This document shows, one piece after another, positions 1-64,000 of a DNA stretch of 64,000 nucleotides. The translations under genes were made by a program, and so were the position numbers. The number at the start of each line of letters is the position of its first letter. Position 1 is the first letter of the stretch. The notes under the pieces are model-generated. The model made no database searches, was not told the origin of the DNA, and saw only the letters and a list, made by a program, of their open reading frames with translations. Origin of the DNA: Flavobacteriales bacterium (GTDB lineage Bacteria > Bacteroidota > Bacteroidia > Palsa-965); assembly GCA_040377305.1 (NCBI GenBank), contig JBEIPA010000004.1:32001-96000 (forward strand), written 5' to 3'.

Positions 1-543
1 ACTAGAACCTAATCTCTTTCTCCATTTAGTCGCGGGTAACAGGTGGCTCAGGTTTCCTTCAAATTCCCAACGCAAAGAAAAATGCCAATAATTGCATCTC
101 GTAGGAGTATGACAAACTTTGCACGTCGCCCTAACATCCTTCTCGTCCTTTTTAAAAACAACTTCTTTTCCATCAAAAAGCTGAATTGGGAAAATTATAG
201 CTTGTCTATTTCTAATCTCGTGAAAATCCTTTTTGTACCGAGGACATACGACTATAGCATCTGGCTCGCAATACTCGATGAAATACTTTACGTTCGCACC
301 TATAGGTTGAAGAAAAATATGATCTTCAGTGAACACACCTAGTAAACTAGTCGAAAGATCATGCACCTGCTCGGTTGGGTCGCAGATGTGTTTTTGACTA
401 ATATCACCGGTGACATCCAAAACAGACTCGGGACTTGTCACATTCGCATGCCGAATCAAATAGTATCCATTAAGACTTTTAGATATGAGTTTACGCTTGG
501 AACAAGGTAGCAAAACTAGCGGGTACAGTCCGCGATTAAACAG
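1..543 (-). CDS. Partial ORF running off the window edge; putative toxin of the TIGR04255 triad
   Basis: Not in the ORF track. My translation is open from about 543 to position 1 (LFNRGLYPLVLLP...CHTPTRCNYWHFSLRW...). It directly follows the 545-1081 gene. The start codon is uncertain. Confidence 0.55.
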   Translation of the reverse strand, partial: MFNRGLYPLVLLPCSKRKLISKSLNGYYLIRHANVTSPESVLDVTGDISQKHICDPTEQVHDLSTSLLGVFTEDHIFLQPIGANVKYFIEYCEPDAIVVCPRYKKDFHEIRNRQAIIFPIQLFDGKEVVFKKDEKDVRATCKVCHTPTRCNYWHFSLRWEFEGNLSHLLPATKWRKRLGSS

Positions 544-544
544 T

Positions 545-1081
545 TTAGCCAGTAACTTTGCTCTCGATATACTCCAGCGACTCTTCCAGCGTTCCAGCAA
601 AACTTGGCAGATTTTCGTTTGAATTAAACAACGTTACAACAGAGTCGTCCAACAACCCAGTCCCTTCATCAAAAATTAGTTCTAAGTAACACGAGTAATC
701 TCCCTTTTTTGCGGTGAAAAATAAACTCGGTTCACTGGTCAACTGAACTGAAATCGCATCTGGAGCTATTCCAATTAAACTAGATGCTGCTTTGGACAAG
801 TTCCTTTTGAGTTCAAAGTTGGAAACATTGTTAGGTCCACGCCATTCTCTTAATTGCTTGTTAAAACTATTGTGCAATTTGATGAATACCTTATTGAAGT
901 GATTGTCTGATGTCTTTTTCTCAAGATCTACAGGAGCCTCCAAATAGTCCAAGTCCAGGTTCGAAATAGAATACGCAGAGCCAAACATTTTCCGCCTAGA
1001 ATGCAGTCGCTCACTGATGAGACAAACATTATGATACTGAGCAAACATTGAAGCTACTGGAGGTGTTTCCGTCGTTGGCAT
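545..1081 (-). CDS. Hypothetical protein, possible antitoxin partner
   Basis: 178-aa ORF starting 1 nt after the TIGR04255 stop codon. Confidence 0.6.
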   Translation of the reverse strand: MPTTETPPVASMFAQYHNVCLISERLHSRRKMFGSAYSISNLDLDYLEAPVDLEKKTSDNHFNKVFIKLHNSFNKQLREWRGPNNVSNFELKRNLSKAASSLIGIAPDAISVQLTSEPSLFFTAKKGDYSCYLELIFDEGTGLLDDSVVTLFNSNENLPSFAGTLEESLEYIESKVTG

Positions 1082-1082
1082 A

Positions 1083-1799
1083 TCAATATTCTGGGTTTAG
1101 TGAACTTAAAAATTCAGGGTTTAGCAAACTAAAAAACACAGTCTTTTCTTTCACATGACATGTTTCAATAATCGGGAACAGCTCATCAGATTTGGTAATG
1201 TTCAACCCACTTCTGAACACATCAATATCCAAGAGATTAGATTTACTTTCTCCTTCCACAACTGGATGTGATGTCACACCCACATTAACTCTATAACCAT
1301 CGCTATTAAACTCAATCTTACTTGTAGCAACTCGAAACTCATGATTCTCCAATGTAAACGGAATACTAAAATTCAGAATCTTGTTGAGGTCGTATCCCTT
1401 AAACTCATTTATATATCTTAACCCAACTCTTTCAAACACGTGAACCACTTTTGAGTCTTGTATGCGCTGCATCGAATCTTGGATCAACGGCATATAATTC
1501 TGCCAATTCACGTAGTCCTCCAAACAATTGAATATTATTGTTCCAGGTTGAAACTGAATTTTAATCTTGTCGTTGTAAAGAAAAAAAGTGCTCAGAGTAA
1601 ACAGTTTTTCCAACTCCGATTGCTCTTTCGACAGCGCACGGTTTGCTGTGGGAAGTTTTGTTGCAAATTGAAAATCCGTACCCTCAAATGCGTTGACAAA
1701 AATTCCCAGCGTTACTTCAAAAGGGTATTCAGATGCAAATCTGATTTCGACAAATGAATCCCTAATGAAATCTGGAGTGATCTTCTTCGGAATTTTCAT
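1083..1799 (-). CDS. TIGR04255 family protein
   Basis: Motifs FVEIRF, RVGLRYIN and LLDIDV, plus C-terminal KTVFFSLL. Confidence 0.8.
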   Translation of the reverse strand: MKIPKKITPDFIRDSFVEIRFASEYPFEVTLGIFVNAFEGTDFQFATKLPTANRALSKEQSELEKLFTLSTFFLYNDKIKIQFQPGTIIFNCLEDYVNWQNYMPLIQDSMQRIQDSKVVHVFERVGLRYINEFKGYDLNKILNFSIPFTLENHEFRVATSKIEFNSDGYRVNVGVTSHPVVEGESKSNLLDIDVFRSGLNITKSDELFPIIETCHVKEKTVFFSLLNPEFLSSLNPEY

Positions 1800-1910
1800 A
1801 TAATGCAAAGTTACACTTTGTTTTGTACTTGTTAATTTTCCTTTCCCACAATAACAACCTAACGAATGTTAATAACGCAAGATTGAAGTACCCATTCACC
1901 GCAATATTTC

Positions 1911-2276
1911 CTAAAAACTCCCCGGCACTTTCTTCCCCGTCTTCGTTTCGTACAGCTCTTTTAGCATTTCATACTTCTCACGTAGCGATTGAAATTCCTT
2001 TTTGAGCGCTAAAAGTTCGGCATCTGATCCGGCGGAGGCCTTTTTTGCTTTACCGTAGGGTGGTCGTGCTTCGAAAACGGAATCTGCTGAGCGGTAATGC
2101 TGGAAGAAATCGTAATCTAAAACCTTGGATAAACGCGTTAACAGATCGGTGTCGATCGAGGTGCGTTTGTAGATATTGTAAACGTTCTGCTTGGACGATT
2201 TGATTTTTCGCGCCAGTTCTGTGGGCCCAATTCTCAGTTCCTTTGCCCTTGCTTCCACCTTTTGTCCTATGCGCAT
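1911..2276 (-). CDS. XRE-family HTH transcriptional regulator
   Basis: N-terminal HTH (IGPTELARKIKSSKQNVYNIY...SIDTDLL..LS..L.YDFF) and a C-terminal coiled coil. Confidence 0.8.
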   Translation of the reverse strand: MRIGQKVEARAKELRIGPTELARKIKSSKQNVYNIYKRTSIDTDLLTRLSKVLDYDFFQHYRSADSVFEARPPYGKAKKASAGSDAELLALKKEFQSLREKYEMLKELYETKTGKKVPGSF

Positions 2277-2423
2277 GCGCCAAAAGTATCATCCGAACAG
2301 GCTAATATTTTTTGCCGTATGAATGATATTTATTGCCTATATGGCAATTATTTATTTACTTTAAATGCTGAATTTCGATTTACACCGTGGGAGTAGGTTC
2401 TGCCTTATCCCAGTTTCAGCGAT

Positions 2424-2456
2424 ACCCGCAGGCTCCCCCCTCTGCGGGTTTTTTTT
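2424..2456 (+). terminator. Intrinsic terminator
   Basis: ACCCGCAG/CTGCGGGT stem followed by a T run. Confidence 0.65.
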
Positions 2457-2564
2457 GTACCGCGGAGGCGCGGCGATCGCAGCGGCGCGGAGAAAAAACT
2501 CAAGGTTTAGGAATCGTGCAAGGAATTCTACACTCTTTTCGGTGTGCATTTGGTAATTTTAGGC

Positions 2565-3062
2565 ATGAAGAATTTATGGCTCATACGGCATGCGAAGTCC
2601 TCGTGGATACATGGAGAACTTCAGGATTCGTTTCGTCCGCTGAATGAGCGCGGCTACAGAGATGCACCTGAAATGGCTTTACGCCTAAAGAAAACCGGTA
2701 CCGTTCCGGACCTTATGATCAGTAGTCACGCTATCCGTGCGTATTCTACTGCAATGATTTTCGCCGATGTTATGAAATATCCGCATGGCGATATCCGCAT
2801 CATCACGAAATTGTACGGAGCGACGACGAACAGTTATCTCAGCGCGATTCATTCCCTGCCCGATCAATACAACAACGTGTTTCTGTTCGCGCACAACCCA
2901 ACAATTTCACAAACGCTGGAATTGCTTGCGGGACTCGAACACCAGGAAATGCCCACGTGTGGTATTGCGCATATACAATTCGCACACGCATCGTGGAGTG
3001 AATGCGCAGCGAAATCGGGAAAACTGATGTTGCTCGACTATCCAAAAAGCGGATTAGACTAA
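2565..3062 (+). CDS. sixA: SixA-like histidine phosphatase
   Basis: LIRHAKSSW, RPLNERG, RAYSTA and AHNP motifs. Confidence 0.88.
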   Translation: MKNLWLIRHAKSSWIHGELQDSFRPLNERGYRDAPEMALRLKKTGTVPDLMISSHAIRAYSTAMIFADVMKYPHGDIRIITKLYGATTNSYLSAIHSLPDQYNNVFLFAHNPTISQTLELLAGLEHQEMPTCGIAHIQFAHASWSECAAKSGKLMLLDYPKSGLD

Positions 3063-3128
3063 ATATTAAGATTATGTTATTTCATCGCACATATTTTGCA
3101 GCGAAATATATCCTGAGTTAATTCACGA

Positions 3129-5219
3129 ATGATTATGAAGAGTAAGAAGATTCCGCTGGTTAATCGTGAATTGAGCTGGTTGTCCTTCAACGACCGCGTT
3201 TTACAGGAAGCAGAAGACGAGAGTAATCCGTTAATTGAACGGTTACGTTTTCTTGGCATATACTCCAACAACCGCGATGAGTTTTTCCGTGTTCGCGTGG
3301 CTACCCTCAAACGCATGACCCGGCTCGGAAAGCGTGCGGTGCAGGTAGTTGGTGAAGACCCGGAAGTTCTCCTCGAACAAATTCAGAAAAGATATTTCGG
3401 TGCCTCACAACGCTTCGATCGCGCATACCAGGCAATCATTCGTGAGCTCGAACAAAGCAAGATATTTATCCGCGACGAAAACCACTTAACACCCGCACAA
3501 AGTGAATGGGTGAACAAGTATTTCCGCCAGACTGTGCTGCCATCGCTGTTTCCGATTATGCTCGACAGCGCACCGTCATTTCCGTACCTGAAGGACAAGT
3601 CGGTTTATCTCGCCATTAAACTGGTGCGCAGCGTTCGCGGGAAGAAGCCCCGATTCGCGCTCATGGAAATTCCAACAGAACAAATGTCGCGCTTCGTTGT
3701 TTTTCCTTCTACAGACGGTGTGCACAACGTAATGCTGCTGGAAGATTTGATTCGCTACTGTCTTCACGAAATTTTTCCGAAGCACGAATACACGCGCATA
3801 CAAGCATATACGGTGAAGCTCACACGCGACGCAGAGCTCGATATTGACAACGATATTTCGAAAAGCTTGCTGGAAAAAATCACCGGCTCGCTGAAGAAAC
3901 GCAAGAAAGGTGAACCGGTGCGCTTCGTTTACGATCGTCGCATTTCACCCGACATGCTCGAATTTCTCAAGAAGAAACTGCGCATGCTGAATAGCGATAA
4001 CCTGATTCCCGGATCACGTTATCATAACTTCAAAGACTTTATCTCCTTTCCGGATCTCGGGCACAAAGAGCTGGTTTGGCCGGTTGCAGAACCGCTACCG
4101 CATCCTGATTTTGCTCCCGGAAGAAATATGTTCAGGGCTATTCGCCTGAACGACATCATGCTTCACTATCCGTACCAGTCGTTTCACCACATCATCGACT
4201 TGTTGCGCGTTGCGTCTATTGATCCACGGGTTATTTCCATTCAGATTACGATCTATCGCTTGTCGAAAAATTCGAACATCTGTAATGCGCTCATTAACGC
4301 TGTGAAGAATGGAAAGAAAGTGACCGTGGTGATGGAACTACAGGCGCGCTTCGATGAAGAGAACAACATTTACTGGTCGAGCCGCTTACAGGAAGAAGGC
4401 GCAACAGTAATTTTCGGGGTGCCCGGAATCAAAGTACACTCGAAGCTATTCCTGATTACACGTCGTGAAGAAGGTCAGCTCGTGCATTATGCGCATGTAG
4501 GCACGGGTAATATGAATGAGAGCACTTCCCGCATTTACACAGACAAATCGTTGTTGACTGCAGACCCGCGCATCACCAGTGAAGTGCAGCAGGTTTTTGG
4601 CTTCTACAACGATAATCTTCGTCCGGGGGAATATAAGCAGCTGCTTGTTTCTCCTTTCACGATGCGCAAGAGGCTCGAAGGTCTCATCGATAAAGAAATT
4701 CAAAATGCGAAGAAGGGTCGTGAGTCCGGGATACTCATTAAGCTGAACAACCTGGTCGACCGCGACATGATTGCTAAGCTGTACGAAGCGAGTGAAGCTG
4801 GTGTAACAATCAGACTCATCGTACGTGGCATTTGCTCTTTGGTTCCGGGAGTTGAAGGCTTCAGTACCAACATCAAAGGCATCAGCGTTGTGGGCCGATA
4901 CCTCGAACATTCGCGAGTGTTCATATTTTGTAACGGAGGCGACGAAAAGTATTTTATATCTTCGGCAGACTGGATGACCCGCAACCTCGATTTTCGTTCT
5001 GAAGTTGCAATACCGGTGTTCGACAAGAACATTCAGCAAGAGATGAAGACGATTCTTGAGCTGCAATGGAAAGACAACACGAAGGCGCGGGTGATCGGAG
5101 GGAAACAAGAGAATGAGTACGTTGTTACGCGCAGCACTACGAAAGTAAACGCACAACAGGAAATCAGGAAGTTTCTCTCCAGATCAGGTAAAAACCAGGT
5201 CGGGAAGAAGAGAAATTGA
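3129..5219 (+). CDS. ppk1: Polyphosphate kinase 1
   Basis: NRELSWLSFNDRVL, ELQARFDEENNI, KVHSKL, RYLEHSR and SSADWMTRNLD motifs. Confidence 0.97.
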   Translation: MIMKSKKIPLVNRELSWLSFNDRVLQEAEDESNPLIERLRFLGIYSNNRDEFFRVRVATLKRMTRLGKRAVQVVGEDPEVLLEQIQKRYFGASQRFDRAYQAIIRELEQSKIFIRDENHLTPAQSEWVNKYFRQTVLPSLFPIMLDSAPSFPYLKDKSVYLAIKLVRSVRGKKPRFALMEIPTEQMSRFVVFPSTDGVHNVMLLEDLIRYCLHEIFPKHEYTRIQAYTVKLTRDAELDIDNDISKSLLEKITGSLKKRKKGEPVRFVYDRRISPDMLEFLKKKLRMLNSDNLIPGSRYHNFKDFISFPDLGHKELVWPVAEPLPHPDFAPGRNMFRAIRLNDIMLHYPYQSFHHIIDLLRVASIDPRVISIQITIYRLSKNSNICNALINAVKNGKKVTVVMELQARFDEENNIYWSSRLQEEGATVIFGVPGIKVHSKLFLITRREEGQLVHYAHVGTGNMNESTSRIYTDKSLLTADPRITSEVQQVFGFYNDNLRPGEYKQLLVSPFTMRKRLEGLIDKEIQNAKKGRESGILIKLNNLVDRDMIAKLYEASEAGVTIRLIVRGICSLVPGVEGFSTNIKGISVVGRYLEHSRVFIFCNGGDEKYFISSADWMTRNLDFRSEVAIPVFDKNIQQEMKTILELQWKDNTKARVIGGKQENEYVVTRSTTKVNAQQEIRKFLSRSGKNQVGKKRN

Positions 5220-6127
5220 AATTCGCAGCAATAGATATAGGTTCCAACGCAGTACGACTACTGTTTGCCCACGTTTACGAAGGCAAAGAGGAAGCTAACT
5301 TCAAAAAAGCCGATCTGATCCGCATTCCGCTCCGTCTCGGGGAAGATGCCTTCGTGAAGAAGAAAATTTCCGAAGAGAAAATTTCCAAGCTGGTGATGGC
5401 TATGAAAGCGTTCCGTCAGCTCATTGATTTTTACGAAGTAGAAGATTACAAAGCCTGCGCAACTTCTGCCATGCGCGAAGCGACCAACTCAAAAGAGATT
5501 GTTGACCTCATTTGGAAAGAAGCAAGAATTAATATCGAAGTGATTGATGGAAAAACAGAAGCTGAAATCATTTACTCGAATCACGTTGCAGAACATCTGG
5601 AGAAGGGGGTGAATTATCTCTACATCGATGTAGGTGGGGGTAGCATGGAACTTACTTTGTTTTCACAAGGAAAAATCATTGCTTCGAAATCATTCAACAT
5701 CGGAACGATCCGTGTTCTTAACCAACTCGTCACCAAAGATCATTGGGACGGAATGAAAGAATGGATTCTGAAGAAAACTTCTGATGTGCATCCGCTCGTT
5801 GCAATTGGCAGTGGTGGTAACATCAATAAGATTTTCAAGATGTCGCGCAAGAAACAGAATCGCCCGATGTCGTACGATAAACTAAAAGAGCTCCACGATT
5901 TTCTTGCGTCCTATTCGCTCAAAGATCGCATTGAAGTTCTCGGCTTAAACCCCGATCGTGCCGATGTAATTGTTCCTGCTGGCCGTGCCTTTCTTACCGT
6001 GATGAAGACTGCGCAGATCGATCGTTTGTTCGTTCCGCAAATCGGAATGGCCGACGGTCTCATCCATCTTCTCTATGAAAATTACATGGCGAAGAAGGGA
6101 CACAAATTGGTTTTCAGTACGCGGTAG
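5216..6127 (+). CDS. ppx: Exopolyphosphatase (Ppx/GppA family)
   Basis: AIDIGSNAVRL, ATSAMREA, DVGGGSME and DRADVIVP motifs; overlaps ppk1. Confidence 0.93.
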   Translation: MKFAAIDIGSNAVRLLFAHVYEGKEEANFKKADLIRIPLRLGEDAFVKKKISEEKISKLVMAMKAFRQLIDFYEVEDYKACATSAMREATNSKEIVDLIWKEARINIEVIDGKTEAEIIYSNHVAEHLEKGVNYLYIDVGGGSMELTLFSQGKIIASKSFNIGTIRVLNQLVTKDHWDGMKEWILKKTSDVHPLVAIGSGGNINKIFKMSRKKQNRPMSYDKLKELHDFLASYSLKDRIEVLGLNPDRADVIVPAGRAFLTVMKTAQIDRLFVPQIGMADGLIHLLYENYMAKKGHKLVFSTR

Positions 6128-6180
6128 CAACAGCTCACTGATTTTTGTACTTTGGTGGCTCAACCTACAAACTCCTCTAC

Positions 6181-6474
6181 ATGAAGACCAAATTTCTTAG
6201 CTATTGCCTCGGCGCATCTGCTGTGCTTTTCTCTCTCGGATTTCTGATTCGTTCTGTTGCTCCGGCTAATGCTGCGCCAACTCCGGCAGAATTCATCGAA
6301 CAAGGAACAAACAAAATTGGTAAGTACATGATGCTCCAAAGCCCGGAGACAACCAACTACTACGAGAGCATTCTTGTGTGGGACACGGAAACCGGCACAA
6401 GCACAAGATACATGCGCAAAACAGACGGATACGTGAAAGCTTCTCAACAGCTTCCGACTTCTCCAATGGAATAA
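6181..6474 (+). CDS. Small exported hypothetical protein
   Basis: N-terminal hydrophobic signal; ATG at 6181. Confidence 0.6.
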   Translation: MKTKFLSYCLGASAVLFSLGFLIRSVAPANAAPTPAEFIEQGTNKIGKYMMLQSPETTNYYESILVWDTETGTSTRYMRKTDGYVKASQQLPTSPME

Positions 6475-6553
6475 TAAATGATACGATAAGAAGACGACAC
6501 GCCTTCCACGCTGTGCTGTCTTCTTTATTTATTCCAAGTACCTTTGCCTGCTT

Positions 6554-7306
6554 ATGATCCGCGTCCTTCGTGTCCTTTTCGGTATTTATGCTTTGCTGAT
6601 TTTTCCGGTAACGCTGATTGTCATGACTTTTCTGTACGTGATCATCTTCACGTGTTTCCCGAAGAAAAAATCACCGCACATCGCGCATGGATTGTCGCGA
6701 ATCTGGGCTAGACTTCTTACGATTATTTTCTTCGGTCCTGTGCGTATTCGCAACAAGCACTTCATTGACAAGAATAAAGCCTACGTGTTCGTAGCAAACC
6801 ATCAATCACAACTGGATATTCCTGCGTATGCACTTTCGTGCAAAAACACAATTCGTTTTCTCGCAAAAGCCGAGCTCACGAAAATTCCAATGATGGGCTA
6901 CATCATCAAACGGCTTTATCTTACAGTGAATCGCACAGATCGTAACGACAGAAACAAGAGCATCGAAGTCATGCGCCGATCACTTGATGAAGGGATTTCA
7001 ATTTTCCTCTGTCCGGAAGGAACACGTAACAAATTCGAAGAACCGCCTCTACTCGATTTCAGAGACGGCGCTTTTCGTTTGGCCATTGTTACACAAACTC
7101 CAATTGCTGCACTAACGTTGTTCAACACCGGAAGAAAATTGTCGCCCTTGCGCCCAATCGCGCTCGCTCCCGGAACAATTTATGGAGCTTGGAGCGAACC
7201 CATCGAAACGAAAGGAATGACTGTGGATGATGTGCCGAAACTGAAAGAGAAAATTCGCGGGCAAATGGAAGACTTGTTGCGCCAATATCGCGAGCAAAAT
7301 CAATGA
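6554..7306 (+). CDS. plsC: 1-acyl-sn-glycerol-3-phosphate acyltransferase
   Basis: NHQSQLD and CPEGTR motifs. Confidence 0.88.
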   Translation: MIRVLRVLFGIYALLIFPVTLIVMTFLYVIIFTCFPKKKSPHIAHGLSRIWARLLTIIFFGPVRIRNKHFIDKNKAYVFVANHQSQLDIPAYALSCKNTIRFLAKAELTKIPMMGYIIKRLYLTVNRTDRNDRNKSIEVMRRSLDEGISIFLCPEGTRNKFEEPPLLDFRDGAFRLAIVTQTPIAALTLFNTGRKLSPLRPIALAPGTIYGAWSEPIETKGMTVDDVPKLKEKIRGQMEDLLRQYREQNQ

Positions 7307-7466
7307 CACATCGATTCGCTGAGCCGTTGATTCAATTTCAGTAATCTGACATCAAACAAAAACCTCCATTTTGCTTGTTATTCGCTGATAACACCGTGCG
7401 CTTTTAGCCGAGTGGCAGAGATTGGCGCTTCGATTTTTGCTATTTTTGCGTGGCAAAATCAAAATC

Positions 7467-8345
7467 ATGTTCCTACGAAATTTCCTCTTCTGCGCAGTTC
7501 TGGCGTCGGCCTTCATTTCCTGCAAAGACGATGAGCCCACGGATCCAACTCCGGTAACTCCAACTCCGGCGCGGATCTATTTCACATTCAAATTCGACAG
7601 TACACAGGCTCGATTAGACAATCTCGGCAACCCTGCAATTGTTCCTGCAAATCACGGAGCGCAGTCGCCGGTGTTTCGTTACATGAGCACGCACTATATT
7701 GAAATGACTACCGATATGTGGACCGCACTCGGAAGCGGAACTGTTGTGTACAATGGACCATCAACCACTGCAGGCGGACCCAACGCAATTAATTTCGACA
7801 GTTCAATTGTAGTTGGAGAGAATCAGGAAATTGTTTCTCTTCCGCTCTCTGCATTTACACCGGGAATGTACAACTACCTGCGTGTTTCATTGGCCTATCA
7901 GAATTACGATATCAAAGTTCGCGCGAACAGTTTGGATTTTACAGGGACGCTCGCATCCTTCATCGGATACAATACATACATCAGTTCGTTCAACGTAAAT
8001 ACGCAGCCGGTAGCAGTAAACGACGACAAGCTTCAAGGCTTCTGGGCGTTCGAAGCATTCTCAACTGTTACACAAGGACAAGCGCCTGCGGGAGCAACAA
8101 CAGTTCCCAATCCGCTCTTCGCAACTTCTCCTATTCCACAAGGATCTTGTGTTGTAACCGGACAGTTTGCACAACCGTTGACAATCACCGGAAACGAAAC
8201 ACAAGACATTCACGTGATTATTTCTCTCTCCACCAACGACAGTTTCGAGTGGGTAGAACACAGCACACCTGGAATTTATGAGCCACTCAATAACGATACC
8301 GTTGTTGATATGGGAATTCGTGGATTAGTTCCAATCGTTCAGTAA
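7467..8345 (+). CDS. Lipoprotein of unknown function
   Basis: Lipobox FISC followed by an acidic export signal KDDE. Confidence 0.75.
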   Translation: MFLRNFLFCAVLASAFISCKDDEPTDPTPVTPTPARIYFTFKFDSTQARLDNLGNPAIVPANHGAQSPVFRYMSTHYIEMTTDMWTALGSGTVVYNGPSTTAGGPNAINFDSSIVVGENQEIVSLPLSAFTPGMYNYLRVSLAYQNYDIKVRANSLDFTGTLASFIGYNTYISSFNVNTQPVAVNDDKLQGFWAFEAFSTVTQGQAPAGATTVPNPLFATSPIPQGSCVVTGQFAQPLTITGNETQDIHVIISLSTNDSFEWVEHSTPGIYEPLNNDTVVDMGIRGLVPIVQ

Positions 8346-8367
8346 GCAGATGCACCAAGCTATATTT

Positions 8368-9192
8368 ATGAAACATCTCCCGATTTTATTTTTTGCTTTG
8401 TTGCTGTTTTCCTGTGGTGAGAAAACGGGTGAAGTTGTGAACGATAGCGCTAACACCGATTCGGTTGTTACAAAATCCGCGACCGGATGGAAGGAATTGA
8501 CTGAAAGCTGGAATGCTTCTCTCAATCTGCGTAACGCATCGATCATGAAATCGTTTTACGCAGATTCTGTGTTGTACTACGGCGATCATTTGACTTCCGA
8601 TGAAGTTGTACATCGTCAGCAGGAATATTTTAGAATGAATCCGGATTACGTACAGAAGATTGTTGAATACATTGATGAAATTCAGCAACCTGATGGAAGC
8701 TGGCTCATTAAGATTACCAAACAAGTTACAGCGAACGGAAAGACGGCTGATTATCCTGCGTCTATCGTTTACGGAAATGTTGGCGGCATCTGGAAGATTG
8801 TTGCGGAGAGCGATGACATAACAGATCTCAACAAAGCGAAAAATATGCAGGCGCAATACGCTCCTGTTAAAACTACGCTGGAGGGATTGATTGAAGAAAA
8901 TACAACGTTCACTCCTGTTGCGGGCACAGATCCTAAAAGCGATGCGCGTGTTCCTTACTACGTAATCTGGTCGAAACATTCGCTTGATGTAGTTGCCACA
9001 GCAGAACAAGAGAAGAAAGGAATTCTAACAGAAGAAAACGTAGAGCGCATTCAGCTCATCGGAAGTGAAGAGCAGATCAAAAAAATGCTCAATCACAAAG
9101 TGCGCGTTACGGGAACACTCGATCACGCAACCGGAAGCGATCACTACACGAAAGTGCTGTTGAATGTGGAGTTGATTGAAGAGGTGCTCTGA
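8368..9192 (+). CDS. Lipoprotein (NTF2-like N-domain, DUF4431-like C-domain)
   Basis: Lipobox LFSC; C-terminal KVRVTGTL.HA....HYTKVLL. Confidence 0.65.
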   Translation: MKHLPILFFALLLFSCGEKTGEVVNDSANTDSVVTKSATGWKELTESWNASLNLRNASIMKSFYADSVLYYGDHLTSDEVVHRQQEYFRMNPDYVQKIVEYIDEIQQPDGSWLIKITKQVTANGKTADYPASIVYGNVGGIWKIVAESDDITDLNKAKNMQAQYAPVKTTLEGLIEENTTFTPVAGTDPKSDARVPYYVIWSKHSLDVVATAEQEKKGILTEENVERIQLIGSEEQIKKMLNHKVRVTGTLDHATGSDHYTKVLLNVELIEEVL

Positions 9193-9353
9193 TAGTCAGA
9201 GCCTCGGTACGCCGGCATTTGCAGATTAACTGCTCCGCAGATTTTTAAGGCTACTCGGCCTGACAATCAGAATCCTTGTCAGACCGAGTAATCTCGAATG
9301 ATTGCGGAGCAACTTGTTATTAACTCGTGGATGTACCGAGGGATGACAAACAA

Positions 9354-9818
9354 CTACTGACGATTCCCGTTTAGAACTGCCGATTGACGCGTCATATAAA
9401 TGATCGTTCCAATCATGAATATCATATTCGCAATCGCCCACGTGTAACAACCTAAGTAGGGTGAAACATTAGACGAGCCTCCGTAAGTAGGAACTTCATC
9501 GACAGTAAACGCCCCAAAGGAAAAAACCATTGCAATGATTGACAGAATCATTGAGGCCTGAATTACGCCCGGCCTTCTTCCGATCATGAACATGAATAAG
9601 CCAACCGCGAATGGAAAGTTTCCCAGCCAGGCTATGAATCCCAATGTACTTCCGTCAAACAACAGCATCCATCCGAATATCAACGCACCGAGCCCCGGAG
9701 TATCATCGGTGTAAGCCGGAAGCGCCAGTGCAATCAACCACAATCCTCCCGCAACGGCAGTAAAGATGGATTTTGTAGCACGTCGGCCTTGCCAGTCGGG
9801 ATAATATGCCTGATTCAT
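9354..9818 (-). CDS. Integral membrane protein
   Basis: Four to five hydrophobic segments. Confidence 0.65.
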   Translation of the reverse strand: MNQAYYPDWQGRRATKSIFTAVAGGLWLIALALPAYTDDTPGLGALIFGWMLLFDGSTLGFIAWLGNFPFAVGLFMFMIGRRPGVIQASMILSIIAMVFSFGAFTVDEVPTYGGSSNVSPYLGCYTWAIANMIFMIGTIIYMTRQSAVLNGNRQ

Positions 9819-9915
9819 AGTCACCGAAGTTCGCTCTTTTCATCGGCATATCGGCACATCAGAAATCGGCGCATCGAATTTGAGTATATTTAGTCCGCTA
9901 ATAAAAACCTAAAGC

Positions 9916-10974
9916 ATGAAGCTATTCTCTACTCTCGCTGCAATTGCAGTTTGTTCTGTTTCGTTAACTGCTCAAGTCTTCAATGCTCCCGAAAGTGTTG
10001 AGTACGATGCTGCCAACAACCGCTGGTTCATTGGACAAAACGGATCGAATGTAATTCACACCTATTCTCCGGGATCAGGAACACTTTCTGCATTTGCTTC
10101 TGTGTCTTCCGGTCCGCACGGAATGGAGATCATGGGCAACACACTTTATGCCTGCGATGGTGGTTCAATCAAAGGTTTTGATTTAACAACTGGATCACAA
10201 GTCTTCAACTTAAGTCTCGGTGCTACATTTCTCAACGGACTAGCAACTGATGGATCTACGTATTTGTTCGCGACAGATTTCACTGCGAAGAATATTTACC
10301 GGATTTGTCCCTCGGCAAACACGTACAACATCATGACGTCGACAACCTATTCGCCCAACGGAATTTATTACGATGCAGCGAATGCACGTTGTGTGTTTGT
10401 AAACTGGGGAGCCAGTGCTCGTATTCAGGCTATGGCAATGTCCGATTCTACTATCACAACCTTATACACTTCTACGACAAGTAATATGGATGGAATTACG
10501 CGCGATGCTGCAGGTTACTGGTACGTTTCAACATGGGGCGGAAATGCATTGCGCATGTTCGATCCAACTTTTTCTGCTGCTCCAACATCTGTGATGACCG
10601 GATTGTCGAGCCCTGCTGATATTGATATCAATGCAGCTGGAGATTCAATCGGCATTCCGAATTCAGGAAATGCGAACAACGTTGTATTCTACGCTTTGTC
10701 CACAGGAATTCAGGCGCCGATTCAGAGTGCTGCAGGCGAAGCTTACCCGAATCCTGCAACCGAAAGCTCACGCATTGTAATCAAAGACAACGTGCAGAAC
10801 GCAACCTGCGAAGTGTACGATATGAACGGAAAACTCATCAGCAGCAAAAATTTCTCGGGCAACAGCTGCGAAATTGGCCGCGATAACATGGCCGAAGGAA
10901 CGTACATGGTTATTCTACGCGAAGGAGAAGTTGTGATTTTCCAAGGTGAAATTGTTTTCAAGGATATTGAATAG
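9916..10974 (+). CDS. SMP-30/gluconolactonase-like beta-propeller with T9SS type A CTD
   Basis: Signal peptide; APES/PNGI/DGI blade motifs; C-terminal YPNPA...YDMNGK...GTYMV. Confidence 0.8.
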   Translation: MKLFSTLAAIAVCSVSLTAQVFNAPESVEYDAANNRWFIGQNGSNVIHTYSPGSGTLSAFASVSSGPHGMEIMGNTLYACDGGSIKGFDLTTGSQVFNLSLGATFLNGLATDGSTYLFATDFTAKNIYRICPSANTYNIMTSTTYSPNGIYYDAANARCVFVNWGASARIQAMAMSDSTITTLYTSTTSNMDGITRDAAGYWYVSTWGGNALRMFDPTFSAAPTSVMTGLSSPADIDINAAGDSIGIPNSGNANNVVFYALSTGIQAPIQSAAGEAYPNPATESSRIVIKDNVQNATCEVYDMNGKLISSKNFSGNSCEIGRDNMAEGTYMVILREGEVVIFQGEIVFKDIE

Positions 10975-10986
10975 TATTGTATTTCT

Positions 10987-11046
10987 ACCGCCGAGACGCC
11001 AAAACGCCAAGTGAATTCAAACTTGGCGTTTTGGCGTCTTAGCGGT
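10987..11046. repeat. REP-like palindrome built from ACGCCAA units
   Basis: ACCGCCGAGACGCCAAAACGCCAAG ... CTTGGCGTTTTGGCGTCTTAGCGGT. Confidence 0.7.
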
Positions 11047-11137
11047 ACCATTTCCCAAAGTTTGTACTTAACAAATGTTGTATTTACTACTGCATATTGT
11101 GAACTAACTTTCATACGTTAATCACAAAACAGTTGGC

Positions 11138-11824
11138 ATGGAAAAGATCAAACGCAGTGCGCGCTGGTCGGGACGATTCCTTTACCGCGCTTTTGAAGTT
11201 TTTACATTGATCCTTTCCTGTTGGATTACCTGCGCCATTCTACTGCCACAGGTACACGGCTTTGGCTTCCCGCGCAAAGAAATGAAGACCGTTGAGATTT
11301 TCATTCGCTCCAATGGCGTTCACACTGATTTCGTTTTACCGGTACACAACAAACATTTCGCTTGGGATACATTCGTTGCACCATCGGTGTGCAACGCAGA
11401 TTCAACTTACCAATACGTTGCAATTGGTTGGGGCGATAAAGGTTTTTTTCTGAACACTCCCACTTGGAATGATCTCACATTCTCTACGGCGTTTGTTGCT
11501 GCAACGGGTCTCGGAGAATCTGCCATGCACGTCGACTATCTGAAAACTGCGCCGAAGCTTGGCGAGCGAGGCAAACGGTATGACATCAGTGCCCGACAAT
11601 ACGAACTGCTGATTGCTTACATCCGGAGTTCATTCACTCTCACGGAAAACAAATCCATGCTCATCGATCACGCAGGTTATGGTAAGCGCGACAAATTCTT
11701 CGAAGCTAACGGGCGCTACAGTTTATTCATGACCTGCAACGAATGGACAGGAGACGGAATGCAAGCCGCAGAAATGCCGGTAGGAATTTGGACGCCGTTA
11801 GAGTTTGGGATTATGCAGGAATAA
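11138..11824 (+). CDS. TIGR02117/DUF2459 family protein
   Basis: SNGVHTDFVLP, IGWGDKGFF and YSLFMTCNEW motifs. Confidence 0.85.
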   Translation: MEKIKRSARWSGRFLYRAFEVFTLILSCWITCAILLPQVHGFGFPRKEMKTVEIFIRSNGVHTDFVLPVHNKHFAWDTFVAPSVCNADSTYQYVAIGWGDKGFFLNTPTWNDLTFSTAFVAATGLGESAMHVDYLKTAPKLGERGKRYDISARQYELLIAYIRSSFTLTENKSMLIDHAGYGKRDKFFEANGRYSLFMTCNEWTGDGMQAAEMPVGIWTPLEFGIMQE

Positions 11825-11826
11825 TA

Positions 11827-13437
11827 TTACCGCGCAATCACCAACTTCTGTCTGCTAAACTTTTCCCCTGAAACAATTTCAATAAAATAAATTCCTGCTT
11901 CAAGATTGTTCACAGCGATCTCCGACTGATTGAAATACCTGTTCACGAGTTTTCCATCTGCCGTGTAAATCTGCACGGTGTAATTTCCAACCGGTGGAGA
12001 AGCGATAATCACTTTGTCGTTTGCCGGATTCGGATAAACAGGAATCGTTGTTTCAACGGTCTCCTCCACACTTAACACAAAGCTGCACGAAGCGTTAATG
12101 TCGGCTTGCGATAAATATCCGGAGCGATGAACGTCCTGACGAAACATGAGCCACTCCGGACATTGTCCATAACCGGCTTCGAACATAAATGCTTTACCTG
12201 TGTTTTGTGAATCGGGAGTGTATGTTCCGTATCCGCCCACTACGAAAACATCCATTCTTCCATTGTGATCGAAATCGGCAACCAGTGGACCATGATCAAC
12301 CATGAAGTAAGGCAACCCCGGAGGAAATTGACTCAACACGTTCGTTTGCCAGATCAGACCATTGTACGGTTCAACGGCTATGATGTCGCCCATGTAATAT
12401 CCGGCAACAAGATCAAGCGTGTCATTACCATTGATATCGGCAATCGCACAACTGCGGAAAGAAGAAAAGGTGGTAGGAAATGACCACTCCGTGTTTCCTG
12501 TTGCTCCATCGAGGACCCAGATGCGCTCATCAAACGTCACCCAGTCGTTGTTACACACCACAACTTCCATAGAACCATCTGCGTCAAGATCAGCAATAGA
12601 AACGGGTGCCATACAACTCATCGGCATCAAGCGGGTCCATTGTGTTGTACCGTCTGCTATGTTCAACGCGCGCACCATTCCGTTGTTGGAACCAATCACA
12701 TACTCGAGTGTAGCATCGCCATCGATGTCGGCAACTGCACCGCCGTGATACGCGTTGTACGTAGAAGAAGTATCGTTGAGATAGTTCGTCCAGATGATTC
12801 CTTCACTCGTATAATCGTATGCCCATACATAAAGTCCGGTGTTATTATAATGATTGGCAACGATGATGTCGAGCATGCCGTCGTTGTTTACATCGACAAG
12901 TGTTGGTTCCGTTTGAACGGGTCCGTTGTCTACCTGAATATTTTTATCCGTAGAGCCGTCTTCTCCATTGTAGACACGCAACTGTCCGCTGAAATTGCAG
13001 AAGAATATTTCGGCGAGACTGTCTCCATCCATATCCGCAATAGTGGGTGGAGAATCGCCTCCACCGGAAGGCATGCTCCACTGCAGCGCACCGGTTGCAC
13101 CATTGATGCAGAAGATTGTTGGATTACACGAGCCGTTGATGATCACATCGAGCGTGTCGTCGTTGTCCACGTCATAAATGATTGGAGCTACATCTCCACA
13201 ACCGCCGATGTCGTAAATCCATTTCACAGATCCGTCTTCGGCATTCAGGCAATGCGCGCGTCCGTCGTTCGTGTAGGTTGTAAAAACGATTTCATAAAAA
13301 CCATCGTTGTCCATATCCGCAGCAGCAGCCGAGCCGAAAGCAGGTGCGCCGGTGTAATATTGCCAGTTGATGGTTGGGAATTGTGCGTGAAGTGTTGCGG
13401 TAAACAGCAACACGGGTAGAAGTAAGTATTTTTTCAT
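11827..13437 (-). CDS. FG-GAP/PQQ-repeat protein with T9SS type A CTD
   Basis: Repeated ADxDxDG motifs; C-terminal VYPNPA...AGIYFI. Confidence 0.85.
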   Translation of the reverse strand: MKKYLLLPVLLFTATLHAQFPTINWQYYTGAPAFGSAAAADMDNDGFYEIVFTTYTNDGRAHCLNAEDGSVKWIYDIGGCGDVAPIIYDVDNDDTLDVIINGSCNPTIFCINGATGALQWSMPSGGGDSPPTIADMDGDSLAEIFFCNFSGQLRVYNGEDGSTDKNIQVDNGPVQTEPTLVDVNNDGMLDIIVANHYNNTGLYVWAYDYTSEGIIWTNYLNDTSSTYNAYHGGAVADIDGDATLEYVIGSNNGMVRALNIADGTTQWTRLMPMSCMAPVSIADLDADGSMEVVVCNNDWVTFDERIWVLDGATGNTEWSFPTTFSSFRSCAIADINGNDTLDLVAGYYMGDIIAVEPYNGLIWQTNVLSQFPPGLPYFMVDHGPLVADFDHNGRMDVFVVGGYGTYTPDSQNTGKAFMFEAGYGQCPEWLMFRQDVHRSGYLSQADINASCSFVLSVEETVETTIPVYPNPANDKVIIASPPVGNYTVQIYTADGKLVNRYFNQSEIAVNNLEAGIYFIEIVSGEKFSRQKLVIAR

Positions 13438-13548
13438 AGGGGTCTATCGATTCACTAAATATAGCGAATACAGACGAGCCTGAAAAAAATGTGCTATCGG
13501 ACACCTTCATTGCCCAATAGCACATTAGCATATCATTTCAATTGCTGA

Positions 13549-14211
13549 TTACTTCATTTTATCCTTAAACACCTTCTTGAACTTCTCCACCTTGGGCTTC
13601 ACTACATACTGGCAATAACTTTCGTTACCGTTCTGGTTGTAATAGTTCTGGTGATAATCTTCCGCTTTATAGAAAGTAGTAGCCGCAGATATTTCAGTTA
13701 CAATCGGAGCACCCCAGGTATTTTCCTTCGTGAGCTCGGCTTTATAGTGCTCGGCTTTTTTCTTCTGCTCGTCGTTGTGGTAATAAATCACCGAGCGGTA
13801 TTGAGTTCCGTGATCAGCGCCCTGACGATTCAATTGTGTAGGATCATGCGATTGCCAGAAGGCAGCGAGCATTTCGTCGTAGCTGATTTTCGTGGTATCA
13901 AATACAATCTGACAAACTTCTGCGTGACCGGTTGTTCCCGTACATACCTCCTTGTAAGTTGGATTTTTCACGGCACCTCCGCTGTACCCCGATGCAATAG
14001 AAATTACTCCGTCGAGTAGTTGAAACTGCGCTTCAACACACCAGAAACATCCTGCGCCGAACGTTGCTGTATCATATACTGGATTCATGATAGTCATAGA
14101 TTCTTTTTTTGTGCTGTCAGTTTTCGTGCTGTCGTCAGAACCCGTCTGCGCACACGCCGTAAATGAACCGGCGGTGAGAACTGTTGCGAATATGGAAAGC
14201 AGTTTTTTCAT
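13549..14211 (-). CDS. msrA: Peptide-methionine (S)-S-oxide reductase with lipoprotein signal
   Basis: GCFWCVE, GTTGHAE, QYRS and AEDYHQNY motifs. Confidence 0.96.
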   Translation of the reverse strand: MKKLLSIFATVLTAGSFTACAQTGSDDSTKTDSTKKESMTIMNPVYDTATFGAGCFWCVEAQFQLLDGVISIASGYSGGAVKNPTYKEVCTGTTGHAEVCQIVFDTTKISYDEMLAAFWQSHDPTQLNRQGADHGTQYRSVIYYHNDEQKKKAEHYKAELTKENTWGAPIVTEISAATTFYKAEDYHQNYYNQNGNESYCQYVVKPKVEKFKKVFKDKMK

Positions 14212-14285
14212 ACTTCAATTACGAGTAAAGTTCCGGTTTTGGTTCATGGGAAGCAACACTTTTTAACACCCGGGATGTAGATCTT

Positions 14286-14474
14286 GGAACGCGGATTTTG
14301 ATGCTTGCCTGGTGTTAGTAGCACAAATGGATTATCAGGGTGACTTGAACGTTCAGGCTTAGGATTTTATGAGATAAACTCAAGCTTATCTCATAAAATC
14401 CAATACCCGCTAAGAGTAGCTACCAAACCGATCCGAGCGGACTAGCAACCAAAGGACATCAAAATCCGCGTTCC
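14286..14474. repeat. MITE/REP-like element with 18-bp terminal inverted repeats and an inner 16-bp palindrome
   Basis: GGAACGCGGATTTTGATG (14286-14303) pairs with CATCAAAATCCGCGTTCC (14457-14474). Inner GGATTTTATGAGATAA/TTATCTCATAAAATCC at 14362-14401. Confidence 0.7.
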
Positions 14475-14550
14475 TTTTCCAGCTCTAGACGTCGTACCAT
14501 TTCGCGTTCCTTTCTAGTCTCAATCTAAAACCGGAACTTGTGCGAAGGCA

Positions 14551-16398
14551 ATGATCTTCCTCTATCTCATACTCGGCTGGTTCACGATTTTCATCGGGTA
14601 TCTGCTCTATATCCGCATTGCCGACAATTTGCGCAACGGCAGATCATTCTATGATTTCGGGAAATCAAATTTTCTGATTGCTTCCATTCTCGTTTTGGGT
14701 GTCGCATACGGAATTGCGAATCTCATCCGCTACGAACCACAGTTTACGTCGTTCGAGGATCAAATCGCATACGGTGATGCCACAAATCAACCTTGGGTGA
14801 GTAATCATGCATTGTGGATTATGGTCGATTCCAATCCGTACAACATCGACAATCATTTTCAGCTCGTGCGTAATCACTATGCACAACGCGATCCGGAACG
14901 ATCACCACCGTCCGCGGGCAATTATTACGAGGAAGAAGAAAAAATGTACCTGATGTATAATGATCTGAGCACAAGCACGGACTCTAAACTGCACGACATC
15001 GGACACATCATGCTTGCCGATATGCTGATGTCGCAATCAACTCCCGACTACAACGCTGCTTCCGATCATTTACGCGTGGTGGACGATCCCACAACGAAAT
15101 ACGTGAACTACAACGCAGCACGCGTGTTACTGTATGGCGCAGGTTCAGCGATGGCATCCGAACATCTTTATTCCGAAATCAGAAACAAAGGATATAAAAA
15201 AGGTGCGTATGAATATCTCGCGGTGTTGTACGAGCTCGAACACCGCGACAGTTCTCTGCGCACGATCATTTACTCCGGAGCAGAAGAATACATCTCGCCT
15301 GAAATACGCGCACGCATCTATTTTGAAGATCACGAGTTCGCACGTTTCTTCAAACTGAAATTCAGAACACTACTCGGCGGAATCAGCTTCTGGGGATTGT
15401 CGGGAGGAATTGCAATCCTGCTCGTGTGGTTGTACGTGCTCTCCGCATTCGGGCGTGTGAGTGAAATCCGTTTGAAACAACTACTGATTCCACTTATTGG
15501 TGGTGCAATTGCATCCGTGTTGTCGTGGTGGCTGTATGCGCAGTATCGTTACGGATTCGGATTCACGCTCAATGGAAATTTAGTCAACGATTTCATTTTC
15601 TCCGTTGCCGGAATCGGGGTGATTGAAGAGTTGGTAAAACTAATTCCTTTCCTGTTGATCCTGTGGTTTACCAACATCATCAAAAAACCAATCGACTACA
15701 TCATCGTTGCGTCTGCGTGCGGACTTGGTTTTGCGGTGTTCGAAAATCTACTTTACATCTCCGGTTACGGACTTGATGTAATTCACTCTCGCGCCCTCAC
15801 CTCATCAATCTATCACATGGCGTGCAGCGGAATCGTAGCGTACGGATTTATCCTCTGCAAATACAAATGGAAAAATCAATACTGGCTTATCCCTGCATTC
15901 TTCATCCTCGCAGCAATAGCACATGGCTTCTACGATTTCTGGTTGCTCAATGACCACGTGAAAGGATATACAATCATCACATTGTTCTTCTATCTGTCTC
16001 TTATCCTCGTTTACTATTCCTTCATCGGTAACGCGCTGAATCAAACTGTGGGAGAATCGGAACCCGAAGTCATGCAACGTTTCGATGCCGTGAGAATTAC
16101 TTCCGTATTTGCCGGTGCAATGATTCTGTTGTTCGCTTTTGAATACATTGCAACTACTGTGGTGTACGGAACGCGCTTCGGAAACTCCTCTCTGCTCAAA
16201 GCCTTTCTTGCTGGAGGCTATCTCGTGTTCTTCCTGTCAATCCGTATTTCACGTTTGCGGATAGAACCACAACGCTGGAGAAAAATTGATTTCCTCTCGG
16301 GCATTTTACCGAGTCAGATTGCTGGTGAAAAACGAGATGATGAAGACGAAGAAGTTCCTACTTCTTCACTGGACGAACATACAACGCCACGGGAATAG
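14551..16398 (+). CDS. PrsW-family intramembrane metalloprotease with a large soluble N-terminal domain
   Basis: IEELVK, GFAVFEN, HMACS and AHGFYD motifs. Confidence 0.85.
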   Translation: MIFLYLILGWFTIFIGYLLYIRIADNLRNGRSFYDFGKSNFLIASILVLGVAYGIANLIRYEPQFTSFEDQIAYGDATNQPWVSNHALWIMVDSNPYNIDNHFQLVRNHYAQRDPERSPPSAGNYYEEEEKMYLMYNDLSTSTDSKLHDIGHIMLADMLMSQSTPDYNAASDHLRVVDDPTTKYVNYNAARVLLYGAGSAMASEHLYSEIRNKGYKKGAYEYLAVLYELEHRDSSLRTIIYSGAEEYISPEIRARIYFEDHEFARFFKLKFRTLLGGISFWGLSGGIAILLVWLYVLSAFGRVSEIRLKQLLIPLIGGAIASVLSWWLYAQYRYGFGFTLNGNLVNDFIFSVAGIGVIEELVKLIPFLLILWFTNIIKKPIDYIIVASACGLGFAVFENLLYISGYGLDVIHSRALTSSIYHMACSGIVAYGFILCKYKWKNQYWLIPAFFILAAIAHGFYDFWLLNDHVKGYTIITLFFYLSLILVYYSFIGNALNQTVGESEPEVMQRFDAVRITSVFAGAMILLFAFEYIATTVVYGTRFGNSSLLKAFLAGGYLVFFLSIRISRLRIEPQRWRKIDFLSGILPSQIAGEKRDDEDEEVPTSSLDEHTTPRE

Positions 16399-17551
16399 CA
16401 ATAATACTCGCTGCTGCCGCGAGGTAACCCACGTAGTTGTAGTTGATCACCGTATGATCGGGACCTTCCGTAGTAAGTAACCCACCGAAGTACGCTGCGA
16501 GTCCTGCGGCTAGTTGTTGAACAGCCGAAGTCAGGCTCATGAATCCGCCGCGCTGATGAGGTGCTGCCGTTGCAGAGATCAATGTATTTGCAGGTACACC
16601 GCGGTTTCCTCCGAACGTAAATAAAGCTGCCGCAAGAAGAAGTATAACCGGCATTCCTGCACTTTCAATGTGTGTAATTGTTAGAATCGGAATCAGTGCA
16701 AGAACTGAAAGCACGGTAAATACTTTCAGGCTACCTACTTTATCAGAGAGCTTTCCAACCAGCCGCATCGAGAGCACAATTGCTATTCCGCCTGCGAGAT
16801 AAATAAATCCAACATACTCCTCGTTCATGTGTAGATTATGCACAGCGAAATTCGGGATGTACGGAATGATTGAAAAATGTCCGAGCATAAGTAAACCCAT
16901 CAGCAGCAATCCACGCATACGATTACCATCGGAAACAATTTCAATGAACTGCCGTAAACCGTTTCTCTTCTTCGCTTCTTCCACATGTAGATTCATTGTC
17001 GGAATAAACCGGAACATGGCAATCAGAATTGGAATTCCCATTACTGCAATTGCGATAAAAGGAACATTCCAGCTACTGTGTGCAGCAATCAGACTTCCGC
17101 TTGGAACTCCAATGATTGAAGCTGCGGCAAATCCCATGTACATCGTTGCCATTGCACGCGCACGACGCTCGAAAGGAACAGCGTCGCTAACAATACTCAG
17201 CATTGTGGAAATAATAATTCCACCAAACATCCCCGTGAAAATCCGGGCAGCCAACAGAAGTTCGAAGCTCGGAGCGAGTCCGCACGCAAGAGTTCCAAGA
17301 ATAAATGCTGTGTAGCTAACCAGCATGACTTTTCTTCGGTCGAAACGATCGATAAAGAAAGAGCCGACGAATGCAAATATGCCCGCGCTGATGTTGTAAC
17401 TCGCAACAAGTAATCCGAATGTGGCATTCGTAATCGCAAACTCTTTACAGAATAGCGTACTCAACGGCATCATGATCATAAAATCCATGACGTGGGTAAG
17501 CTGAACAAAAGCAAGGGTATATAAAAGCGCCTTCTCGCGGATCTGGTACAT
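16358..17551 (-). CDS. MFS transporter
   Basis: About 12 TM segments; DRFDRRK motif A; likely start MYQIREK. Confidence 0.9.
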   Translation of the reverse strand: MYQIREKALLYTLAFVQLTHVMDFMIMMPLSTLFCKEFAITNATFGLLVASYNISAGIFAFVGSFFIDRFDRRKVMLVSYTAFILGTLACGLAPSFELLLAARIFTGMFGGIIISTMLSIVSDAVPFERRARAMATMYMGFAAASIIGVPSGSLIAAHSSWNVPFIAIAVMGIPILIAMFRFIPTMNLHVEEAKKRNGLRQFIEIVSDGNRMRGLLLMGLLMLGHFSIIPYIPNFAVHNLHMNEEYVGFIYLAGGIAIVLSMRLVGKLSDKVGSLKVFTVLSVLALIPILTITHIESAGMPVILLLAAALFTFGGNRGVPANTLISATAAPHQRGGFMSLTSAVQQLAAGLAAYFGGLLTTEGPDHTVINYNYVGYLAAAASIIAIPVALYVRPVKK

Positions 17552-17712
17552 AATCCGTAAAAGTAGTATGCAGTTGGCTGTGCGCAGTACGCAGTGCTCG
17601 GATAGAAGGTGAATTTTGTCGAATAAAAAGTAAGTTTTCCTGATCCTACCTCCAACCGAGCACTGAGAACCGAGCACCGAGAACTGTTATATTTGAGAAA
17701 ACATCCACTGTG

Positions 17713-19515
17713 ATGCGCTATATATTACCCCTGCTATTTGCAATTACACTTCTGAGCTGCGACGACCCGGTTGCTGTTTCCGGTGACGAGCCCCGCAATC
17801 CTCTCATTGATTCTGCTGAGAAGTACAGCGCGCTCTTCCATGAAAACAAGAAGAATGATCTTCCAGGAGCTTCATTGTATGCTGCACTGACGTTATCCTT
17901 CAGCACGGAAGCCGGCTACGAACAAGGAATTGCCGATGGTAATGCCTACAGAGGTTACGTTGAATATTACCATGGCAATTATCCGGATGCGCTCGATTAT
18001 TACATGGTCGCGTTGAGCAAGTATGAAGCCATGCATGACTCTTCCGGCATTGCAAACAGTTGTTACTTCGTAGGGAAAATTCATCGCATGATGTCGAACT
18101 TCGAACAGGCGCTGGAGTACACGAATCGCGCTTACGACATTCACGCCCAAAGAAATAATCTGCCGGAATTATCTTCTGACCTGAACGGTCTCGGAAACAT
18201 TTACGCCACAATGGGTAAATACGATTCTGCACTCTCGGTTTTTCAACGACGGATCATTCTCGAAGAACAAACAGGCGATTCGGCAAGTGTTGCCAGTGCA
18301 TTGGCCGATCTGGCTGCTGCTTACACGGCGAATGGCGATGCAGAAAAAGGACTGCAATATCACCTCGCCAGTTTAAAGAAACTTGATGTTGCCATGACCG
18401 ATTCTACAGAGTGGTATCTGAAGAAATTCAAATCGGGTGTGCTCAACGATATGGCAGGCGATTATTTTCTGCTTGGCGATTACGGTGCAGCAATCAAGAC
18501 AGCTGAAGAAGCCCTTTCCCTTGCAGCTTCAGTGAACGCGAGAAAAGAAAAGCGGACCATCTATACGCGTCTCGCTGAGTTGCACGGATTGACCGGTCGT
18601 GAAGACTTACAGATGCAATACATGGAAAAATATATTGCACTGAATGATTCACTGCTCAGTGAAGAAGGACAAGCGCGTATTGCAGAAGCTGAAGTTCGTT
18701 ATGGTGTTGCCAAGAATGAAGCAGACATCGCACGCCTGGATGCAGACAAAGCAGCATTGACACTCGACAACGAAAGAGAGAAGGCAGAAAAAACCCTCAT
18801 CATCATCTGCGCTTTGGGTGGTGCTCTTCTGTTTGCAGCACTCGGCTTACTGATTTACTCGCGCAACAGAATGCGCTACAAAGAGCAACAGTTCCGCGCT
18901 ATGATTGACGGAGAAGAAGCTGAACGTCGTCGTATCGCTATGGAATTGCACGATGGACTGGGACAACTACTTTCTTCTGCACGATTAAATGTTGCAGGAC
19001 TTGAAGAATCGGTGAATAAAGAAGATGAAAGCATCCTGAAAAATTCACTTTCTCTCATTGACGAAGCGTGTACAGAAGTACGCAACGTTTCTCACAACCT
19101 CATGCCCTCTGCGCTCATCAAGCTGGGATTAGTTTCTGCCTTGCGCGAGCTCGCCGCAAAGATTTCTCAGTCGGGACAAATTGTTGTGAGTCTTTCTGCA
19201 GACCAATACACGGCAAAGATGAACAGCGCAGAAGAAACTGCATTGTACCGCATTGTTCAGGAAACGGTGAATAATGCATTGAAATATTCACGTGCGTCTA
19301 AAATCAATATTTCACTTTCCGGCTCTGAGAAAGTAATTGCAGTTGTGAGTGATTCCGGAATCGGTATGCCGAAGGAAGCTGCCGATAGCGGTTACGGCAT
19401 TGGCTGGAAAAACATTCGTTCCCGCGTAGAACTTCTGCGTGGTGAGCTCGATGTGAAGAGTGCTCCCGGAGAAGGAACTACAGTTACAATCACCATTCAA
19501 CCGAAATCGAATTAA
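17713..19515 (+). CDS. TPR-repeat sensor histidine kinase (HisKA_3)
   Basis: TPRs, a TM segment, ERRRIAMELHDGLGQ, QETVNNALKY and DSGIG. Confidence 0.92.
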   Translation: MRYILPLLFAITLLSCDDPVAVSGDEPRNPLIDSAEKYSALFHENKKNDLPGASLYAALTLSFSTEAGYEQGIADGNAYRGYVEYYHGNYPDALDYYMVALSKYEAMHDSSGIANSCYFVGKIHRMMSNFEQALEYTNRAYDIHAQRNNLPELSSDLNGLGNIYATMGKYDSALSVFQRRIILEEQTGDSASVASALADLAAAYTANGDAEKGLQYHLASLKKLDVAMTDSTEWYLKKFKSGVLNDMAGDYFLLGDYGAAIKTAEEALSLAASVNARKEKRTIYTRLAELHGLTGREDLQMQYMEKYIALNDSLLSEEGQARIAEAEVRYGVAKNEADIARLDADKAALTLDNEREKAEKTLIIICALGGALLFAALGLLIYSRNRMRYKEQQFRAMIDGEEAERRRIAMELHDGLGQLLSSARLNVAGLEESVNKEDESILKNSLSLIDEACTEVRNVSHNLMPSALIKLGLVSALRELAAKISQSGQIVVSLSADQYTAKMNSAEETALYRIVQETVNNALKYSRASKINISLSGSEKVIAVVSDSGIGMPKEAADSGYGIGWKNIRSRVELLRGELDVKSAPGEGTTVTITIQPKSN

Positions 19516-19516
19516 G

Positions 19517-20164
19517 ATGAGTGAAGAATCGGTGAAGATTGTAATTGCAGACGATCACCAGATGTTCATTGACGGGGTGAAGGTGCTGATCAGAAACGAA
19601 AAGCGTTTTGAGATCATTGGAGAAGCGTTGAACGGAGCCCAGGCACTCGAGCTTGTAGAAAAGTTATCGCCGCACATTCTCATCACCGATATCAATATGC
19701 CGGGAATGTCGGGCATTGAACTCACGAAGCTTGTCAAAGAGAAATTTCCTGAAACGAAAGTTCTTGTGCTCACGATGTACAACGATCGTGAAATCATTTC
19801 TGAAATTTTCAGCACCGACGCCGAAGGATACATTCTTAAGAATACCGGCAAGCAGGAATTGATCACCGCACTTTCCCGTCTCGCCGACGATGGCACTTTC
19901 TACAGCGCAGAAGTGATGAGTGTAATGCTCGCTCAGGCGAAAAAAGAAAAAAAGATCCGCGAGCAAACGGAAATACTTTCTCCGCGTGAAGTTGAAATCA
20001 TTCAGCTCATCACCCAGGAATTCTCAACGGCTCAAATCGCCGAAAAGCTATTCATCTCTCCAAGAACAGTCGACACGCACCGTAAGAATATCATCGCCAA
20101 GACCGGTGTACGGACTATTGTAGGGCTGATACGGTTCGCGTACGACAATGATCTTTTGAAGTAG
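19517..20164 (+). CDS. NarL/LuxR-family response regulator
   Basis: ADDH and DINMPGMSG receiver motifs; LSPRE...IAEKLFISPRTVDTHRKNI HTH. Confidence 0.95.
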   Translation: MSEESVKIVIADDHQMFIDGVKVLIRNEKRFEIIGEALNGAQALELVEKLSPHILITDINMPGMSGIELTKLVKEKFPETKVLVLTMYNDREIISEIFSTDAEGYILKNTGKQELITALSRLADDGTFYSAEVMSVMLAQAKKEKKIREQTEILSPREVEIIQLITQEFSTAQIAEKLFISPRTVDTHRKNIIAKTGVRTIVGLIRFAYDNDLLK

Positions 20165-20354
20165 GCAGGCGGCAGTTGGTCAGCTGCCAGTCATATATGA
20201 TCTTCCTTCAACGTTTTCCTCAAAGCTCTTCCACCGTGGGCTGAAGCCGCGCGGCGATCTTCGCTACTTCTTATTATGAGGACGCAAAAATGGCGAAGCC
20301 ATTTTTGATAATCCCCGTAATGGACTGCCAACTGCCCTACTGCCGCCTGCCTAC
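20161..20354. repeat. MITE-like element with heptamer-based terminal inverted repeats
   Basis: GTAGGCAGGCGGCAGT (20161-20176) pairs with ACTGCCGCCTGCCTAC (20339-20354); inner hairpin CAAAAATGGC-GAA-GCCATTTTTG. Confidence 0.65.
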
Positions 20355-20451
20355 TGATTCAATATACCTAGCGCTACGGATGCACCCCCGATTTGCCTGA
20401 AATAGCTTTGTTCTTGTCAAAACGTTCAATCTAAACCTAAACAAGAAACAA

Positions 20452-21324
20452 ATGAAAGCTCACATCAAACGGATCTGCCTAGCCACTATGCTGGTTGCAT
20501 CTACCACTCTTCTCATCGCAGGCAAACCAAAACCAGACAAAGACCTGTACGAAGGAATCACTAAAGGAAAAATCGAAGCTGTGAAAGCTGCAATTGACGC
20601 AGGTGCCGACGTCAACAAAAAGTATCAAATGAAATGGCCTTTGCTGTGGGCGCTCGAAACGTCGCACGATACAGCCATCATCAAATTACTGATTGCAAAA
20701 GGAGCTGATGTAAATGCGAGCGACATCAACGGAAGTGTGCTTTCACAATACGGTGGTCGTGTCGAGACTCCGCAGAACAAAGCGCAGTGGACGATGGACT
20801 TCTACAAAAAGTACAAAGTAGATACCGTTGTTGATCCCAATATCTACTCATCCATCACTGCGGTTGTTCATGTGTTGTTGTCTGCCGGTGCAAATCCGAA
20901 TTACGATCTCGGATACACACTTGGCAATCCCATGCAGAACTGTATTTCGTTCGGAATCGGATCGGAAGAAGCGCGGGCAGAATTTGTGAAAGCACTCTGC
21001 ACGCACCCAACCAATCATGCCGACATCAACGAACGCATGAAAACGGCAGAGTCTGTTTCCGCTAATTCGGAAGGTTTCAAAATGGTGGACAAAGAGAAAC
21101 ATCCAACCGCGTTGATGTACTCTATACAGAAAGGCTATACGAAGATCGCACTTGCGCTGATCGAGGCTGGTGCCGATGTGAACATTACAATGAACACATA
21201 TCACACCAGTGCGGACATGTGGGCTACATACAACAACAAGAGCACAATCACCGCGCTCGACATTGCGCGTATGAAGAAGAACACGGAAGTTGAACAGAAA
21301 CTCATTGAAAAAGGAGCGAAATAA
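20452..21324 (+). CDS. Exported ankyrin-repeat protein
   Basis: Signal peptide and repeated GADVN motifs. Confidence 0.85.
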   Translation: MKAHIKRICLATMLVASTTLLIAGKPKPDKDLYEGITKGKIEAVKAAIDAGADVNKKYQMKWPLLWALETSHDTAIIKLLIAKGADVNASDINGSVLSQYGGRVETPQNKAQWTMDFYKKYKVDTVVDPNIYSSITAVVHVLLSAGANPNYDLGYTLGNPMQNCISFGIGSEEARAEFVKALCTHPTNHADINERMKTAESVSANSEGFKMVDKEKHPTALMYSIQKGYTKIALALIEAGADVNITMNTYHTSADMWATYNNKSTITALDIARMKKNTEVEQKLIEKGAK

Positions 21325-21426
21325 TATGGTACAAGTTAATAAGTAGCTAAGTAGGCGAGTACAGTTCCACATTTGACTCGCCTACTTAGAAGCTTGCCTA
21401 CTTTCTAACTTAAAAACTTCATCGTC

Positions 21427-22155
21427 ATGAACACGAATCTGAAAATTACTACCAAAGTAGTAGCGCTCTTCTTTCTTCTGTTTTTCGCAAACAATGTGAA
21501 CGCCCAGTTGCAGAACTATGAATTCGGATTCGGCTTTCACGGCAAAAAGAATGTTGGCGACACTGCAGGCTGGCACATGCAACAGAAAATTTACAGCGCC
21601 GCGGTGCGCGGACACTGCTCACTACTCGACTTCCTCATCAATCGTGATGGAGACAATCGCTTCCGCATCGGTGATTATTTGGGCGGTGGATTTGGCACAG
21701 GTTTCGCTAAAGAATACATCAATCCCAATGGAGAAATCGGTGGAGCAGAGACGCGTACGCTGAAATCAATGTGGATAACGATTGATCTGCAGTTTGGCTT
21801 GCAGTCGAGCTATGCATTCAACGACAATCTTCGTGTTGGTGTAAACGCATTCAAAGAACTGCAGCTGGGATTTGTGATTGGAACGGATTATGCCGAGAAC
21901 GTTTATGCGTTCAATTTCATCGGTGGCAATGTCACGTACTCCAATTTTTATCTGGAATACAATCACGGGTTGCCCTGGGATCTCGACAAAACCAAAGACT
22001 TCGAGGATCACATATCGCGCTTTCAGTTCAGGTTTTTCCTCGACAAAGAGGAAGGCAAGAATATTGGCATCCGTTTTGAAAGTGGCAATAGGGACTGGTC
22101 GGGAAGAACAGATCGGCTGACGAGCTTTGAGCTTTGTTTCGGTAGAATGTTTTGA
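21427..22155 (+). CDS. Probable outer-membrane beta-barrel protein
   Basis: Signal peptide, amphipathic strands and a terminal Phe. Confidence 0.6.
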   Translation: MNTNLKITTKVVALFFLLFFANNVNAQLQNYEFGFGFHGKKNVGDTAGWHMQQKIYSAAVRGHCSLLDFLINRDGDNRFRIGDYLGGGFGTGFAKEYINPNGEIGGAETRTLKSMWITIDLQFGLQSSYAFNDNLRVGVNAFKELQLGFVIGTDYAENVYAFNFIGGNVTYSNFYLEYNHGLPWDLDKTKDFEDHISRFQFRFFLDKEEGKNIGIRFESGNRDWSGRTDRLTSFELCFGRMF

Positions 22156-22246
22156 CCCTTTCCAACCACGAGAGTTCGCTGCGGAAAGATGTTACACCGT
22201 ATGCGAACTCTTTTTTTATTCGATGATTAGGTCCTTGGATACGCGC

Positions 22247-22918
22247 TCAACGAATCAACGTCACATTATTCATCAAAGTCCGTTGCTTATCGCCTTCGAA
22301 AGCCTTCCAGGTAATCTTCCACACATAAACACCTGCTTCCTGTTGTTGGCCTTTGGAAGTTCCATCCCAACCGGTCGCCAAATCTTTGGTTTCAAAAATC
22401 AAATTTCCCCATCGATCGAAAATCTGCATGGCGAAATTTACTGGCATACATCCGAATACAGGTCTGAAGTCTTCATACAATCCATCGCCGTTCGGAGTGA
22501 TTACATTCGGCACATACATCACAGGTCGGCACTGCAGAGTGTCCAGTGCAGTAATCGTCACCGCACGCGAACTCAAACAAGTAACATATCCCATGCAATA
22601 AACCGATGTTGAATCGCTACTCCACGTACAATTCAACGTCCACATGAAAGTACCCGCGGTGCAATTTCCTTTTCTGTTGTTGAGCAACCCGTTCCATCCT
22701 TGCTCTGGGATGTCGGTGTAAAACATGGTTTCTCCCCACTTGTTGTGAATGATGAATTCGTATTTGTCGGGAGACTCAACCCGAAACGTTGGTTTGAAGC
22801 GCGTAGAGTCGGTCATCTGTTTCCAATCGAACTTTTCAGGAATGAAAATTCCGCTGTCACATTGCGCATCCAGCACGAATGAAAAGAAAACCAATAACAG
22901 CGAACAGAGAAATTTCAC
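22247..22918 (-). CDS. Protein with two gliding-motility-associated (T9SS type B) C-terminal domains
   Basis: PNVITPNGDG...IFDRWG...GWDG...GVYVW...VTLIR, with a degenerate N-terminal copy. Confidence 0.85.
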   Translation of the reverse strand: MKFLCSLLLVFFSFVLDAQCDSGIFIPEKFDWKQMTDSTRFKPTFRVESPDKYEFIIHNKWGETMFYTDIPEQGWNGLLNNRKGNCTAGTFMWTLNCTWSSDSTSVYCMGYVTCLSSRAVTITALDTLQCRPVMYVPNVITPNGDGLYEDFRPVFGCMPVNFAMQIFDRWGNLIFETKDLATGWDGTSKGQQQEAGVYVWKITWKAFEGDKQRTLMNNVTLIR

Positions 22919-22948
22919 TTTGGAAAATTACGACAATTCAAGCGATGC

Positions 22949-24664
22949 CTATTTTCGGATCACAACGCGAATCAGTTGTACATTCTGGTCTGCATTCGTA
23001 AGTCGCAACATGTAGACGCCTTCGGCAAGCGATGAATTGCCAAATGAATTGTTCCCCGGCAACACATTCTTCGCTTCCACTACTTGTCCGAGTCCGTTCA
23101 TCAGCTCAGCAGTACACGACTGCGAAACGTACAATTGAAAATTTCCTTCAGATGGATTCGGATACAGCTGAACAGAGAATGCAGATACACCGCCTGTGCT
23201 CATACATGCATCAACCGCAACAGAGTCTGTCGCGAATGATGTACAACCTGCACTATCCGTATACGTGTACGTAATTCCGTGCGTGCCGATTCCAGCTGTT
23301 GCCGGATCAAAATTTCCTGCATTCACTCCAGGTCCGGAATAGCTTCCGCCAGCTGGAGATCCTGTTGTGAGTGCATAAGCCTGATCAGCCAAACACACTA
23401 CGGGAAGTCCGAATGAGAAAGTCACCACAGGAATTGTATTGAACGTAACGTTAATCGCATCAGATGCTGTACATCCATTTGCGTCAGTCACCACAACTGA
23501 ATATGTTCCGGTGATGAATGTGATCAGCGTTTGTTGCGTTGTGCTGTTGCTCCATAAGTAACTCATTCCCGGATTTCCGGCGTTGAGTGGTAAGTTGTCT
23601 CCGCAAATGCTGGTGTCGTTGCCGAGATTAACTGTTGGTGGTGTATTAAACGTTACTGTAATCGTATCGCCAGCCGTGCAACCTGTGAGCGTGTTTGTAA
23701 CACTAACGTTGTATGTTCCGGAAGAAGCTGTGTTCAATGTTTGCGCGGTGCTGTTGTCGCTCCACAAGTAAACGCTGTTTGGTTGCACACCTGCGTCAAT
23801 TTGAAACGAGCCGCCACATATCATCGTGTCTGCACCCAAAGTCACAACCGGATTTGCATTCACCGTTACAACAACCGTGTCAACATCCGAACAGCTTACG
23901 CCATCGCCTGCTGTTAAAACATACGTGGTCGTAATTGTTGGCGACGCTGTTGTGCTTGCGCTGTTCGGATTTCCCAAACCAACTGTCGGTGTCCAGCTGT
24001 AAACTGTTGCGCCACCTGTTGCAGTTCCATTGAGCGTTACCTGATCTCCTTCACACATGATCTGATCTCCACCCGCATTTGCAGCAATGAAACACGATGG
24101 TACACTGTTGCAGCAATTGCCTCCGGCACTCAATAGATATGGCGCAACACTCCAGCAACCGTATTGTGTGAAGTAGCTCACCAATGTACCGCCGGTTGTA
24201 GTCTGGAAGTACGCTTTAATCTGATCTGCGGTATTACAACCGCCCTGGTTTGACGTCGTGCTGCATGTATACGCACATACAATAGAGTTATTACCATTAG
24301 GATTGCTCAACGTACTCGGCGGAAGAAAATTCACCGAAGTAATTCCGGCTGGAACTCCTGTGATGGTAGTTGTCGTTGGGGAGTTAAAGCAATGATTATT
24401 GTTCGTGCTTACGTATCCTGCATAGCGCACTTCTGTTACGTTGCCCACATAAGTTCCACTTAGATTAATCGTCACCGGTTCATAGGTACACACACCGATT
24501 TTGATATTCGGAATGTTCACATCGCAGTTGATGTTGAGTACGCCGCCATCGTAGTTTGCATACACGAATAAATTTCCGGCAGGATTGCAGGTGATTTGTG
24601 CCTGAACATGAGTTGCGGTGAATGCAAGAAATGCAGCTGCGAGAAGTGAGTAGAGTTTGTTCAT
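22949..24664 (-). CDS. Secreted Ig-like repeat protein with T9SS type A CTD
   Basis: Signal peptide, LGxDTxIC repeats and C-terminal LYPNPS. Confidence 0.85.
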   Translation of the reverse strand: MNKLYSLLAAAFLAFTATHVQAQITCNPAGNLFVYANYDGGVLNINCDVNIPNIKIGVCTYEPVTINLSGTYVGNVTEVRYAGYVSTNNNHCFNSPTTTTITGVPAGITSVNFLPPSTLSNPNGNNSIVCAYTCSTTSNQGGCNTADQIKAYFQTTTGGTLVSYFTQYGCWSVAPYLLSAGGNCCNSVPSCFIAANAGGDQIMCEGDQVTLNGTATGGATVYSWTPTVGLGNPNSASTTASPTITTTYVLTAGDGVSCSDVDTVVVTVNANPVVTLGADTMICGGSFQIDAGVQPNSVYLWSDNSTAQTLNTASSGTYNVSVTNTLTGCTAGDTITVTFNTPPTVNLGNDTSICGDNLPLNAGNPGMSYLWSNSTTQQTLITFITGTYSVVVTDANGCTASDAINVTFNTIPVVTFSFGLPVVCLADQAYALTTGSPAGGSYSGPGVNAGNFDPATAGIGTHGITYTYTDSAGCTSFATDSVAVDACMSTGGVSAFSVQLYPNPSEGNFQLYVSQSCTAELMNGLGQVVEAKNVLPGNNSFGNSSLAEGVYMLRLTNADQNVQLIRVVIRK

Positions 24665-24723
24665 GGGTTGAGTGTGTTAGTGCCAGAGGGAAGTTACGAA
24701 ATTAGCCCCCGAGTCGAAAACGC

Positions 24724-24752
24724 AAAAAGCCCGATCTCTCGACCGGGCTTTC
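24724..24752 (-). terminator. Terminator of the original tRNA-Asn locus
   Basis: On the minus strand, an AAAGCCCGG/TCGGGCTTT stem plus T run lies immediately 3' of the tRNA fragment. Confidence 0.7.
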
Positions 24753-24753
24753 T

Positions 24754-24797
24754 TGCTCCCCCTTCTGGACTTGAACCAGAGACCCCATGATTAACAG
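24754..24797 (-). repeat. att site: 3' half of tRNA-Asn(GUU)
   Basis: Minus strand reads CTGTTAATCATGGGGTCTCTGGTTCAAGTCCAGAAGGGGGAGCA: anticodon loop, T arm and 3' acceptor strand. The D arm and 5' half are absent. Confidence 0.88.
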
Positions 24798-24912
24798 ACG
24801 TGGGGTAATAGGGCCAATGGGGCAAAAAAACGCAGAAATCGCCTTCTGTAGCCTGCAATAAGGTGCATTAGGCTGCATTACCGCGCTGAATGTCCGCGCT
24901 GATCCGCACTGT

Positions 24913-25053
24913 CTATTTCTTCTTCTTTTTTCCCTTCGCTTGGGACAGCGCCGACCCTGCAATCTTCTTGTCCGTCTTCGAACTGTTTGGGTTCAATAGC
25001 ACTTTCGATGCCAGCTTGGCAACCTTAGTCGAGGTTTGTTTCTTATTAGCCAT
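24913..25053 (-). CDS. 46-aa highly basic small protein
   Basis: My translation: MANKKQTSTKVAKLASKVLLNPNSSKTDKKIAGSALSQAKGKKKKK. It is below the ORF-track length cutoff. Confidence 0.7.
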   Translation of the reverse strand: MANKKQTSTKVAKLASKVLLNPNSSKTDKKIAGSALSQAKGKKKKK

Positions 25054-25270
25054 ATCAATGGGGGTTTTAATGTTTACGCAAATTTATTCTACAACAGTCT
25101 TCGATCTGCCTCTGTTCATAACTGTTTTCTGAATCTCCCGACTCTACCGTGATGAAAGCTGTCACGGTCGCGCATATCTGTATGCGACGTGCCTTCCATT
25201 CACCAATGCATGCTGTCACGCGTACGCATACATAAGGTGGAGACTACTATCAACCTAATCCTATTCTCCA

Positions 25271-25795
25271 ATGAACTTCAACGATAATCGGTTCTGCGAT
25301 CATCAGTCGATCTACAAGAAACTGATGCAACTCATTCCCGGTTTGGAGCAGCACATCGCTCCAGCCGAGGGCGTGATACGATCCCGCGTCGAAGGACGTC
25401 AGGATTTGATGTACAGCTACGTGCAGAAGGATTCGGACGGCCATCACTGCATCTCCTTAGCGCAGGAGATCAACTGCGAAGGCAGTCCTGCGCCTGATCC
25501 TGAAATGCTCATACGCGTCATACCAGAACAACAATTTGCCGAAGCGCTCACGTTCCTGAATCGCTTCGTGTATCACCGCGTCTATGACGAGTATGAAGAT
25601 GAGCCGTTCGTGCACATCAAGCATAAATATGACTTGAACGAGTATTTGTCTAACTGGCTTTCTACGCTCATCATACACGGCCATAACATCGAGCTTGGCG
25701 CGCAGCGAATCAATGAGCATCGCGGCCAGCGTGCAACGAATCGTAATCGCACCATTGATCGCGGCTCTAGTTCGGAATGCGATATCGAACGTTAA
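25271..25795 (+). CDS. DUF1249/DUF6908-like protein
   Basis: ISLAQ...PDPEM.IRV...AEALTF...LNEYLSNWL....HGH pattern; paralogue at 63431. Confidence 0.65.
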   Translation: MNFNDNRFCDHQSIYKKLMQLIPGLEQHIAPAEGVIRSRVEGRQDLMYSYVQKDSDGHHCISLAQEINCEGSPAPDPEMLIRVIPEQQFAEALTFLNRFVYHRVYDEYEDEPFVHIKHKYDLNEYLSNWLSTLIIHGHNIELGAQRINEHRGQRATNRNRTIDRGSSSECDIER

Positions 25796-25833
25796 GTCAA
25801 AAACAAAAAGTGTCACGCCTCGGCATATAAGCA

Positions 25834-26559
25834 TTGAACACCACTAACACTGCGAGCATGAACAAGAAAAAAAATACTCCGAAGAACTTGAGCGACGCAA
25901 CACGCAAAACAAATCATCGCTCTCTTCCCGAATCAAAACTTGAACGCCGCCAGTTCGCGCTCCCGATGGAAGAGCAGGAGAAGATTCTGCAGGAGCACCG
26001 CGACAAAGGACTTGCATACGGCCGCGCAAGTTACACCGGCACCATACAAGACAATACACGGAATCGAAATAATCAAAAACAAAATGATATGGAACAGGAT
26101 GGAAAAACATTACCCGACACGAAATTGAAATTCATCAGCTTCGGCTTGCCGTGGCATGACGGCTCCACGATCGAATACGTTGTCACTGATCTGCCCGGAG
26201 GTCGCCAAGCAGTAGTCGGGCGCATTGATGTACGCATCGACGAAACAACGAAAGAGCGCAGCTTCCAGGCATTCGGCTCAGAAGGACAAGAACTCTTCGT
26301 ACGCAGGCGCAGCCTGTATTGGCTCAAGCGGGAATTTACACGCAATGAGAACGAACTCTATGCGCAAGCGATCATCGATGCTAACAAGCCGCGCGAAGGC
26401 GGCACGGCAGAACAAGTGATCGCCGCGCTCAAGGAAAAGACGAACGCTCGTATCGAATCCGTTGCAAGTCCGTACTCCAAGGAAACGCATCGCGCAAAAA
26501 CAATCAAACGCCTTGCTAAATCGCGCGAAAACGGAAAGTCAAAATCACGCGGGCGTTAG
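25834..26559 (+). CDS. Hypothetical element backbone protein (start uncertain)
   Basis: Long ORF in the backbone cluster with a basic C-terminus. Confidence 0.55.
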   Translation: MNTTNTASMNKKKNTPKNLSDATRKTNHRSLPESKLERRQFALPMEEQEKILQEHRDKGLAYGRASYTGTIQDNTRNRNNQKQNDMEQDGKTLPDTKLKFISFGLPWHDGSTIEYVVTDLPGGRQAVVGRIDVRIDETTKERSFQAFGSEGQELFVRRRSLYWLKREFTRNENELYAQAIIDANKPREGGTAEQVIAALKEKTNARIESVASPYSKETHRAKTIKRLAKSRENGKSKSRGR

Positions 26560-26609
26560 ATCGCTGACACATTTTATCCATCACGGCATACGCCGATAAC
26601 ACACAACCC

Positions 26610-27677
26610 ATGAAAAACCCTACTCTCTCATTACAGAGTCCCAAGCTCGAACAACGCACGCGCGAACGACGCGAGCAGATCAACGCGCAAGCGATCAAAG
26701 ACGCACGTATGCATGCCGAGATCAGCAGGCCGCTACCGCGCGACAAATCTTCCAAGCCCTACACGGGCACCTACACGGCACAATGGCTCGACGTGCGCAC
26801 GGAAGGTCTTCAGGACATCCAGCCCGAAGCGCATACGGCAAAGATCCGCCATGCGCTTGCTGCCGCGCAAGCGGAACGCGCGGAAATCAAACACCGAATC
26901 ACCGGTCTTGAACACGCGAATCGTCTGGCGAAATATGAGCAAGACGGCAATCCAGCAAGCGGATTCCGCGGTCTCAACCGCACGGGCCTACTCTTCGGTA
27001 TCGTATGTTATCTCGCCGAGGTTGCTTTCTACTCCTGGAGCTTCCAATTCATAGGCGACAGCTTGCTCTTCTCTTTGCTGATAGCAATCGGCATCTGTAT
27101 GGGCGGCGTCATGCTCGCACGCGGCATTCTTGACGCGCTTGCTAAACGCGAAACCCTCGGGCGCAAAGCATACATCATCGCCGGCATCATCTCGGCAGTA
27201 GCCCTCGCATCCTTCGCAGGACTAGCAATGCTTCGTGCGCAATCCATGTCGAGTGAAGAAGTGACGATGAGCGGCTGGTTCTTCTTCTCGATAAGCGTCT
27301 TCTTTTTTGTCGCAACGATTATCATCTGCCATCGCTATTTCCCCAAAGGCAACGACGCTGCTACCGATGCTGCACGCACGCTTGCCGATGGAATCAAATC
27401 AGGCCAGCGCGACATCGAACGGCTCAACGAGCGACTAAAAGCAGTGAATGATTCGCTTGCGTCTCACATGGAGCAGTACACGCACATCACCAGCATGGCC
27501 AATCATTTCACCGAGCGCATTAATTCGCTGCATCGCGAAACGATCGAACTGTATCATAATGCCAACATCACGGCCCGCAAGGATAACGCGACACCCGAGT
27601 GCTTCCTCGAACCAATCGCTGACTTACCACCAGCTCCAACCATTCCTACAATCGAACTTAACCTCTCCGACAAATGA
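26610..27677 (+). CDS. Membrane protein with 4 TM segments flanked by coiled coils
   Basis: Hydrophobic segments at about aa 125-240, with heptad-like helices on both sides. Confidence 0.75.
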   Translation: MKNPTLSLQSPKLEQRTRERREQINAQAIKDARMHAEISRPLPRDKSSKPYTGTYTAQWLDVRTEGLQDIQPEAHTAKIRHALAAAQAERAEIKHRITGLEHANRLAKYEQDGNPASGFRGLNRTGLLFGIVCYLAEVAFYSWSFQFIGDSLLFSLLIAIGICMGGVMLARGILDALAKRETLGRKAYIIAGIISAVALASFAGLAMLRAQSMSSEEVTMSGWFFFSISVFFFVATIIICHRYFPKGNDAATDAARTLADGIKSGQRDIERLNERLKAVNDSLASHMEQYTHITSMANHFTERINSLHRETIELYHNANITARKDNATPECFLEPIADLPPAPTIPTIELNLSDK

Positions 27678-28396
27678 AAGCAATCATCACCTCAGCAGTC
27701 ATCACGTGTGCATTCATCACACTAACTCTTTGCCTCCGTCCTGACAATCCCGACACGTTCGGCATCATCCTCATCGATCAGACAGAACCGCACAAGGCTT
27801 TGCCGACTGCCGGCGAAGTGCTGCCGCTGTTTAGTCTGGACTCTTATAAGTGGGGAAGCGCTCGCATCGGTTTCAGAGCAATCACCGATGTCAGTCTCAA
27901 TCGCACGACCGAATTCTACTTACCCAAAGGCGGCCCGATTCTCCTTGCAAACAGCTTTGAACGTGATCGGCAAGTCGCCGCCTACAACGAAGACGTAGCT
28001 GCACATCTTGATTCGCTTGCCCACGATACGATAGGCCGGCCACATTCAAGCGTCTTTCTGTCCTTGGCGCACGCCCTCAATACCATGGCCGCGAGCAATG
28101 CCAATCATAGGTTCATCGTCGTCTACAGTGATCTGTTTGAAAACCGGAGCACACTCTCATTCTACGATCCGCATACGCTTGCATTATTACAGTCGGATCC
28201 TGAGAAGATCGAAGCTCGCCTACTCGCAGATGCGCCGCTCGCCGAGGACCTCACCGGCATCACCATCTATTTCGTGTACGAACCTAAAGACGAACAGGCG
28301 GACACGAACTTCCGTCTCATATCGAACTTCTACTCCGTGATGTTCACGTCACGCGGCGCTCGCGTGATAATCGGCGCGAATCTGATAGTGCAATAG
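27674..28396 (+). CDS. Membrane-anchored vWA-like protein
   Basis: N-terminal anchor, IILIDQT strand and VVYSDLFEN motif. Confidence 0.6.
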   Translation: MKAIITSAVITCAFITLTLCLRPDNPDTFGIILIDQTEPHKALPTAGEVLPLFSLDSYKWGSARIGFRAITDVSLNRTTEFYLPKGGPILLANSFERDRQVAAYNEDVAAHLDSLAHDTIGRPHSSVFLSLAHALNTMAASNANHRFIVVYSDLFENRSTLSFYDPHTLALLQSDPEKIEARLLADAPLAEDLTGITIYFVYEPKDEQADTNFRLISNFYSVMFTSRGARVIIGANLIVQ

Positions 28397-28431
28397 CGAA
28401 GCGTCAAGCGTATCTCCCAACACTTCTAACA

Positions 28432-28590
28432 ATGGCAGGCAACGAGAAAAACATGCTCGGCGAATTCCTCGGCACCATCGCCAAGTTCATCGGCAAGATG
28501 CTGCTCTGGATATTGTGGACAATCTTCCGCATCCTCGAGCTCATCAGTCAGGGAATCGCGACATGGATTAAAAACCATCTAATGAAATAA
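28432..28590 (+). CDS. 52-aa amphipathic membrane peptide
   Basis: My translation: MAGNEKNMLGEFLGTIAKFIGKMLLWILWTIFRILELISQGIATWIKNHLMK. It ends 3 nt before the coupling-protein gene. Confidence 0.6.
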   Translation: MAGNEKNMLGEFLGTIAKFIGKMLLWILWTIFRILELISQGIATWIKNHLMK

Positions 28591-28593
28591 CAC

Positions 28594-30036
28594 ATGGCAG
28601 ACATGCTCACCACGCTCGCCGACATCGGCGAAGATGCAGTCAGAATGCTTGTCGGCATATTCGAAGGCATTGCCGCAAGCGGCAAGCACAAGCCCGGATT
28701 CAACGCCCGCTTTATCAGCGAGCGCGAAATACTCTCGACGAAGCACACCGGATTTTGCGTAACGGGTCGGCGTAATCTCAGCAACAAGCAATCCTATTCC
28801 GGGCTGTACGTACAATCGCCCACGGGAGGCGGCAAGACCACAACCGTCATTTTGCCCTCGTTGTATTCCATGACGGGTAGTTTTATCGTCCACGATCCAG
28901 CGGGGGAGATAGAAAAAATGTCGGCGGGATTCCTCAAAGAAAAAGGTTACGAAATCAAGGTGCTCAACTTCTCACGACCCGATATTTCATGCGGCTTCAA
29001 TCCGCTCACACGCGCGAATACCTCCACGGAAATCCAGAAGACAGCGAACATGCTCGTCACTGCCTCGCTCGGAGAGAATGCAAAAGATCCTTTCTGGAAT
29101 GTTTCAGCAACGTCGCTCTTGTCAAATCTTATTTCAGTCATCAAGACTCAACCTGCCGAAATGCAAACTCCATATGCGCTGCTGCAACTACTCAACTTGT
29201 TGAGCACTGCACCGAAAACAGTCTTGCATTTCTTCAAGACGCATGCGAACGATGCCGTCTGGTCGGACTTCTCCGCATTCATGCACCAGGAAGAAAAAGT
29301 GCGTTCAAGCGTAATCGCGACCTGTCGCGCTGCGCTCCAGATCTTCTCCGATCCCGAAGGTGTCGGAAAGATAACGGCATTCGACAATCTGCACATGGAA
29401 GACTTCCGCAACAAGAAGTGTGTGCTCTACATTCAGAATGCGATTAGTGATCAGCGATTCTTTGCAGTGCTCACCTCCATCTTCTTCGAGCAGTTCTTCT
29501 CGTTCATTCTCTCGCGCATGCCCGAGCAAACGGAACAGGATATTTATTTTCTCATTGACGAAGCATCATCCTTAAAACTACCCACGCTGCCGCTTGCGAT
29601 GGCAAACATCCGCAAGCACCGCGCCGGCTGCGCGATCATCGTGCAGGACTTCAATCAACTGTTACGTAATTACGGGAAGCAGGACGCAGAAGCGATACGC
29701 TCGAACTGCTACGCAAAATTGTACTTCGGCGGCAGCGGCCAGGAGACGACCCAGTCGCTCGAAAGCATCCTCGGCAAAACGGAAGTGACTGATGCGGACG
29801 GCAAGAAGAAAGTACTGCCGCTGATGACTGCGGACGCGATACGTACGATGCAATCGGACCAAGCGATTTTGCTGTGCGGAAATCTCAAGCCGATGCTCGT
29901 TAAGCTCAATCCGTTCTACAACAATTCGACCTATCGCCGTAATGCTGCAATGGTTGCGCCGACTCATCTAAATCAAATTCCATTCAACGAAATTCCAACC
30001 TTATCACTAGACACTGATGAAGATGACGAAGAATAA
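28594..30036 (+). CDS. Type IV coupling protein (VirD4/TraG family)
   Basis: Walker A SPTGGGKT, HDPAGE, FNPL, DPFW, Walker B FLIDEA and QDFNQL..YG. Confidence 0.92.
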   Translation: MADMLTTLADIGEDAVRMLVGIFEGIAASGKHKPGFNARFISEREILSTKHTGFCVTGRRNLSNKQSYSGLYVQSPTGGGKTTTVILPSLYSMTGSFIVHDPAGEIEKMSAGFLKEKGYEIKVLNFSRPDISCGFNPLTRANTSTEIQKTANMLVTASLGENAKDPFWNVSATSLLSNLISVIKTQPAEMQTPYALLQLLNLLSTAPKTVLHFFKTHANDAVWSDFSAFMHQEEKVRSSVIATCRAALQIFSDPEGVGKITAFDNLHMEDFRNKKCVLYIQNAISDQRFFAVLTSIFFEQFFSFILSRMPEQTEQDIYFLIDEASSLKLPTLPLAMANIRKHRAGCAIIVQDFNQLLRNYGKQDAEAIRSNCYAKLYFGGSGQETTQSLESILGKTEVTDADGKKKVLPLMTADAIRTMQSDQAILLCGNLKPMLVKLNPFYNNSTYRRNAAMVAPTHLNQIPFNEIPTLSLDTDEDDEE

Positions 30037-30514
30037 AAAGAACAGCAGCCTGTGGGCATATCTCGAAGCCATGGGCGTGCTCGAGCACGGAACAGATGCG
30101 GAGATCAAAGCGGCGAAGCGTGCGTATTGGAAAAGCTATTACGCCAAATACCGTCGCGTTCAACGTGAAGACAAGCCAGAATTCAGTGTGCCGCTCTCAA
30201 AGAAGAACGGAGATTATGGAAAGATGGCGCTTGGTGCGAAGCAGCATCGCATGACGATTACGACGTTCATAAGGAAGGCAGCGCTGTGCTATATGGATCG
30301 CTCGTATCTGTTGCCGAATCACAATCAAGTTGTGCGCATGGAACAGGCGCTAATGAATTGCCTGAACGAAGTGCAGTCTATTACCCGAACGAAAGAGAAG
30401 TATCATTGGGAGAGGGAACAGAAGTATGATGCTATCGCCGAACGCATCACGATACTCGAAAATGAAATCCGGCAAGCGCTGTGTTTCCCGCCGGAAAAAT
30501 CCAATGATCGTTAA
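30017..30514 (+). CDS. MobC-like relaxosome accessory protein (putative)
   Basis: Lies between the coupling protein and the relaxase; RHH-like segment AKQHRMTITTFIRKAAL. Confidence 0.55.
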   Translation: MKMTKNKKNSSLWAYLEAMGVLEHGTDAEIKAAKRAYWKSYYAKYRRVQREDKPEFSVPLSKKNGDYGKMALGAKQHRMTITTFIRKAALCYMDRSYLLPNHNQVVRMEQALMNCLNEVQSITRTKEKYHWEREQKYDAIAERITILENEIRQALCFPPEKSNDR

Positions 30515-31346
30515 AGTCAAAGGCTACAAGAGTATGGCGGCCGCGCGCAATTTAATCGCATACGCCATGGATGACCGCAAACGGATCTTCGACAAGCAGG
30601 GACGGTCGTTTGTGCTGACCAATAATCTCAAAGGACAGACGATAGAGGAATGGACACGAGAATTCAAAGAGAATGAAACCTACCGCATACACAGGCGAAA
30701 GAACAACGTCAAGATAACCCAGGAGATAATCGCATTTCACCGAGGCGATGCGAAAATGCTCTCGTTAAAAAAGATGGAGAAGATCGCACGCGAGTACATG
30801 CGCTTGCGAAATCCAAACGCAATGTATGTTGCAGTTCCTCACTTTGATAAAGAACATCCGCATATTCATATTGTCGCGGCTGCGGTCGAGTATCGCTCTG
30901 GGAAATCCTTGCACATGAGCAGGAGACAATTCGTCCAACTCAAAAAAGATATTCAAGTATACCAGATTGAGAAATATCCAGAGCTTGCGCGGTCGGTGGT
31001 AAGACATGGGAGGAAAAAGAAAGCTCGGGTGACGGATAAAGAATATCAAATGAAGTTACGGACTGGCAAGAAAACAACCCGGGAGGAAGTGATTGATCTT
31101 GTTTCCTCTTTCGTAGCTGCTGCGACCTCACAGGAAGACGCACATATGCGATTGCATACATCCAATCTTCAAATGTATCAACGAGGGAACAAAACGAGTG
31201 GAATCATATACAAAGGCAAGAAGTACCGCTTCAAAAGTCTGGGGTTCGATCTTCAAAAAATAGGAGTGCCGGAAAAAGAAGTGAGGAAAAACATGATACA
31301 TCCAGCTAGTAGGGGTAAAAGCGATATGAGCCGTCGCGCTCTTTGA
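30504..31346 (+). CDS. Relaxase (MOBP/VirD2-like)
   Basis: N-terminal LIAY Tyr, QEIIAF and HUH motif HFDKEHPHIHIV. Confidence 0.9.
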   Translation: MIVKVKGYKSMAAARNLIAYAMDDRKRIFDKQGRSFVLTNNLKGQTIEEWTREFKENETYRIHRRKNNVKITQEIIAFHRGDAKMLSLKKMEKIAREYMRLRNPNAMYVAVPHFDKEHPHIHIVAAAVEYRSGKSLHMSRRQFVQLKKDIQVYQIEKYPELARSVVRHGRKKKARVTDKEYQMKLRTGKKTTREEVIDLVSSFVAAATSQEDAHMRLHTSNLQMYQRGNKTSGIIYKGKKYRFKSLGFDLQKIGVPEKEVRKNMIHPASRGKSDMSRRAL

Positions 31347-31486
31347 TGCATAGGAATGCGAATCCTTCCCACAAATAAGGAACTTAATAGTTAATTGACA
31401 TTCAAGTGCCCACATGCAAGAATATTTGCATATCATATGTATTTTTCTATACTTTAGACGTAACTATAATCAACAATTAACTCACC

Positions 31487-32188
31487 ATGACTGAACAGCC
31501 TCAAGAAAAGTCCTTTAAACTGTTAAGTGTTTTCACCGGCATATTTGTGGGCGTGCTTGTTTTAGTGCCGTCTATGTCATCAAAGTTCATAGCCATAGGT
31601 CCCTTAACTATTGTAGGCTCAACACTAATATTTCCGATAACATTCATTTTTGGAGATATACTTACGGAAGTATACGGCTATGCTCGGTCAAGACGGGTTA
31701 TTTGGACAGGTATGGCCATGCAGATTTTCGCAGCCCTTTTTTATTGGATAATCGACATTTCCCCTCATCCTGCCTTTTGGAATAATCAAGATGCTTATCA
31801 TTTGATTTTAGGTCAAGCGCCCAGAATAGTTTTAGCTAGTTTGACTGCATATTTTTTCGGAGAATTCGCCAATAGCTTCATCCTTTCAAAAATGAAATAT
31901 GCACAAGGAGGGAAGCGAGGACTCAAGCAAGGATGGCGTTATGTGGCATCCACAATCGTTGGAGAAGGTTTTGATTCCATCTTTTTTATGACCGTAGCGT
32001 TTGCTGGAGTAATAGCCACTCCTGATCTTATTACAACTATCCTGACGATTTGGGGGATAAAGGTGCTTTATGAAATCATCATGCTCCCTTTCAGTATTCC
32101 GTTTACCAACTGGATCAAAAAAATTGAGGGGATTGATCAAATTGATCAGCCCGAAAAAACAAACTACAATCCATTCAAACTTCAATAA
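31487..32188 (+). CDS. Queuosine precursor transporter (YhhQ/VUT family)
   Basis: FPITFIFGDILTEVYG, PRIVLASLTAY, RYVASTIVGEGFDS and KVLYE motifs. Confidence 0.92.
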   Translation: MTEQPQEKSFKLLSVFTGIFVGVLVLVPSMSSKFIAIGPLTIVGSTLIFPITFIFGDILTEVYGYARSRRVIWTGMAMQIFAALFYWIIDISPHPAFWNNQDAYHLILGQAPRIVLASLTAYFFGEFANSFILSKMKYAQGGKRGLKQGWRYVASTIVGEGFDSIFFMTVAFAGVIATPDLITTILTIWGIKVLYEIIMLPFSIPFTNWIKKIEGIDQIDQPEKTNYNPFKLQ

Positions 32189-32196
32189 GTTATCTG

Positions 32197-32874
32197 ATGA
32201 ATTTGAAATACGATATCCACCTTTCCGCATCCCAGATATCCCAGCAGACTATTGAGGCAATAGTGCAATTAGGATTTCAGCGGGATGAATTCGCCAACAA
32301 CACCAGGTGCGAAACTACCGCCTATCATGGAACATACAGGGGTTTAGAACTCCTTCCGAACGACTCCTTGTGGAGTAACCTTTGCAATATTTTGGACAAC
32401 GACCCTGAATTTATTGGCGGTCTTGAAGAGGAAGAATTCGATCCGACCGAAACGTTATTTTTCTCAGGTCGCGAATCTAGTTTCCAAAACATCTTTCCAA
32501 AAATGCTTACAGAACAGCCCCCTCCTAACGTATATAAGGCTTGTGATATTCACATCAGCATTGATCTTGAAAAATCTAATTCTGCTAACTTAAAATATTT
32601 GGAGGCTTTAGAAGTTGCATCTTTTGACAAACCTAAAGACGGAGTAATCCATAGAATCTTTACCGTCACGTGCGAGTCAATTGATGACGGCCGTAAAGCA
32701 TATTTGATCATTGGTGATTACATAAAAAGCATCGGCAGTCTTATTGGTAAAATGAAATACGAAAAAACTGTTCGTTTTTATAGAAGGCCGGAAACCGCAT
32801 ACACGCTCCCCTTAACTAATAAAAGATCTTTTCAAATGTGGTTGAACCAACTTGAGTTGAGCCATGCTGAATAA
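32197..32874 (+). CDS. Unknown protein with a duplicated D-I-H-x-S domain (putative metalloenzyme)
   Basis: Internal repeat: YDIHLS...GGLEEE and CDIHIS...GKMKYE. Confidence 0.7.
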   Translation: MNLKYDIHLSASQISQQTIEAIVQLGFQRDEFANNTRCETTAYHGTYRGLELLPNDSLWSNLCNILDNDPEFIGGLEEEEFDPTETLFFSGRESSFQNIFPKMLTEQPPPNVYKACDIHISIDLEKSNSANLKYLEALEVASFDKPKDGVIHRIFTVTCESIDDGRKAYLIIGDYIKSIGSLIGKMKYEKTVRFYRRPETAYTLPLTNKRSFQMWLNQLELSHAE

Positions 32875-34174
32875 AACTACGCGCAAACTATTTATTGGAT
32901 CATCTAATGAAGCATTGCCGATAGCGCTGGAGTTGAAAAAAATCATTCAGGTCAAATTCAAAGACTCCCTTGAGGTTAAAGTTTGGAAAGAGACAAAATG
33001 GAAAAGTCTAGTCTCAGTTCTTGACAATCTCAGTAATAATCTTGATGAATTTTATTATGCGATCTTCATCTGCCATCCTGACGATATTGTACACGCACGG
33101 AATAAAATGTTTTATACTTCCCGCGACAATGTGCTTTTTGAGTTTGGATTATTTTTTTCACGACTAGGAAAAGATAGGGCCTTTCTGCTTCTCCCTGGGC
33201 ACCTAAACTACGATTCACAAATTCCCTTAGCAATTCAGGCGCTAGACTCCACAAAAGAGATTTCGTTTAAACTTCTTACTGATATTGGAGAAAGTCTTAT
33301 CACTTATAGAATCGATCTTAACTATAAACTCGCCAAGGCAAAGTCCAATTCGGGTAAATACGAGCGTTATGATCTTTGGAAGCCTGCTCATCTCAAAAGA
33401 GATGTAAATCCTCTTTTGAGCGTCATTTCAGAGGAAGAAAAAAAATACAATTCCAAGAAGCCACTGTTGGAAACGGAATTGATTTCTAAAGGTCAGAATA
33501 TTGTTAACGCTATTAAAGTATCTGACGATAAGCCAGATCAGTTTTTTATTAATAAGCTCTCCAACGAATTACAATCCTTGATTTATACTCGATCAATAGT
33601 ATCGGAGAAATCTGTGTCAGATACAACTATTGATATCGTTGGTCTCATATGTAAGTTCAAAGATTTCTTAGATATAGAACAACTGGTGAAGGCGCAGCAC
33701 TTTTCAAAAATTAAGGAAGTTTGGGTCTTTGCGGACAGCCCCATCGAGTTTTCTCAGCAAACGGATAAGCGAAAGAAAAAACTACTCCTAAAAACTATCC
33801 TGTGCAATTTGGAAAAGCGGGTAAAGTATACTTACATAGTTAATCAGCATTTTGACGTAGCGACAATTGATGATCTTTTCAAGGGACTGTCCAAAGCAAA
33901 ACAAAAAGTCCTTAAAAATCGGATTACTATCATTAAAGTTGATTCAAAATATTTTAAAACATTTTTCACAATTCACTTTCTTAAAGATAATCCGAGTACT
34001 CCGGGCAATATATATATGAGCGCATTATTACCCGATAGGGACGATCTTTTAATTCAGATTGCGCAGAAAATTCATTTTAACCGGATATTTGAGCGAATAA
34101 AAAAACTCGTAGGTTACCGGCATCCCCATGGGCCCTACAATGTAAGGGATCACGTCGTGAGGGACGTTCAGTAA
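32864..34174 (+). CDS. CAP12/Pycsar-type TIR-domain protein with an unknown C-terminal domain
   Basis: LFIGSSNE, AIFICHPDD and RDNVLFEFGLF (catalytic Glu present). Confidence 0.88.
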   Translation: MLNKTTRKLFIGSSNEALPIALELKKIIQVKFKDSLEVKVWKETKWKSLVSVLDNLSNNLDEFYYAIFICHPDDIVHARNKMFYTSRDNVLFEFGLFFSRLGKDRAFLLLPGHLNYDSQIPLAIQALDSTKEISFKLLTDIGESLITYRIDLNYKLAKAKSNSGKYERYDLWKPAHLKRDVNPLLSVISEEEKKYNSKKPLLETELISKGQNIVNAIKVSDDKPDQFFINKLSNELQSLIYTRSIVSEKSVSDTTIDIVGLICKFKDFLDIEQLVKAQHFSKIKEVWVFADSPIEFSQQTDKRKKKLLLKTILCNLEKRVKYTYIVNQHFDVATIDDLFKGLSKAKQKVLKNRITIIKVDSKYFKTFFTIHFLKDNPSTPGNIYMSALLPDRDDLLIQIAQKIHFNRIFERIKKLVGYRHPHGPYNVRDHVVRDVQ

Positions 34175-34390
34175 CCCTAGGGACAAAGATTTCATTCAAT
34201 TTATTTAGTATGCCTACAGAACGCATAGTATAGGACTTGCTCGCTTGTCCTTTATGTTTGCTTTAGCCTAGGGGGCCGGGGGACAGGCAAAGTCCACCGC
34301 AAGATCGCGTTTGCAACAGTGAAATGACGAATGTCTGAACTGTGCAAACGCAATCTTGCGGAACGTAGTGATTGAAAAGATGTTCAATAG

Positions 34391-34897
34391 TTACCTGCGA
34401 CTGACTGCCAGATTCGTGGAGGTGGAATCAATGAAAAGAATCTTGTCTCCTTTACTTAATCTAACAATCATCTTTACCCGCGCTATAGGAAATGTATCGT
34501 TCAGTTGTGTGCTAACCGCAAAAACGTTTCGTGAGTCGATTTGGAAATTATCCATAGGATACACTTTATTGTTCGCATAAATTTCTCCACTAAACGTTGC
34601 ACTGTCTCCGTTTAAGCATACTCCATAGAGATACAAGGTCTGTCCTTGTATGAAGCTAAGCTGGGCTGTTGGTGTGGGGTTCACTATTCTAATAAAATTG
34701 GTCTCCATGGGGTCGCTCATGCTATTTTTAAAAACATACACCGAAGAAAGAGCAATCTCTATCACAACAACATAAAACAATCTAGTTCTGAACGGTTCAG
34801 ATATGTTGATCACTTTTACTAATGACAATACAGCGATCACTGCTGTGCACACGAAAACAAATACGCAAGTCCAAATAATCACTTCGGTTGGAGTCAT
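34391..34897 (-). CDS. Two-TM membrane protein with an Ig-like C-terminus
   Basis: Two hydrophobic helices followed by a beta-rich domain. Confidence 0.6.
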   Translation of the reverse strand: MTPTEVIIWTCVFVFVCTAVIAVLSLVKVINISEPFRTRLFYVVVIEIALSSVYVFKNSMSDPMETNFIRIVNPTPTAQLSFIQGQTLYLYGVCLNGDSATFSGEIYANNKVYPMDNFQIDSRNVFAVSTQLNDTFPIARVKMIVRLSKGDKILFIDSTSTNLAVSRR

Positions 34898-34919
34898 TTT
34901 GCAGGGGCTTATTTTTCGC

Positions 34920-35726
34920 TTAAGAAAGGTTGAGACTTACTTCGATGGGCTTCGTAGATTTTGTTTCATGCTTCCAGAAGAGTCCGCGATCCACTTTCAA
35001 TACGCCATGAAGTTTCATTCTCATGGACGTTGTTCCTTTAGGAACGGCAATCGTTTGAACTAATAATTGATCCCCGAGTAAGGGCGTCTTGTCTTCATCC
35101 GGATTGAGAACCCAGCTGCATTTGTTCGATGCTATGCCAATGGAATGCACGACAGGGAATTTTAGGCTGTATGTAAACTTGCCTACGAAGTTCGCGTTTG
35201 CAGAGAGCTGGATCTGCATATCACCACCTAAGGAAATGTATTTCTGAGTAAGTGTACTCAATAAATTAGGTGGGACTTTGCCTGAAACGTTTCCACTTGC
35301 TGTCATTGCTCCTTCGAAATTGACATTCGCTTTCAATACCTCTTTAAAACGCGTGTTGGGTATAAGGTCAATAGTCTGCGCATCGTCCATTCCAATTACT
35401 TCTGCATGGTATTGTATCTCATCCACATCCGCCCTGCCTTCCGTACGGATGGCTCCAACACCGTGAACGATCGTGTATATGTCACTCTTTTCAAAGAGGA
35501 TCTGCGTCTCTGGGGGCAGTACTGCGTTTGACAGCTCCAGAAGACGTTTGAGATTACGTACAATAGGCTCGTTTCCAATTCTCATTTTAATACCGATCAC
35601 TTCTGATTCGCCTTCAATGTTTTTAAGCGTGGAAAAGGCTTTTGTGTGAAAAATTTCCTTAAGGTGTTGGGATTTTTGTAAATCCAATTTTTCAGTAAAT
35701 AACATTTCTTCTTCTAGAAATTTCAT
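34920..35726 (-). CDS. Beta-rich hypothetical protein
   Basis: 268-aa ORF with no signal peptide. Confidence 0.7.
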   Translation of the reverse strand: MKFLEEEMLFTEKLDLQKSQHLKEIFHTKAFSTLKNIEGESEVIGIKMRIGNEPIVRNLKRLLELSNAVLPPETQILFEKSDIYTIVHGVGAIRTEGRADVDEIQYHAEVIGMDDAQTIDLIPNTRFKEVLKANVNFEGAMTASGNVSGKVPPNLLSTLTQKYISLGGDMQIQLSANANFVGKFTYSLKFPVVHSIGIASNKCSWVLNPDEDKTPLLGDQLLVQTIAVPKGTTSMRMKLHGVLKVDRGLFWKHETKSTKPIEVSLNLS

Positions 35727-35888
35727 GTCGTTGGGATTTTAGAGTTATAATTAGGATTAAGATTTTAAAACTATATGCAGCGATGATTGTTACTCGCTCG
35801 ATTCTGAATTGGTCTCTTGACACGAAAACAAAATTGCTGACCACTGCGCTCTACCGAAATAGAAGCGCTCCGGCCGAGCACGTTTCAC

Positions 35889-36365
35889 TTAGTCGGGAAG
35901 ATTAAACCGCTTTTGTACGCTTTTGTAATCATTCCAATCCAATTCAGGATTTGCAATCCTCTGCGATCCTGAAACGGCAACGGCTCTTATGGTCCAAGTT
36001 CCTGGAGCACCCGGTTGTAACAAGTCATCATCCTGCACGATGAGCTGAAAGTTGCCCGTGCGAAAAGTGTATCGTTGACTCTGCGCATAATCATAGACCG
36101 TTCCGCTCAACATAATAGTCCGCGGCAGCGGCGCCCAAGCGCCATTGGTTGTTTTCAAATACAGGTGCAGCATTCCTTTATCAGCAACATCAGCGGTGAT
36201 CTCACTCCATGAGACATCTGAAAATAGCAGTTTGCTATTGCTGTCCCACGTCCACCCGGAAACAGTAAACGTATTCTGTTCCATCGTAGGAGCAGCTGTG
36301 TCCTTCTTGCATCCACTGAATGCAAACGTGATTAAGAGAGTTGCAAAAAATATTCCAGTCTTCAT
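35889..36365 (-). CDS. Lipoprotein
   Basis: Lipobox FSGC followed by KKD. Confidence 0.75.
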   Translation of the reverse strand: MKTGIFFATLLITFAFSGCKKDTAAPTMEQNTFTVSGWTWDSNSKLLFSDVSWSEITADVADKGMLHLYLKTTNGAWAPLPRTIMLSGTVYDYAQSQRYTFRTGNFQLIVQDDDLLQPGAPGTWTIRAVAVSGSQRIANPELDWNDYKSVQKRFNLPD

Positions 36366-36378
36366 TGTTGTTCGGAGA

Positions 36379-36570
36379 TTACCGTGAATTGCTGGGCTGA
36401 CTATTAGTCTTATTAAATTCCATAACGTCAGAAGGCCCTTCGCAGCTCTTGAGGCCGAATACCGCAGCGATTACCGCAACGAGTATTCCGAATACAAGCG
36501 TACCGGTACGTTTACCGATTTCACCGCCCATGCCCTCCTTGAAGCTGTCGTTAAAAGACTTCTTAGTCAT
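36379..36570 (-). CDS. Small single-TM protein
   Basis: 63 aa with one hydrophobic helix; co-oriented with the lipoprotein gene. Confidence 0.55.
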   Translation of the reverse strand: MTKKSFNDSFKEGMGGEIGKRTGTLVFGILVAVIAAVFGLKSCEGPSDVMEFNKTNSQPSNSR

Positions 36571-36980
36571 CGATAAATGTTTGTGAAGAAAATTGAATCA
36601 GCGCTGTTGAGCCAAATGTAGAATTGCCGCTATATACAACGCAAGATTTATACACCGATTAAAAACACCAGTATAAAACCAGCCATTACCCCCGTAAAAA
36701 CACCTGTAAAACCCCGTATAAATACGGGGGTATATTTACGCTTATATACTTTAATTAGTTAACAACTAGCAATTTGCATGTTGCGTATGATTTTCCATTT
36801 TTATTGGGAATTAAATATGAGTGAAGGGCCTTTTAATATACTGTCATTGCTAGTTGATAATTGAATTATGTTTGCTTTGCTGATAGTTCAGAAGCCACTG
36901 CACCTGCCAAGAGTTAAGATGCCGCCGAAATCTCAAGGATTCCGTGGTATAGTTTTGTTCAATCCCTATTGATCGTAATA

Positions 36981-38729
36981 ATGAAACTACTTTACATAGA
37001 CATCCAAAACTTCCGCGGCATCTCCAGTGCGCACATTGAATTTAATGGCCATACTGTTTTGATCGGCGACAATAATGCAGGTAAGTCTACGGTGTTTGAA
37101 GCTATTGATCTTGTGCTTGGTCCTGATCGGTTAAACCGGATGCCACCAATCGATGAACACGACTTCCATGGTGGTAACTATTATATTCCTGGAGGTGAGA
37201 ATCCAAAAATTCGCATCGAGGTCCTAATCGTTGATCTTAGTGTTGAGCAGAAGCGACATTTCAGTAATCATCTTGAATACTGGGATCACGCAAAGGGACT
37301 GATTGTAGTGGAAGGAGAGATTGAAAAAGTAGATAAGGAAACAACGGAGGAAGCGCTACGCGTTGAGTTTGTCGGACATTACAGCGAAGAAGATGACGAC
37401 TTTATTGGGGAAACACACTTTTGTTCTCCGAAAGTCGATAGCGGTACTCCAACGAGATTCGGGAAAACAGATAAGCGAGAGTGCGGATTTCTCTACTTGC
37501 GTGCGCTCCGCACTGGCATGCGTGCACTCAGTATGGAGCGCGGCTCGTTGTTGGATGTCATACTGCGCATTCGCGAAGTCCGACCGAAGATGTGGGAAAG
37601 CGTACTGGAACAATTGCGTCAAACGGACGTGGCTACGGATCCAGCCGCTGGAGTTAATGATATCCTTGTGGGAATACAATCCGCTCTAAAAGAATTCGTA
37701 CCTGCGGACTGGGGAACAGAGCCCCACTTGCGCGTCTCCGATTTGACGCGCGAACATTTACGCAAGACGCTGACAATTTTCATGTCAACGAGCAGTTCGG
37801 GCTATGCCGCACCGTTTTACCATCAAGGCATGGGAACAATCAACACAATGGTGCTTGCATTGCTGTCTATGATCGCGGATGAGAAGAAGAACGTGATCTT
37901 CGCGATGGAGGAACCTGAAATCGCGATTCCACCATACACACAGAAACGGATTATTACTAGCATTCGATCAAAATCAACCCAGGCGATATTCTCTTCGCAT
38001 TCACCATTCGTGCTCGAAGAATTTCCACCAGAGAACATCATACTGGTCCGTAGAGATTCCCAAGGAGTGCTGACAAGTCAGCCTGTATCGTTTCTAGCAG
38101 GTGTAAAACCCAAAGCCTACAGCAATGAGTTTCGACTGCGGTTTGCTGAAGCATTACTTGCGAAGCGAATATTGATTACGGAAGGTGCAACAGAAGCAGC
38201 GGCATATCCTGCCGCCGCTCGCCGGCTAAATGAGCTCGCCCCAATGGCTTACTCATCACTAGAAGCATTAGGCGTAGCAATTTTTGACGCGCAATCTGAC
38301 AGCAGCATCGCAAAAATGGGGGAGTACTTCACTAATCTCGGCAAAACAGTCCTTGCTGTATTTGATAAACAAACCGACGAAGCATCGAAGCTGATCCGTG
38401 AGAAAGTCGCACACCCATACGAATCTGCGTATAAGGGATTCGAAGATTTACTTCTTACTGAAATGCCGATCGAATTACTGCGACAATACTATACCGAGAT
38501 CGGCAAGGAATGGCCGACTAGTATTCCTGCCGCAAAAAATGACGATGACGCGGATTTGAAACGCGCGTTAGGAGAGTATTTGCGCTGGAAAAAAGGCGCA
38601 CAAGCCGCGGCAGAGCTTATTAGTATGTGCACGGACGCAATGCAGATTCCAGCATCGATACGGTCAACCATTGGCGACATTGAGACTGTCCTTACACCGA
38701 GACCCAATGAGCAATCTTCTGCCGTTTAA
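36981..38729 (+). CDS. OLD-family ATP-dependent nuclease (GajA-like)
   Basis: IQNFRGI, GDNNAGKST, MEEPE and SHSP; TOPRIM ITEGATE and VFDKQTD. Confidence 0.9.
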   Translation: MKLLYIDIQNFRGISSAHIEFNGHTVLIGDNNAGKSTVFEAIDLVLGPDRLNRMPPIDEHDFHGGNYYIPGGENPKIRIEVLIVDLSVEQKRHFSNHLEYWDHAKGLIVVEGEIEKVDKETTEEALRVEFVGHYSEEDDDFIGETHFCSPKVDSGTPTRFGKTDKRECGFLYLRALRTGMRALSMERGSLLDVILRIREVRPKMWESVLEQLRQTDVATDPAAGVNDILVGIQSALKEFVPADWGTEPHLRVSDLTREHLRKTLTIFMSTSSSGYAAPFYHQGMGTINTMVLALLSMIADEKKNVIFAMEEPEIAIPPYTQKRIITSIRSKSTQAIFSSHSPFVLEEFPPENIILVRRDSQGVLTSQPVSFLAGVKPKAYSNEFRLRFAEALLAKRILITEGATEAAAYPAAARRLNELAPMAYSSLEALGVAIFDAQSDSSIAKMGEYFTNLGKTVLAVFDKQTDEASKLIREKVAHPYESAYKGFEDLLLTEMPIELLRQYYTEIGKEWPTSIPAAKNDDDADLKRALGEYLRWKKGAQAAAELISMCTDAMQIPASIRSTIGDIETVLTPRPNEQSSAV

Positions 38730-40431
38730 CCTCGACGTAAAGCGTACCGAGATTCTCTCGACCGATGGGCATCTGCTGGTAGAGGGCGGTCCCGGATCAG
38801 GGAAAACAACAATCGCGTTACTGAAGGCAAAGGAACTCATTGCGGGAGGCAGGCTCGAGCGCGGTCAGAAAATTCTGTTTCTGAGTTTTGCTCGCGCCAC
38901 TGTCTCGCGTGTAGAAGAGCAAGCAGGCAATCTCATTACAGCCGAACATAAGAAGCACGTCGAGGTGAACACGTATCACGGTTTTACCTGGCAGCTGATA
39001 CAGACATTCGGTTATCTCGTACGCAAGTTTCGATCATTCAAGCTTCTCACTCCACCCCATCTGCAAGCATTGTCGAGCAACATCGAGAAAATGCATCGAG
39101 ATGATTTCAAGCGCACGTTGCTTGCGGACCAAGGTCTTCTTTGCTTCGATCTCTTCTGCGAACTCGCTAGTGAAATCCTGCAGAAGTCCAAGCGCATACG
39201 GACGCTTCTTTCAAGCAAATATCCGTACATCATTGTCGACGAGTTTCAGGACACGGATTCTCACGAATGGGCATTTATCAAATTATTTGGCGAGCAGAGC
39301 ACGGTCTTCGCGCTCGCCGATTTGAACCAACGGATATTTGAATTCCGTGGAGCATCAATCACGCGCATTCCTGAATTTAAGGAGACATTCAAGGGTGTTC
39401 ATTTTGACTTAGGTAGTGAGAACAACAGGAGCGGGGACACCGACATCGCCGTGTTCGGCGATGATCTTTTGACTGGCGCGAACAAAGGGAAAACGTACAC
39501 TGATGTAAAGGTGATTCAATATTTATTTCACAAAACAGATCACTTTTTCTATTTGAAAATCATGCTCGCACAACGAATTCGCGAATTAAAAAAGAAGCAC
39601 CCAGATAATAAATGGTCCTTAGCCATTTTAGTGCGAGGGAAAAAGGATACGCTCCAAATCTCGTCCTACCTCTCTACATGTTCGACGCCAGGTCCTTTTT
39701 ATCACGAGGTAATGATTGATCCAGCCGGGCCAGCGCTCGCCGCACAGATCATTGCACGGTTACTCGAACCGCTTACTGATGCCGACAGCGCAAAAAAAAT
39801 CCTAATCCAAGATGTGCTCAATCACATCAAAGGTCATTCATCGCAACTCACTCAGAAAAGTTTAAAGTTTGCCGAAGGAATTGAGAAATATTTTATCGAA
39901 GGGAAGGTGCAGGGAAAGACCCGGCAACAGTTCCTCGAGGAGATAGATGATATATTGACCAAGCGTGAAGAGCTTAGATTAACAGGCAGCCCCGCCGTCG
40001 ACTGGCTCGCTGTTCGCAACTTATTCTCGGGGCGAGGGAGTGAATTTATCAGACATGTGCACGAAGATTCACAGTTCATCAAGCTATTAAAAAAAGGTGC
40101 GGTGCTAAGTGAGGGATTGGCTGAGGCGTGGCGAACTACAGGAGCGTATACTAATGCATTTCGTCTCATCGATGTTGCACTTACACAAGAACATTTCGCG
40201 GCTACATCGCGCAAGTGGGAAGGTATTTTCGTAATGAACGTACATAAGGCTAAAGGAAAAGAATTTGACGAAGTCCTTATGTGGGAGGCCCCGTATAAAA
40301 CCCTGGTAATCCCAGATAAAAACCAACAGGTATCTCATGCTGAACGAATCGTCATGCGCGTGGGCGTGACACGTGCACGGGAGAGGACCACTATATTAAC
40401 GCCACAATGGAGTCCATCAATAATCTTATAA
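38707..40431 (+). CDS. UvrD-like helicase (GajB-like)
   Basis: GGPGSGKTT, VDEFQD, QRIFEFRGA, HKAKGKEFD and VGVTRAR. Confidence 0.92.
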   Translation: MSNLLPFNLDVKRTEILSTDGHLLVEGGPGSGKTTIALLKAKELIAGGRLERGQKILFLSFARATVSRVEEQAGNLITAEHKKHVEVNTYHGFTWQLIQTFGYLVRKFRSFKLLTPPHLQALSSNIEKMHRDDFKRTLLADQGLLCFDLFCELASEILQKSKRIRTLLSSKYPYIIVDEFQDTDSHEWAFIKLFGEQSTVFALADLNQRIFEFRGASITRIPEFKETFKGVHFDLGSENNRSGDTDIAVFGDDLLTGANKGKTYTDVKVIQYLFHKTDHFFYLKIMLAQRIRELKKKHPDNKWSLAILVRGKKDTLQISSYLSTCSTPGPFYHEVMIDPAGPALAAQIIARLLEPLTDADSAKKILIQDVLNHIKGHSSQLTQKSLKFAEGIEKYFIEGKVQGKTRQQFLEEIDDILTKREELRLTGSPAVDWLAVRNLFSGRGSEFIRHVHEDSQFIKLLKKGAVLSEGLAEAWRTTGAYTNAFRLIDVALTQEHFAATSRKWEGIFVMNVHKAKGKEFDEVLMWEAPYKTLVIPDKNQQVSHAERIVMRVGVTRARERTTILTPQWSPSIIL

Positions 40432-40446
40432 AATAAACGTCGACAA

Positions 40447-40890
40447 ATGAAAACCATTCTTGCAATTTGGCACAGCAGCAACAAAGGGAAATCTGCAACA
40501 CTAAGAAATGTAGCAGCACTTCTCTTGGCTCGATCAGGAGTTACAGTTCTGTTTCCTATAGGTGGTCCACCTGACATGACTGGAGATTTCCGTTTGGTTA
40601 TTCAAATCAACGGAAAGGTGATTTCAATCGAATCGCAAGGTGATCCAAACACCAATTTGAAACACCGTCTGTCCGAGTTGGTTACTTTATACCGTAGTGA
40701 CCTTATTTTCTGTACCACGCGCACACGGGGTGATACGGTCGATGCGGTCAATTCAGTAGCGGACGGGCATGGATATGAAATCATTTGGACTTCTACCTAC
40801 CAGATGGCAAATCGCAGCAATGATGCATCTGCGAATGATGCAAAAGCGCGGCACCTTCTCGATTTGCTACAGACGCTCAGGCGCATCTAG
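40447..40890 (+). CDS. Small protein with a degenerate P-loop
   Basis: AIWHSSNKGKS, SQGD and IFCTTRTRG motifs. Confidence 0.65.
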   Translation: MKTILAIWHSSNKGKSATLRNVAALLLARSGVTVLFPIGGPPDMTGDFRLVIQINGKVISIESQGDPNTNLKHRLSELVTLYRSDLIFCTTRTRGDTVDAVNSVADGHGYEIIWTSTYQMANRSNDASANDAKARHLLDLLQTLRRI

Positions 40891-40984
40891 TCCTGTAATT
40901 AGGCAAGCAACGAAAAACGAGTTCTCGCTCTCATCCTCTTGCCCGCCATGAATAACTTCAATATCCTTTATGCTCTCCGGAACT

Positions 40985-42751
40985 TCAGACTTTCCATAAG
41001 GACATTATTCTTTCCTTCAATCGCTTGTTTCGAGTCATAAAGTATAACATCAGATCATTGACCACTTCAGGTTCTCCATCATTCACATATTCCTGTATGT
41101 ATCCTCTGCGCATCAGCGCCAGAATCCTTTTAGGCGTTGGCATGCGATCTATCTCAGCGATTATGTCTTTCGGCACAATACAATATGAGCACAAGCTATC
41201 CATGAAAATGCCTTTCAACTCGCGAGGTATTTTCTGCACTTCTGGCTCAAAATCCTGAGGACGCAAAAACTGATACAGGACATACGAGTCTCGCTTCCTC
41301 TGAAAATATAAGTTCTCAAAGTTTTCGCTTTTGATCCTCTGCTTAAATAAGCGAGCCAGAATGTACTTCGAATGGGACGCATTGTAGGGAACATAACTCA
41401 CATCATTCAGGAAATGATTCCTATAATCCTTGATTTCGGCCTCAAACCGTCCAATCAATTCGTCAACAGTGGCCCCTCTTATATCCCTAGTCTTTGTGTA
41501 CAGCCCGTTACGGATGGCACTATGCGTGATCGGCTCATTGAGCAAAAGCCGGTATGCTCCAAATGCATCAATAAATTTCACTACAACATCAATCTTTGCA
41601 ATGATGGTCGCTTCGTCATCCATCTTATGCAACGGAGCCATAATCAGCGGATACGATAGCGAATGGGAAATGCCTTTGTATGACAACAGCCTCAAATTAT
41701 GCTCATCCGGCTTCTCATTATATTCATAGTCGAGAAGTCGCAAGTACACATCGGAATAGAAATTAAAATCTGAATGCACGAAAAAATAGAAGTCTTCCGA
41801 TGCTTGGAGGCCGAGCTGCTTAACGTCATTCTCCTGTACCCATGAATGAAATCGAGTTCCGATTTTCTCAAAGTCCTCATTAACGGCCCCGCGCTCCGAT
41901 GTGCGTATCGTAATCGCATATTTTGCACGAAGCCAAGCCCGAAAGAAATCCTGATCTGCTTCGTTGCTATAGGCTTTCAATGCACCAATCTTGTTTTTCC
42001 AGATGACGTCTAGTGCTTTAATTTTAGTATCATCTCCTGACTTCGAGAGAAGGTAACTCTTCAACATCTCCGTGGGCGTCAACTGCAAGCCCCTATCATT
42101 CATTGTCTCGAAAATCGTATAGGCGCTATCGCTTGTTTGCGTCTTGATCTCAATAAAGACAAGCTTCTCTGTTATCCAAGTAATAAATAGCGGAAGGACT
42201 TCCGGATGCAATAATACGATCGGGAACAACTCCTCAACATCGCCGTATCGCATCATGAGATTCTCACACGACTCATTCCTTAGAACCGACTCAGAGAAAG
42301 GAACGCCCCTAAACAGAAAATTGAGCACATCAACCCTCTCTGGGATATTAAAGTTGTAGGATTCGACGCCGAAGTAATCCGAGTAGATATAGTTGAGCAA
42401 CTTATCCTTGGTGTCACTTACCTCGTTCAACTTACGATTGAGGAATATCATCAAAAGCGTAAACGACGTCAAGCGCTGCTGCCCATCTACGATGCTGATT
42501 TCGACTTTATCGAAGAACAGTACGATAGGGCCCATGAAATACTTGGAATACGTCGCGACATCCGCTTGCGAATGACCCGGGCTCCAATTTGACATGAAAC
42601 TGCGCTCGAGGTCGACAATCAGGTTCTCTATATTGTCCCGTGTCCATTTGTACTCCCGTTGGAAATATCCGACCTTATAGTGCTTGTCCTTTAGCACTTC
42701 CTTCAAGGATCTACTATGAGCCTCGATGTTATTTGCGGCATGGTCTGTCAT
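40985..42751 (-). CDS. DUF262 (GmrS-like) protein with a degenerate C-terminal DUF1524/HNH region
   Basis: FQREYKW, VDGQQRLT and FETMNDRG motifs; no EHIxP/EHIW motif. Confidence 0.85.
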   Translation of the reverse strand: MTDHAANNIEAHSRSLKEVLKDKHYKVGYFQREYKWTRDNIENLIVDLERSFMSNWSPGHSQADVATYSKYFMGPIVLFFDKVEISIVDGQQRLTSFTLLMIFLNRKLNEVSDTKDKLLNYIYSDYFGVESYNFNIPERVDVLNFLFRGVPFSESVLRNESCENLMMRYGDVEELFPIVLLHPEVLPLFITWITEKLVFIEIKTQTSDSAYTIFETMNDRGLQLTPTEMLKSYLLSKSGDDTKIKALDVIWKNKIGALKAYSNEADQDFFRAWLRAKYAITIRTSERGAVNEDFEKIGTRFHSWVQENDVKQLGLQASEDFYFFVHSDFNFYSDVYLRLLDYEYNEKPDEHNLRLLSYKGISHSLSYPLIMAPLHKMDDEATIIAKIDVVVKFIDAFGAYRLLLNEPITHSAIRNGLYTKTRDIRGATVDELIGRFEAEIKDYRNHFLNDVSYVPYNASHSKYILARLFKQRIKSENFENLYFQRKRDSYVLYQFLRPQDFEPEVQKIPRELKGIFMDSLCSYCIVPKDIIAEIDRMPTPKRILALMRRGYIQEYVNDGEPEVVNDLMLYFMTRNKRLKERIMSLWKV

Positions 42752-42754
42752 TGT

Positions 42755-43552
42755 CTATTGTAATCCTTTAACTATGTAACGTAACATGAAATATGCGTGC
42801 TCGTACGCCCCCATATACGGAGGCGTTGGCTCAACCTCACCGTGAAATAACATGCATCGCAGCGTATAAAGCATTTTTATACATGCCTTCGCGACAGTAG
42901 TTGGGTCATTAATAAAACGAACAGAGTCGGTTGGGTCCAATACAATGTAGTCGCCTTTAGTCTTCGACGATGCAACCAGATCAATCGCTTTGTGCGGATC
43001 GATCGCCTCAAAACAATTCAGTATTTTCTCCTGTATTTTTCGGTCTGTAATCTTAATAAAGTCCACATCTCGCTTTAGATCTTCAATATCATAGGGTGAT
43101 TTTCGGAAATCGACAAAAGTCTTGTTGTTCTTATCGACAGCGACCATTTCAAAATATGACTGCTTGTTTTCCGCTTTGAAAGCATTGCCTTCTTTATCCG
43201 TCGCGTTGGCAAACTTCTTGGGATTCTCGCTGAGATAAATACGCTTGAATGTTTGTCGCACACCGCAGTGATGAAACGGCCTCGTCTCTAAAAATATGTG
43301 GAGTTGCGCAAGCCGATGCCGAAACTCCTTGGCCTCATAGCTGTCGGAGCGAAGCAACGATTCAAAAATCATTCGCGGTTTACTGCTGGTACTGTCTTGC
43401 AGTTCTTTAATAAGCTTGCTGTCATTTCTATTATGCTGTGGCATCTCAGCAACGTACCACGCGTTGAAAGGAATCCACGCGCGGATGAAAATCATGAAGT
43501 AGTCCGGCTCCGATTGGCGAATCCAGTGATCAATGTTGCCGCGAAAGGTCAT
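42755..43552 (-). CDS. HEPN-like RNase
   Basis: N-terminal FIRAWIPFNAWY and RxxxxH motif YTLRCMLFHGE. Confidence 0.72.
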   Translation of the reverse strand: MTFRGNIDHWIRQSEPDYFMIFIRAWIPFNAWYVAEMPQHNRNDSKLIKELQDSTSSKPRMIFESLLRSDSYEAKEFRHRLAQLHIFLETRPFHHCGVRQTFKRIYLSENPKKFANATDKEGNAFKAENKQSYFEMVAVDKNNKTFVDFRKSPYDIEDLKRDVDFIKITDRKIQEKILNCFEAIDPHKAIDLVASSKTKGDYIVLDPTDSVRFINDPTTVAKACIKMLYTLRCMLFHGEVEPTPPYMGAYEHAYFMLRYIVKGLQ

Positions 43553-43775
43553 AGGAAATTGTATCTACGTGATGATTGAGGGAGTGTAAGCAACACACAT
43601 AAATACGTCTTTTTACTTAATGTTTTTGCAGCGGGACGTAAAAACTGACAAGAAATTCAGCTTTTTTACCATCCAAATCTCGGTATCATCAAGGTTTTAT
43701 TCACAGATCTAATATTTCAGTAAAAGAAATGCACCGATCCCATATCTTCGTTAGTAACGCTGAATAACTAAAACT

Positions 43776-44828
43776 ATGCTGGATTTTTCTCGGGCACAAC
43801 TCGCCGCCGTTGTATTTCACAAAATAGGTACGAAAGCCAAAGGGGACGAAAGTTTTTTTTCCAAGGAACTGTTCACGCCGAGCGAAGACCTGACCCAATC
43901 CTTGCTTGAATATTTCCTACTGCCATTCAGGAGCATTAATGACCAATACAAGTTTCATCACTCCTCAAGTCTCGACTATAATGAAGTATATAATTACGCG
44001 AGAAAATCCTTTGAACGCAGTAATACGTTTCTGAACAGATCCGTTGATATCGCAAAGCACCTCTATGATCAGTCGGAACATCCAGGGATTAAAAGCGGTG
44101 AACTTGCAATTGTTTTGTTTACGAATGTAATCTACGAAACGCAAGAAATGGATGCGATAGGCATTTATAAATCAGAGCGAAAGGATACATTTTTCCAATT
44201 CAAGAAGGGTGAGGAGAAACTGACAGTAAGTACCAGCCAAGGAGTCAATGCAAAAAAACTTGATAAGGCGGCGCTGATAGTGAACGCTGATTTGGACGAC
44301 GGATTAAGAGTGTTCTGCATCGACAACAATAATTATGATACCGAATATTGGAAAGATAAGTTTCTCAATATCACGGATGCAAGGGATGCCAACTATCAGA
44401 CGAAGAATTACATCGGCCTGTGTAAGAGTTTTTCTGCCGAAGTTATCGAACCATCATTGGGAAGGAGAGAAGGAATTGCATTTCTCAATCACTCGCTGAA
44501 GTACATGCAGGACAATGAATCACTAGAGCTCGATGACTTTGCCAATACCGTCTTACGCGACCAGGGTTTGGAAAAGGACTTCAAGAAGTACAAACGAACA
44601 TTCGAGAAAGAGAACGATGTCGCGATCGAAGAAGATTTTGAGATATCCAAGCCAACCCTCCGCCAACAAAAGAAAAAAATCAAAAGTGAGATAACACTGG
44701 ACACTCAAATTCAAATAAAATTGGGGCCTACTGCAACTGAAAATGGAGAGGAGTTTATAGAGCGGGGCTACGATGAGAAGCGAAAAATGTTCTTCTATAA
44801 AGTGTTCTTCAATAACGAAACAGACTAA
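43776..44828 (+). CDS. Nucleoid-associated protein (NdpA/YejK, NA-37 family)
   Basis: FHKIG, LYDQSEHPGIKSGEL, IGIYKSE, KLDKAALI and YWKDKFL. Confidence 0.85.
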   Translation: MLDFSRAQLAAVVFHKIGTKAKGDESFFSKELFTPSEDLTQSLLEYFLLPFRSINDQYKFHHSSSLDYNEVYNYARKSFERSNTFLNRSVDIAKHLYDQSEHPGIKSGELAIVLFTNVIYETQEMDAIGIYKSERKDTFFQFKKGEEKLTVSTSQGVNAKKLDKAALIVNADLDDGLRVFCIDNNNYDTEYWKDKFLNITDARDANYQTKNYIGLCKSFSAEVIEPSLGRREGIAFLNHSLKYMQDNESLELDDFANTVLRDQGLEKDFKKYKRTFEKENDVAIEEDFEISKPTLRQQKKKIKSEITLDTQIQIKLGPTATENGEEFIERGYDEKRKMFFYKVFFNNETD

Positions 44829-44848
44829 CCAACCCAACCCCTATACAT

Positions 44849-45718
44849 ATGGCTACCAAGCACAGGACAATCAATTTTTATACGCTGATTAAAACAGAAC
44901 ACGACTCTAAGGAAGAATCTCCAGCGGCGTACATTCGTGATGTAATTAATTACATTCAAACGTTAGACAATGAGCAGCGTTGTGTTGACCTGACACGTCA
45001 AAAATTCTGCTACCTGCATCGAATTACAAAGACAGGGAATGATAAGCATACATTGATCTTTAAATCAGCAAAAAGCGAATATCGCCCACCCCTCATGAAC
45101 AGAAAAACTGTCGAGCGCGAGAATCCTAAGCGCATGGATGAAGGGGATGGAGAAAAGACCCATCTCATTATCAAATACACAAAAAACGACGTGTTCGTTG
45201 TATTGGAGAAAAATGGAAATGGCGTACAAATCAACGCCATTGTCAAATACCTAAAAAGGTATACAAGGGCATACCTAAAGGCACAAAAACTAAAGTTGAC
45301 ATTTTCGATGGACGCGTATGCGATGGCAAAGGAGAATTTTCTTGTTGAAGTGAAAAAATTGAAGCGTGTATCTATTGGTGAGGTATATGTGGAAAAATCC
45401 ATCCTTGGATCTGATGCGCTTAACTTTTCAAACCGCACGCAATCAATAAAGCACGATATCATTCTTAAGATGAGCGCAGAGCGCGACAACTCCATTCTCG
45501 GTCCGATTGAAGATATGTTCAATAAAATGGGCAGCAAGGGGTCAAGAATTACTAAAATTCGCGTTACGGGAAAGACCAAGACCGGAAATGAAATAGTACT
45601 GGACACGAAGTTCATTGAAAAAATGGAAGGTGTTGAATCGGAATTAAATGCGCTCACCGGCGAAGTGAATACTCCAGTAATGCTGGAAGCGCTCAGGGAG
45701 ATTGCTAATCCGCTCTAG
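44849..45718 (+). CDS. Hypothetical protein (DUF6731/DUF4747/KwaB-like, tentative)
   Basis: 289-aa soluble protein directly upstream of a TM gene; family recalled from overall pattern only. Confidence 0.5.
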   Translation: MATKHRTINFYTLIKTEHDSKEESPAAYIRDVINYIQTLDNEQRCVDLTRQKFCYLHRITKTGNDKHTLIFKSAKSEYRPPLMNRKTVERENPKRMDEGDGEKTHLIIKYTKNDVFVVLEKNGNGVQINAIVKYLKRYTRAYLKAQKLKLTFSMDAYAMAKENFLVEVKKLKRVSIGEVYVEKSILGSDALNFSNRTQSIKHDIILKMSAERDNSILGPIEDMFNKMGSKGSRITKIRVTGKTKTGNEIVLDTKFIEKMEGVESELNALTGEVNTPVMLEALREIANPL

Positions 45719-45719
45719 C

Positions 45720-46247
45720 ATGTATGCGGAGTTTATTTTGATCCTATTTGATTACTTCAGGACACTGAAGTTCAGAAACTTTGTGTTCGAGATTGTCATC
45801 CCGCTGATCGGTGCAATTTTAATCTTCCTGCTGGGTCGACAATATTTGTATGTCGACCTTCGACAGCTGACTAAGGATTTCGGAGATACGACTATCACAC
45901 TTCTCGGTGTTTTGATCGGATTCTCGATAACCGTCATCACGATCATGCACACGAGTGGTAATAAGAATATCGAACAGATCAAGAAAAAAAATACGGACTT
46001 TAAAATTGGCAGCAATACCGTGACTCTGTTTCAGCTTGTGCTGATCAATCATACGTACTCGGTAATACTTGAAGTACTCTGTTTGATAGCCAACCTAATA
46101 CTATTCTTAGTGTGGGCAAAAGTACCAGGGCCTCACTTGAAATATTGGCTGAGTATCAATCTATTTTTTGTCCTGCACATTCTACTGCTTAATGTCCGAA
46201 ATATGGCGGACTTCTACTGGATCATGTTTCGCAAGGAATCAAATTAA
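45720..46247 (+). CDS. 4-TM membrane protein
   Basis: Four hydrophobic helices, including LLGVLIGFSITVITI. Confidence 0.75.
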   Translation: MYAEFILILFDYFRTLKFRNFVFEIVIPLIGAILIFLLGRQYLYVDLRQLTKDFGDTTITLLGVLIGFSITVITIMHTSGNKNIEQIKKKNTDFKIGSNTVTLFQLVLINHTYSVILEVLCLIANLILFLVWAKVPGPHLKYWLSINLFFVLHILLLNVRNMADFYWIMFRKESN

Positions 46248-46279
46248 ATCCTTAATTGCCACTCAGAATCGCACTTGCT

Positions 46280-47353
46280 ATGGAAATTACCATTGATGTA
46301 TTTAATGTCGGCGATGGCGATGCCATTCTCGTGCACCTAAGTAAGAACGGCGATCATCTCGTCATGGTTATTGATGCTGGCGATCCAAAGCGCTATGCAG
46401 AAAAGATGCGTGCGCCTCTACAAGAGCTTTTGCGAGAGACGAAGAAGAAGGCCCCTGATGTCGTTGTTTGCTCTCACTATGATCTCGATCACCTAGGCGG
46501 TCTAGTACAACTGGTAGAGGAGTATGGGTCGAGTATCGGGGAAATATGGATGCATAAGGCCCCAGTCGTGTTCGACAATAAGCAGTTCTGGAAGGATGAC
46601 GTATTGAATGAAATGCTTCTGACACTTGATAAGCCGTACGACTTGGTGCTAGAAAAGGAAATAGCTAAGCTTGCACCTCAACTGCCCACTGCGCTTGTTC
46701 TTGAGCAAGCACGAAAAGCGCGCGAGTTTAGTGATACGCTCAAACGCTTTTTGCGTATCGTTCCGCACAATAAAATACGACCGATATTTCATGGCACCTC
46801 ATTGCTGAAAGAATGGCCCGAAGTAAAAATCCTTGGCCCAACCAAGAAATACTTCGATGAGCTTTTCCCTCCTGGAGAAAAAATGGAGCAGTTCATCGCC
46901 TTAGAAGCTATCGCTACCTACGAGGGAACTGCGCTACGATTGCTTACGCAAGAACATGTTGAAAAGATGGTCAAGGTATTTCACGACCGTCCATGCGACA
47001 TTTTAAAAATCAAAAGTCCTAGCAGCCTCACCAGAACCAATAAGGCTAGTATTATCCTTGCGATAGATGTAGCGGAAAATAAACGGTGCCTTTTTACTGG
47101 TGATGCAGGCATCTGCTCCTTCGAAGAAATACCAAATTATGAAAAAGAACTCAAGGACTTATACTGGTTGAAAATACCGCACCATGGCAGTAACAACAAT
47201 ATGTCAAAGCGTCTAGCTGAAATTATGCGTCCAGTATATGCGGATTGCACTGGAAGGGCACATCAAGACGATGAAGTGCTAGAGTGCCTGCGAATGAAAA
47301 AAACGAAAGTGAGAAGCACGAAGGACGGATACGCTCTCAGATTCCCGTATTGA
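46280..47353 (+). CDS. ComEC/Rec2-type metallo-beta-lactamase-fold hydrolase
   Basis: NVGDGDA, IDAG, SHYDLDHLGG, FTGDAG and KIPHHGS. Confidence 0.88.
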   Translation: MEITIDVFNVGDGDAILVHLSKNGDHLVMVIDAGDPKRYAEKMRAPLQELLRETKKKAPDVVVCSHYDLDHLGGLVQLVEEYGSSIGEIWMHKAPVVFDNKQFWKDDVLNEMLLTLDKPYDLVLEKEIAKLAPQLPTALVLEQARKAREFSDTLKRFLRIVPHNKIRPIFHGTSLLKEWPEVKILGPTKKYFDELFPPGEKMEQFIALEAIATYEGTALRLLTQEHVEKMVKVFHDRPCDILKIKSPSSLTRTNKASIILAIDVAENKRCLFTGDAGICSFEEIPNYEKELKDLYWLKIPHHGSNNNMSKRLAEIMRPVYADCTGRAHQDDEVLECLRMKKTKVRSTKDGYALRFPY

Positions 47354-47357
47354 CTCA

Positions 47358-47963
47358 CTAGACGTTTGCAAAGAACATCGTTGCAAACCCACAGAAGTCT
47401 ACGATGACCTGTCTGTGCTCATAGAACTCTTTTCTCGATCCTAAATAATTATTGGTCTGCGGAAGTATTTGCTCTCCAGACTTCAATTCTCGTGCCGTCA
47501 GGCATTTTATATGCCGGCGTGATACGACAATAATGTACGCATCGTCATACGGATAATCGGTCCCCAAGTCTTCGTAGGAAAAAGCGCCCTCCGCACGAAA
47601 CTTCACCTCCACGAATAACAACTGATCATTGCGTTGATCACGGATAGCGAGATCCGGCATCTTTCGTATGTGTCGGGCGATATGTCCTCGGTCGCGTGCC
47701 AGGTACTGCATCACCTCGGGAAACGAATTCTCCATCCCGCATCGATACACGGAATATCCTAAACGCAAAAACATTTCCTCCACCAACGTTTCGGCGATGC
47801 GACCTTTAATCATGCTGAAACTCCGGGTGTACTCATAACTGGAAAGTCCCTCGTTTGCATAGAGTAGTCGCAATCCTTCATCTTCACCGCAGGCCACGCA
47901 ATATGGCTTTCCATATGCACTAGGATAGTCACCGCAGGCAATGCACCATTTTGAGCCACTCAT
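47358..47963 (-). CDS. PD-(D/E)XK nuclease with an N-terminal CxxC-CxxC zinc ribbon
   Basis: GRIAE, MPD and FVEVKFR; CIAC...CVAC. Confidence 0.75.
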   Translation of the reverse strand: MSGSKWCIACGDYPSAYGKPYCVACGEDEGLRLLYANEGLSSYEYTRSFSMIKGRIAETLVEEMFLRLGYSVYRCGMENSFPEVMQYLARDRGHIARHIRKMPDLAIRDQRNDQLLFVEVKFRAEGAFSYEDLGTDYPYDDAYIIVVSRRHIKCLTARELKSGEQILPQTNNYLGSRKEFYEHRQVIVDFCGFATMFFANV

Positions 47964-48013
47964 TTAGTCAGGTTTTGACAAAGCTACTGCGTTTCCAACG
48001 TAATTCTGATACG

Positions 48014-48043
48014 TAGCCGTTTACAAACGTTTGTAAACGGCTA
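48014..48043. promoter_or_regulatory. Perfect 30-bp palindrome between divergent genes
   Basis: TAGCCGTTTACAAAC|GTTTGTAAACGGCTA. Confidence 0.6.
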
Positions 48044-48096
48044 TGCTGGGGAAAAAGAACTATTTTCCACCACCACCAACAACAAGACAAAGACCC

Positions 48097-49560
48097 ATGA
48101 AAAATATTATTCTCACAGCTGCTTTCGTAGCCATGATTGTATTCACTCCATTCGACCTCGGCGCACGGGAACCTGACACCGCAAGAAAAATTGAAATCAA
48201 TTTTGGTAAAAAAACAGTTGAGTATAAGACGTTGCAGGAAATCAAAAAAGGGGACTCCTATAGGGTGATAATCTCAGACATTAACTTGTACATGTATAAC
48301 ATATCGATCTATGCAAAAGACACTACGACAAGTCCTGCTCTTACATTTCCAACGTTTTCCACTTTTAATCTCGACGTAATTAATAAGGCCATTGAATCTT
48401 TATTACCATTTGGAAGTGTAGTGAGTAGAGCTGTAACAATTGCAGCTAACAATGAACTGGAACAAACGCAAAGCTTCCAATGGATGAACGAACCATCAAT
48501 ACTGGCTGCTTTGTACGTAGATTCAAGCATCCACAGTTTTGAAAAAGATTACGTCATTTTTCGCGAGAAACTCGACCTCCTCAGGGACACGCTCGGAATG
48601 ATCAAAAACGATTTCGATAACATTGTCTGGGGTGTACAGCAGGCCGTTATTTCTGCTCAGCTACTTGCTAACTCTACTGCGCCAAATACAAGCCCTATCC
48701 AAGTAATGAGTGATCTAACAAAGATTCGCGTGCGGATATTGCACCTTGAGAACTCCTGGAAAGCAAGCAACGCGGCGGCAACCACTCAGTTGAAAGCGCT
48801 CAAAGAGCAGTATGGAAAAATGAACGTGCCGGATAAGGCAAAGTACAAAACGCTTCTTGAGGAGTTTGAGAAGCTAGTAAATGCCTACACTGCCTTCAAT
48901 ACTAATCTGGGAGAAGCCAAAGTAAGCGCCGATGCCAAGAATTGTAGCCTGATCGTGGCTCCACTGATATCAATTGCTAATAACAGTGCTCGCACGTATA
49001 CTTCTTTCCCCATCACCTATCATGGAGATAATGGTATAATTAAAATAGTTATAACACCTGCCGTAAAAGATGTGACGTTGCCTTCGTGGAGAATAGAGAT
49101 TCGCTTTCCAGAGTATCCGCAAACATATGCAGGAGTGAGTTCGGGGATATTCGTCAGCACCCTCTTTGATGATGCGTATTCTGTTAAAAGCTTAACAGAT
49201 ACAACATTTGAATTACGTCCCGAACAGAAAAGTAGGTGTGAGTTAGGAGTAAACTCATTAATGGTATTTGGCTGGCACCCCTTATGTATGAAAAATACAC
49301 CAACATACTTTCATGGTGCTCTAGGCTTAGGATTAGCTATTTCAAATAAGGTCAGTCCAAGGTTCATGTTAGGTGTCGGAATTTCGCACGGCGATCGTCA
49401 CAAATTCGTGCTCACTGGTGGAATCTTAGGCGGATATGTTTCCAGGCTGAGCAAAGTTTATTTTACTAATGACACGTATAGTTCCAAGCCTGAAAATTTC
49501 ATGGTTTCAAAGTTAGAAGGTGGGTTCTTTGCGTCAGTCGGCTACGCCTTTGCTTTTTGA
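48097..49560 (+). CDS. Exported protein with a helical middle and a beta-barrel-like C-terminus
   Basis: Signal peptide, coiled coil and terminal ...SVGYAFAF. Confidence 0.7.
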   Translation: MKNIILTAAFVAMIVFTPFDLGAREPDTARKIEINFGKKTVEYKTLQEIKKGDSYRVIISDINLYMYNISIYAKDTTTSPALTFPTFSTFNLDVINKAIESLLPFGSVVSRAVTIAANNELEQTQSFQWMNEPSILAALYVDSSIHSFEKDYVIFREKLDLLRDTLGMIKNDFDNIVWGVQQAVISAQLLANSTAPNTSPIQVMSDLTKIRVRILHLENSWKASNAAATTQLKALKEQYGKMNVPDKAKYKTLLEEFEKLVNAYTAFNTNLGEAKVSADAKNCSLIVAPLISIANNSARTYTSFPITYHGDNGIIKIVITPAVKDVTLPSWRIEIRFPEYPQTYAGVSSGIFVSTLFDDAYSVKSLTDTTFELRPEQKSRCELGVNSLMVFGWHPLCMKNTPTYFHGALGLGLAISNKVSPRFMLGVGISHGDRHKFVLTGGILGGYVSRLSKVYFTNDTYSSKPENFMVSKLEGGFFASVGYAFAF

Positions 49561-49738
49561 TCGCAACTCGCTGGCGTTTATTGCCATCTATTTCGAAAGA
49601 AATAAAGTGAGAGGTATATTATGCGAAACCAGTGCATCGCCGATGGGAATAACTTCTGGAAAACTACCCGTTTGCAAACGGGTAGCAATCGGAGCTGAAA
49701 ATATATTAGAGTCGTTAAAACTAGGCCCCCTCTAGAGA

Positions 49739-49771
49739 AAGCGCCGCACTTCCATATGGAATGCGGCGCTT
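49739..49771. terminator. Hairpin downstream of radC (probable terminator)
   Basis: AAGCGCCGCA...TGCGGCGCTT. Confidence 0.55.
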
Positions 49772-49791
49772 CGATTTATACAAGCTGTCCG

Positions 49792-50286
49792 CTATAACAG
49801 CCCTTCTTCTGCGAACGAGAAATATGTGCGTCCATTCGTTGGATCACCTGTGGGATCTGCACTTAGTATGATGTGATCGAGCAATGATAGTTCAAGTATT
49901 GCTGCGCCTTCACCGATGCGCTTGGTGAGCTGAATATCTGCGCGGCTTGGCTGCACTGCCCCAGAAGGATGATTATGACAAAGTATGAAAGCTCCGGCAC
50001 CAGCTGCGAGTGCAGTCATGAAAATTATCTTAGGATCAACTACGGTTGTATGCATTCCTCCAATGGAAATAACACTGCGCGCGATGACGCGATTGGCACG
50101 ATTGAGTAGCAGCATTATGAAATACTCCCGTAATGCAATTTGACCTTCAGGTATTAGGGACCTGCATAATGGTTCTGCATCTCTACTCTGAATAATCTTT
50201 GATGCGTTACTCAGGAATACGGTGGGCTTGTATACAAGTTCAATGTCTGTTACGAATTGTCCGGCAAATGCTTTCTGCGTTCTCAT
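49792..50286 (-). CDS. radC: RadC-like JAB domain protein
   Basis: REYF..LLNRAN, ISIGG, VDPK, HNHPSG...PS.AD and LLDHII; likely start MRTQK. Confidence 0.92.
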   Translation of the reverse strand: MRTQKAFAGQFVTDIELVYKPTVFLSNASKIIQSRDAEPLCRSLIPEGQIALREYFIMLLLNRANRVIARSVISIGGMHTTVVDPKIIFMTALAAGAGAFILCHNHPSGAVQPSRADIQLTKRIGEGAAILELSLLDHIILSADPTGDPTNGRTYFSFAEEGLL

Positions 50287-50302
50287 GTTGTCTCTTTTTA
50301 GT

Positions 50303-50508
50303 TCACACGTCGGGTGATCTGTTTTCTTATGCACCTTTTTGTGAGCCGCGACGTCAATGAAACAAGGACGCGCGCAAGAAATTTTCATTCCATCTTTTCA
50401 AAACAAGAATGAAAAATTGTTGCAGCGCGATTCATCCTGCCTTGTTTCATTGACGGCGTGGCGGATACCTTTGCATAAGGAAACAAATCACCGAAACCGA
50501 TGTTGTGA
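50303..50508. promoter_or_regulatory. About 200-nt imperfect inverted repeat (Frpo-like single-strand promoter candidate)
   Basis: Arms such as CGTCAATGAAACAAGG/CCTTGTTTCATTGACG; the right arm holds TTG-N21-TACCTTTG. Confidence 0.7.
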
Positions 50509-50554
50509 CCAGGACCAGCGAGAAAGCAGCAGAAGGATTATCTTTATAGGTACA

Positions 50555-50737
50555 ATGGAGACGAAACAATTTCCGGAATGCCCGCAATGCGGACGCACGC
50601 TATACGATCTAACGGTCGCGCATGAGCAGACTGGTTACATTTGTGATTGTCACAATTTGTTATTCCCGTCGGATTTCAAGATGTGTGAAAAGGGATTTGA
50701 TGAATCTGTGGAGTGGTCAGAGTTTTCCAAGAATTGA
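50555..50737 (+). CDS. Small zinc-ribbon protein
   Basis: METKQFPECPQC...ICDCH; ATG at 50555. Confidence 0.45.
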   Translation: METKQFPECPQCGRTLYDLTVAHEQTGYICDCHNLLFPSDFKMCEKGFDESVEWSEFSKN

Positions 50738-50809
50738 TTTTGAGAAGTGTCTGAATCCGCTGATTTCAACTTGACTGATGTCATGGACCTATACACACGA
50801 CCAAAACTC

Positions 50810-51310
50810 TTACACAGTATAAGCATCAATCATGATTTCGCCCGTATCCTTAACTTCTTTCATTGCATGAAGCGAAGGGATTACCTCAGACAAACTGTCC
50901 AGAAACACATTGAGTTGCTTGAGAAATATTCGGAGGTTCTTCATGAATTCCTCATAAATTTCTCGCGTGCGACGTCGAGCCTTGTCGTACTGGTTTAAGA
51001 TCCATGCTTTCATTTTCAATGATTGCCCGGTAAATCCAATTGAGGCGAGTCGTTGTAAAAAGTGTGTGCGAGTTCTTTCATCCTGCAGTAATCCGCGGAG
51101 TAGTTTTAATTCGCTTTGCAGAACTTCCTTTGCTTCATAGAACGCACCCATAAACAGCTCAGGTTCCATGCTGTCTTCGCATATCTGAATGAACTCGTGA
51201 TACTCAAATATTTCTTGCAGACAATCTGGAATACCGTCGAGAAATTCCAATACCGAATCAATGGGGTTGTCGAGATTGGGGTTGAGCAATTGCTCGCGTA
51301 CTGGAGGCAT
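50810..51310 (-). CDS. Helical hypothetical protein
   Basis: 166-aa ORF with an AT-rich leader. Confidence 0.65.
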   Translation of the reverse strand: MPPVREQLLNPNLDNPIDSVLEFLDGIPDCLQEIFEYHEFIQICEDSMEPELFMGAFYEAKEVLQSELKLLRGLLQDERTRTHFLQRLASIGFTGQSLKMKAWILNQYDKARRRTREIYEEFMKNLRIFLKQLNVFLDSLSEVIPSLHAMKEVKDTGEIMIDAYTV

Positions 51311-51348
51311 GGCTATTAGTTTTTATTAAATAGAAATTGGGGAATTGT

Positions 51349-51813
51349 TTATGCGTTGTGCGCAGGAGTTGGGAGATATAGAACTATGTTATTCACATCT
51401 GGATATTCCCCTTGGCCACAAGCTGTGCTATAGCTGACTGTCGGAGGGTAGGTAGCGCCATTCACTTGCAGTAGTAATTGCAATACGAGCACAACTATTC
51501 GTGCGATGAGCGCTGCCTGTCCGATTCCGGGAGCAAGCCATGTAATCATGTTCACCATGAATTCTGTTAGCTGCCACCAACCGACATTTGAAATGCACGT
51601 CCATACAAGCGTCTTCAGGTAGCCCTCTGTATACATGGCGGAGATAATCTTTACGACCGTCTGGGGACCGAATGCCTCGGCCATTGTTGCGGGCAACAAC
51701 AAAAGAAAACCAGCGTCGCGGCTGAGTGTTTGTACATAAGCCCATACGGCCTGTGCAGGGGTGGGATAACCATACATTCCTAAAATGCCAACAACGGTAG
51801 TGTATAGAAACAA
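51349..51813 (-). CDS. Hydrophobic protein, possibly a 5'-truncated remnant
   Basis: Begins at TTG two codons after an in-frame stop, next to the end of the HTH gene. Confidence 0.4.
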   Translation of the reverse strand: MFLYTTVVGILGMYGYPTPAQAVWAYVQTLSRDAGFLLLLPATMAEAFGPQTVVKIISAMYTEGYLKTLVWTCISNVGWWQLTEFMVNMITWLAPGIGQAALIARIVVLVLQLLLQVNGATYPPTVSYSTACGQGEYPDVNNIVLYLPTPAHNA

Positions 51814-51829
51814 TGCCCACTAGCTCTCC

Positions 51830-52123
51830 TTAAAAATCCATCAATTCCGCTACTGTTGTATCTAACGCGGTAGCCAATATGAAGAGGCTGGCAATGCCGG
51901 TCTCGTAGTGCCCCTTCTCGATGCGGTTAACCGTCGTTCTGCTCAACCCCGTCTCAAAAGCAAGCTGACCTTGCGACAACCCTTCCTTCTCACGCAACTT
52001 GCGCAAGTGATTTCCGAACGCCTCCAGGAACGGCTTTGTTTCACCCGCAGAGTGCTTGCTTACGCGCACGGATTTCTTCGCCTTCTTGGCTGTTTTTGCG
52101 CCCCCTGTTTTCTTTCTGTTCAC
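51830..52123 (-). CDS. XRE-family HTH regulator (controller-protein-like)
   Basis: FGNHLRKLREKEGLSQGQLAFETGLSRTTVNRIEKG. Confidence 0.88.
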   Translation of the reverse strand: MNRKKTGGAKTAKKAKKSVRVSKHSAGETKPFLEAFGNHLRKLREKEGLSQGQLAFETGLSRTTVNRIEKGHYETGIASLFILATALDTTVAELMDF

Positions 52124-52155
52124 GTTTGGAAAGTACAGACAGTGAAAATTTAAGC

Positions 52156-52191
52156 TGTGCCAAGTTTGGCACATGTGCCATATTTGCTACA
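52156..52191. promoter_or_regulatory. Tandem operator
   Basis: TGTGCCAA-GT-TTGGCACA followed directly by the degenerate copy TGTGCCATATTTGCTACA. Confidence 0.6.
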
Positions 52192-52210
52192 TTAGCGTAA
52201 ACAGCAATCG

Positions 52211-52945
52211 GTGAGGATAGTCATCCTTTTAACAGTGAGTCTAGTCTTCGCGTGCAATGCGCACGTGACACTCCCGCACGTGGCAATATTCTCCACTGTC
52301 GAGCCCCTCATGCGCTCCGACACCACCCACACCGGTTTCTTCACCAACGTATCGCTCTTCGATACCGCTTACGATGAAATAAAGTATGTAACAACACAGG
52401 GAAACATTTATGTTCCCAATGAAGGCTCGCAGAATTTCCTCCTCTGTAGATACGATACCGCCACCTTGCAACCTATCTGGGTTGCAGTTGGCGGTGGTCG
52501 TGGCGGCGATGGTGGATGCAACTACTACACAGTACCACCGGAGAACGCGGTGTATGTCGTCGGCTATTTCGAAGACACGGCATACTTTCCGCATCGTGCC
52601 GGGATGCTAGTGTGCGACACACTCATAAGCAACGGCATGGCAGATATGTTCATCGCCAAGTATTCATACAGCAATGGAGTACTGCTGTGGTGCAGATCCG
52701 CCGGAAGTAAATATTCCGATATCATCTTCACCGACAACCTGGGCGCACGACATCAGGAAACAATACTGATTGTTGATAGTGTGCACATCACTGTATATGC
52801 AAACTTCTTTGGCCCCTTACGTATCGGCGACCAATCAGTTAATGCATCACTGTCCGGTTCGGCAGTGCAGATAAGCTTTGATAAGAAAACGGGTGCAGTG
52901 CGTGAAGCGCAGATTCCTACAGTATTGCCGGATGACAAAAAATAG
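52211..52945 (+). CDS. Lipoprotein with SBBP-like beta-propeller blades
   Basis: Lipobox VFAC; VYVVGYF and DMFIAKY...G.LLW.RSAG. Confidence 0.65.
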   Translation: MRIVILLTVSLVFACNAHVTLPHVAIFSTVEPLMRSDTTHTGFFTNVSLFDTAYDEIKYVTTQGNIYVPNEGSQNFLLCRYDTATLQPIWVAVGGGRGGDGGCNYYTVPPENAVYVVGYFEDTAYFPHRAGMLVCDTLISNGMADMFIAKYSYSNGVLLWCRSAGSKYSDIIFTDNLGARHQETILIVDSVHITVYANFFGPLRIGDQSVNASLSGSAVQISFDKKTGAVREAQIPTVLPDDKK

Positions 52946-53005
52946 CAGACGAGTACACTGGTAACACTTCGTCTTTCAAACCCATGAGATCAAAAAGAGT
53001 GAGCA

Positions 53006-53236
53006 CTATTGAAACACAAAGAATTCGCCAATCTGAACGTCAAGAGCTTTCGCGATATGAAATAGCGTTTCGGCTGTCGGGTTCTGTTCGCCGCGCTCGA
53101 TCAGCCCGATCGCTTCACGCCGTAACCCTGCCTCATAGGCGAGTTGATCCTGCGAAATTCCCTGGGCTTTGCGTAGTCCCCGCAGTTTGCGCCCGAGCTT
53201 CTTAAGAAATGCACGTGATTGTTTATCCGACTTCAC
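53006..53236 (-). CDS. XRE-family HTH regulator
   Basis: LGRKLRGLRKAQGISQDQLAYEAGL...IERGEQNPT. Confidence 0.9.
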   Translation of the reverse strand: MKSDKQSRAFLKKLGRKLRGLRKAQGISQDQLAYEAGLRREAIGLIERGEQNPTAETLFHIAKALDVQIGEFFVFQ

Positions 53237-53333
53237 ATGTCAAAAATCCCATCCCAAATTCAAACAAAAGAGCTATTTACCGCTCTATATACATTTAATT
53301 GATATATTTATCACTCTTTTCAAAAACAAACCT

Positions 53334-54044
53334 ATGAAACCCACTTTTCTCCTCTTTGCATTGTGCTTCTTGCTATCGGCATGCTCCGATCCCGACTACA
53401 CCGGCTTGTGGTTCATGCGCGGTCACAACGTCTGGATCACTATCACGCACGAAGACAACATCTTCCAAGTGGCCGGACCATTCGCATTCAATGGCGGGTA
53501 TGTACTCGATGACCAAGGCCGGATAGTCAATTTGAAAGTAGATAGTGCGCAGTTCGAATATGATGCGGCAAAGGACATCCTCACGTGGCACGGCAACAAG
53601 CGCTGGACGCACAGCGAAGTCTTCGAACGTCCCGAGGCTGCTGGTAAAACAACAGATGAAATCGAAAACTATGAGGGATCGATTGTCGAATGCTCCGAGG
53701 CCGAAGCCTATCCCGACACGAACGGTCTTGAAGGCACGTGGACGGCACAGTTCGATTTCTATGCTGGGTTTGAAACGGCAACACTCGTTATTCGCCGGCA
53801 TGAACCGAGCGATACCTGCGGCGAATATCAATGCACGTGGTGGACTTCAAATGCTGGCTCAAACAAAACCGTGTACAAATGGTGCGGGCACATGAACACC
53901 GGTGTGCTGGAAGCCGACATGCAGATGAGCAAACGGCAGGCCCGCATGTACGCAGTCAAGCAAGAGAACGGTACGCTCTCGGTATCCTTCTTATATGAGT
54001 CAGCTCAATATCTGCCATGGCGGTTAGAGTTCAGTAAAAAATAG
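53334..54044 (+). CDS. Lipoprotein with two lipocalin-like repeats
   Basis: Lipobox LSAC; YTGLW and LEGTW strands. Confidence 0.65.
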   Translation: MKPTFLLFALCFLLSACSDPDYTGLWFMRGHNVWITITHEDNIFQVAGPFAFNGGYVLDDQGRIVNLKVDSAQFEYDAAKDILTWHGNKRWTHSEVFERPEAAGKTTDEIENYEGSIVECSEAEAYPDTNGLEGTWTAQFDFYAGFETATLVIRRHEPSDTCGEYQCTWWTSNAGSNKTVYKWCGHMNTGVLEADMQMSKRQARMYAVKQENGTLSVSFLYESAQYLPWRLEFSKK

Positions 54045-54389
54045 TTCGGAAAGCAATACATACCACTTGCAAACTAAAATCACGCACTCATTAAAATAAT
54101 TTGACTTCACCAACGTTTCTGCCATACATTGCAGAAATTCTAAAACATCTCTATCCGGTGCCGCTATACTCCCCCTCATAGTGGGGCACTGGAAGACAGA
54201 AGTGCACGAGTGACGCGCATTCCCGCCCAACTCTACTTCTGTCACGCATTAAGACTGTGGAGAAGGCAGGTGCCGAGAGAGAAGAACGAACATATCGTAG
54301 TGTAATACCCTTGGCGTACATCTTCGGATGCATGCCCGCGTTGTCGTATTCAATAAAAACCTGAAGTATAAATCAATACCTACCCACCA

Positions 54390-57300
54390 ATGAAACAAAA
54401 ACTCAAACGAGCAAAGCAACTGTTCTTGCTAGCCTCAATCGGTATGGCCTCGATGCTAACCGAGAAAGTTGCAGCCCAAACCTGCGCAACACCGATGACA
54501 CTACCCATTGATACCTGTACTACGTACTCAGTCAATGATTCTGTGGTATGGTTGACTTTTAATTCCGGCGCCGGCGCTTCTTGGTGCAATATTACGCTCT
54601 CCGTTCCGTCAGGTGGACCCAATACAATTGTCGCTGGCGAACTGTACTCTGGAACGTGTACATCGTTGAGTTTGGAGCAAATTTCAATGAATGATATAGG
54701 AACAATCCTTATTAATGGGAATATCACTGCATCTACGACATATCTCGTAAAAGTAATTCGATCGAGTGCGACCAGTGGACAAATAGAAGTTTGCCTAAAC
54801 GTGCTCACTACCATTGCTCCATGTCCCACATGTACTCCCACGGCGTGTCAGTTGATTTGTAATCCGAACTTAGAGTTGTACTCTGGAGCGAACAATCAAG
54901 GTCCTGCCAATTTTGGTGGTGGCAATGTTTGTAACTGGGGCGTGCCAAATATGTCGCCGCCAAATCCTAATTTTCCGCCAAATGCTGGAACAGCAGATTA
55001 CTTTAACTCGAACTTCACAAATACATGGCTTGATCTTACAGGTTTCCCCGGCTCAGAACCTGCACATTCTGGAAATGGCTATGGTGGGATTTATTGTTAT
55101 GCCAGTACCATGCCGCTATATCGTGAATTTATTCAGCAGCAACTTCAAGCGCCATTAGTTCAGTTTCAATCATACACCTTAAGATTCTGGATTAGCCTAG
55201 CGGATGCATCGGGCTTCGCGGTCAATGATATTGGCGCATATATTTCTACTACCCAACCAGTGCAATCGCCAAATCCCTCTGTCCTGAATTTTACTCCGCA
55301 AATTACTGCCGGAACTGTAACAACGATCAATGGTTGGGTGCAAATCACTGGCACGTACGTTGCAACTGGAGGAGAGCAGTGGATTACTATCGGCTCTTTC
55401 GGCAACTCTCAAGTAGCAACTCCCGTTCCGATCCCTCCGCCTTTTCAATTAGCTGGCCCATATCCAGCGCCACTGCTTACTAACCCAAATCTCGGGGCGT
55501 ATTATTTCATTGATGACATTACCTTGGAATATTCACCGGCACCGTCATTCACGTGGAGCGGAACCTGTAGAATCAATTTCACTAATAACCTAGACTGCAT
55601 TGATCCCACTGCCCCAAATGCATATACATGGGACTTCGGTGATGGGAGTCCGATAAATACCACTGAGAATCCTACGCACACCTTTCCACTAAATGGACAT
55701 CAGTACACCGTAACACATACCATTACGACACCAAACGGGAATGTTTATACGTATACCGCTATTGTTATTCAACCAGGAGGTCCTATTGCTAACATTGTTG
55801 GCTATGCAACGAACAATTGCGGCGCTGGGACGATTGGGTATACAGCGACTCCTTGTGATCCTAATATTCAATACAGTTGGGTTGTAAGTGGTGGCACACC
55901 TATCTCTGGCATCGGTTGCAACATCAACGTAGATTGGGGCGGTCAAGGAGGCTTTATTTATTTAACCGCGTTCGATCCGATAAATGATTGTACTACCCGC
56001 GACACCTTGGAAATACCTCCTTGTTGCCACGGTCCCGGTTTGCGAATTGATAACATGACAGCATCGCAGGCGCTTAGCGATCCGTTGATTCTTCCTTTTG
56101 TGACAGGTGGAAATACCATTACATATCCGAATAATATATTTATTACGGGTGTCTTCACCGTTGACGTTCCCATCACGTTCCTGAATTGCCCGATGATAAA
56201 CATTGGAGGAAATACACCGATCCTGGTCAATCCCGGGCAGACACTGACATTCGATGACTGCACGACAGAAGTACTGTGTGACTACATGTGGGACGGCATC
56301 TACTTGGCAAACGTCACATCTACGGCAAACATTATCAACGGCTCCGTATTGCAACAAGCAAAAAACACAGTTGTCTCAAACAGCGGAGGCCGATACACAA
56401 TCGTAAATTCAACTTTGCAGAATAACTACAGGGACATCGTAGTTAACGCATACTTGGGTACGCATCCAGGAGTAGTGCGCGGTACTGATTTTCTGATGAA
56501 CAGTCCATTCCTTACTGCAGTGCCTGCCTTTCCTTTCGGACACAACAAGACGATCTGTGCAATCGAAATCTACGATAACGCAGACATTACTTTCGGAGAT
56601 GCTACAATAATTGCTAATCGTAACCGCTTCAACAATGTTGCTGTTGGGGTGCGATCCAACAACTCTAATACAAAAGTGATTAACGCGCGCTTCAATAACA
56701 TGAGTGGCAACATCAATATTCCCAACGCGGGAACAGGTGTCGTAGCAAACGGTCAGAAGAACGTAACGTATCAAGCGGCAATAGTCGTTGGCGGGACCGG
56801 ATTAAACAAGTGCGTATTTACTACCATGAGAATCGGGGTCGATGTTTACGACATCGTTAATGTGAATGTCCTTAATAACAATATCTCGGAAATTCGTTTG
56901 TATGGAGTTCGATTGCAAAGATGCCATCAGCGTGTGATCAACATCAATGACAATCTGATGACCAATGCATCTGTTACCTACGGATTCAACACCGGATTCC
57001 TGTTGCTTGAATGTTATGACGCAACTGTTAACATCAATTCAAATACGATACTGCAGACTAACACTGTCGCTGGGCAAGTTGGAACTGGTATTCGTGTGGC
57101 TCTAGTAACGCCTGGTAACGTAATTCTGAATATAGTAAACAACGTCTCGGTCGCACGAGTGCGGACGGGTATTCTGTTAGAACGCCTTATCGGAAAGGAT
57201 CTTGTTTACGTCACCAACAACACAATCAGCTTTGTAAAACCGAATGCGAACTACACGGTTCCGCATCATGGTGTGCATTTGGTTGATTGCGGTGGCAAGG

Positions 57301-58538
57301 TTCGCGTCGAGTACAACATCATTCAGAAAAGCGCACCGATCCCTACAACTTTCGGCATGCGGAATAATCTGCGTGGTGTAACTATTCAAAACAGCCCAAC
57401 CAGTATTGTCGCGCACAATACAATCACGCGCATGGGCACCGGAATATATGGTCAGGGGATCAGCAGTAACAGCACACTCGCGTGCAACACCCTTGTTCGA
57501 TGCTTTGACGGATTCTACTTCCTGCCAGGGTGTGATATTGGCGATCAGGTCATCAATCCAACAAACGGGAATCCAACTCCAACGGGAAATATCTGGACAA
57601 GTTCCATTAACTCGGATTTGAACGGTGGGATTTTCCCGGGAATTTTCTGGTACAGAGATGCATCATATTCACCAGTTGTGGCTGGAACGATGGTGGGTGG
57701 AAGTTTGAATGGGGCAGGTAATACAACCACATTATCTGGCAATCCATCTGCTTGTACAATCATCCCTCTCTTTGCACCGCCAGCCATTGATCGCGAGCAA
57801 AATGCAGGGGTTCCGGTTCTGAATCCAACGCCCACTCCGGGCAGCGAACAAGGCTATATTGTGCGACAGAAAGCGCATCAGAAATTGCGCGAAGTACCGT
57901 CGTGGATGACGCTCGGAACGCCTCAAGATTCGCTGTATACGAACTTCTACATGGAGCAAGACAATAGCAACATCGGGCTTTTCCGTAACTTCGAGGATAT
58001 GGCAGCCGTAGATAGTGCAGTATTGGCAGGCGCGATCCTCGGAACTATCGTTGATACTAACGTGTCTGAAACAAACCTCAAAACTGTGTACTCAATCTAT
58101 CAGCAGACTTGGATGCAGGGCGTAAATGAGTTCAGCGCTGCAGACAGCATGACTCTTGAGAATATCGCGGTGCAGCCGTCAGCAGACGCAGGTGAAGCAG
58201 TTTACGCGGCTCGTGTAATGCTTGCGATTCAAGTTGATGACGATGCGCCGAGTGGCGAACGTTACGGTGCTGAAATGGAAGAAGAATCCATAAGCACAAT
58301 GGAGATTTTTCCGAATCCTGCAACAAACCAAGTGACAATAAACCCAAATCTCGCGGAGAACCAGTCGGGCGTTGTAGAGGTTTCTGACGTTCAGGGCAAG
58401 ATCGTTCTGTCTAAGCCGGTGACTGCTGGAAGCACGACACTTGATGTATCAGGTCTTGATAACGGGCTGTACTTCGTCCAGTTGATTGTTGATGGAGAAT
58501 TAGTCGAGACGAATAAGTTAGAAATAGTACACGAATAA
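54390..58538 (+). CDS. Large T9SS-secreted protein (CBM-like, PKD and parallel beta-helix domains, type A CTD)
   Basis: Signal peptide, YTWDFGDG, Asn-rich beta-helix repeats and IFPNPA...GLYFV. Confidence 0.88.
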   Translation: MKQKLKRAKQLFLLASIGMASMLTEKVAAQTCATPMTLPIDTCTTYSVNDSVVWLTFNSGAGASWCNITLSVPSGGPNTIVAGELYSGTCTSLSLEQISMNDIGTILINGNITASTTYLVKVIRSSATSGQIEVCLNVLTTIAPCPTCTPTACQLICNPNLELYSGANNQGPANFGGGNVCNWGVPNMSPPNPNFPPNAGTADYFNSNFTNTWLDLTGFPGSEPAHSGNGYGGIYCYASTMPLYREFIQQQLQAPLVQFQSYTLRFWISLADASGFAVNDIGAYISTTQPVQSPNPSVLNFTPQITAGTVTTINGWVQITGTYVATGGEQWITIGSFGNSQVATPVPIPPPFQLAGPYPAPLLTNPNLGAYYFIDDITLEYSPAPSFTWSGTCRINFTNNLDCIDPTAPNAYTWDFGDGSPINTTENPTHTFPLNGHQYTVTHTITTPNGNVYTYTAIVIQPGGPIANIVGYATNNCGAGTIGYTATPCDPNIQYSWVVSGGTPISGIGCNINVDWGGQGGFIYLTAFDPINDCTTRDTLEIPPCCHGPGLRIDNMTASQALSDPLILPFVTGGNTITYPNNIFITGVFTVDVPITFLNCPMINIGGNTPILVNPGQTLTFDDCTTEVLCDYMWDGIYLANVTSTANIINGSVLQQAKNTVVSNSGGRYTIVNSTLQNNYRDIVVNAYLGTHPGVVRGTDFLMNSPFLTAVPAFPFGHNKTICAIEIYDNADITFGDATIIANRNRFNNVAVGVRSNNSNTKVINARFNNMSGNINIPNAGTGVVANGQKNVTYQAAIVVGGTGLNKCVFTTMRIGVDVYDIVNVNVLNNNISEIRLYGVRLQRCHQRVININDNLMTNASVTYGFNTGFLLLECYDATVNINSNTILQTNTVAGQVGTGIRVALVTPGNVILNIVNNVSVARVRTGILLERLIGKDLVYVTNNTISFVKPNANYTVPHHGVHLVDCGGKVRVEYNIIQKSAPIPTTFGMRNNLRGVTIQNSPTSIVAHNTITRMGTGIYGQGISSNSTLACNTLVRCFDGFYFLPGCDIGDQVINPTNGNPTPTGNIWTSSINSDLNGGIFPGIFWYRDASYSPVVAGTMVGGSLNGAGNTTTLSGNPSACTIIPLFAPPAIDREQNAGVPVLNPTPTPGSEQGYIVRQKAHQKLREVPSWMTLGTPQDSLYTNFYMEQDNSNIGLFRNFEDMAAVDSAVLAGAILGTIVDTNVSETNLKTVYSIYQQTWMQGVNEFSAADSMTLENIAVQPSADAGEAVYAARVMLAIQVDDDAPSGERYGAEMEEESISTMEIFPNPATNQVTINPNLAENQSGVVEVSDVQGKIVLSKPVTAGSTTLDVSGLDNGLYFVQLIVDGELVETNKLEIVHE

Positions 58539-58545
58539 CAAATTG

Positions 58546-58576
58546 GTCCCGCCCGTCAAAAACGGGCGGGACTTTT
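58546..58576 (+). terminator. Intrinsic terminator or processing hairpin
   Basis: GTCCCGCCCGT/ACGGGCGGGAC followed by TTTT. Confidence 0.7.
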
Positions 58577-58579
58577 ACA

Positions 58580-59542
58580 ATGCGAACGGTTAAAGTTTTA
58601 TTCGCAATAGTGCTCGCTCGATCCCTTCTCGGATCGGTAGCTAACGCGTATGGTCAGAACCTCGTACCTAATCCAAGTTTTGAAAATTTTGATACGTGTC
58701 CATTGTATACAGCACAATTTTATCGCTGCGACATATGGGAAAACCCAACGAGTAATACGCCGGACTATTTCAATGAGTGCTGGAACGAAGGATGGTATGA
58801 CAGCCCTGACGTGCCGATAAATCGGTTTGGTTCAGAACCTGCACGGACAGGTCAAGCGTATGCAGGACTATATTGTCAGTATAGTGGTGTGAATGGCCGT
58901 GAGTACATTTCTGTAAAACTGAATGATACATTGGTTGCGGGCAGTAGGTATTGTGTTGAGTTTTTTGTCACGCTGGGCGATTCGACATGGGGAGGCATAA
59001 ATTACATGGGAGCACATTTCTCCGCTGTGCCTGATACGATGTCTGACTACTATTTTAACCTACCATTCCAACCACAAATAGAAGACACCACGGTCATAAC
59101 AGATACAACAGGATGGGTGAAGATAAGCGGGACGTTTATCGCGCAAGGCGGCGAGACCTATATGACGATAGGTGTATTCAAACCAGATTCAATGCTTACC
59201 TATGATTCTATACAAGGTGACGGCTCAGTCCGATACACTTATTACTTCATTGACGACGTGGCAGTTTGGAATTGCGATACTGCTACTCCCACCTATCCGA
59301 ACTTCACCCTGTTTCCGAATCCATCGAATGGAGAATTTTATATCAGTGGAAATTTCCCAGAAGCAACACATTTGCTCATCTACAACATGCTCGGTCAGAA
59401 AATAGGCGAATCAATTGCGCTGCCGACAGGGCACAATTTATTCTCCATCAATTTGGAACTCGCGCAAGGAGTGTATTACTATGAAATAGTTTCTCCTACC
59501 GAACAACTTACCGAAGGAAAATTTGTCATCCTAAAATACTAG
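58580..59542 (+). CDS. T9SS-secreted protein, homologous to the N-terminal domain of the upstream gene
   Basis: QNLVPNPSFE, TPDYFN, GREY, GWVKISGTF.A.GGE, YYFIDDV and FPNPS. Confidence 0.85.
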   Translation: MRTVKVLFAIVLARSLLGSVANAYGQNLVPNPSFENFDTCPLYTAQFYRCDIWENPTSNTPDYFNECWNEGWYDSPDVPINRFGSEPARTGQAYAGLYCQYSGVNGREYISVKLNDTLVAGSRYCVEFFVTLGDSTWGGINYMGAHFSAVPDTMSDYYFNLPFQPQIEDTTVITDTTGWVKISGTFIAQGGETYMTIGVFKPDSMLTYDSIQGDGSVRYTYYFIDDVAVWNCDTATPTYPNFTLFPNPSNGEFYISGNFPEATHLLIYNMLGQKIGESIALPTGHNLFSINLELAQGVYYYEIVSPTEQLTEGKFVILKY

Positions 59543-59547
59543 AAAGC

Positions 59548-59916
59548 ATGGCCTCAATTGACTTTCGATTCACGACCGAGAAACCGCTAGTGCTAATTCG
59601 AGGATTGCGCCTTCAATTTTTGAAAATGCATATCGCAACAGGAAAAATCGACGACGTGTATTTCCGCTTTCTCTGGAAAGAAAAGGATGACAAGAATGAC
59701 GGAGACCCCATTTCGCACTACAAGGACATTGGACTGAACTCCTATGTCCACCCATATCAGGCGAAATCAGAAACTGATTTTGAATTTCGCGACTATGACC
59801 CCAGACCTATGGTTCGCTTTGAGGAGAACTTAGGTGGCGTTAGTATCGCAGCAATATCCAAAAGCAACACACCTTTTGATGTCACGGCACATGTAGTTAT
59901 TGACGATTCCGAATAA
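59548..59916 (+). CDS. Hypothetical protein
   Basis: 122-aa ORF starting 5 nt after the upstream stop codon. Confidence 0.5.
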   Translation: MASIDFRFTTEKPLVLIRGLRLQFLKMHIATGKIDDVYFRFLWKEKDDKNDGDPISHYKDIGLNSYVHPYQAKSETDFEFRDYDPRPMVRFEENLGGVSIAAISKSNTPFDVTAHVVIDDSE

Positions 59917-59934
59917 CAGTTCTGTTCTTCTCCG

Positions 59935-60099
59935 TTACTGAGAGTTGGATAGTATTATCCAAGTGCAGGAAATCAATGCTACAGCTGCAATTACCGCAAG
60001 CGCGACGTACATTCCTTTTTTCGAAGGGTTTGTGAGTTCAAAGTGAAAAGTATTCTCACTTACAGTCACAATCATCTTTTCTTGTTTAGGTGTGTTCAT
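59935..60099 (-). CDS. 54-aa single-TM peptide
   Basis: My translation: MNTPKQEKMIVTVSENTFHFELTNPSKKGMYVALAVIAAVALISCTWIILSNSQ. Confidence 0.4.
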   Translation of the reverse strand: MNTPKQEKMIVTVSENTFHFELTNPSKKGMYVALAVIAAVALISCTWIILSNSQ

Positions 60100-60250
60100 A
60101 TGTCATATTTTGTACGGTGCTATTATTTTAATTTGCGAGCACATTCAAAAATAAATTTCAACTTTTTGCGAATTATTTGAGAATAAACGCGAGTTGTGAC
60201 TGTATAACGGCTCTCGATATTCTCCCTGCGGTGTATCGTATCTTTGTTCC

Positions 60251-61411
60251 ATGACGAAAGAACTTAATGTTCTCATAGGTGCAGGATTCTCATTTAAGGC
60301 GGGACTACCGCTCGGAAATGACATTCGCGCGAGTTTTGATCGGCCACTACGCAATGAGCTTCTGAAGATGTCCTCGAGCGAATGGCTGTGGGCAGAACGC
60401 CAAGATCACGCCACGCAACACAACGGCAGATTGAACTACGATCACCTGGAGTACTCGTTTATCATGGAGGAAATAGTGAAAACGTACAAAGCGGCTTCGA
60501 ACGACGAATTCATAGATTACGAAGACTTTTATCAGTACGTAAAAGATAATACAGTTGTTGAGGGGTGGTACGAGGGAATCATTCAGACAGCAGAAGAAAG
60601 ATTCTACGCCGAAACAAATAGCAAACGAGATAGCGGATATGGAGGTTTTTCATTTAGACATCCGGAGAGATACCGACCACAAGAAATCATCAATCATTTG
60701 ATTTCTGATATGTTGTGGTCAAATAAAACAGACGATCAATTAGTTCAAGAGTATTATCCATTCGTCCAATTCTTGAAGAAGTATGAATCAGTTACCATCT
60801 TTACCCTTAACCATGACATGATACTTGAGCGCTTGTTCAGGCTTCTTGATATCCCATATTGCGATGGCTTTTCTACTGAAGGGTCCGAATTAAAGTATGG
60901 AGACAAATTTCTCCATAGTTTTCAGAATGATTTTTCATCGGCGAGAATAAAACTCGTGAAATTACATGGCAGTATTGACATGTATCTCTTTGAACACGGC
61001 ACCGAGCAGGGCGTGACTATGACCCGCGACGGTCACTATACTTATTTCAAACCTAAGGGGTACCACGAAAAACATCATGTGCAACGAGTTGATCTGAAGA
61101 CTGGTGAAACAGTTCAACATATGAATTTTGATGTCATTCCTAAGTTTATAACCGGTAAAAATAAATTGGCGTTCATACAGTCCGACTATATGTATTCGAA
61201 GTTGCACCAGATGTACCAACAGAATATACAATCAGGAAATGATTTATTGGTTATTGGATATTCCTATCGTGATGAGCACATGAACGCGGAGCTCAAAAAT
61301 TTTGATGTGGCAGGCACTCAGAATATCGTCAACGTCAATCCGGGAACTCAATTCCCATTTGACGCTCCAAGCATGAGGCAGATTTCCGATTTATCGGAAC
61401 TGCCCATATAA
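60251..61411 (+). CDS. SIR2-like (SIR2_2) domain protein
   Basis: LIGAGFS, FTLNHD, KLHGS and VIGYSYRDEH. Confidence 0.88.
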   Translation: MTKELNVLIGAGFSFKAGLPLGNDIRASFDRPLRNELLKMSSSEWLWAERQDHATQHNGRLNYDHLEYSFIMEEIVKTYKAASNDEFIDYEDFYQYVKDNTVVEGWYEGIIQTAEERFYAETNSKRDSGYGGFSFRHPERYRPQEIINHLISDMLWSNKTDDQLVQEYYPFVQFLKKYESVTIFTLNHDMILERLFRLLDIPYCDGFSTEGSELKYGDKFLHSFQNDFSSARIKLVKLHGSIDMYLFEHGTEQGVTMTRDGHYTYFKPKGYHEKHHVQRVDLKTGETVQHMNFDVIPKFITGKNKLAFIQSDYMYSKLHQMYQQNIQSGNDLLVIGYSYRDEHMNAELKNFDVAGTQNIVNVNPGTQFPFDAPSMRQISDLSELPI

Positions 61412-61427
61412 ACAAGCGAAACTCACA

Positions 61428-61456
61428 TTGACTTGAGGAGATGCACGGTATATACT
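61428..61456 (+). promoter_or_regulatory. Canonical sigma70-type promoter
   Basis: TTGACT-N17-TATACT. Confidence 0.6.
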
Positions 61457-61462
61457 TGATTT

Positions 61463-61676
61463 AGGTCAATTACAAATCAATATATACCCATTGCTCCCAA
61501 AGGAGCGTTCCGAAAGGAATCGAGTCAACAATGGATATTGCGATCGCATAGCCGCGCTTTAGATTTACTTTATCTGAGAATGTGCTATGCTTCCTCTCGT
61601 CCCCACGTAAGTAGGGACTAGTTTCTGGTCAAACAGAAATGAAAGCAATCTCCCGCTGTTGACTCGGCGGGTTTTT
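61463..61676 (+). ncRNA. Structured leader/ncRNA candidate ending in an intrinsic terminator
   Basis: Multiple hairpins with GNRA loops, a terminator at 61652-61676 and a 10-nt complement at 61521-61530. Confidence 0.6.
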
Positions 61677-61683
61677 GCGTTTT

Positions 61684-62616
61684 ATGAAAGTAAAAGAACT
61701 CTACCAAGCATTTATCTCAGATTGCGAATACAGTGGCCTCGCGCCAAGCACGACAGCAGAACATGCCGCGATGCTTAAAAGAATAATTATTCCGGCTCTC
61801 GGAGAACTTGAGCTAACTGAACTGCTTCCAATACATGTAAATGAGATTACACGCGTCGCTAAATCACATGCGAAGAGCGTGCACCGTCATGCTGTCCTTA
61901 CCTTCCGACGATTAATCCGACTCGCTAAAAAACATCGATGGCCGGTGGGCATAGAGACCGACGAAGTGGAGATACCGGTCTACAGACAACAAGCTGATGT
62001 CTGTGCGTGGTCAAAAAAAGACATCGCGCAGATCCGCGAGATATTGTCGCGCGACTACTCCAAAGAATTCAGCAAACATGTTCCTGCTCGAGAGCGGCTC
62101 GGACATCAGTTCGCAATGAGGCGAACGTCGTGTCTGTTTGAGGTGTTGTTACACTCCGGTATTCGACTATCGGAAGCGCTAAGCGTGAACACTAAGAATA
62201 TCAACTGGGAGAAGTCTGAAATGAGCGTCGAAGATTGTAAAGAACCAGGGAAGTGGAAAACCGTGTATCTGCACGGCGCACTTGAATCAATCCGCTCATA
62301 TCTTTCAATCCGCACGGACAGCGACCCTGCGCTTTTTGTCTCCATGCACGGGCAGCGTTTGTTATACAATACCGCGCAAACCACGCTCCGAAGAATCAAG
62401 GCGCGCCTCAGAAATGCCAATGAGCAAATTGGTGTGCTTAATCACAAGACCTGTCGTTCAACATTCATCACAACTCCGCTAAGGCAGGGAATAGACCCTA
62501 AGATCGTGCAGAGTTTAGCGCATCATGCGAGCCTGCACATGACGCTCAACTACTACTACCGAATCGATAAAGAAAAAGTAAAGCCAATACACGAAGAAAT
62601 CTTTTCCACACTTTAA
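61684..62616 (+). CDS. Tyrosine recombinase/integrase (Xer-like size, no arm-binding domain)
   Basis: Catalytic residues GIRLSE, K (DCKE), HKTCR, AHH and NYY. Confidence 0.92.
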   Translation: MKVKELYQAFISDCEYSGLAPSTTAEHAAMLKRIIIPALGELELTELLPIHVNEITRVAKSHAKSVHRHAVLTFRRLIRLAKKHRWPVGIETDEVEIPVYRQQADVCAWSKKDIAQIREILSRDYSKEFSKHVPARERLGHQFAMRRTSCLFEVLLHSGIRLSEALSVNTKNINWEKSEMSVEDCKEPGKWKTVYLHGALESIRSYLSIRTDSDPALFVSMHGQRLLYNTAQTTLRRIKARLRNANEQIGVLNHKTCRSTFITTPLRQGIDPKIVQSLAHHASLHMTLNYYYRIDKEKVKPIHEEIFSTL

Positions 62617-62689
62617 ATGGAATCGCAACTTGCATGCTTCGAAAAGGCATACTACAATCTTCTCAGCAACTTTTCACTCTCTAATCGTG

Positions 62690-62762
62690 AGCCACCTCGC
62701 GGGCTCGAACCGCGGACCTACTGTTTACAAAACAGTTGCTCTACCAACTGAGCTAAGGTGGC
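62690..62762 (-). tRNA. tRNA-Thr(UGU)
   Basis: GCCACCTTAGCTCAGTTGGTAGAGCAACTGTTTTGTAAACAGTAGGTCCGCGGTTCGAGCCCGCGAGGTGGCT folds into a cloverleaf with anticodon TGT; CCA is not encoded. Confidence 0.95.
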
Positions 62763-62907
62763 ACTATATCATCCTAACATCGTGTGTCTGCTTCTGCTAT
62801 GCGGAAATGTAAGCGAGACCACACGCTAAACAAAAGGGTGGTCTCGGTTCAAGAGAAGAGAAGTTGCTATGTCGAGCCCCATTATCAAACAATAACACAT
62901 TAAATAC

Positions 62908-63147
62908 ATGCGTCACTTCAACGTATGCTCTCGGTCCGACTATATCGACCAGAGAGACGGTAAGCGTAAATTCAAATGGCTTCTAGCGGGTCACATGCGA
63001 GTCACAGACGTAGGTGGGCACTACTTAGTGCTCAATCATCAGCCTAACGTGCAATTTGAGCTCTTTGAGCAGCGTATAGAACCAAGCAAAGATCAAGCGG
63101 TCGATGTTACCAACGATAACGACCGGGAAGATCCGGATGTCCACTAA
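62908..63147 (+). CDS. Small beta-rich mobile-element protein
   Basis: 79 aa with an AT-rich leader and an acidic tail. Confidence 0.6.
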   Translation: MRHFNVCSRSDYIDQRDGKRKFKWLLAGHMRVTDVGGHYLVLNHQPNVQFELFEQRIEPSKDQAVDVTNDNDREDPDVH

Positions 63148-63430
63148 TCGTATGACTGATTCGTCAATCTCCGCAGCCGAGTTCCTTCCCAGGTCGCAGC
63201 GTCGAGCGATCAATAAATTCCTACGGACACTCGATAAACGCACGACGCGTTGCTGTCCCGCGTGCTTCGATTGCCGTCTGAAAATTACTCATGCGGCGCT
63301 CCTACTCGCCCAAGAACATGCCCTCCACCAGGAATCATGACGACACCATCCGGACAAGGATTATTCGCTTGATCACTGAGCACAGCTTACTTGCAACGAG
63401 CAACAACGTTATCAACCTAAACTCATATAC

Positions 63431-63934
63431 ATGGAACAAACAGATGCTAACCGCACCCAGCAAAAGTGGCTCTATCAAAAGCTGCTAAAGATTATTCCCA
63501 ATCTGCCCGAACATTTGCAGATGGGCATTATTGAACTCGAAGGAAAAGTTGAAGGAGACAGAACCCTCGATTTCTTCATGAGCAACAAAGAATCTGATGA
63601 CGTCTATTATATCGCCCTCGAACAAAACGACGAGGTAAAGTATGAAACTCGACTCGTTACCAATATGGAAGTCCGCATTTCACTGTCCGAGCAAACAGCA
63701 ATCCCACTCGCATACAAGAACAGTTACGAAGACATGCGAATAGATTTGGATGATCAAGGAAACACTGAACCTCAACGCGAGCACAAGCAGGAAGTGTACA
63801 CGCTATTCAAAACATGGCTCAAGAGTCTCGATCATCGCGGCTACCGCCTCGCACCCGAAACTACTGCAAACTCGCAGGAACAATCAGGAAGGAAAATGCC
63901 GCACGATGTATCAAGCAGTGTGCATGAGCGCTGA
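63431..63934 (+). CDS. DUF1249/DUF6908-like protein, paralogue of 25271-25795
   Basis: Aligns by eye: LYQKLLKIIPNL vs IYKKLMQLIPGL; KVEG vs RVEG; WLKSL...GY vs WLSTL...GH. Confidence 0.7.
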   Translation: MEQTDANRTQQKWLYQKLLKIIPNLPEHLQMGIIELEGKVEGDRTLDFFMSNKESDDVYYIALEQNDEVKYETRLVTNMEVRISLSEQTAIPLAYKNSYEDMRIDLDDQGNTEPQREHKQEVYTLFKTWLKSLDHRGYRLAPETTANSQEQSGRKMPHDVSSSVHER

Positions 63935-64000
63935 TACCACCCTGCTCCCATTGCATAGCATTGCTCTTTTCCGTCAGACAAGCAATCGCATTCTTCGTGC

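Follow-up and report, generated by a model that had tools for sequence, protein, structure and literature searches.

The window (the whole stretch of 64,000 nt that was analysed) carries, before a tyrosine recombinase gene, a leader RNA that represents, as judged by sequence comparison, a real, undescribed and portable leader RNA family, for which a function is predicted here. The leader with its long-range pairing is present in 18 loci, namely 6 phage contigs and 12 copies in 8 Bacteroidota genomes (two of them in the window's own genome), and in all 18 loci the strand exposed in a 5' stem can form 7-10 Watson-Crick pairs with the loop of a terminator-like hairpin. A mutually exclusive terminator and antiterminator in the 5' leader are predicted and covary across the 18 loci. 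We regard a cis switch of some kind as quite probable, and we put at about even the chance that it would be a default-ON transcription attenuator shut in trans by an internally made sense RNA. What would be new is a variant of RNA-controlled attenuation, likely a stop/go switch for brief recombinase synthesis.

The leader in the window

The promoter, the hairpins, the stems of domain 2, the terminator with its T tract and the spacing to the ATG, all described by an earlier sequence-only reading, were found where that reading had placed them (Table 1), with the recombinase ATG at 61684, 7 nt past the T tract. The 10-bp long-range complement that it had proposed (61521-61530/61657-61666) is exact and above chance within the window (P = 0.003, 1000 shuffles). 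The inverted repeat that it had noted at 61456-61480 is present as well, but its first letters fall within the -10 box, ahead of the expected transcription start, and none of the homologous leaders compared has an equivalent. The 231-nt leader region folds at -76.2 kcal/mol (z = -5.45; 0/200 shuffles equally stable), and in the minimum-energy fold the long-range helix already replaces the terminator. Beyond the earlier description, the long-range pairing extends into a full antiterminator, and a second promoter-like site, which the default promoter scan did not list, lies inside the leader. The scorer detects a TTGAC-type promoter upstream in 8 of the 9 later loci, and most of the first nine have one too; in these first nine, the distance from junction to terminator is 58-131 nt. 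The six letters of the terminator loop at 61659-61664 recur in the upstream -35 box; no matching -10 follows, and the identity is probably a coincidence.

Table 1. Features of the window around the leader and recombinase (positions in the window)
Feature	Position	Strand	Remark
43-bp tRNA-Asn-end repeat, left island end	24755..24797	.	other copy at C30:99500-99542
Upstream sigma-70-type promoter TTGACT-N17-TATACT	61428..61456	+	promoter scan, score 10/12
-35 box	61428-61433	+	upstream promoter
-10 box	61451-61456	+	upstream promoter
Leader RNA, window copy	61463-61676	+	upstream of tyrosine recombinase gene
Expected transcription start of long leader RNA	about 61463	+	
5' domain	61488..61534	+	stem P1 closing a three-way junction with hairpins P2 and P3
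Stem P1	61488-61493/61529-61534	+	
Hairpin P2	61494-61505	+	
Hairpin P3	61508-61519	+	
Junction (antiterminator) strand	61521..61530	+	complement of terminator region
Exposed core of junction strand	61523-61528	+	exact complement of terminator loop
Domain 2	61537..61649	+	variable multi-hairpin spacer, inside the antiterminator helix
Internal promoter-like site TTTACT-N16-TGn-TATGCT	61564..61591	+	putative
Predicted internal RNA, ~79 nt	start about 61598	+	predicted from the promoter-like site
Intrinsic-terminator-like hairpin	61652..61676	+	stem-loop 61652-61671
Terminator loop	61659-61664	+	
T tract	61672-61676	+	five T
310-aa tyrosine recombinase	61684..62616	+	core-binding and catalytic domain (PF00589)
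Sigma-70-like promoter TTGCAT-N17-TACAAT	62630..62658	+	after recombinase; by eye
tRNA-Thr(TGT)	62689..62762	-	differs from the host copy on C6
79-aa ORF	62908..63147	+	related ORFs behind the recombinase in several other copies

Covariation and distribution

Seventeen of the 18 pairing sequences (cores) differ between loci, and all four Watson-Crick pair types occur at three of the seven helix positions; as the 18 loci were selected for having the helix, the argument rests on controls. Eleven distinct loci were reached through the protein, and 8 of these (the window, L001, L002, L094, L096, L098, L101, L102) show a perfect complement of 7-10 bp joining the P1-enclosed strand with the loop of the 3' hairpin; no such pairing was found in the other three (L009, L097, L103). 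A gene-blind DNA pattern scan gave 36 viral hits, 4 of them with the two-hairpin junction, all preceding this recombinase family and including one new locus (L123), while 5 of the other 32 had a chance complement of 8-9 bp under a looser test, with neither two-hairpin junction nor recombinase. Among the non-cognate pairs of a 12-locus matrix, 0/132 reached 8 bp. In a separate energy comparison, the toehold duplex averaged -11.3 kcal/mol for cognate vs -3.2 kcal/mol for non-cognate pairs, and 10/306 non-cognate duplexes were as stable as the weakest cognate one. Under two automatic rules of hairpin picking, at least 7 bp were obtained in 7 and 8 of 12 loci (9 under either), the true terminator being overlooked in L096 and L098 by the first rule and in L101 by the second. 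The host-terminator null is small: of its 23 hairpins 2 reached 8 bp and none 10.

Further copies were found with a covariance model (R1) of the 5' domain alone, which carries no terminator information. Its search of 35 genomes of the order yielded 8 new hits, 7 with the complement and a downstream tyrosine recombinase, and one hit sits inside a transaldolase gene; with a fixed junction slice the R1 copies gave shuffle P values of 0.006-0.019 for six and 0.12 for one. The rebuilt model R2 added 4 hits, of which L194 and L197 are complete, L195 is false and L193, a 5' domain without terminator or gene, was not counted. The false model hits L185, L195, L199 and L200 were set aside before the count of 18, near-duplicates (L095, L099, L100/L112, L125, L136, L141, L155, L159, L161, L165, L170) were left out, and L160/L163 have an unrelated recombinase and no leader. 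L197 is the second leader copy in the window's genome (C46:63130-63184; locus C46:61908-63184). It precedes a 358-aa recombinase only 21% identical to the window enzyme and has a different pairing code, so the two copies would not cross-regulate. Within the 5' domain, 21 cells have both-side changes (0/500 shuffles), with P1 only 64% paired in the MAFFT alignment. The long-range pair covaries in 18 loci, the check for which the earlier reading had called.

With Rfam 15, only tRNA-Thr was found in the window and no credible match to the leader at E up to 10, the sole one being a chance snoRNA (17.6 bits); scans of the 17 further loci (8 + 9) returned tRNAs only. Rfam motifs tied to Xer or integrase genes would have shown up in these scans. 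The annotated phages and plasmids had no DNA match to the leader, a terminator-pattern scan of viral contigs gave 0 hits, and in 151 phylum-sample genomes the RNA model found the two copies of the window's own genome plus two weak hits, neither of them with pairing or a recombinase. No description of the motif was found in the literature outside subscription journals, including the accessible portions of PMC5737381 and PMC11109978; the 20,149 clusters of bioRxiv 10.64898/2026.10.21.760802 may include it. The earlier suggestion of an unclassified cis switch that would gate integrase expression is supported, as to the switch, by covariation in 18 loci, a constant 5' position and the lack of an Rfam match. 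The leader at L009:770-870, likewise before a family member, is of another kind, with alternative hairpins that overlap; it may be another attenuator design.

Competing folds and predicted attenuation

Four segments pair in alternative ways: 1 with 2 (P1) and 3 with 4 (terminator), or 2 with 3 (antiterminator). The 4-8-nt loop of the terminator is matched by the exposed portion of the junction strand. From there the helix can continue along the 3' strand of P1 into the 5' strand of the terminator, reaching 13-24 bp and ruling out P1 and terminator alike; among the 9 loci tested, this continuation past the core helix does better than shuffles in only 2. In transcripts cut at the loop end, folding predicts the helix with a probability of 0.89-0.99 in 18/18 loci. 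At equilibrium the terminator fold of the full-length leader wins in 14/18, and in the window the antiterminator is favoured by 9.1 kcal/mol, with segment limits set by hand and a program that scores no pseudoknotted or loop-kissed intact-terminator state. The predicted default read-through therefore rests on kinetics. As the terminator loop exits the polymerase, the exposed junction strand would capture it, and extension along the P1 3' strand would keep the terminator open, leading to synthesis of the recombinase. In loci whose hairpin reaches up to the start codon, translation would be gated by this switch as well.

The latter possibility can also be turned into a full explanation, namely a translational switch in which the 3' hairpin hides a Shine-Dalgarno-free start, the antiterminator frees it, and termination is incidental. 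The extended hairpin ends 3-7 nt before the ATG in 7/9 of the first loci, Shine-Dalgarno motifs are rare in the phage genomes, and the T tracts of the long-hairpin subgroup are weak, but L101 and L102 have a hairpin with a T tract that stops 64 and 31 nt, respectively, short of the ATG, and we consider this reading unlikely. A leader-peptide attenuator was rejected by eye: the ATG at 61531, within P1, becomes ACG, GCG, TTG, CTG, TCG or GTG elsewhere, and the start codon is not conserved.

ZTP and fluoride riboswitches have a pseudoknot-to-terminator topology, which the leader shares, and a riboswitch whose long-range pseudoknot is stabilised by a small ligand would also fit the junction A-U pair that recurs in 15/18 loci and the bulged U that recurs after P3 (by eye). 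Against such a pocket, only 4 of the 60 columns of the 5' domain are invariant (13 sequences), all in or beside stems; there is no Rfam match; and the junction hairpins P2 and P3 are both absent in L094 and L102 and reduced to one in L096 and L101. P2 and P3 can thus be dispensed with, as in L094 and L102, and we hold a ligand-binding function to be very unlikely.

Internal promoter and a candidate trans repressor

The idea of an internal promoter was formed on the first nine loci, in 6 of which an exact TATAAT lies in sense orientation between junction strand and terminator (0.55 expected). Internal sense promoters were enriched in these nine (Fisher P = 1.5e-5) and in the second set of nine (Fisher P = 0.005), values which are overstated because the loci are related. 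Antisense promoters in the same interval were not enriched (P = 0.84 and 0.13), with L189 as a single-locus exception (P = 0.014). In the window alone the internal promoter-like site has P = 0.05, and TG.TAT..T is invariant in 8/8 aligned island copies, the window included, with a TTTAyT-like box 16-17 nt upstream; the internal -10 also falls within an RNA stem. The long-terminator loci L002, L184, L187 and L189 have no internal promoter (P = 0.21-1.0) and a weak T tract.

An RNA of 50-110 nt, lacking the antiterminator, would be made from a promoter at this place, downstream of the junction strand, and would stop at the terminator with its loop left free; for the window, an RNA of ~79 nt is predicted, with its loop unpaired and a binding energy to the 5' domain of about -16 kcal/mol. 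Such a short RNA is a candidate trans repressor: once accumulated, it would bind the junction strand of new long transcripts, the terminator would form on these and expression would fall, and the outcome would be a burst of recombinase on arrival and silence afterwards.

The same cis attenuator might instead be toggled by a protein that binds P1 or domain 2 (the recombinase, the small helix-turn-helix gene after the recombinase in phages, or a host factor) or be a fixed leak set by folding kinetics. P1 is partly conserved across recombinases only 20-30% identical, four loci have no internal promoter, and helix-turn-helix-like small ORFs follow the recombinase in the phage loci (by eye); however, the P1 sequences in L101 and L102 are unrelated, and the internal promoter and the orthogonal pairing codes would be left unexplained. 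We judge a protein toggle or fixed leak somewhat improbable.

Independence of leader and recombinase

Leader similarity does not track recombinase identity (rho = -0.16, P = 0.07; 17 loci, L183 being left out because of gaps). Near-identical leader types stand before recombinases 21-24% identical, close recombinases have different leader types, and the leader of L002 is closest to those of recombinases 21-23% identical. The cassette stands before recombinases of at least three subfamilies.

These data bear on the proposal, made in the earlier reading, of a discrete non-coding RNA as partner of the recombinase, and on its variant as a guide RNA. The own promoter and terminator, the GNRA loops and an enzyme without an arm domain would suit it, and in L002 a 12-nt match to the downstream region was found (P = 0.01), but in the other 8/9 loci the leader had no match beyond chance to the 500 nt downstream of the gene, and leader types are uncoupled from recombinase relatedness. 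The features of a bridge-type RNA-guided recombinase, a loop-DNA match in these 500 nt and coevolution, were likewise not observed. We consider the proposal very unlikely; guide-RNA and small-ligand readings are both disfavoured by the lack of an att match, by the uncoupling of the leader from recombinase phylogeny and by the dispensable junction hairpins.

The attenuator with its sense repressor could be read further as a self-contained, protein-free recombination timer, in which a ~200-bp cassette would encode both the attenuator and its own repressor RNA with an orthogonal, portable loop code. Here the 7-10-nt hypervariable loops would make cassettes mutually orthogonal, as an immunity or incompatibility code, and they would be portable between three or more recombinase subfamilies that belong to phages and to small elements of CPR-like bacteria, with repeated carriage into Bacteroidota islands. 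We put this extended reading forward tentatively, as possible.

The recombinase and its attachment context

The recombinase scores 75.9 bits with PF00589 (cut-off 27.1) and conserves R161, K186, R258, H281 and Y291, the histidine position of HxxR being K, and H in many relatives. A weak helical core-binding domain starts at residue 3, and the best folds are XerA (5hxy, E = 1.4e-9), Tn1549 Int 82-397 and lambda Int 75-356. Domain search and fold matches agree with the earlier statement that the arm-binding domain is absent; the enzyme is an arm-less integrase-type enzyme, and differs from lambda-type integrases in that its 310 aa include no N-terminal arm-binding domain. Archaeal XerA and bacterial XerCD give its best profile and fold matches, but it is far below their curated cut-offs (220 or more), its best profile being NF040815 at 76.8 bits and every NCBIfam cut-off lying above its score, and it is an accessory gene of phages and islands, present in 3/35 genomes of the order and in 1/301 of the phylum sample (its own genome). 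Twenty close relatives have 39-71% identity, and 71 representatives were obtained at E 1e-30 or better; relatives lie in tailed-phage contigs between late and early genes. Among annotated phages and plasmids only distant recombinase proteins were found, a single-protein scan of viral contigs gave 13 pattern hits and no relative, and Atlas matches were generic phage integrase clusters only. Alignment scans gave mostly XerD-like or unrelated integrases (members: 2/8 genome, 1/41 metagenome and 0/35 viral loci).

In L094 and L096 the gene is followed by a promoter, similar to the one after the window recombinase, and then by the 3' half of a tRNA-Lys (45-57 nt), attP-like. A whole tRNA is near the gene in the window, L001 (other orientation) and L002; none was seen in the other loci. 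The 3' end of the window's tRNA-Thr faces the recombinase, as it would at an attachment junction, and no second copy of this end was found in the island. Because second recombinases are present in G339 and in the window's island, this enzyme remains the putative integrase for some loci. By eye, a dif-like reading was discarded, the arms being 31 nt apart. Upstream of tRNA-Thr, the sole promoter-like site (62763-62790, minus strand) abuts the 5' end of the tRNA gene, too close to transcribe the whole tRNA, which may therefore be silent.

Three further observations concern the neighbourhood. In L187, L188 and L197 a conserved non-coding hairpin stretch of ~150 nt lies 100-300 nt after the recombinase stop, a possible second structured RNA without Rfam match. 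L102, L123 and L182 share a short motif 250-420 nt after the stop, downstream of the post-recombinase promoter, a possible att core or operator. Predicted N-terminal extensions of P0002, P0003, P0013, P0014, P0018, P0029, P0048 and P0069 cross the terminator hairpin and have …GGCLYFM-like ends; extensions that read through the hairpin indicate mis-called starts, with the hairpin before the ATG across the wider family.

Relation to known systems

As described in PMC4878617, pT181 attenuators are default ON, with an antiterminator that sequesters the terminator 5' strand, and are turned OFF by an RNA kissing the 5' hairpin, the loop sequence setting the specificity. The leaders resemble them in the predicted default-ON antiterminator, the OFF state by RNA at the 5' hairpin and the loop-set specificity. 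They differ from them in that the pT181 regulator is a fully complementary antisense RNA and its target the plasmid Rep, whereas the leader's candidate is a sense RNA with the terminator loop and its target a recombinase; correspondingly, the leader loci show no enrichment of antisense promoters of the pT181 type (P = 0.84, 0.13).

Phage P4 CI RNA, to which the earlier reading had compared the leader, is, as described in PMC4825925, a sense RNA from a phage leader that pairs with the leader in trans and causes early termination, and the analogy is apt as a working model. Membership of the P4 CI type is a different matter: P4 CI is processed from the primary transcript, has two targets (seqA, seqC) and controls replication genes, whereas the leader has one target and a predicted internal promoter, precedes a recombinase and has no Rfam match. 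No second target appeared in the helix lists, which give one long-range complement per leader, and complementarity of a sense RNA to its own leader is present, the RNA being predicted from the promoter-like site. Gifsy-1 IsrK, described in the same paper, is likewise a short terminated RNA; its target, in trans, is the read-through transcript of the locus that encodes it, but it activates translation, whereas the leader model involves repression of read-through, and no sequence or Rfam similarity was found.

Arm-less integrases without a directionality factor are thought (PMC9262239) to be governed by the amount of integrase. Those of mycobacteriophages with integration-dependent immunity (Brujita integrase, 5vfz) target tRNA genes and have neither arm-type sites nor a directionality factor, as described there; they use ssrA-like proteolysis and an attP inside the repressor gene, neither of which was seen in the leader loci, where control appears, unlike the mycobacteriophage proteolysis, at the RNA leader. 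With an RNA attenuator, the amount of enzyme would be controlled in a new way, and this in phages whose lysogeny control has received little study. The family is moreover a natural set of 17 near-orthogonal terminator/antiterminator codes, and orthogonal codes from pT181 are hard to build in synthetic biology (PMC4878617). As the promoters are of the sigma-70 type, the design lends itself to direct tests in E. coli.

Host, island and origin

The host genome has 5.18 Mb and is rich in type IX secretion genes. The module lies inside an island of ~43 kb whose ends are marked by a 43-bp direct repeat of the tRNA-Asn end; the island also carries its own 468-aa integrase, a relaxase, a coupling protein and defence genes. 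One assembly contig, possibly from the source run, spans 52000-64000 without joint and at even depth. Defence-type cargo at 32864-47353 and 60251-61411 includes a TIR-domain protein, an OLD/Gabija-like ATPase with UvrD helicase, GmrSD, NA37 and a metallo-beta-lactamase-fold protein, and a SIR2-like gene is directly upstream of the leader.

The tRNA genes of the host have TAnnTTTG promoters (15/37 exact), the Bacteroidota consensus, which speak for a place of the genome in this phylum, and a sigma-70 score of 10 or more occurs in 0/37. Because sigma-70 promoters are foreign to this host, the window copy, which is island cargo, may be a silent passenger. In the phage genomes, Shine-Dalgarno motifs precede 1/18 to 3/19 long ORFs in four of five and 15/77 in the fifth; sigma-70 promoters together with scarce Shine-Dalgarno motifs, presumably traits of CPR hosts, suggest such hosts for the phage relatives. 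The 12 full leader copies with foreign sigma-70 promoters are distributed over 8/35 genomes of the order. The island setting suggests a capture hot spot for CPR-like DNA, and the repeated carriage of foreign modules in one Bacteroidota order hints at a flow of DNA with a putative origin in CPR-like bacteria or their phages.

In the four islands read (window/C30, G024:C3, G026:C19, G000:C46) the module directly follows two large type IX secretion cargo genes and is in most cases followed by an ORF of ~60-80 aa. Elsewhere, a cluster of 15 additional tRNA genes, all on the same strand and separate from the host set, lies at G000 C7:88552-97060 and is likely a mobile tRNA array.
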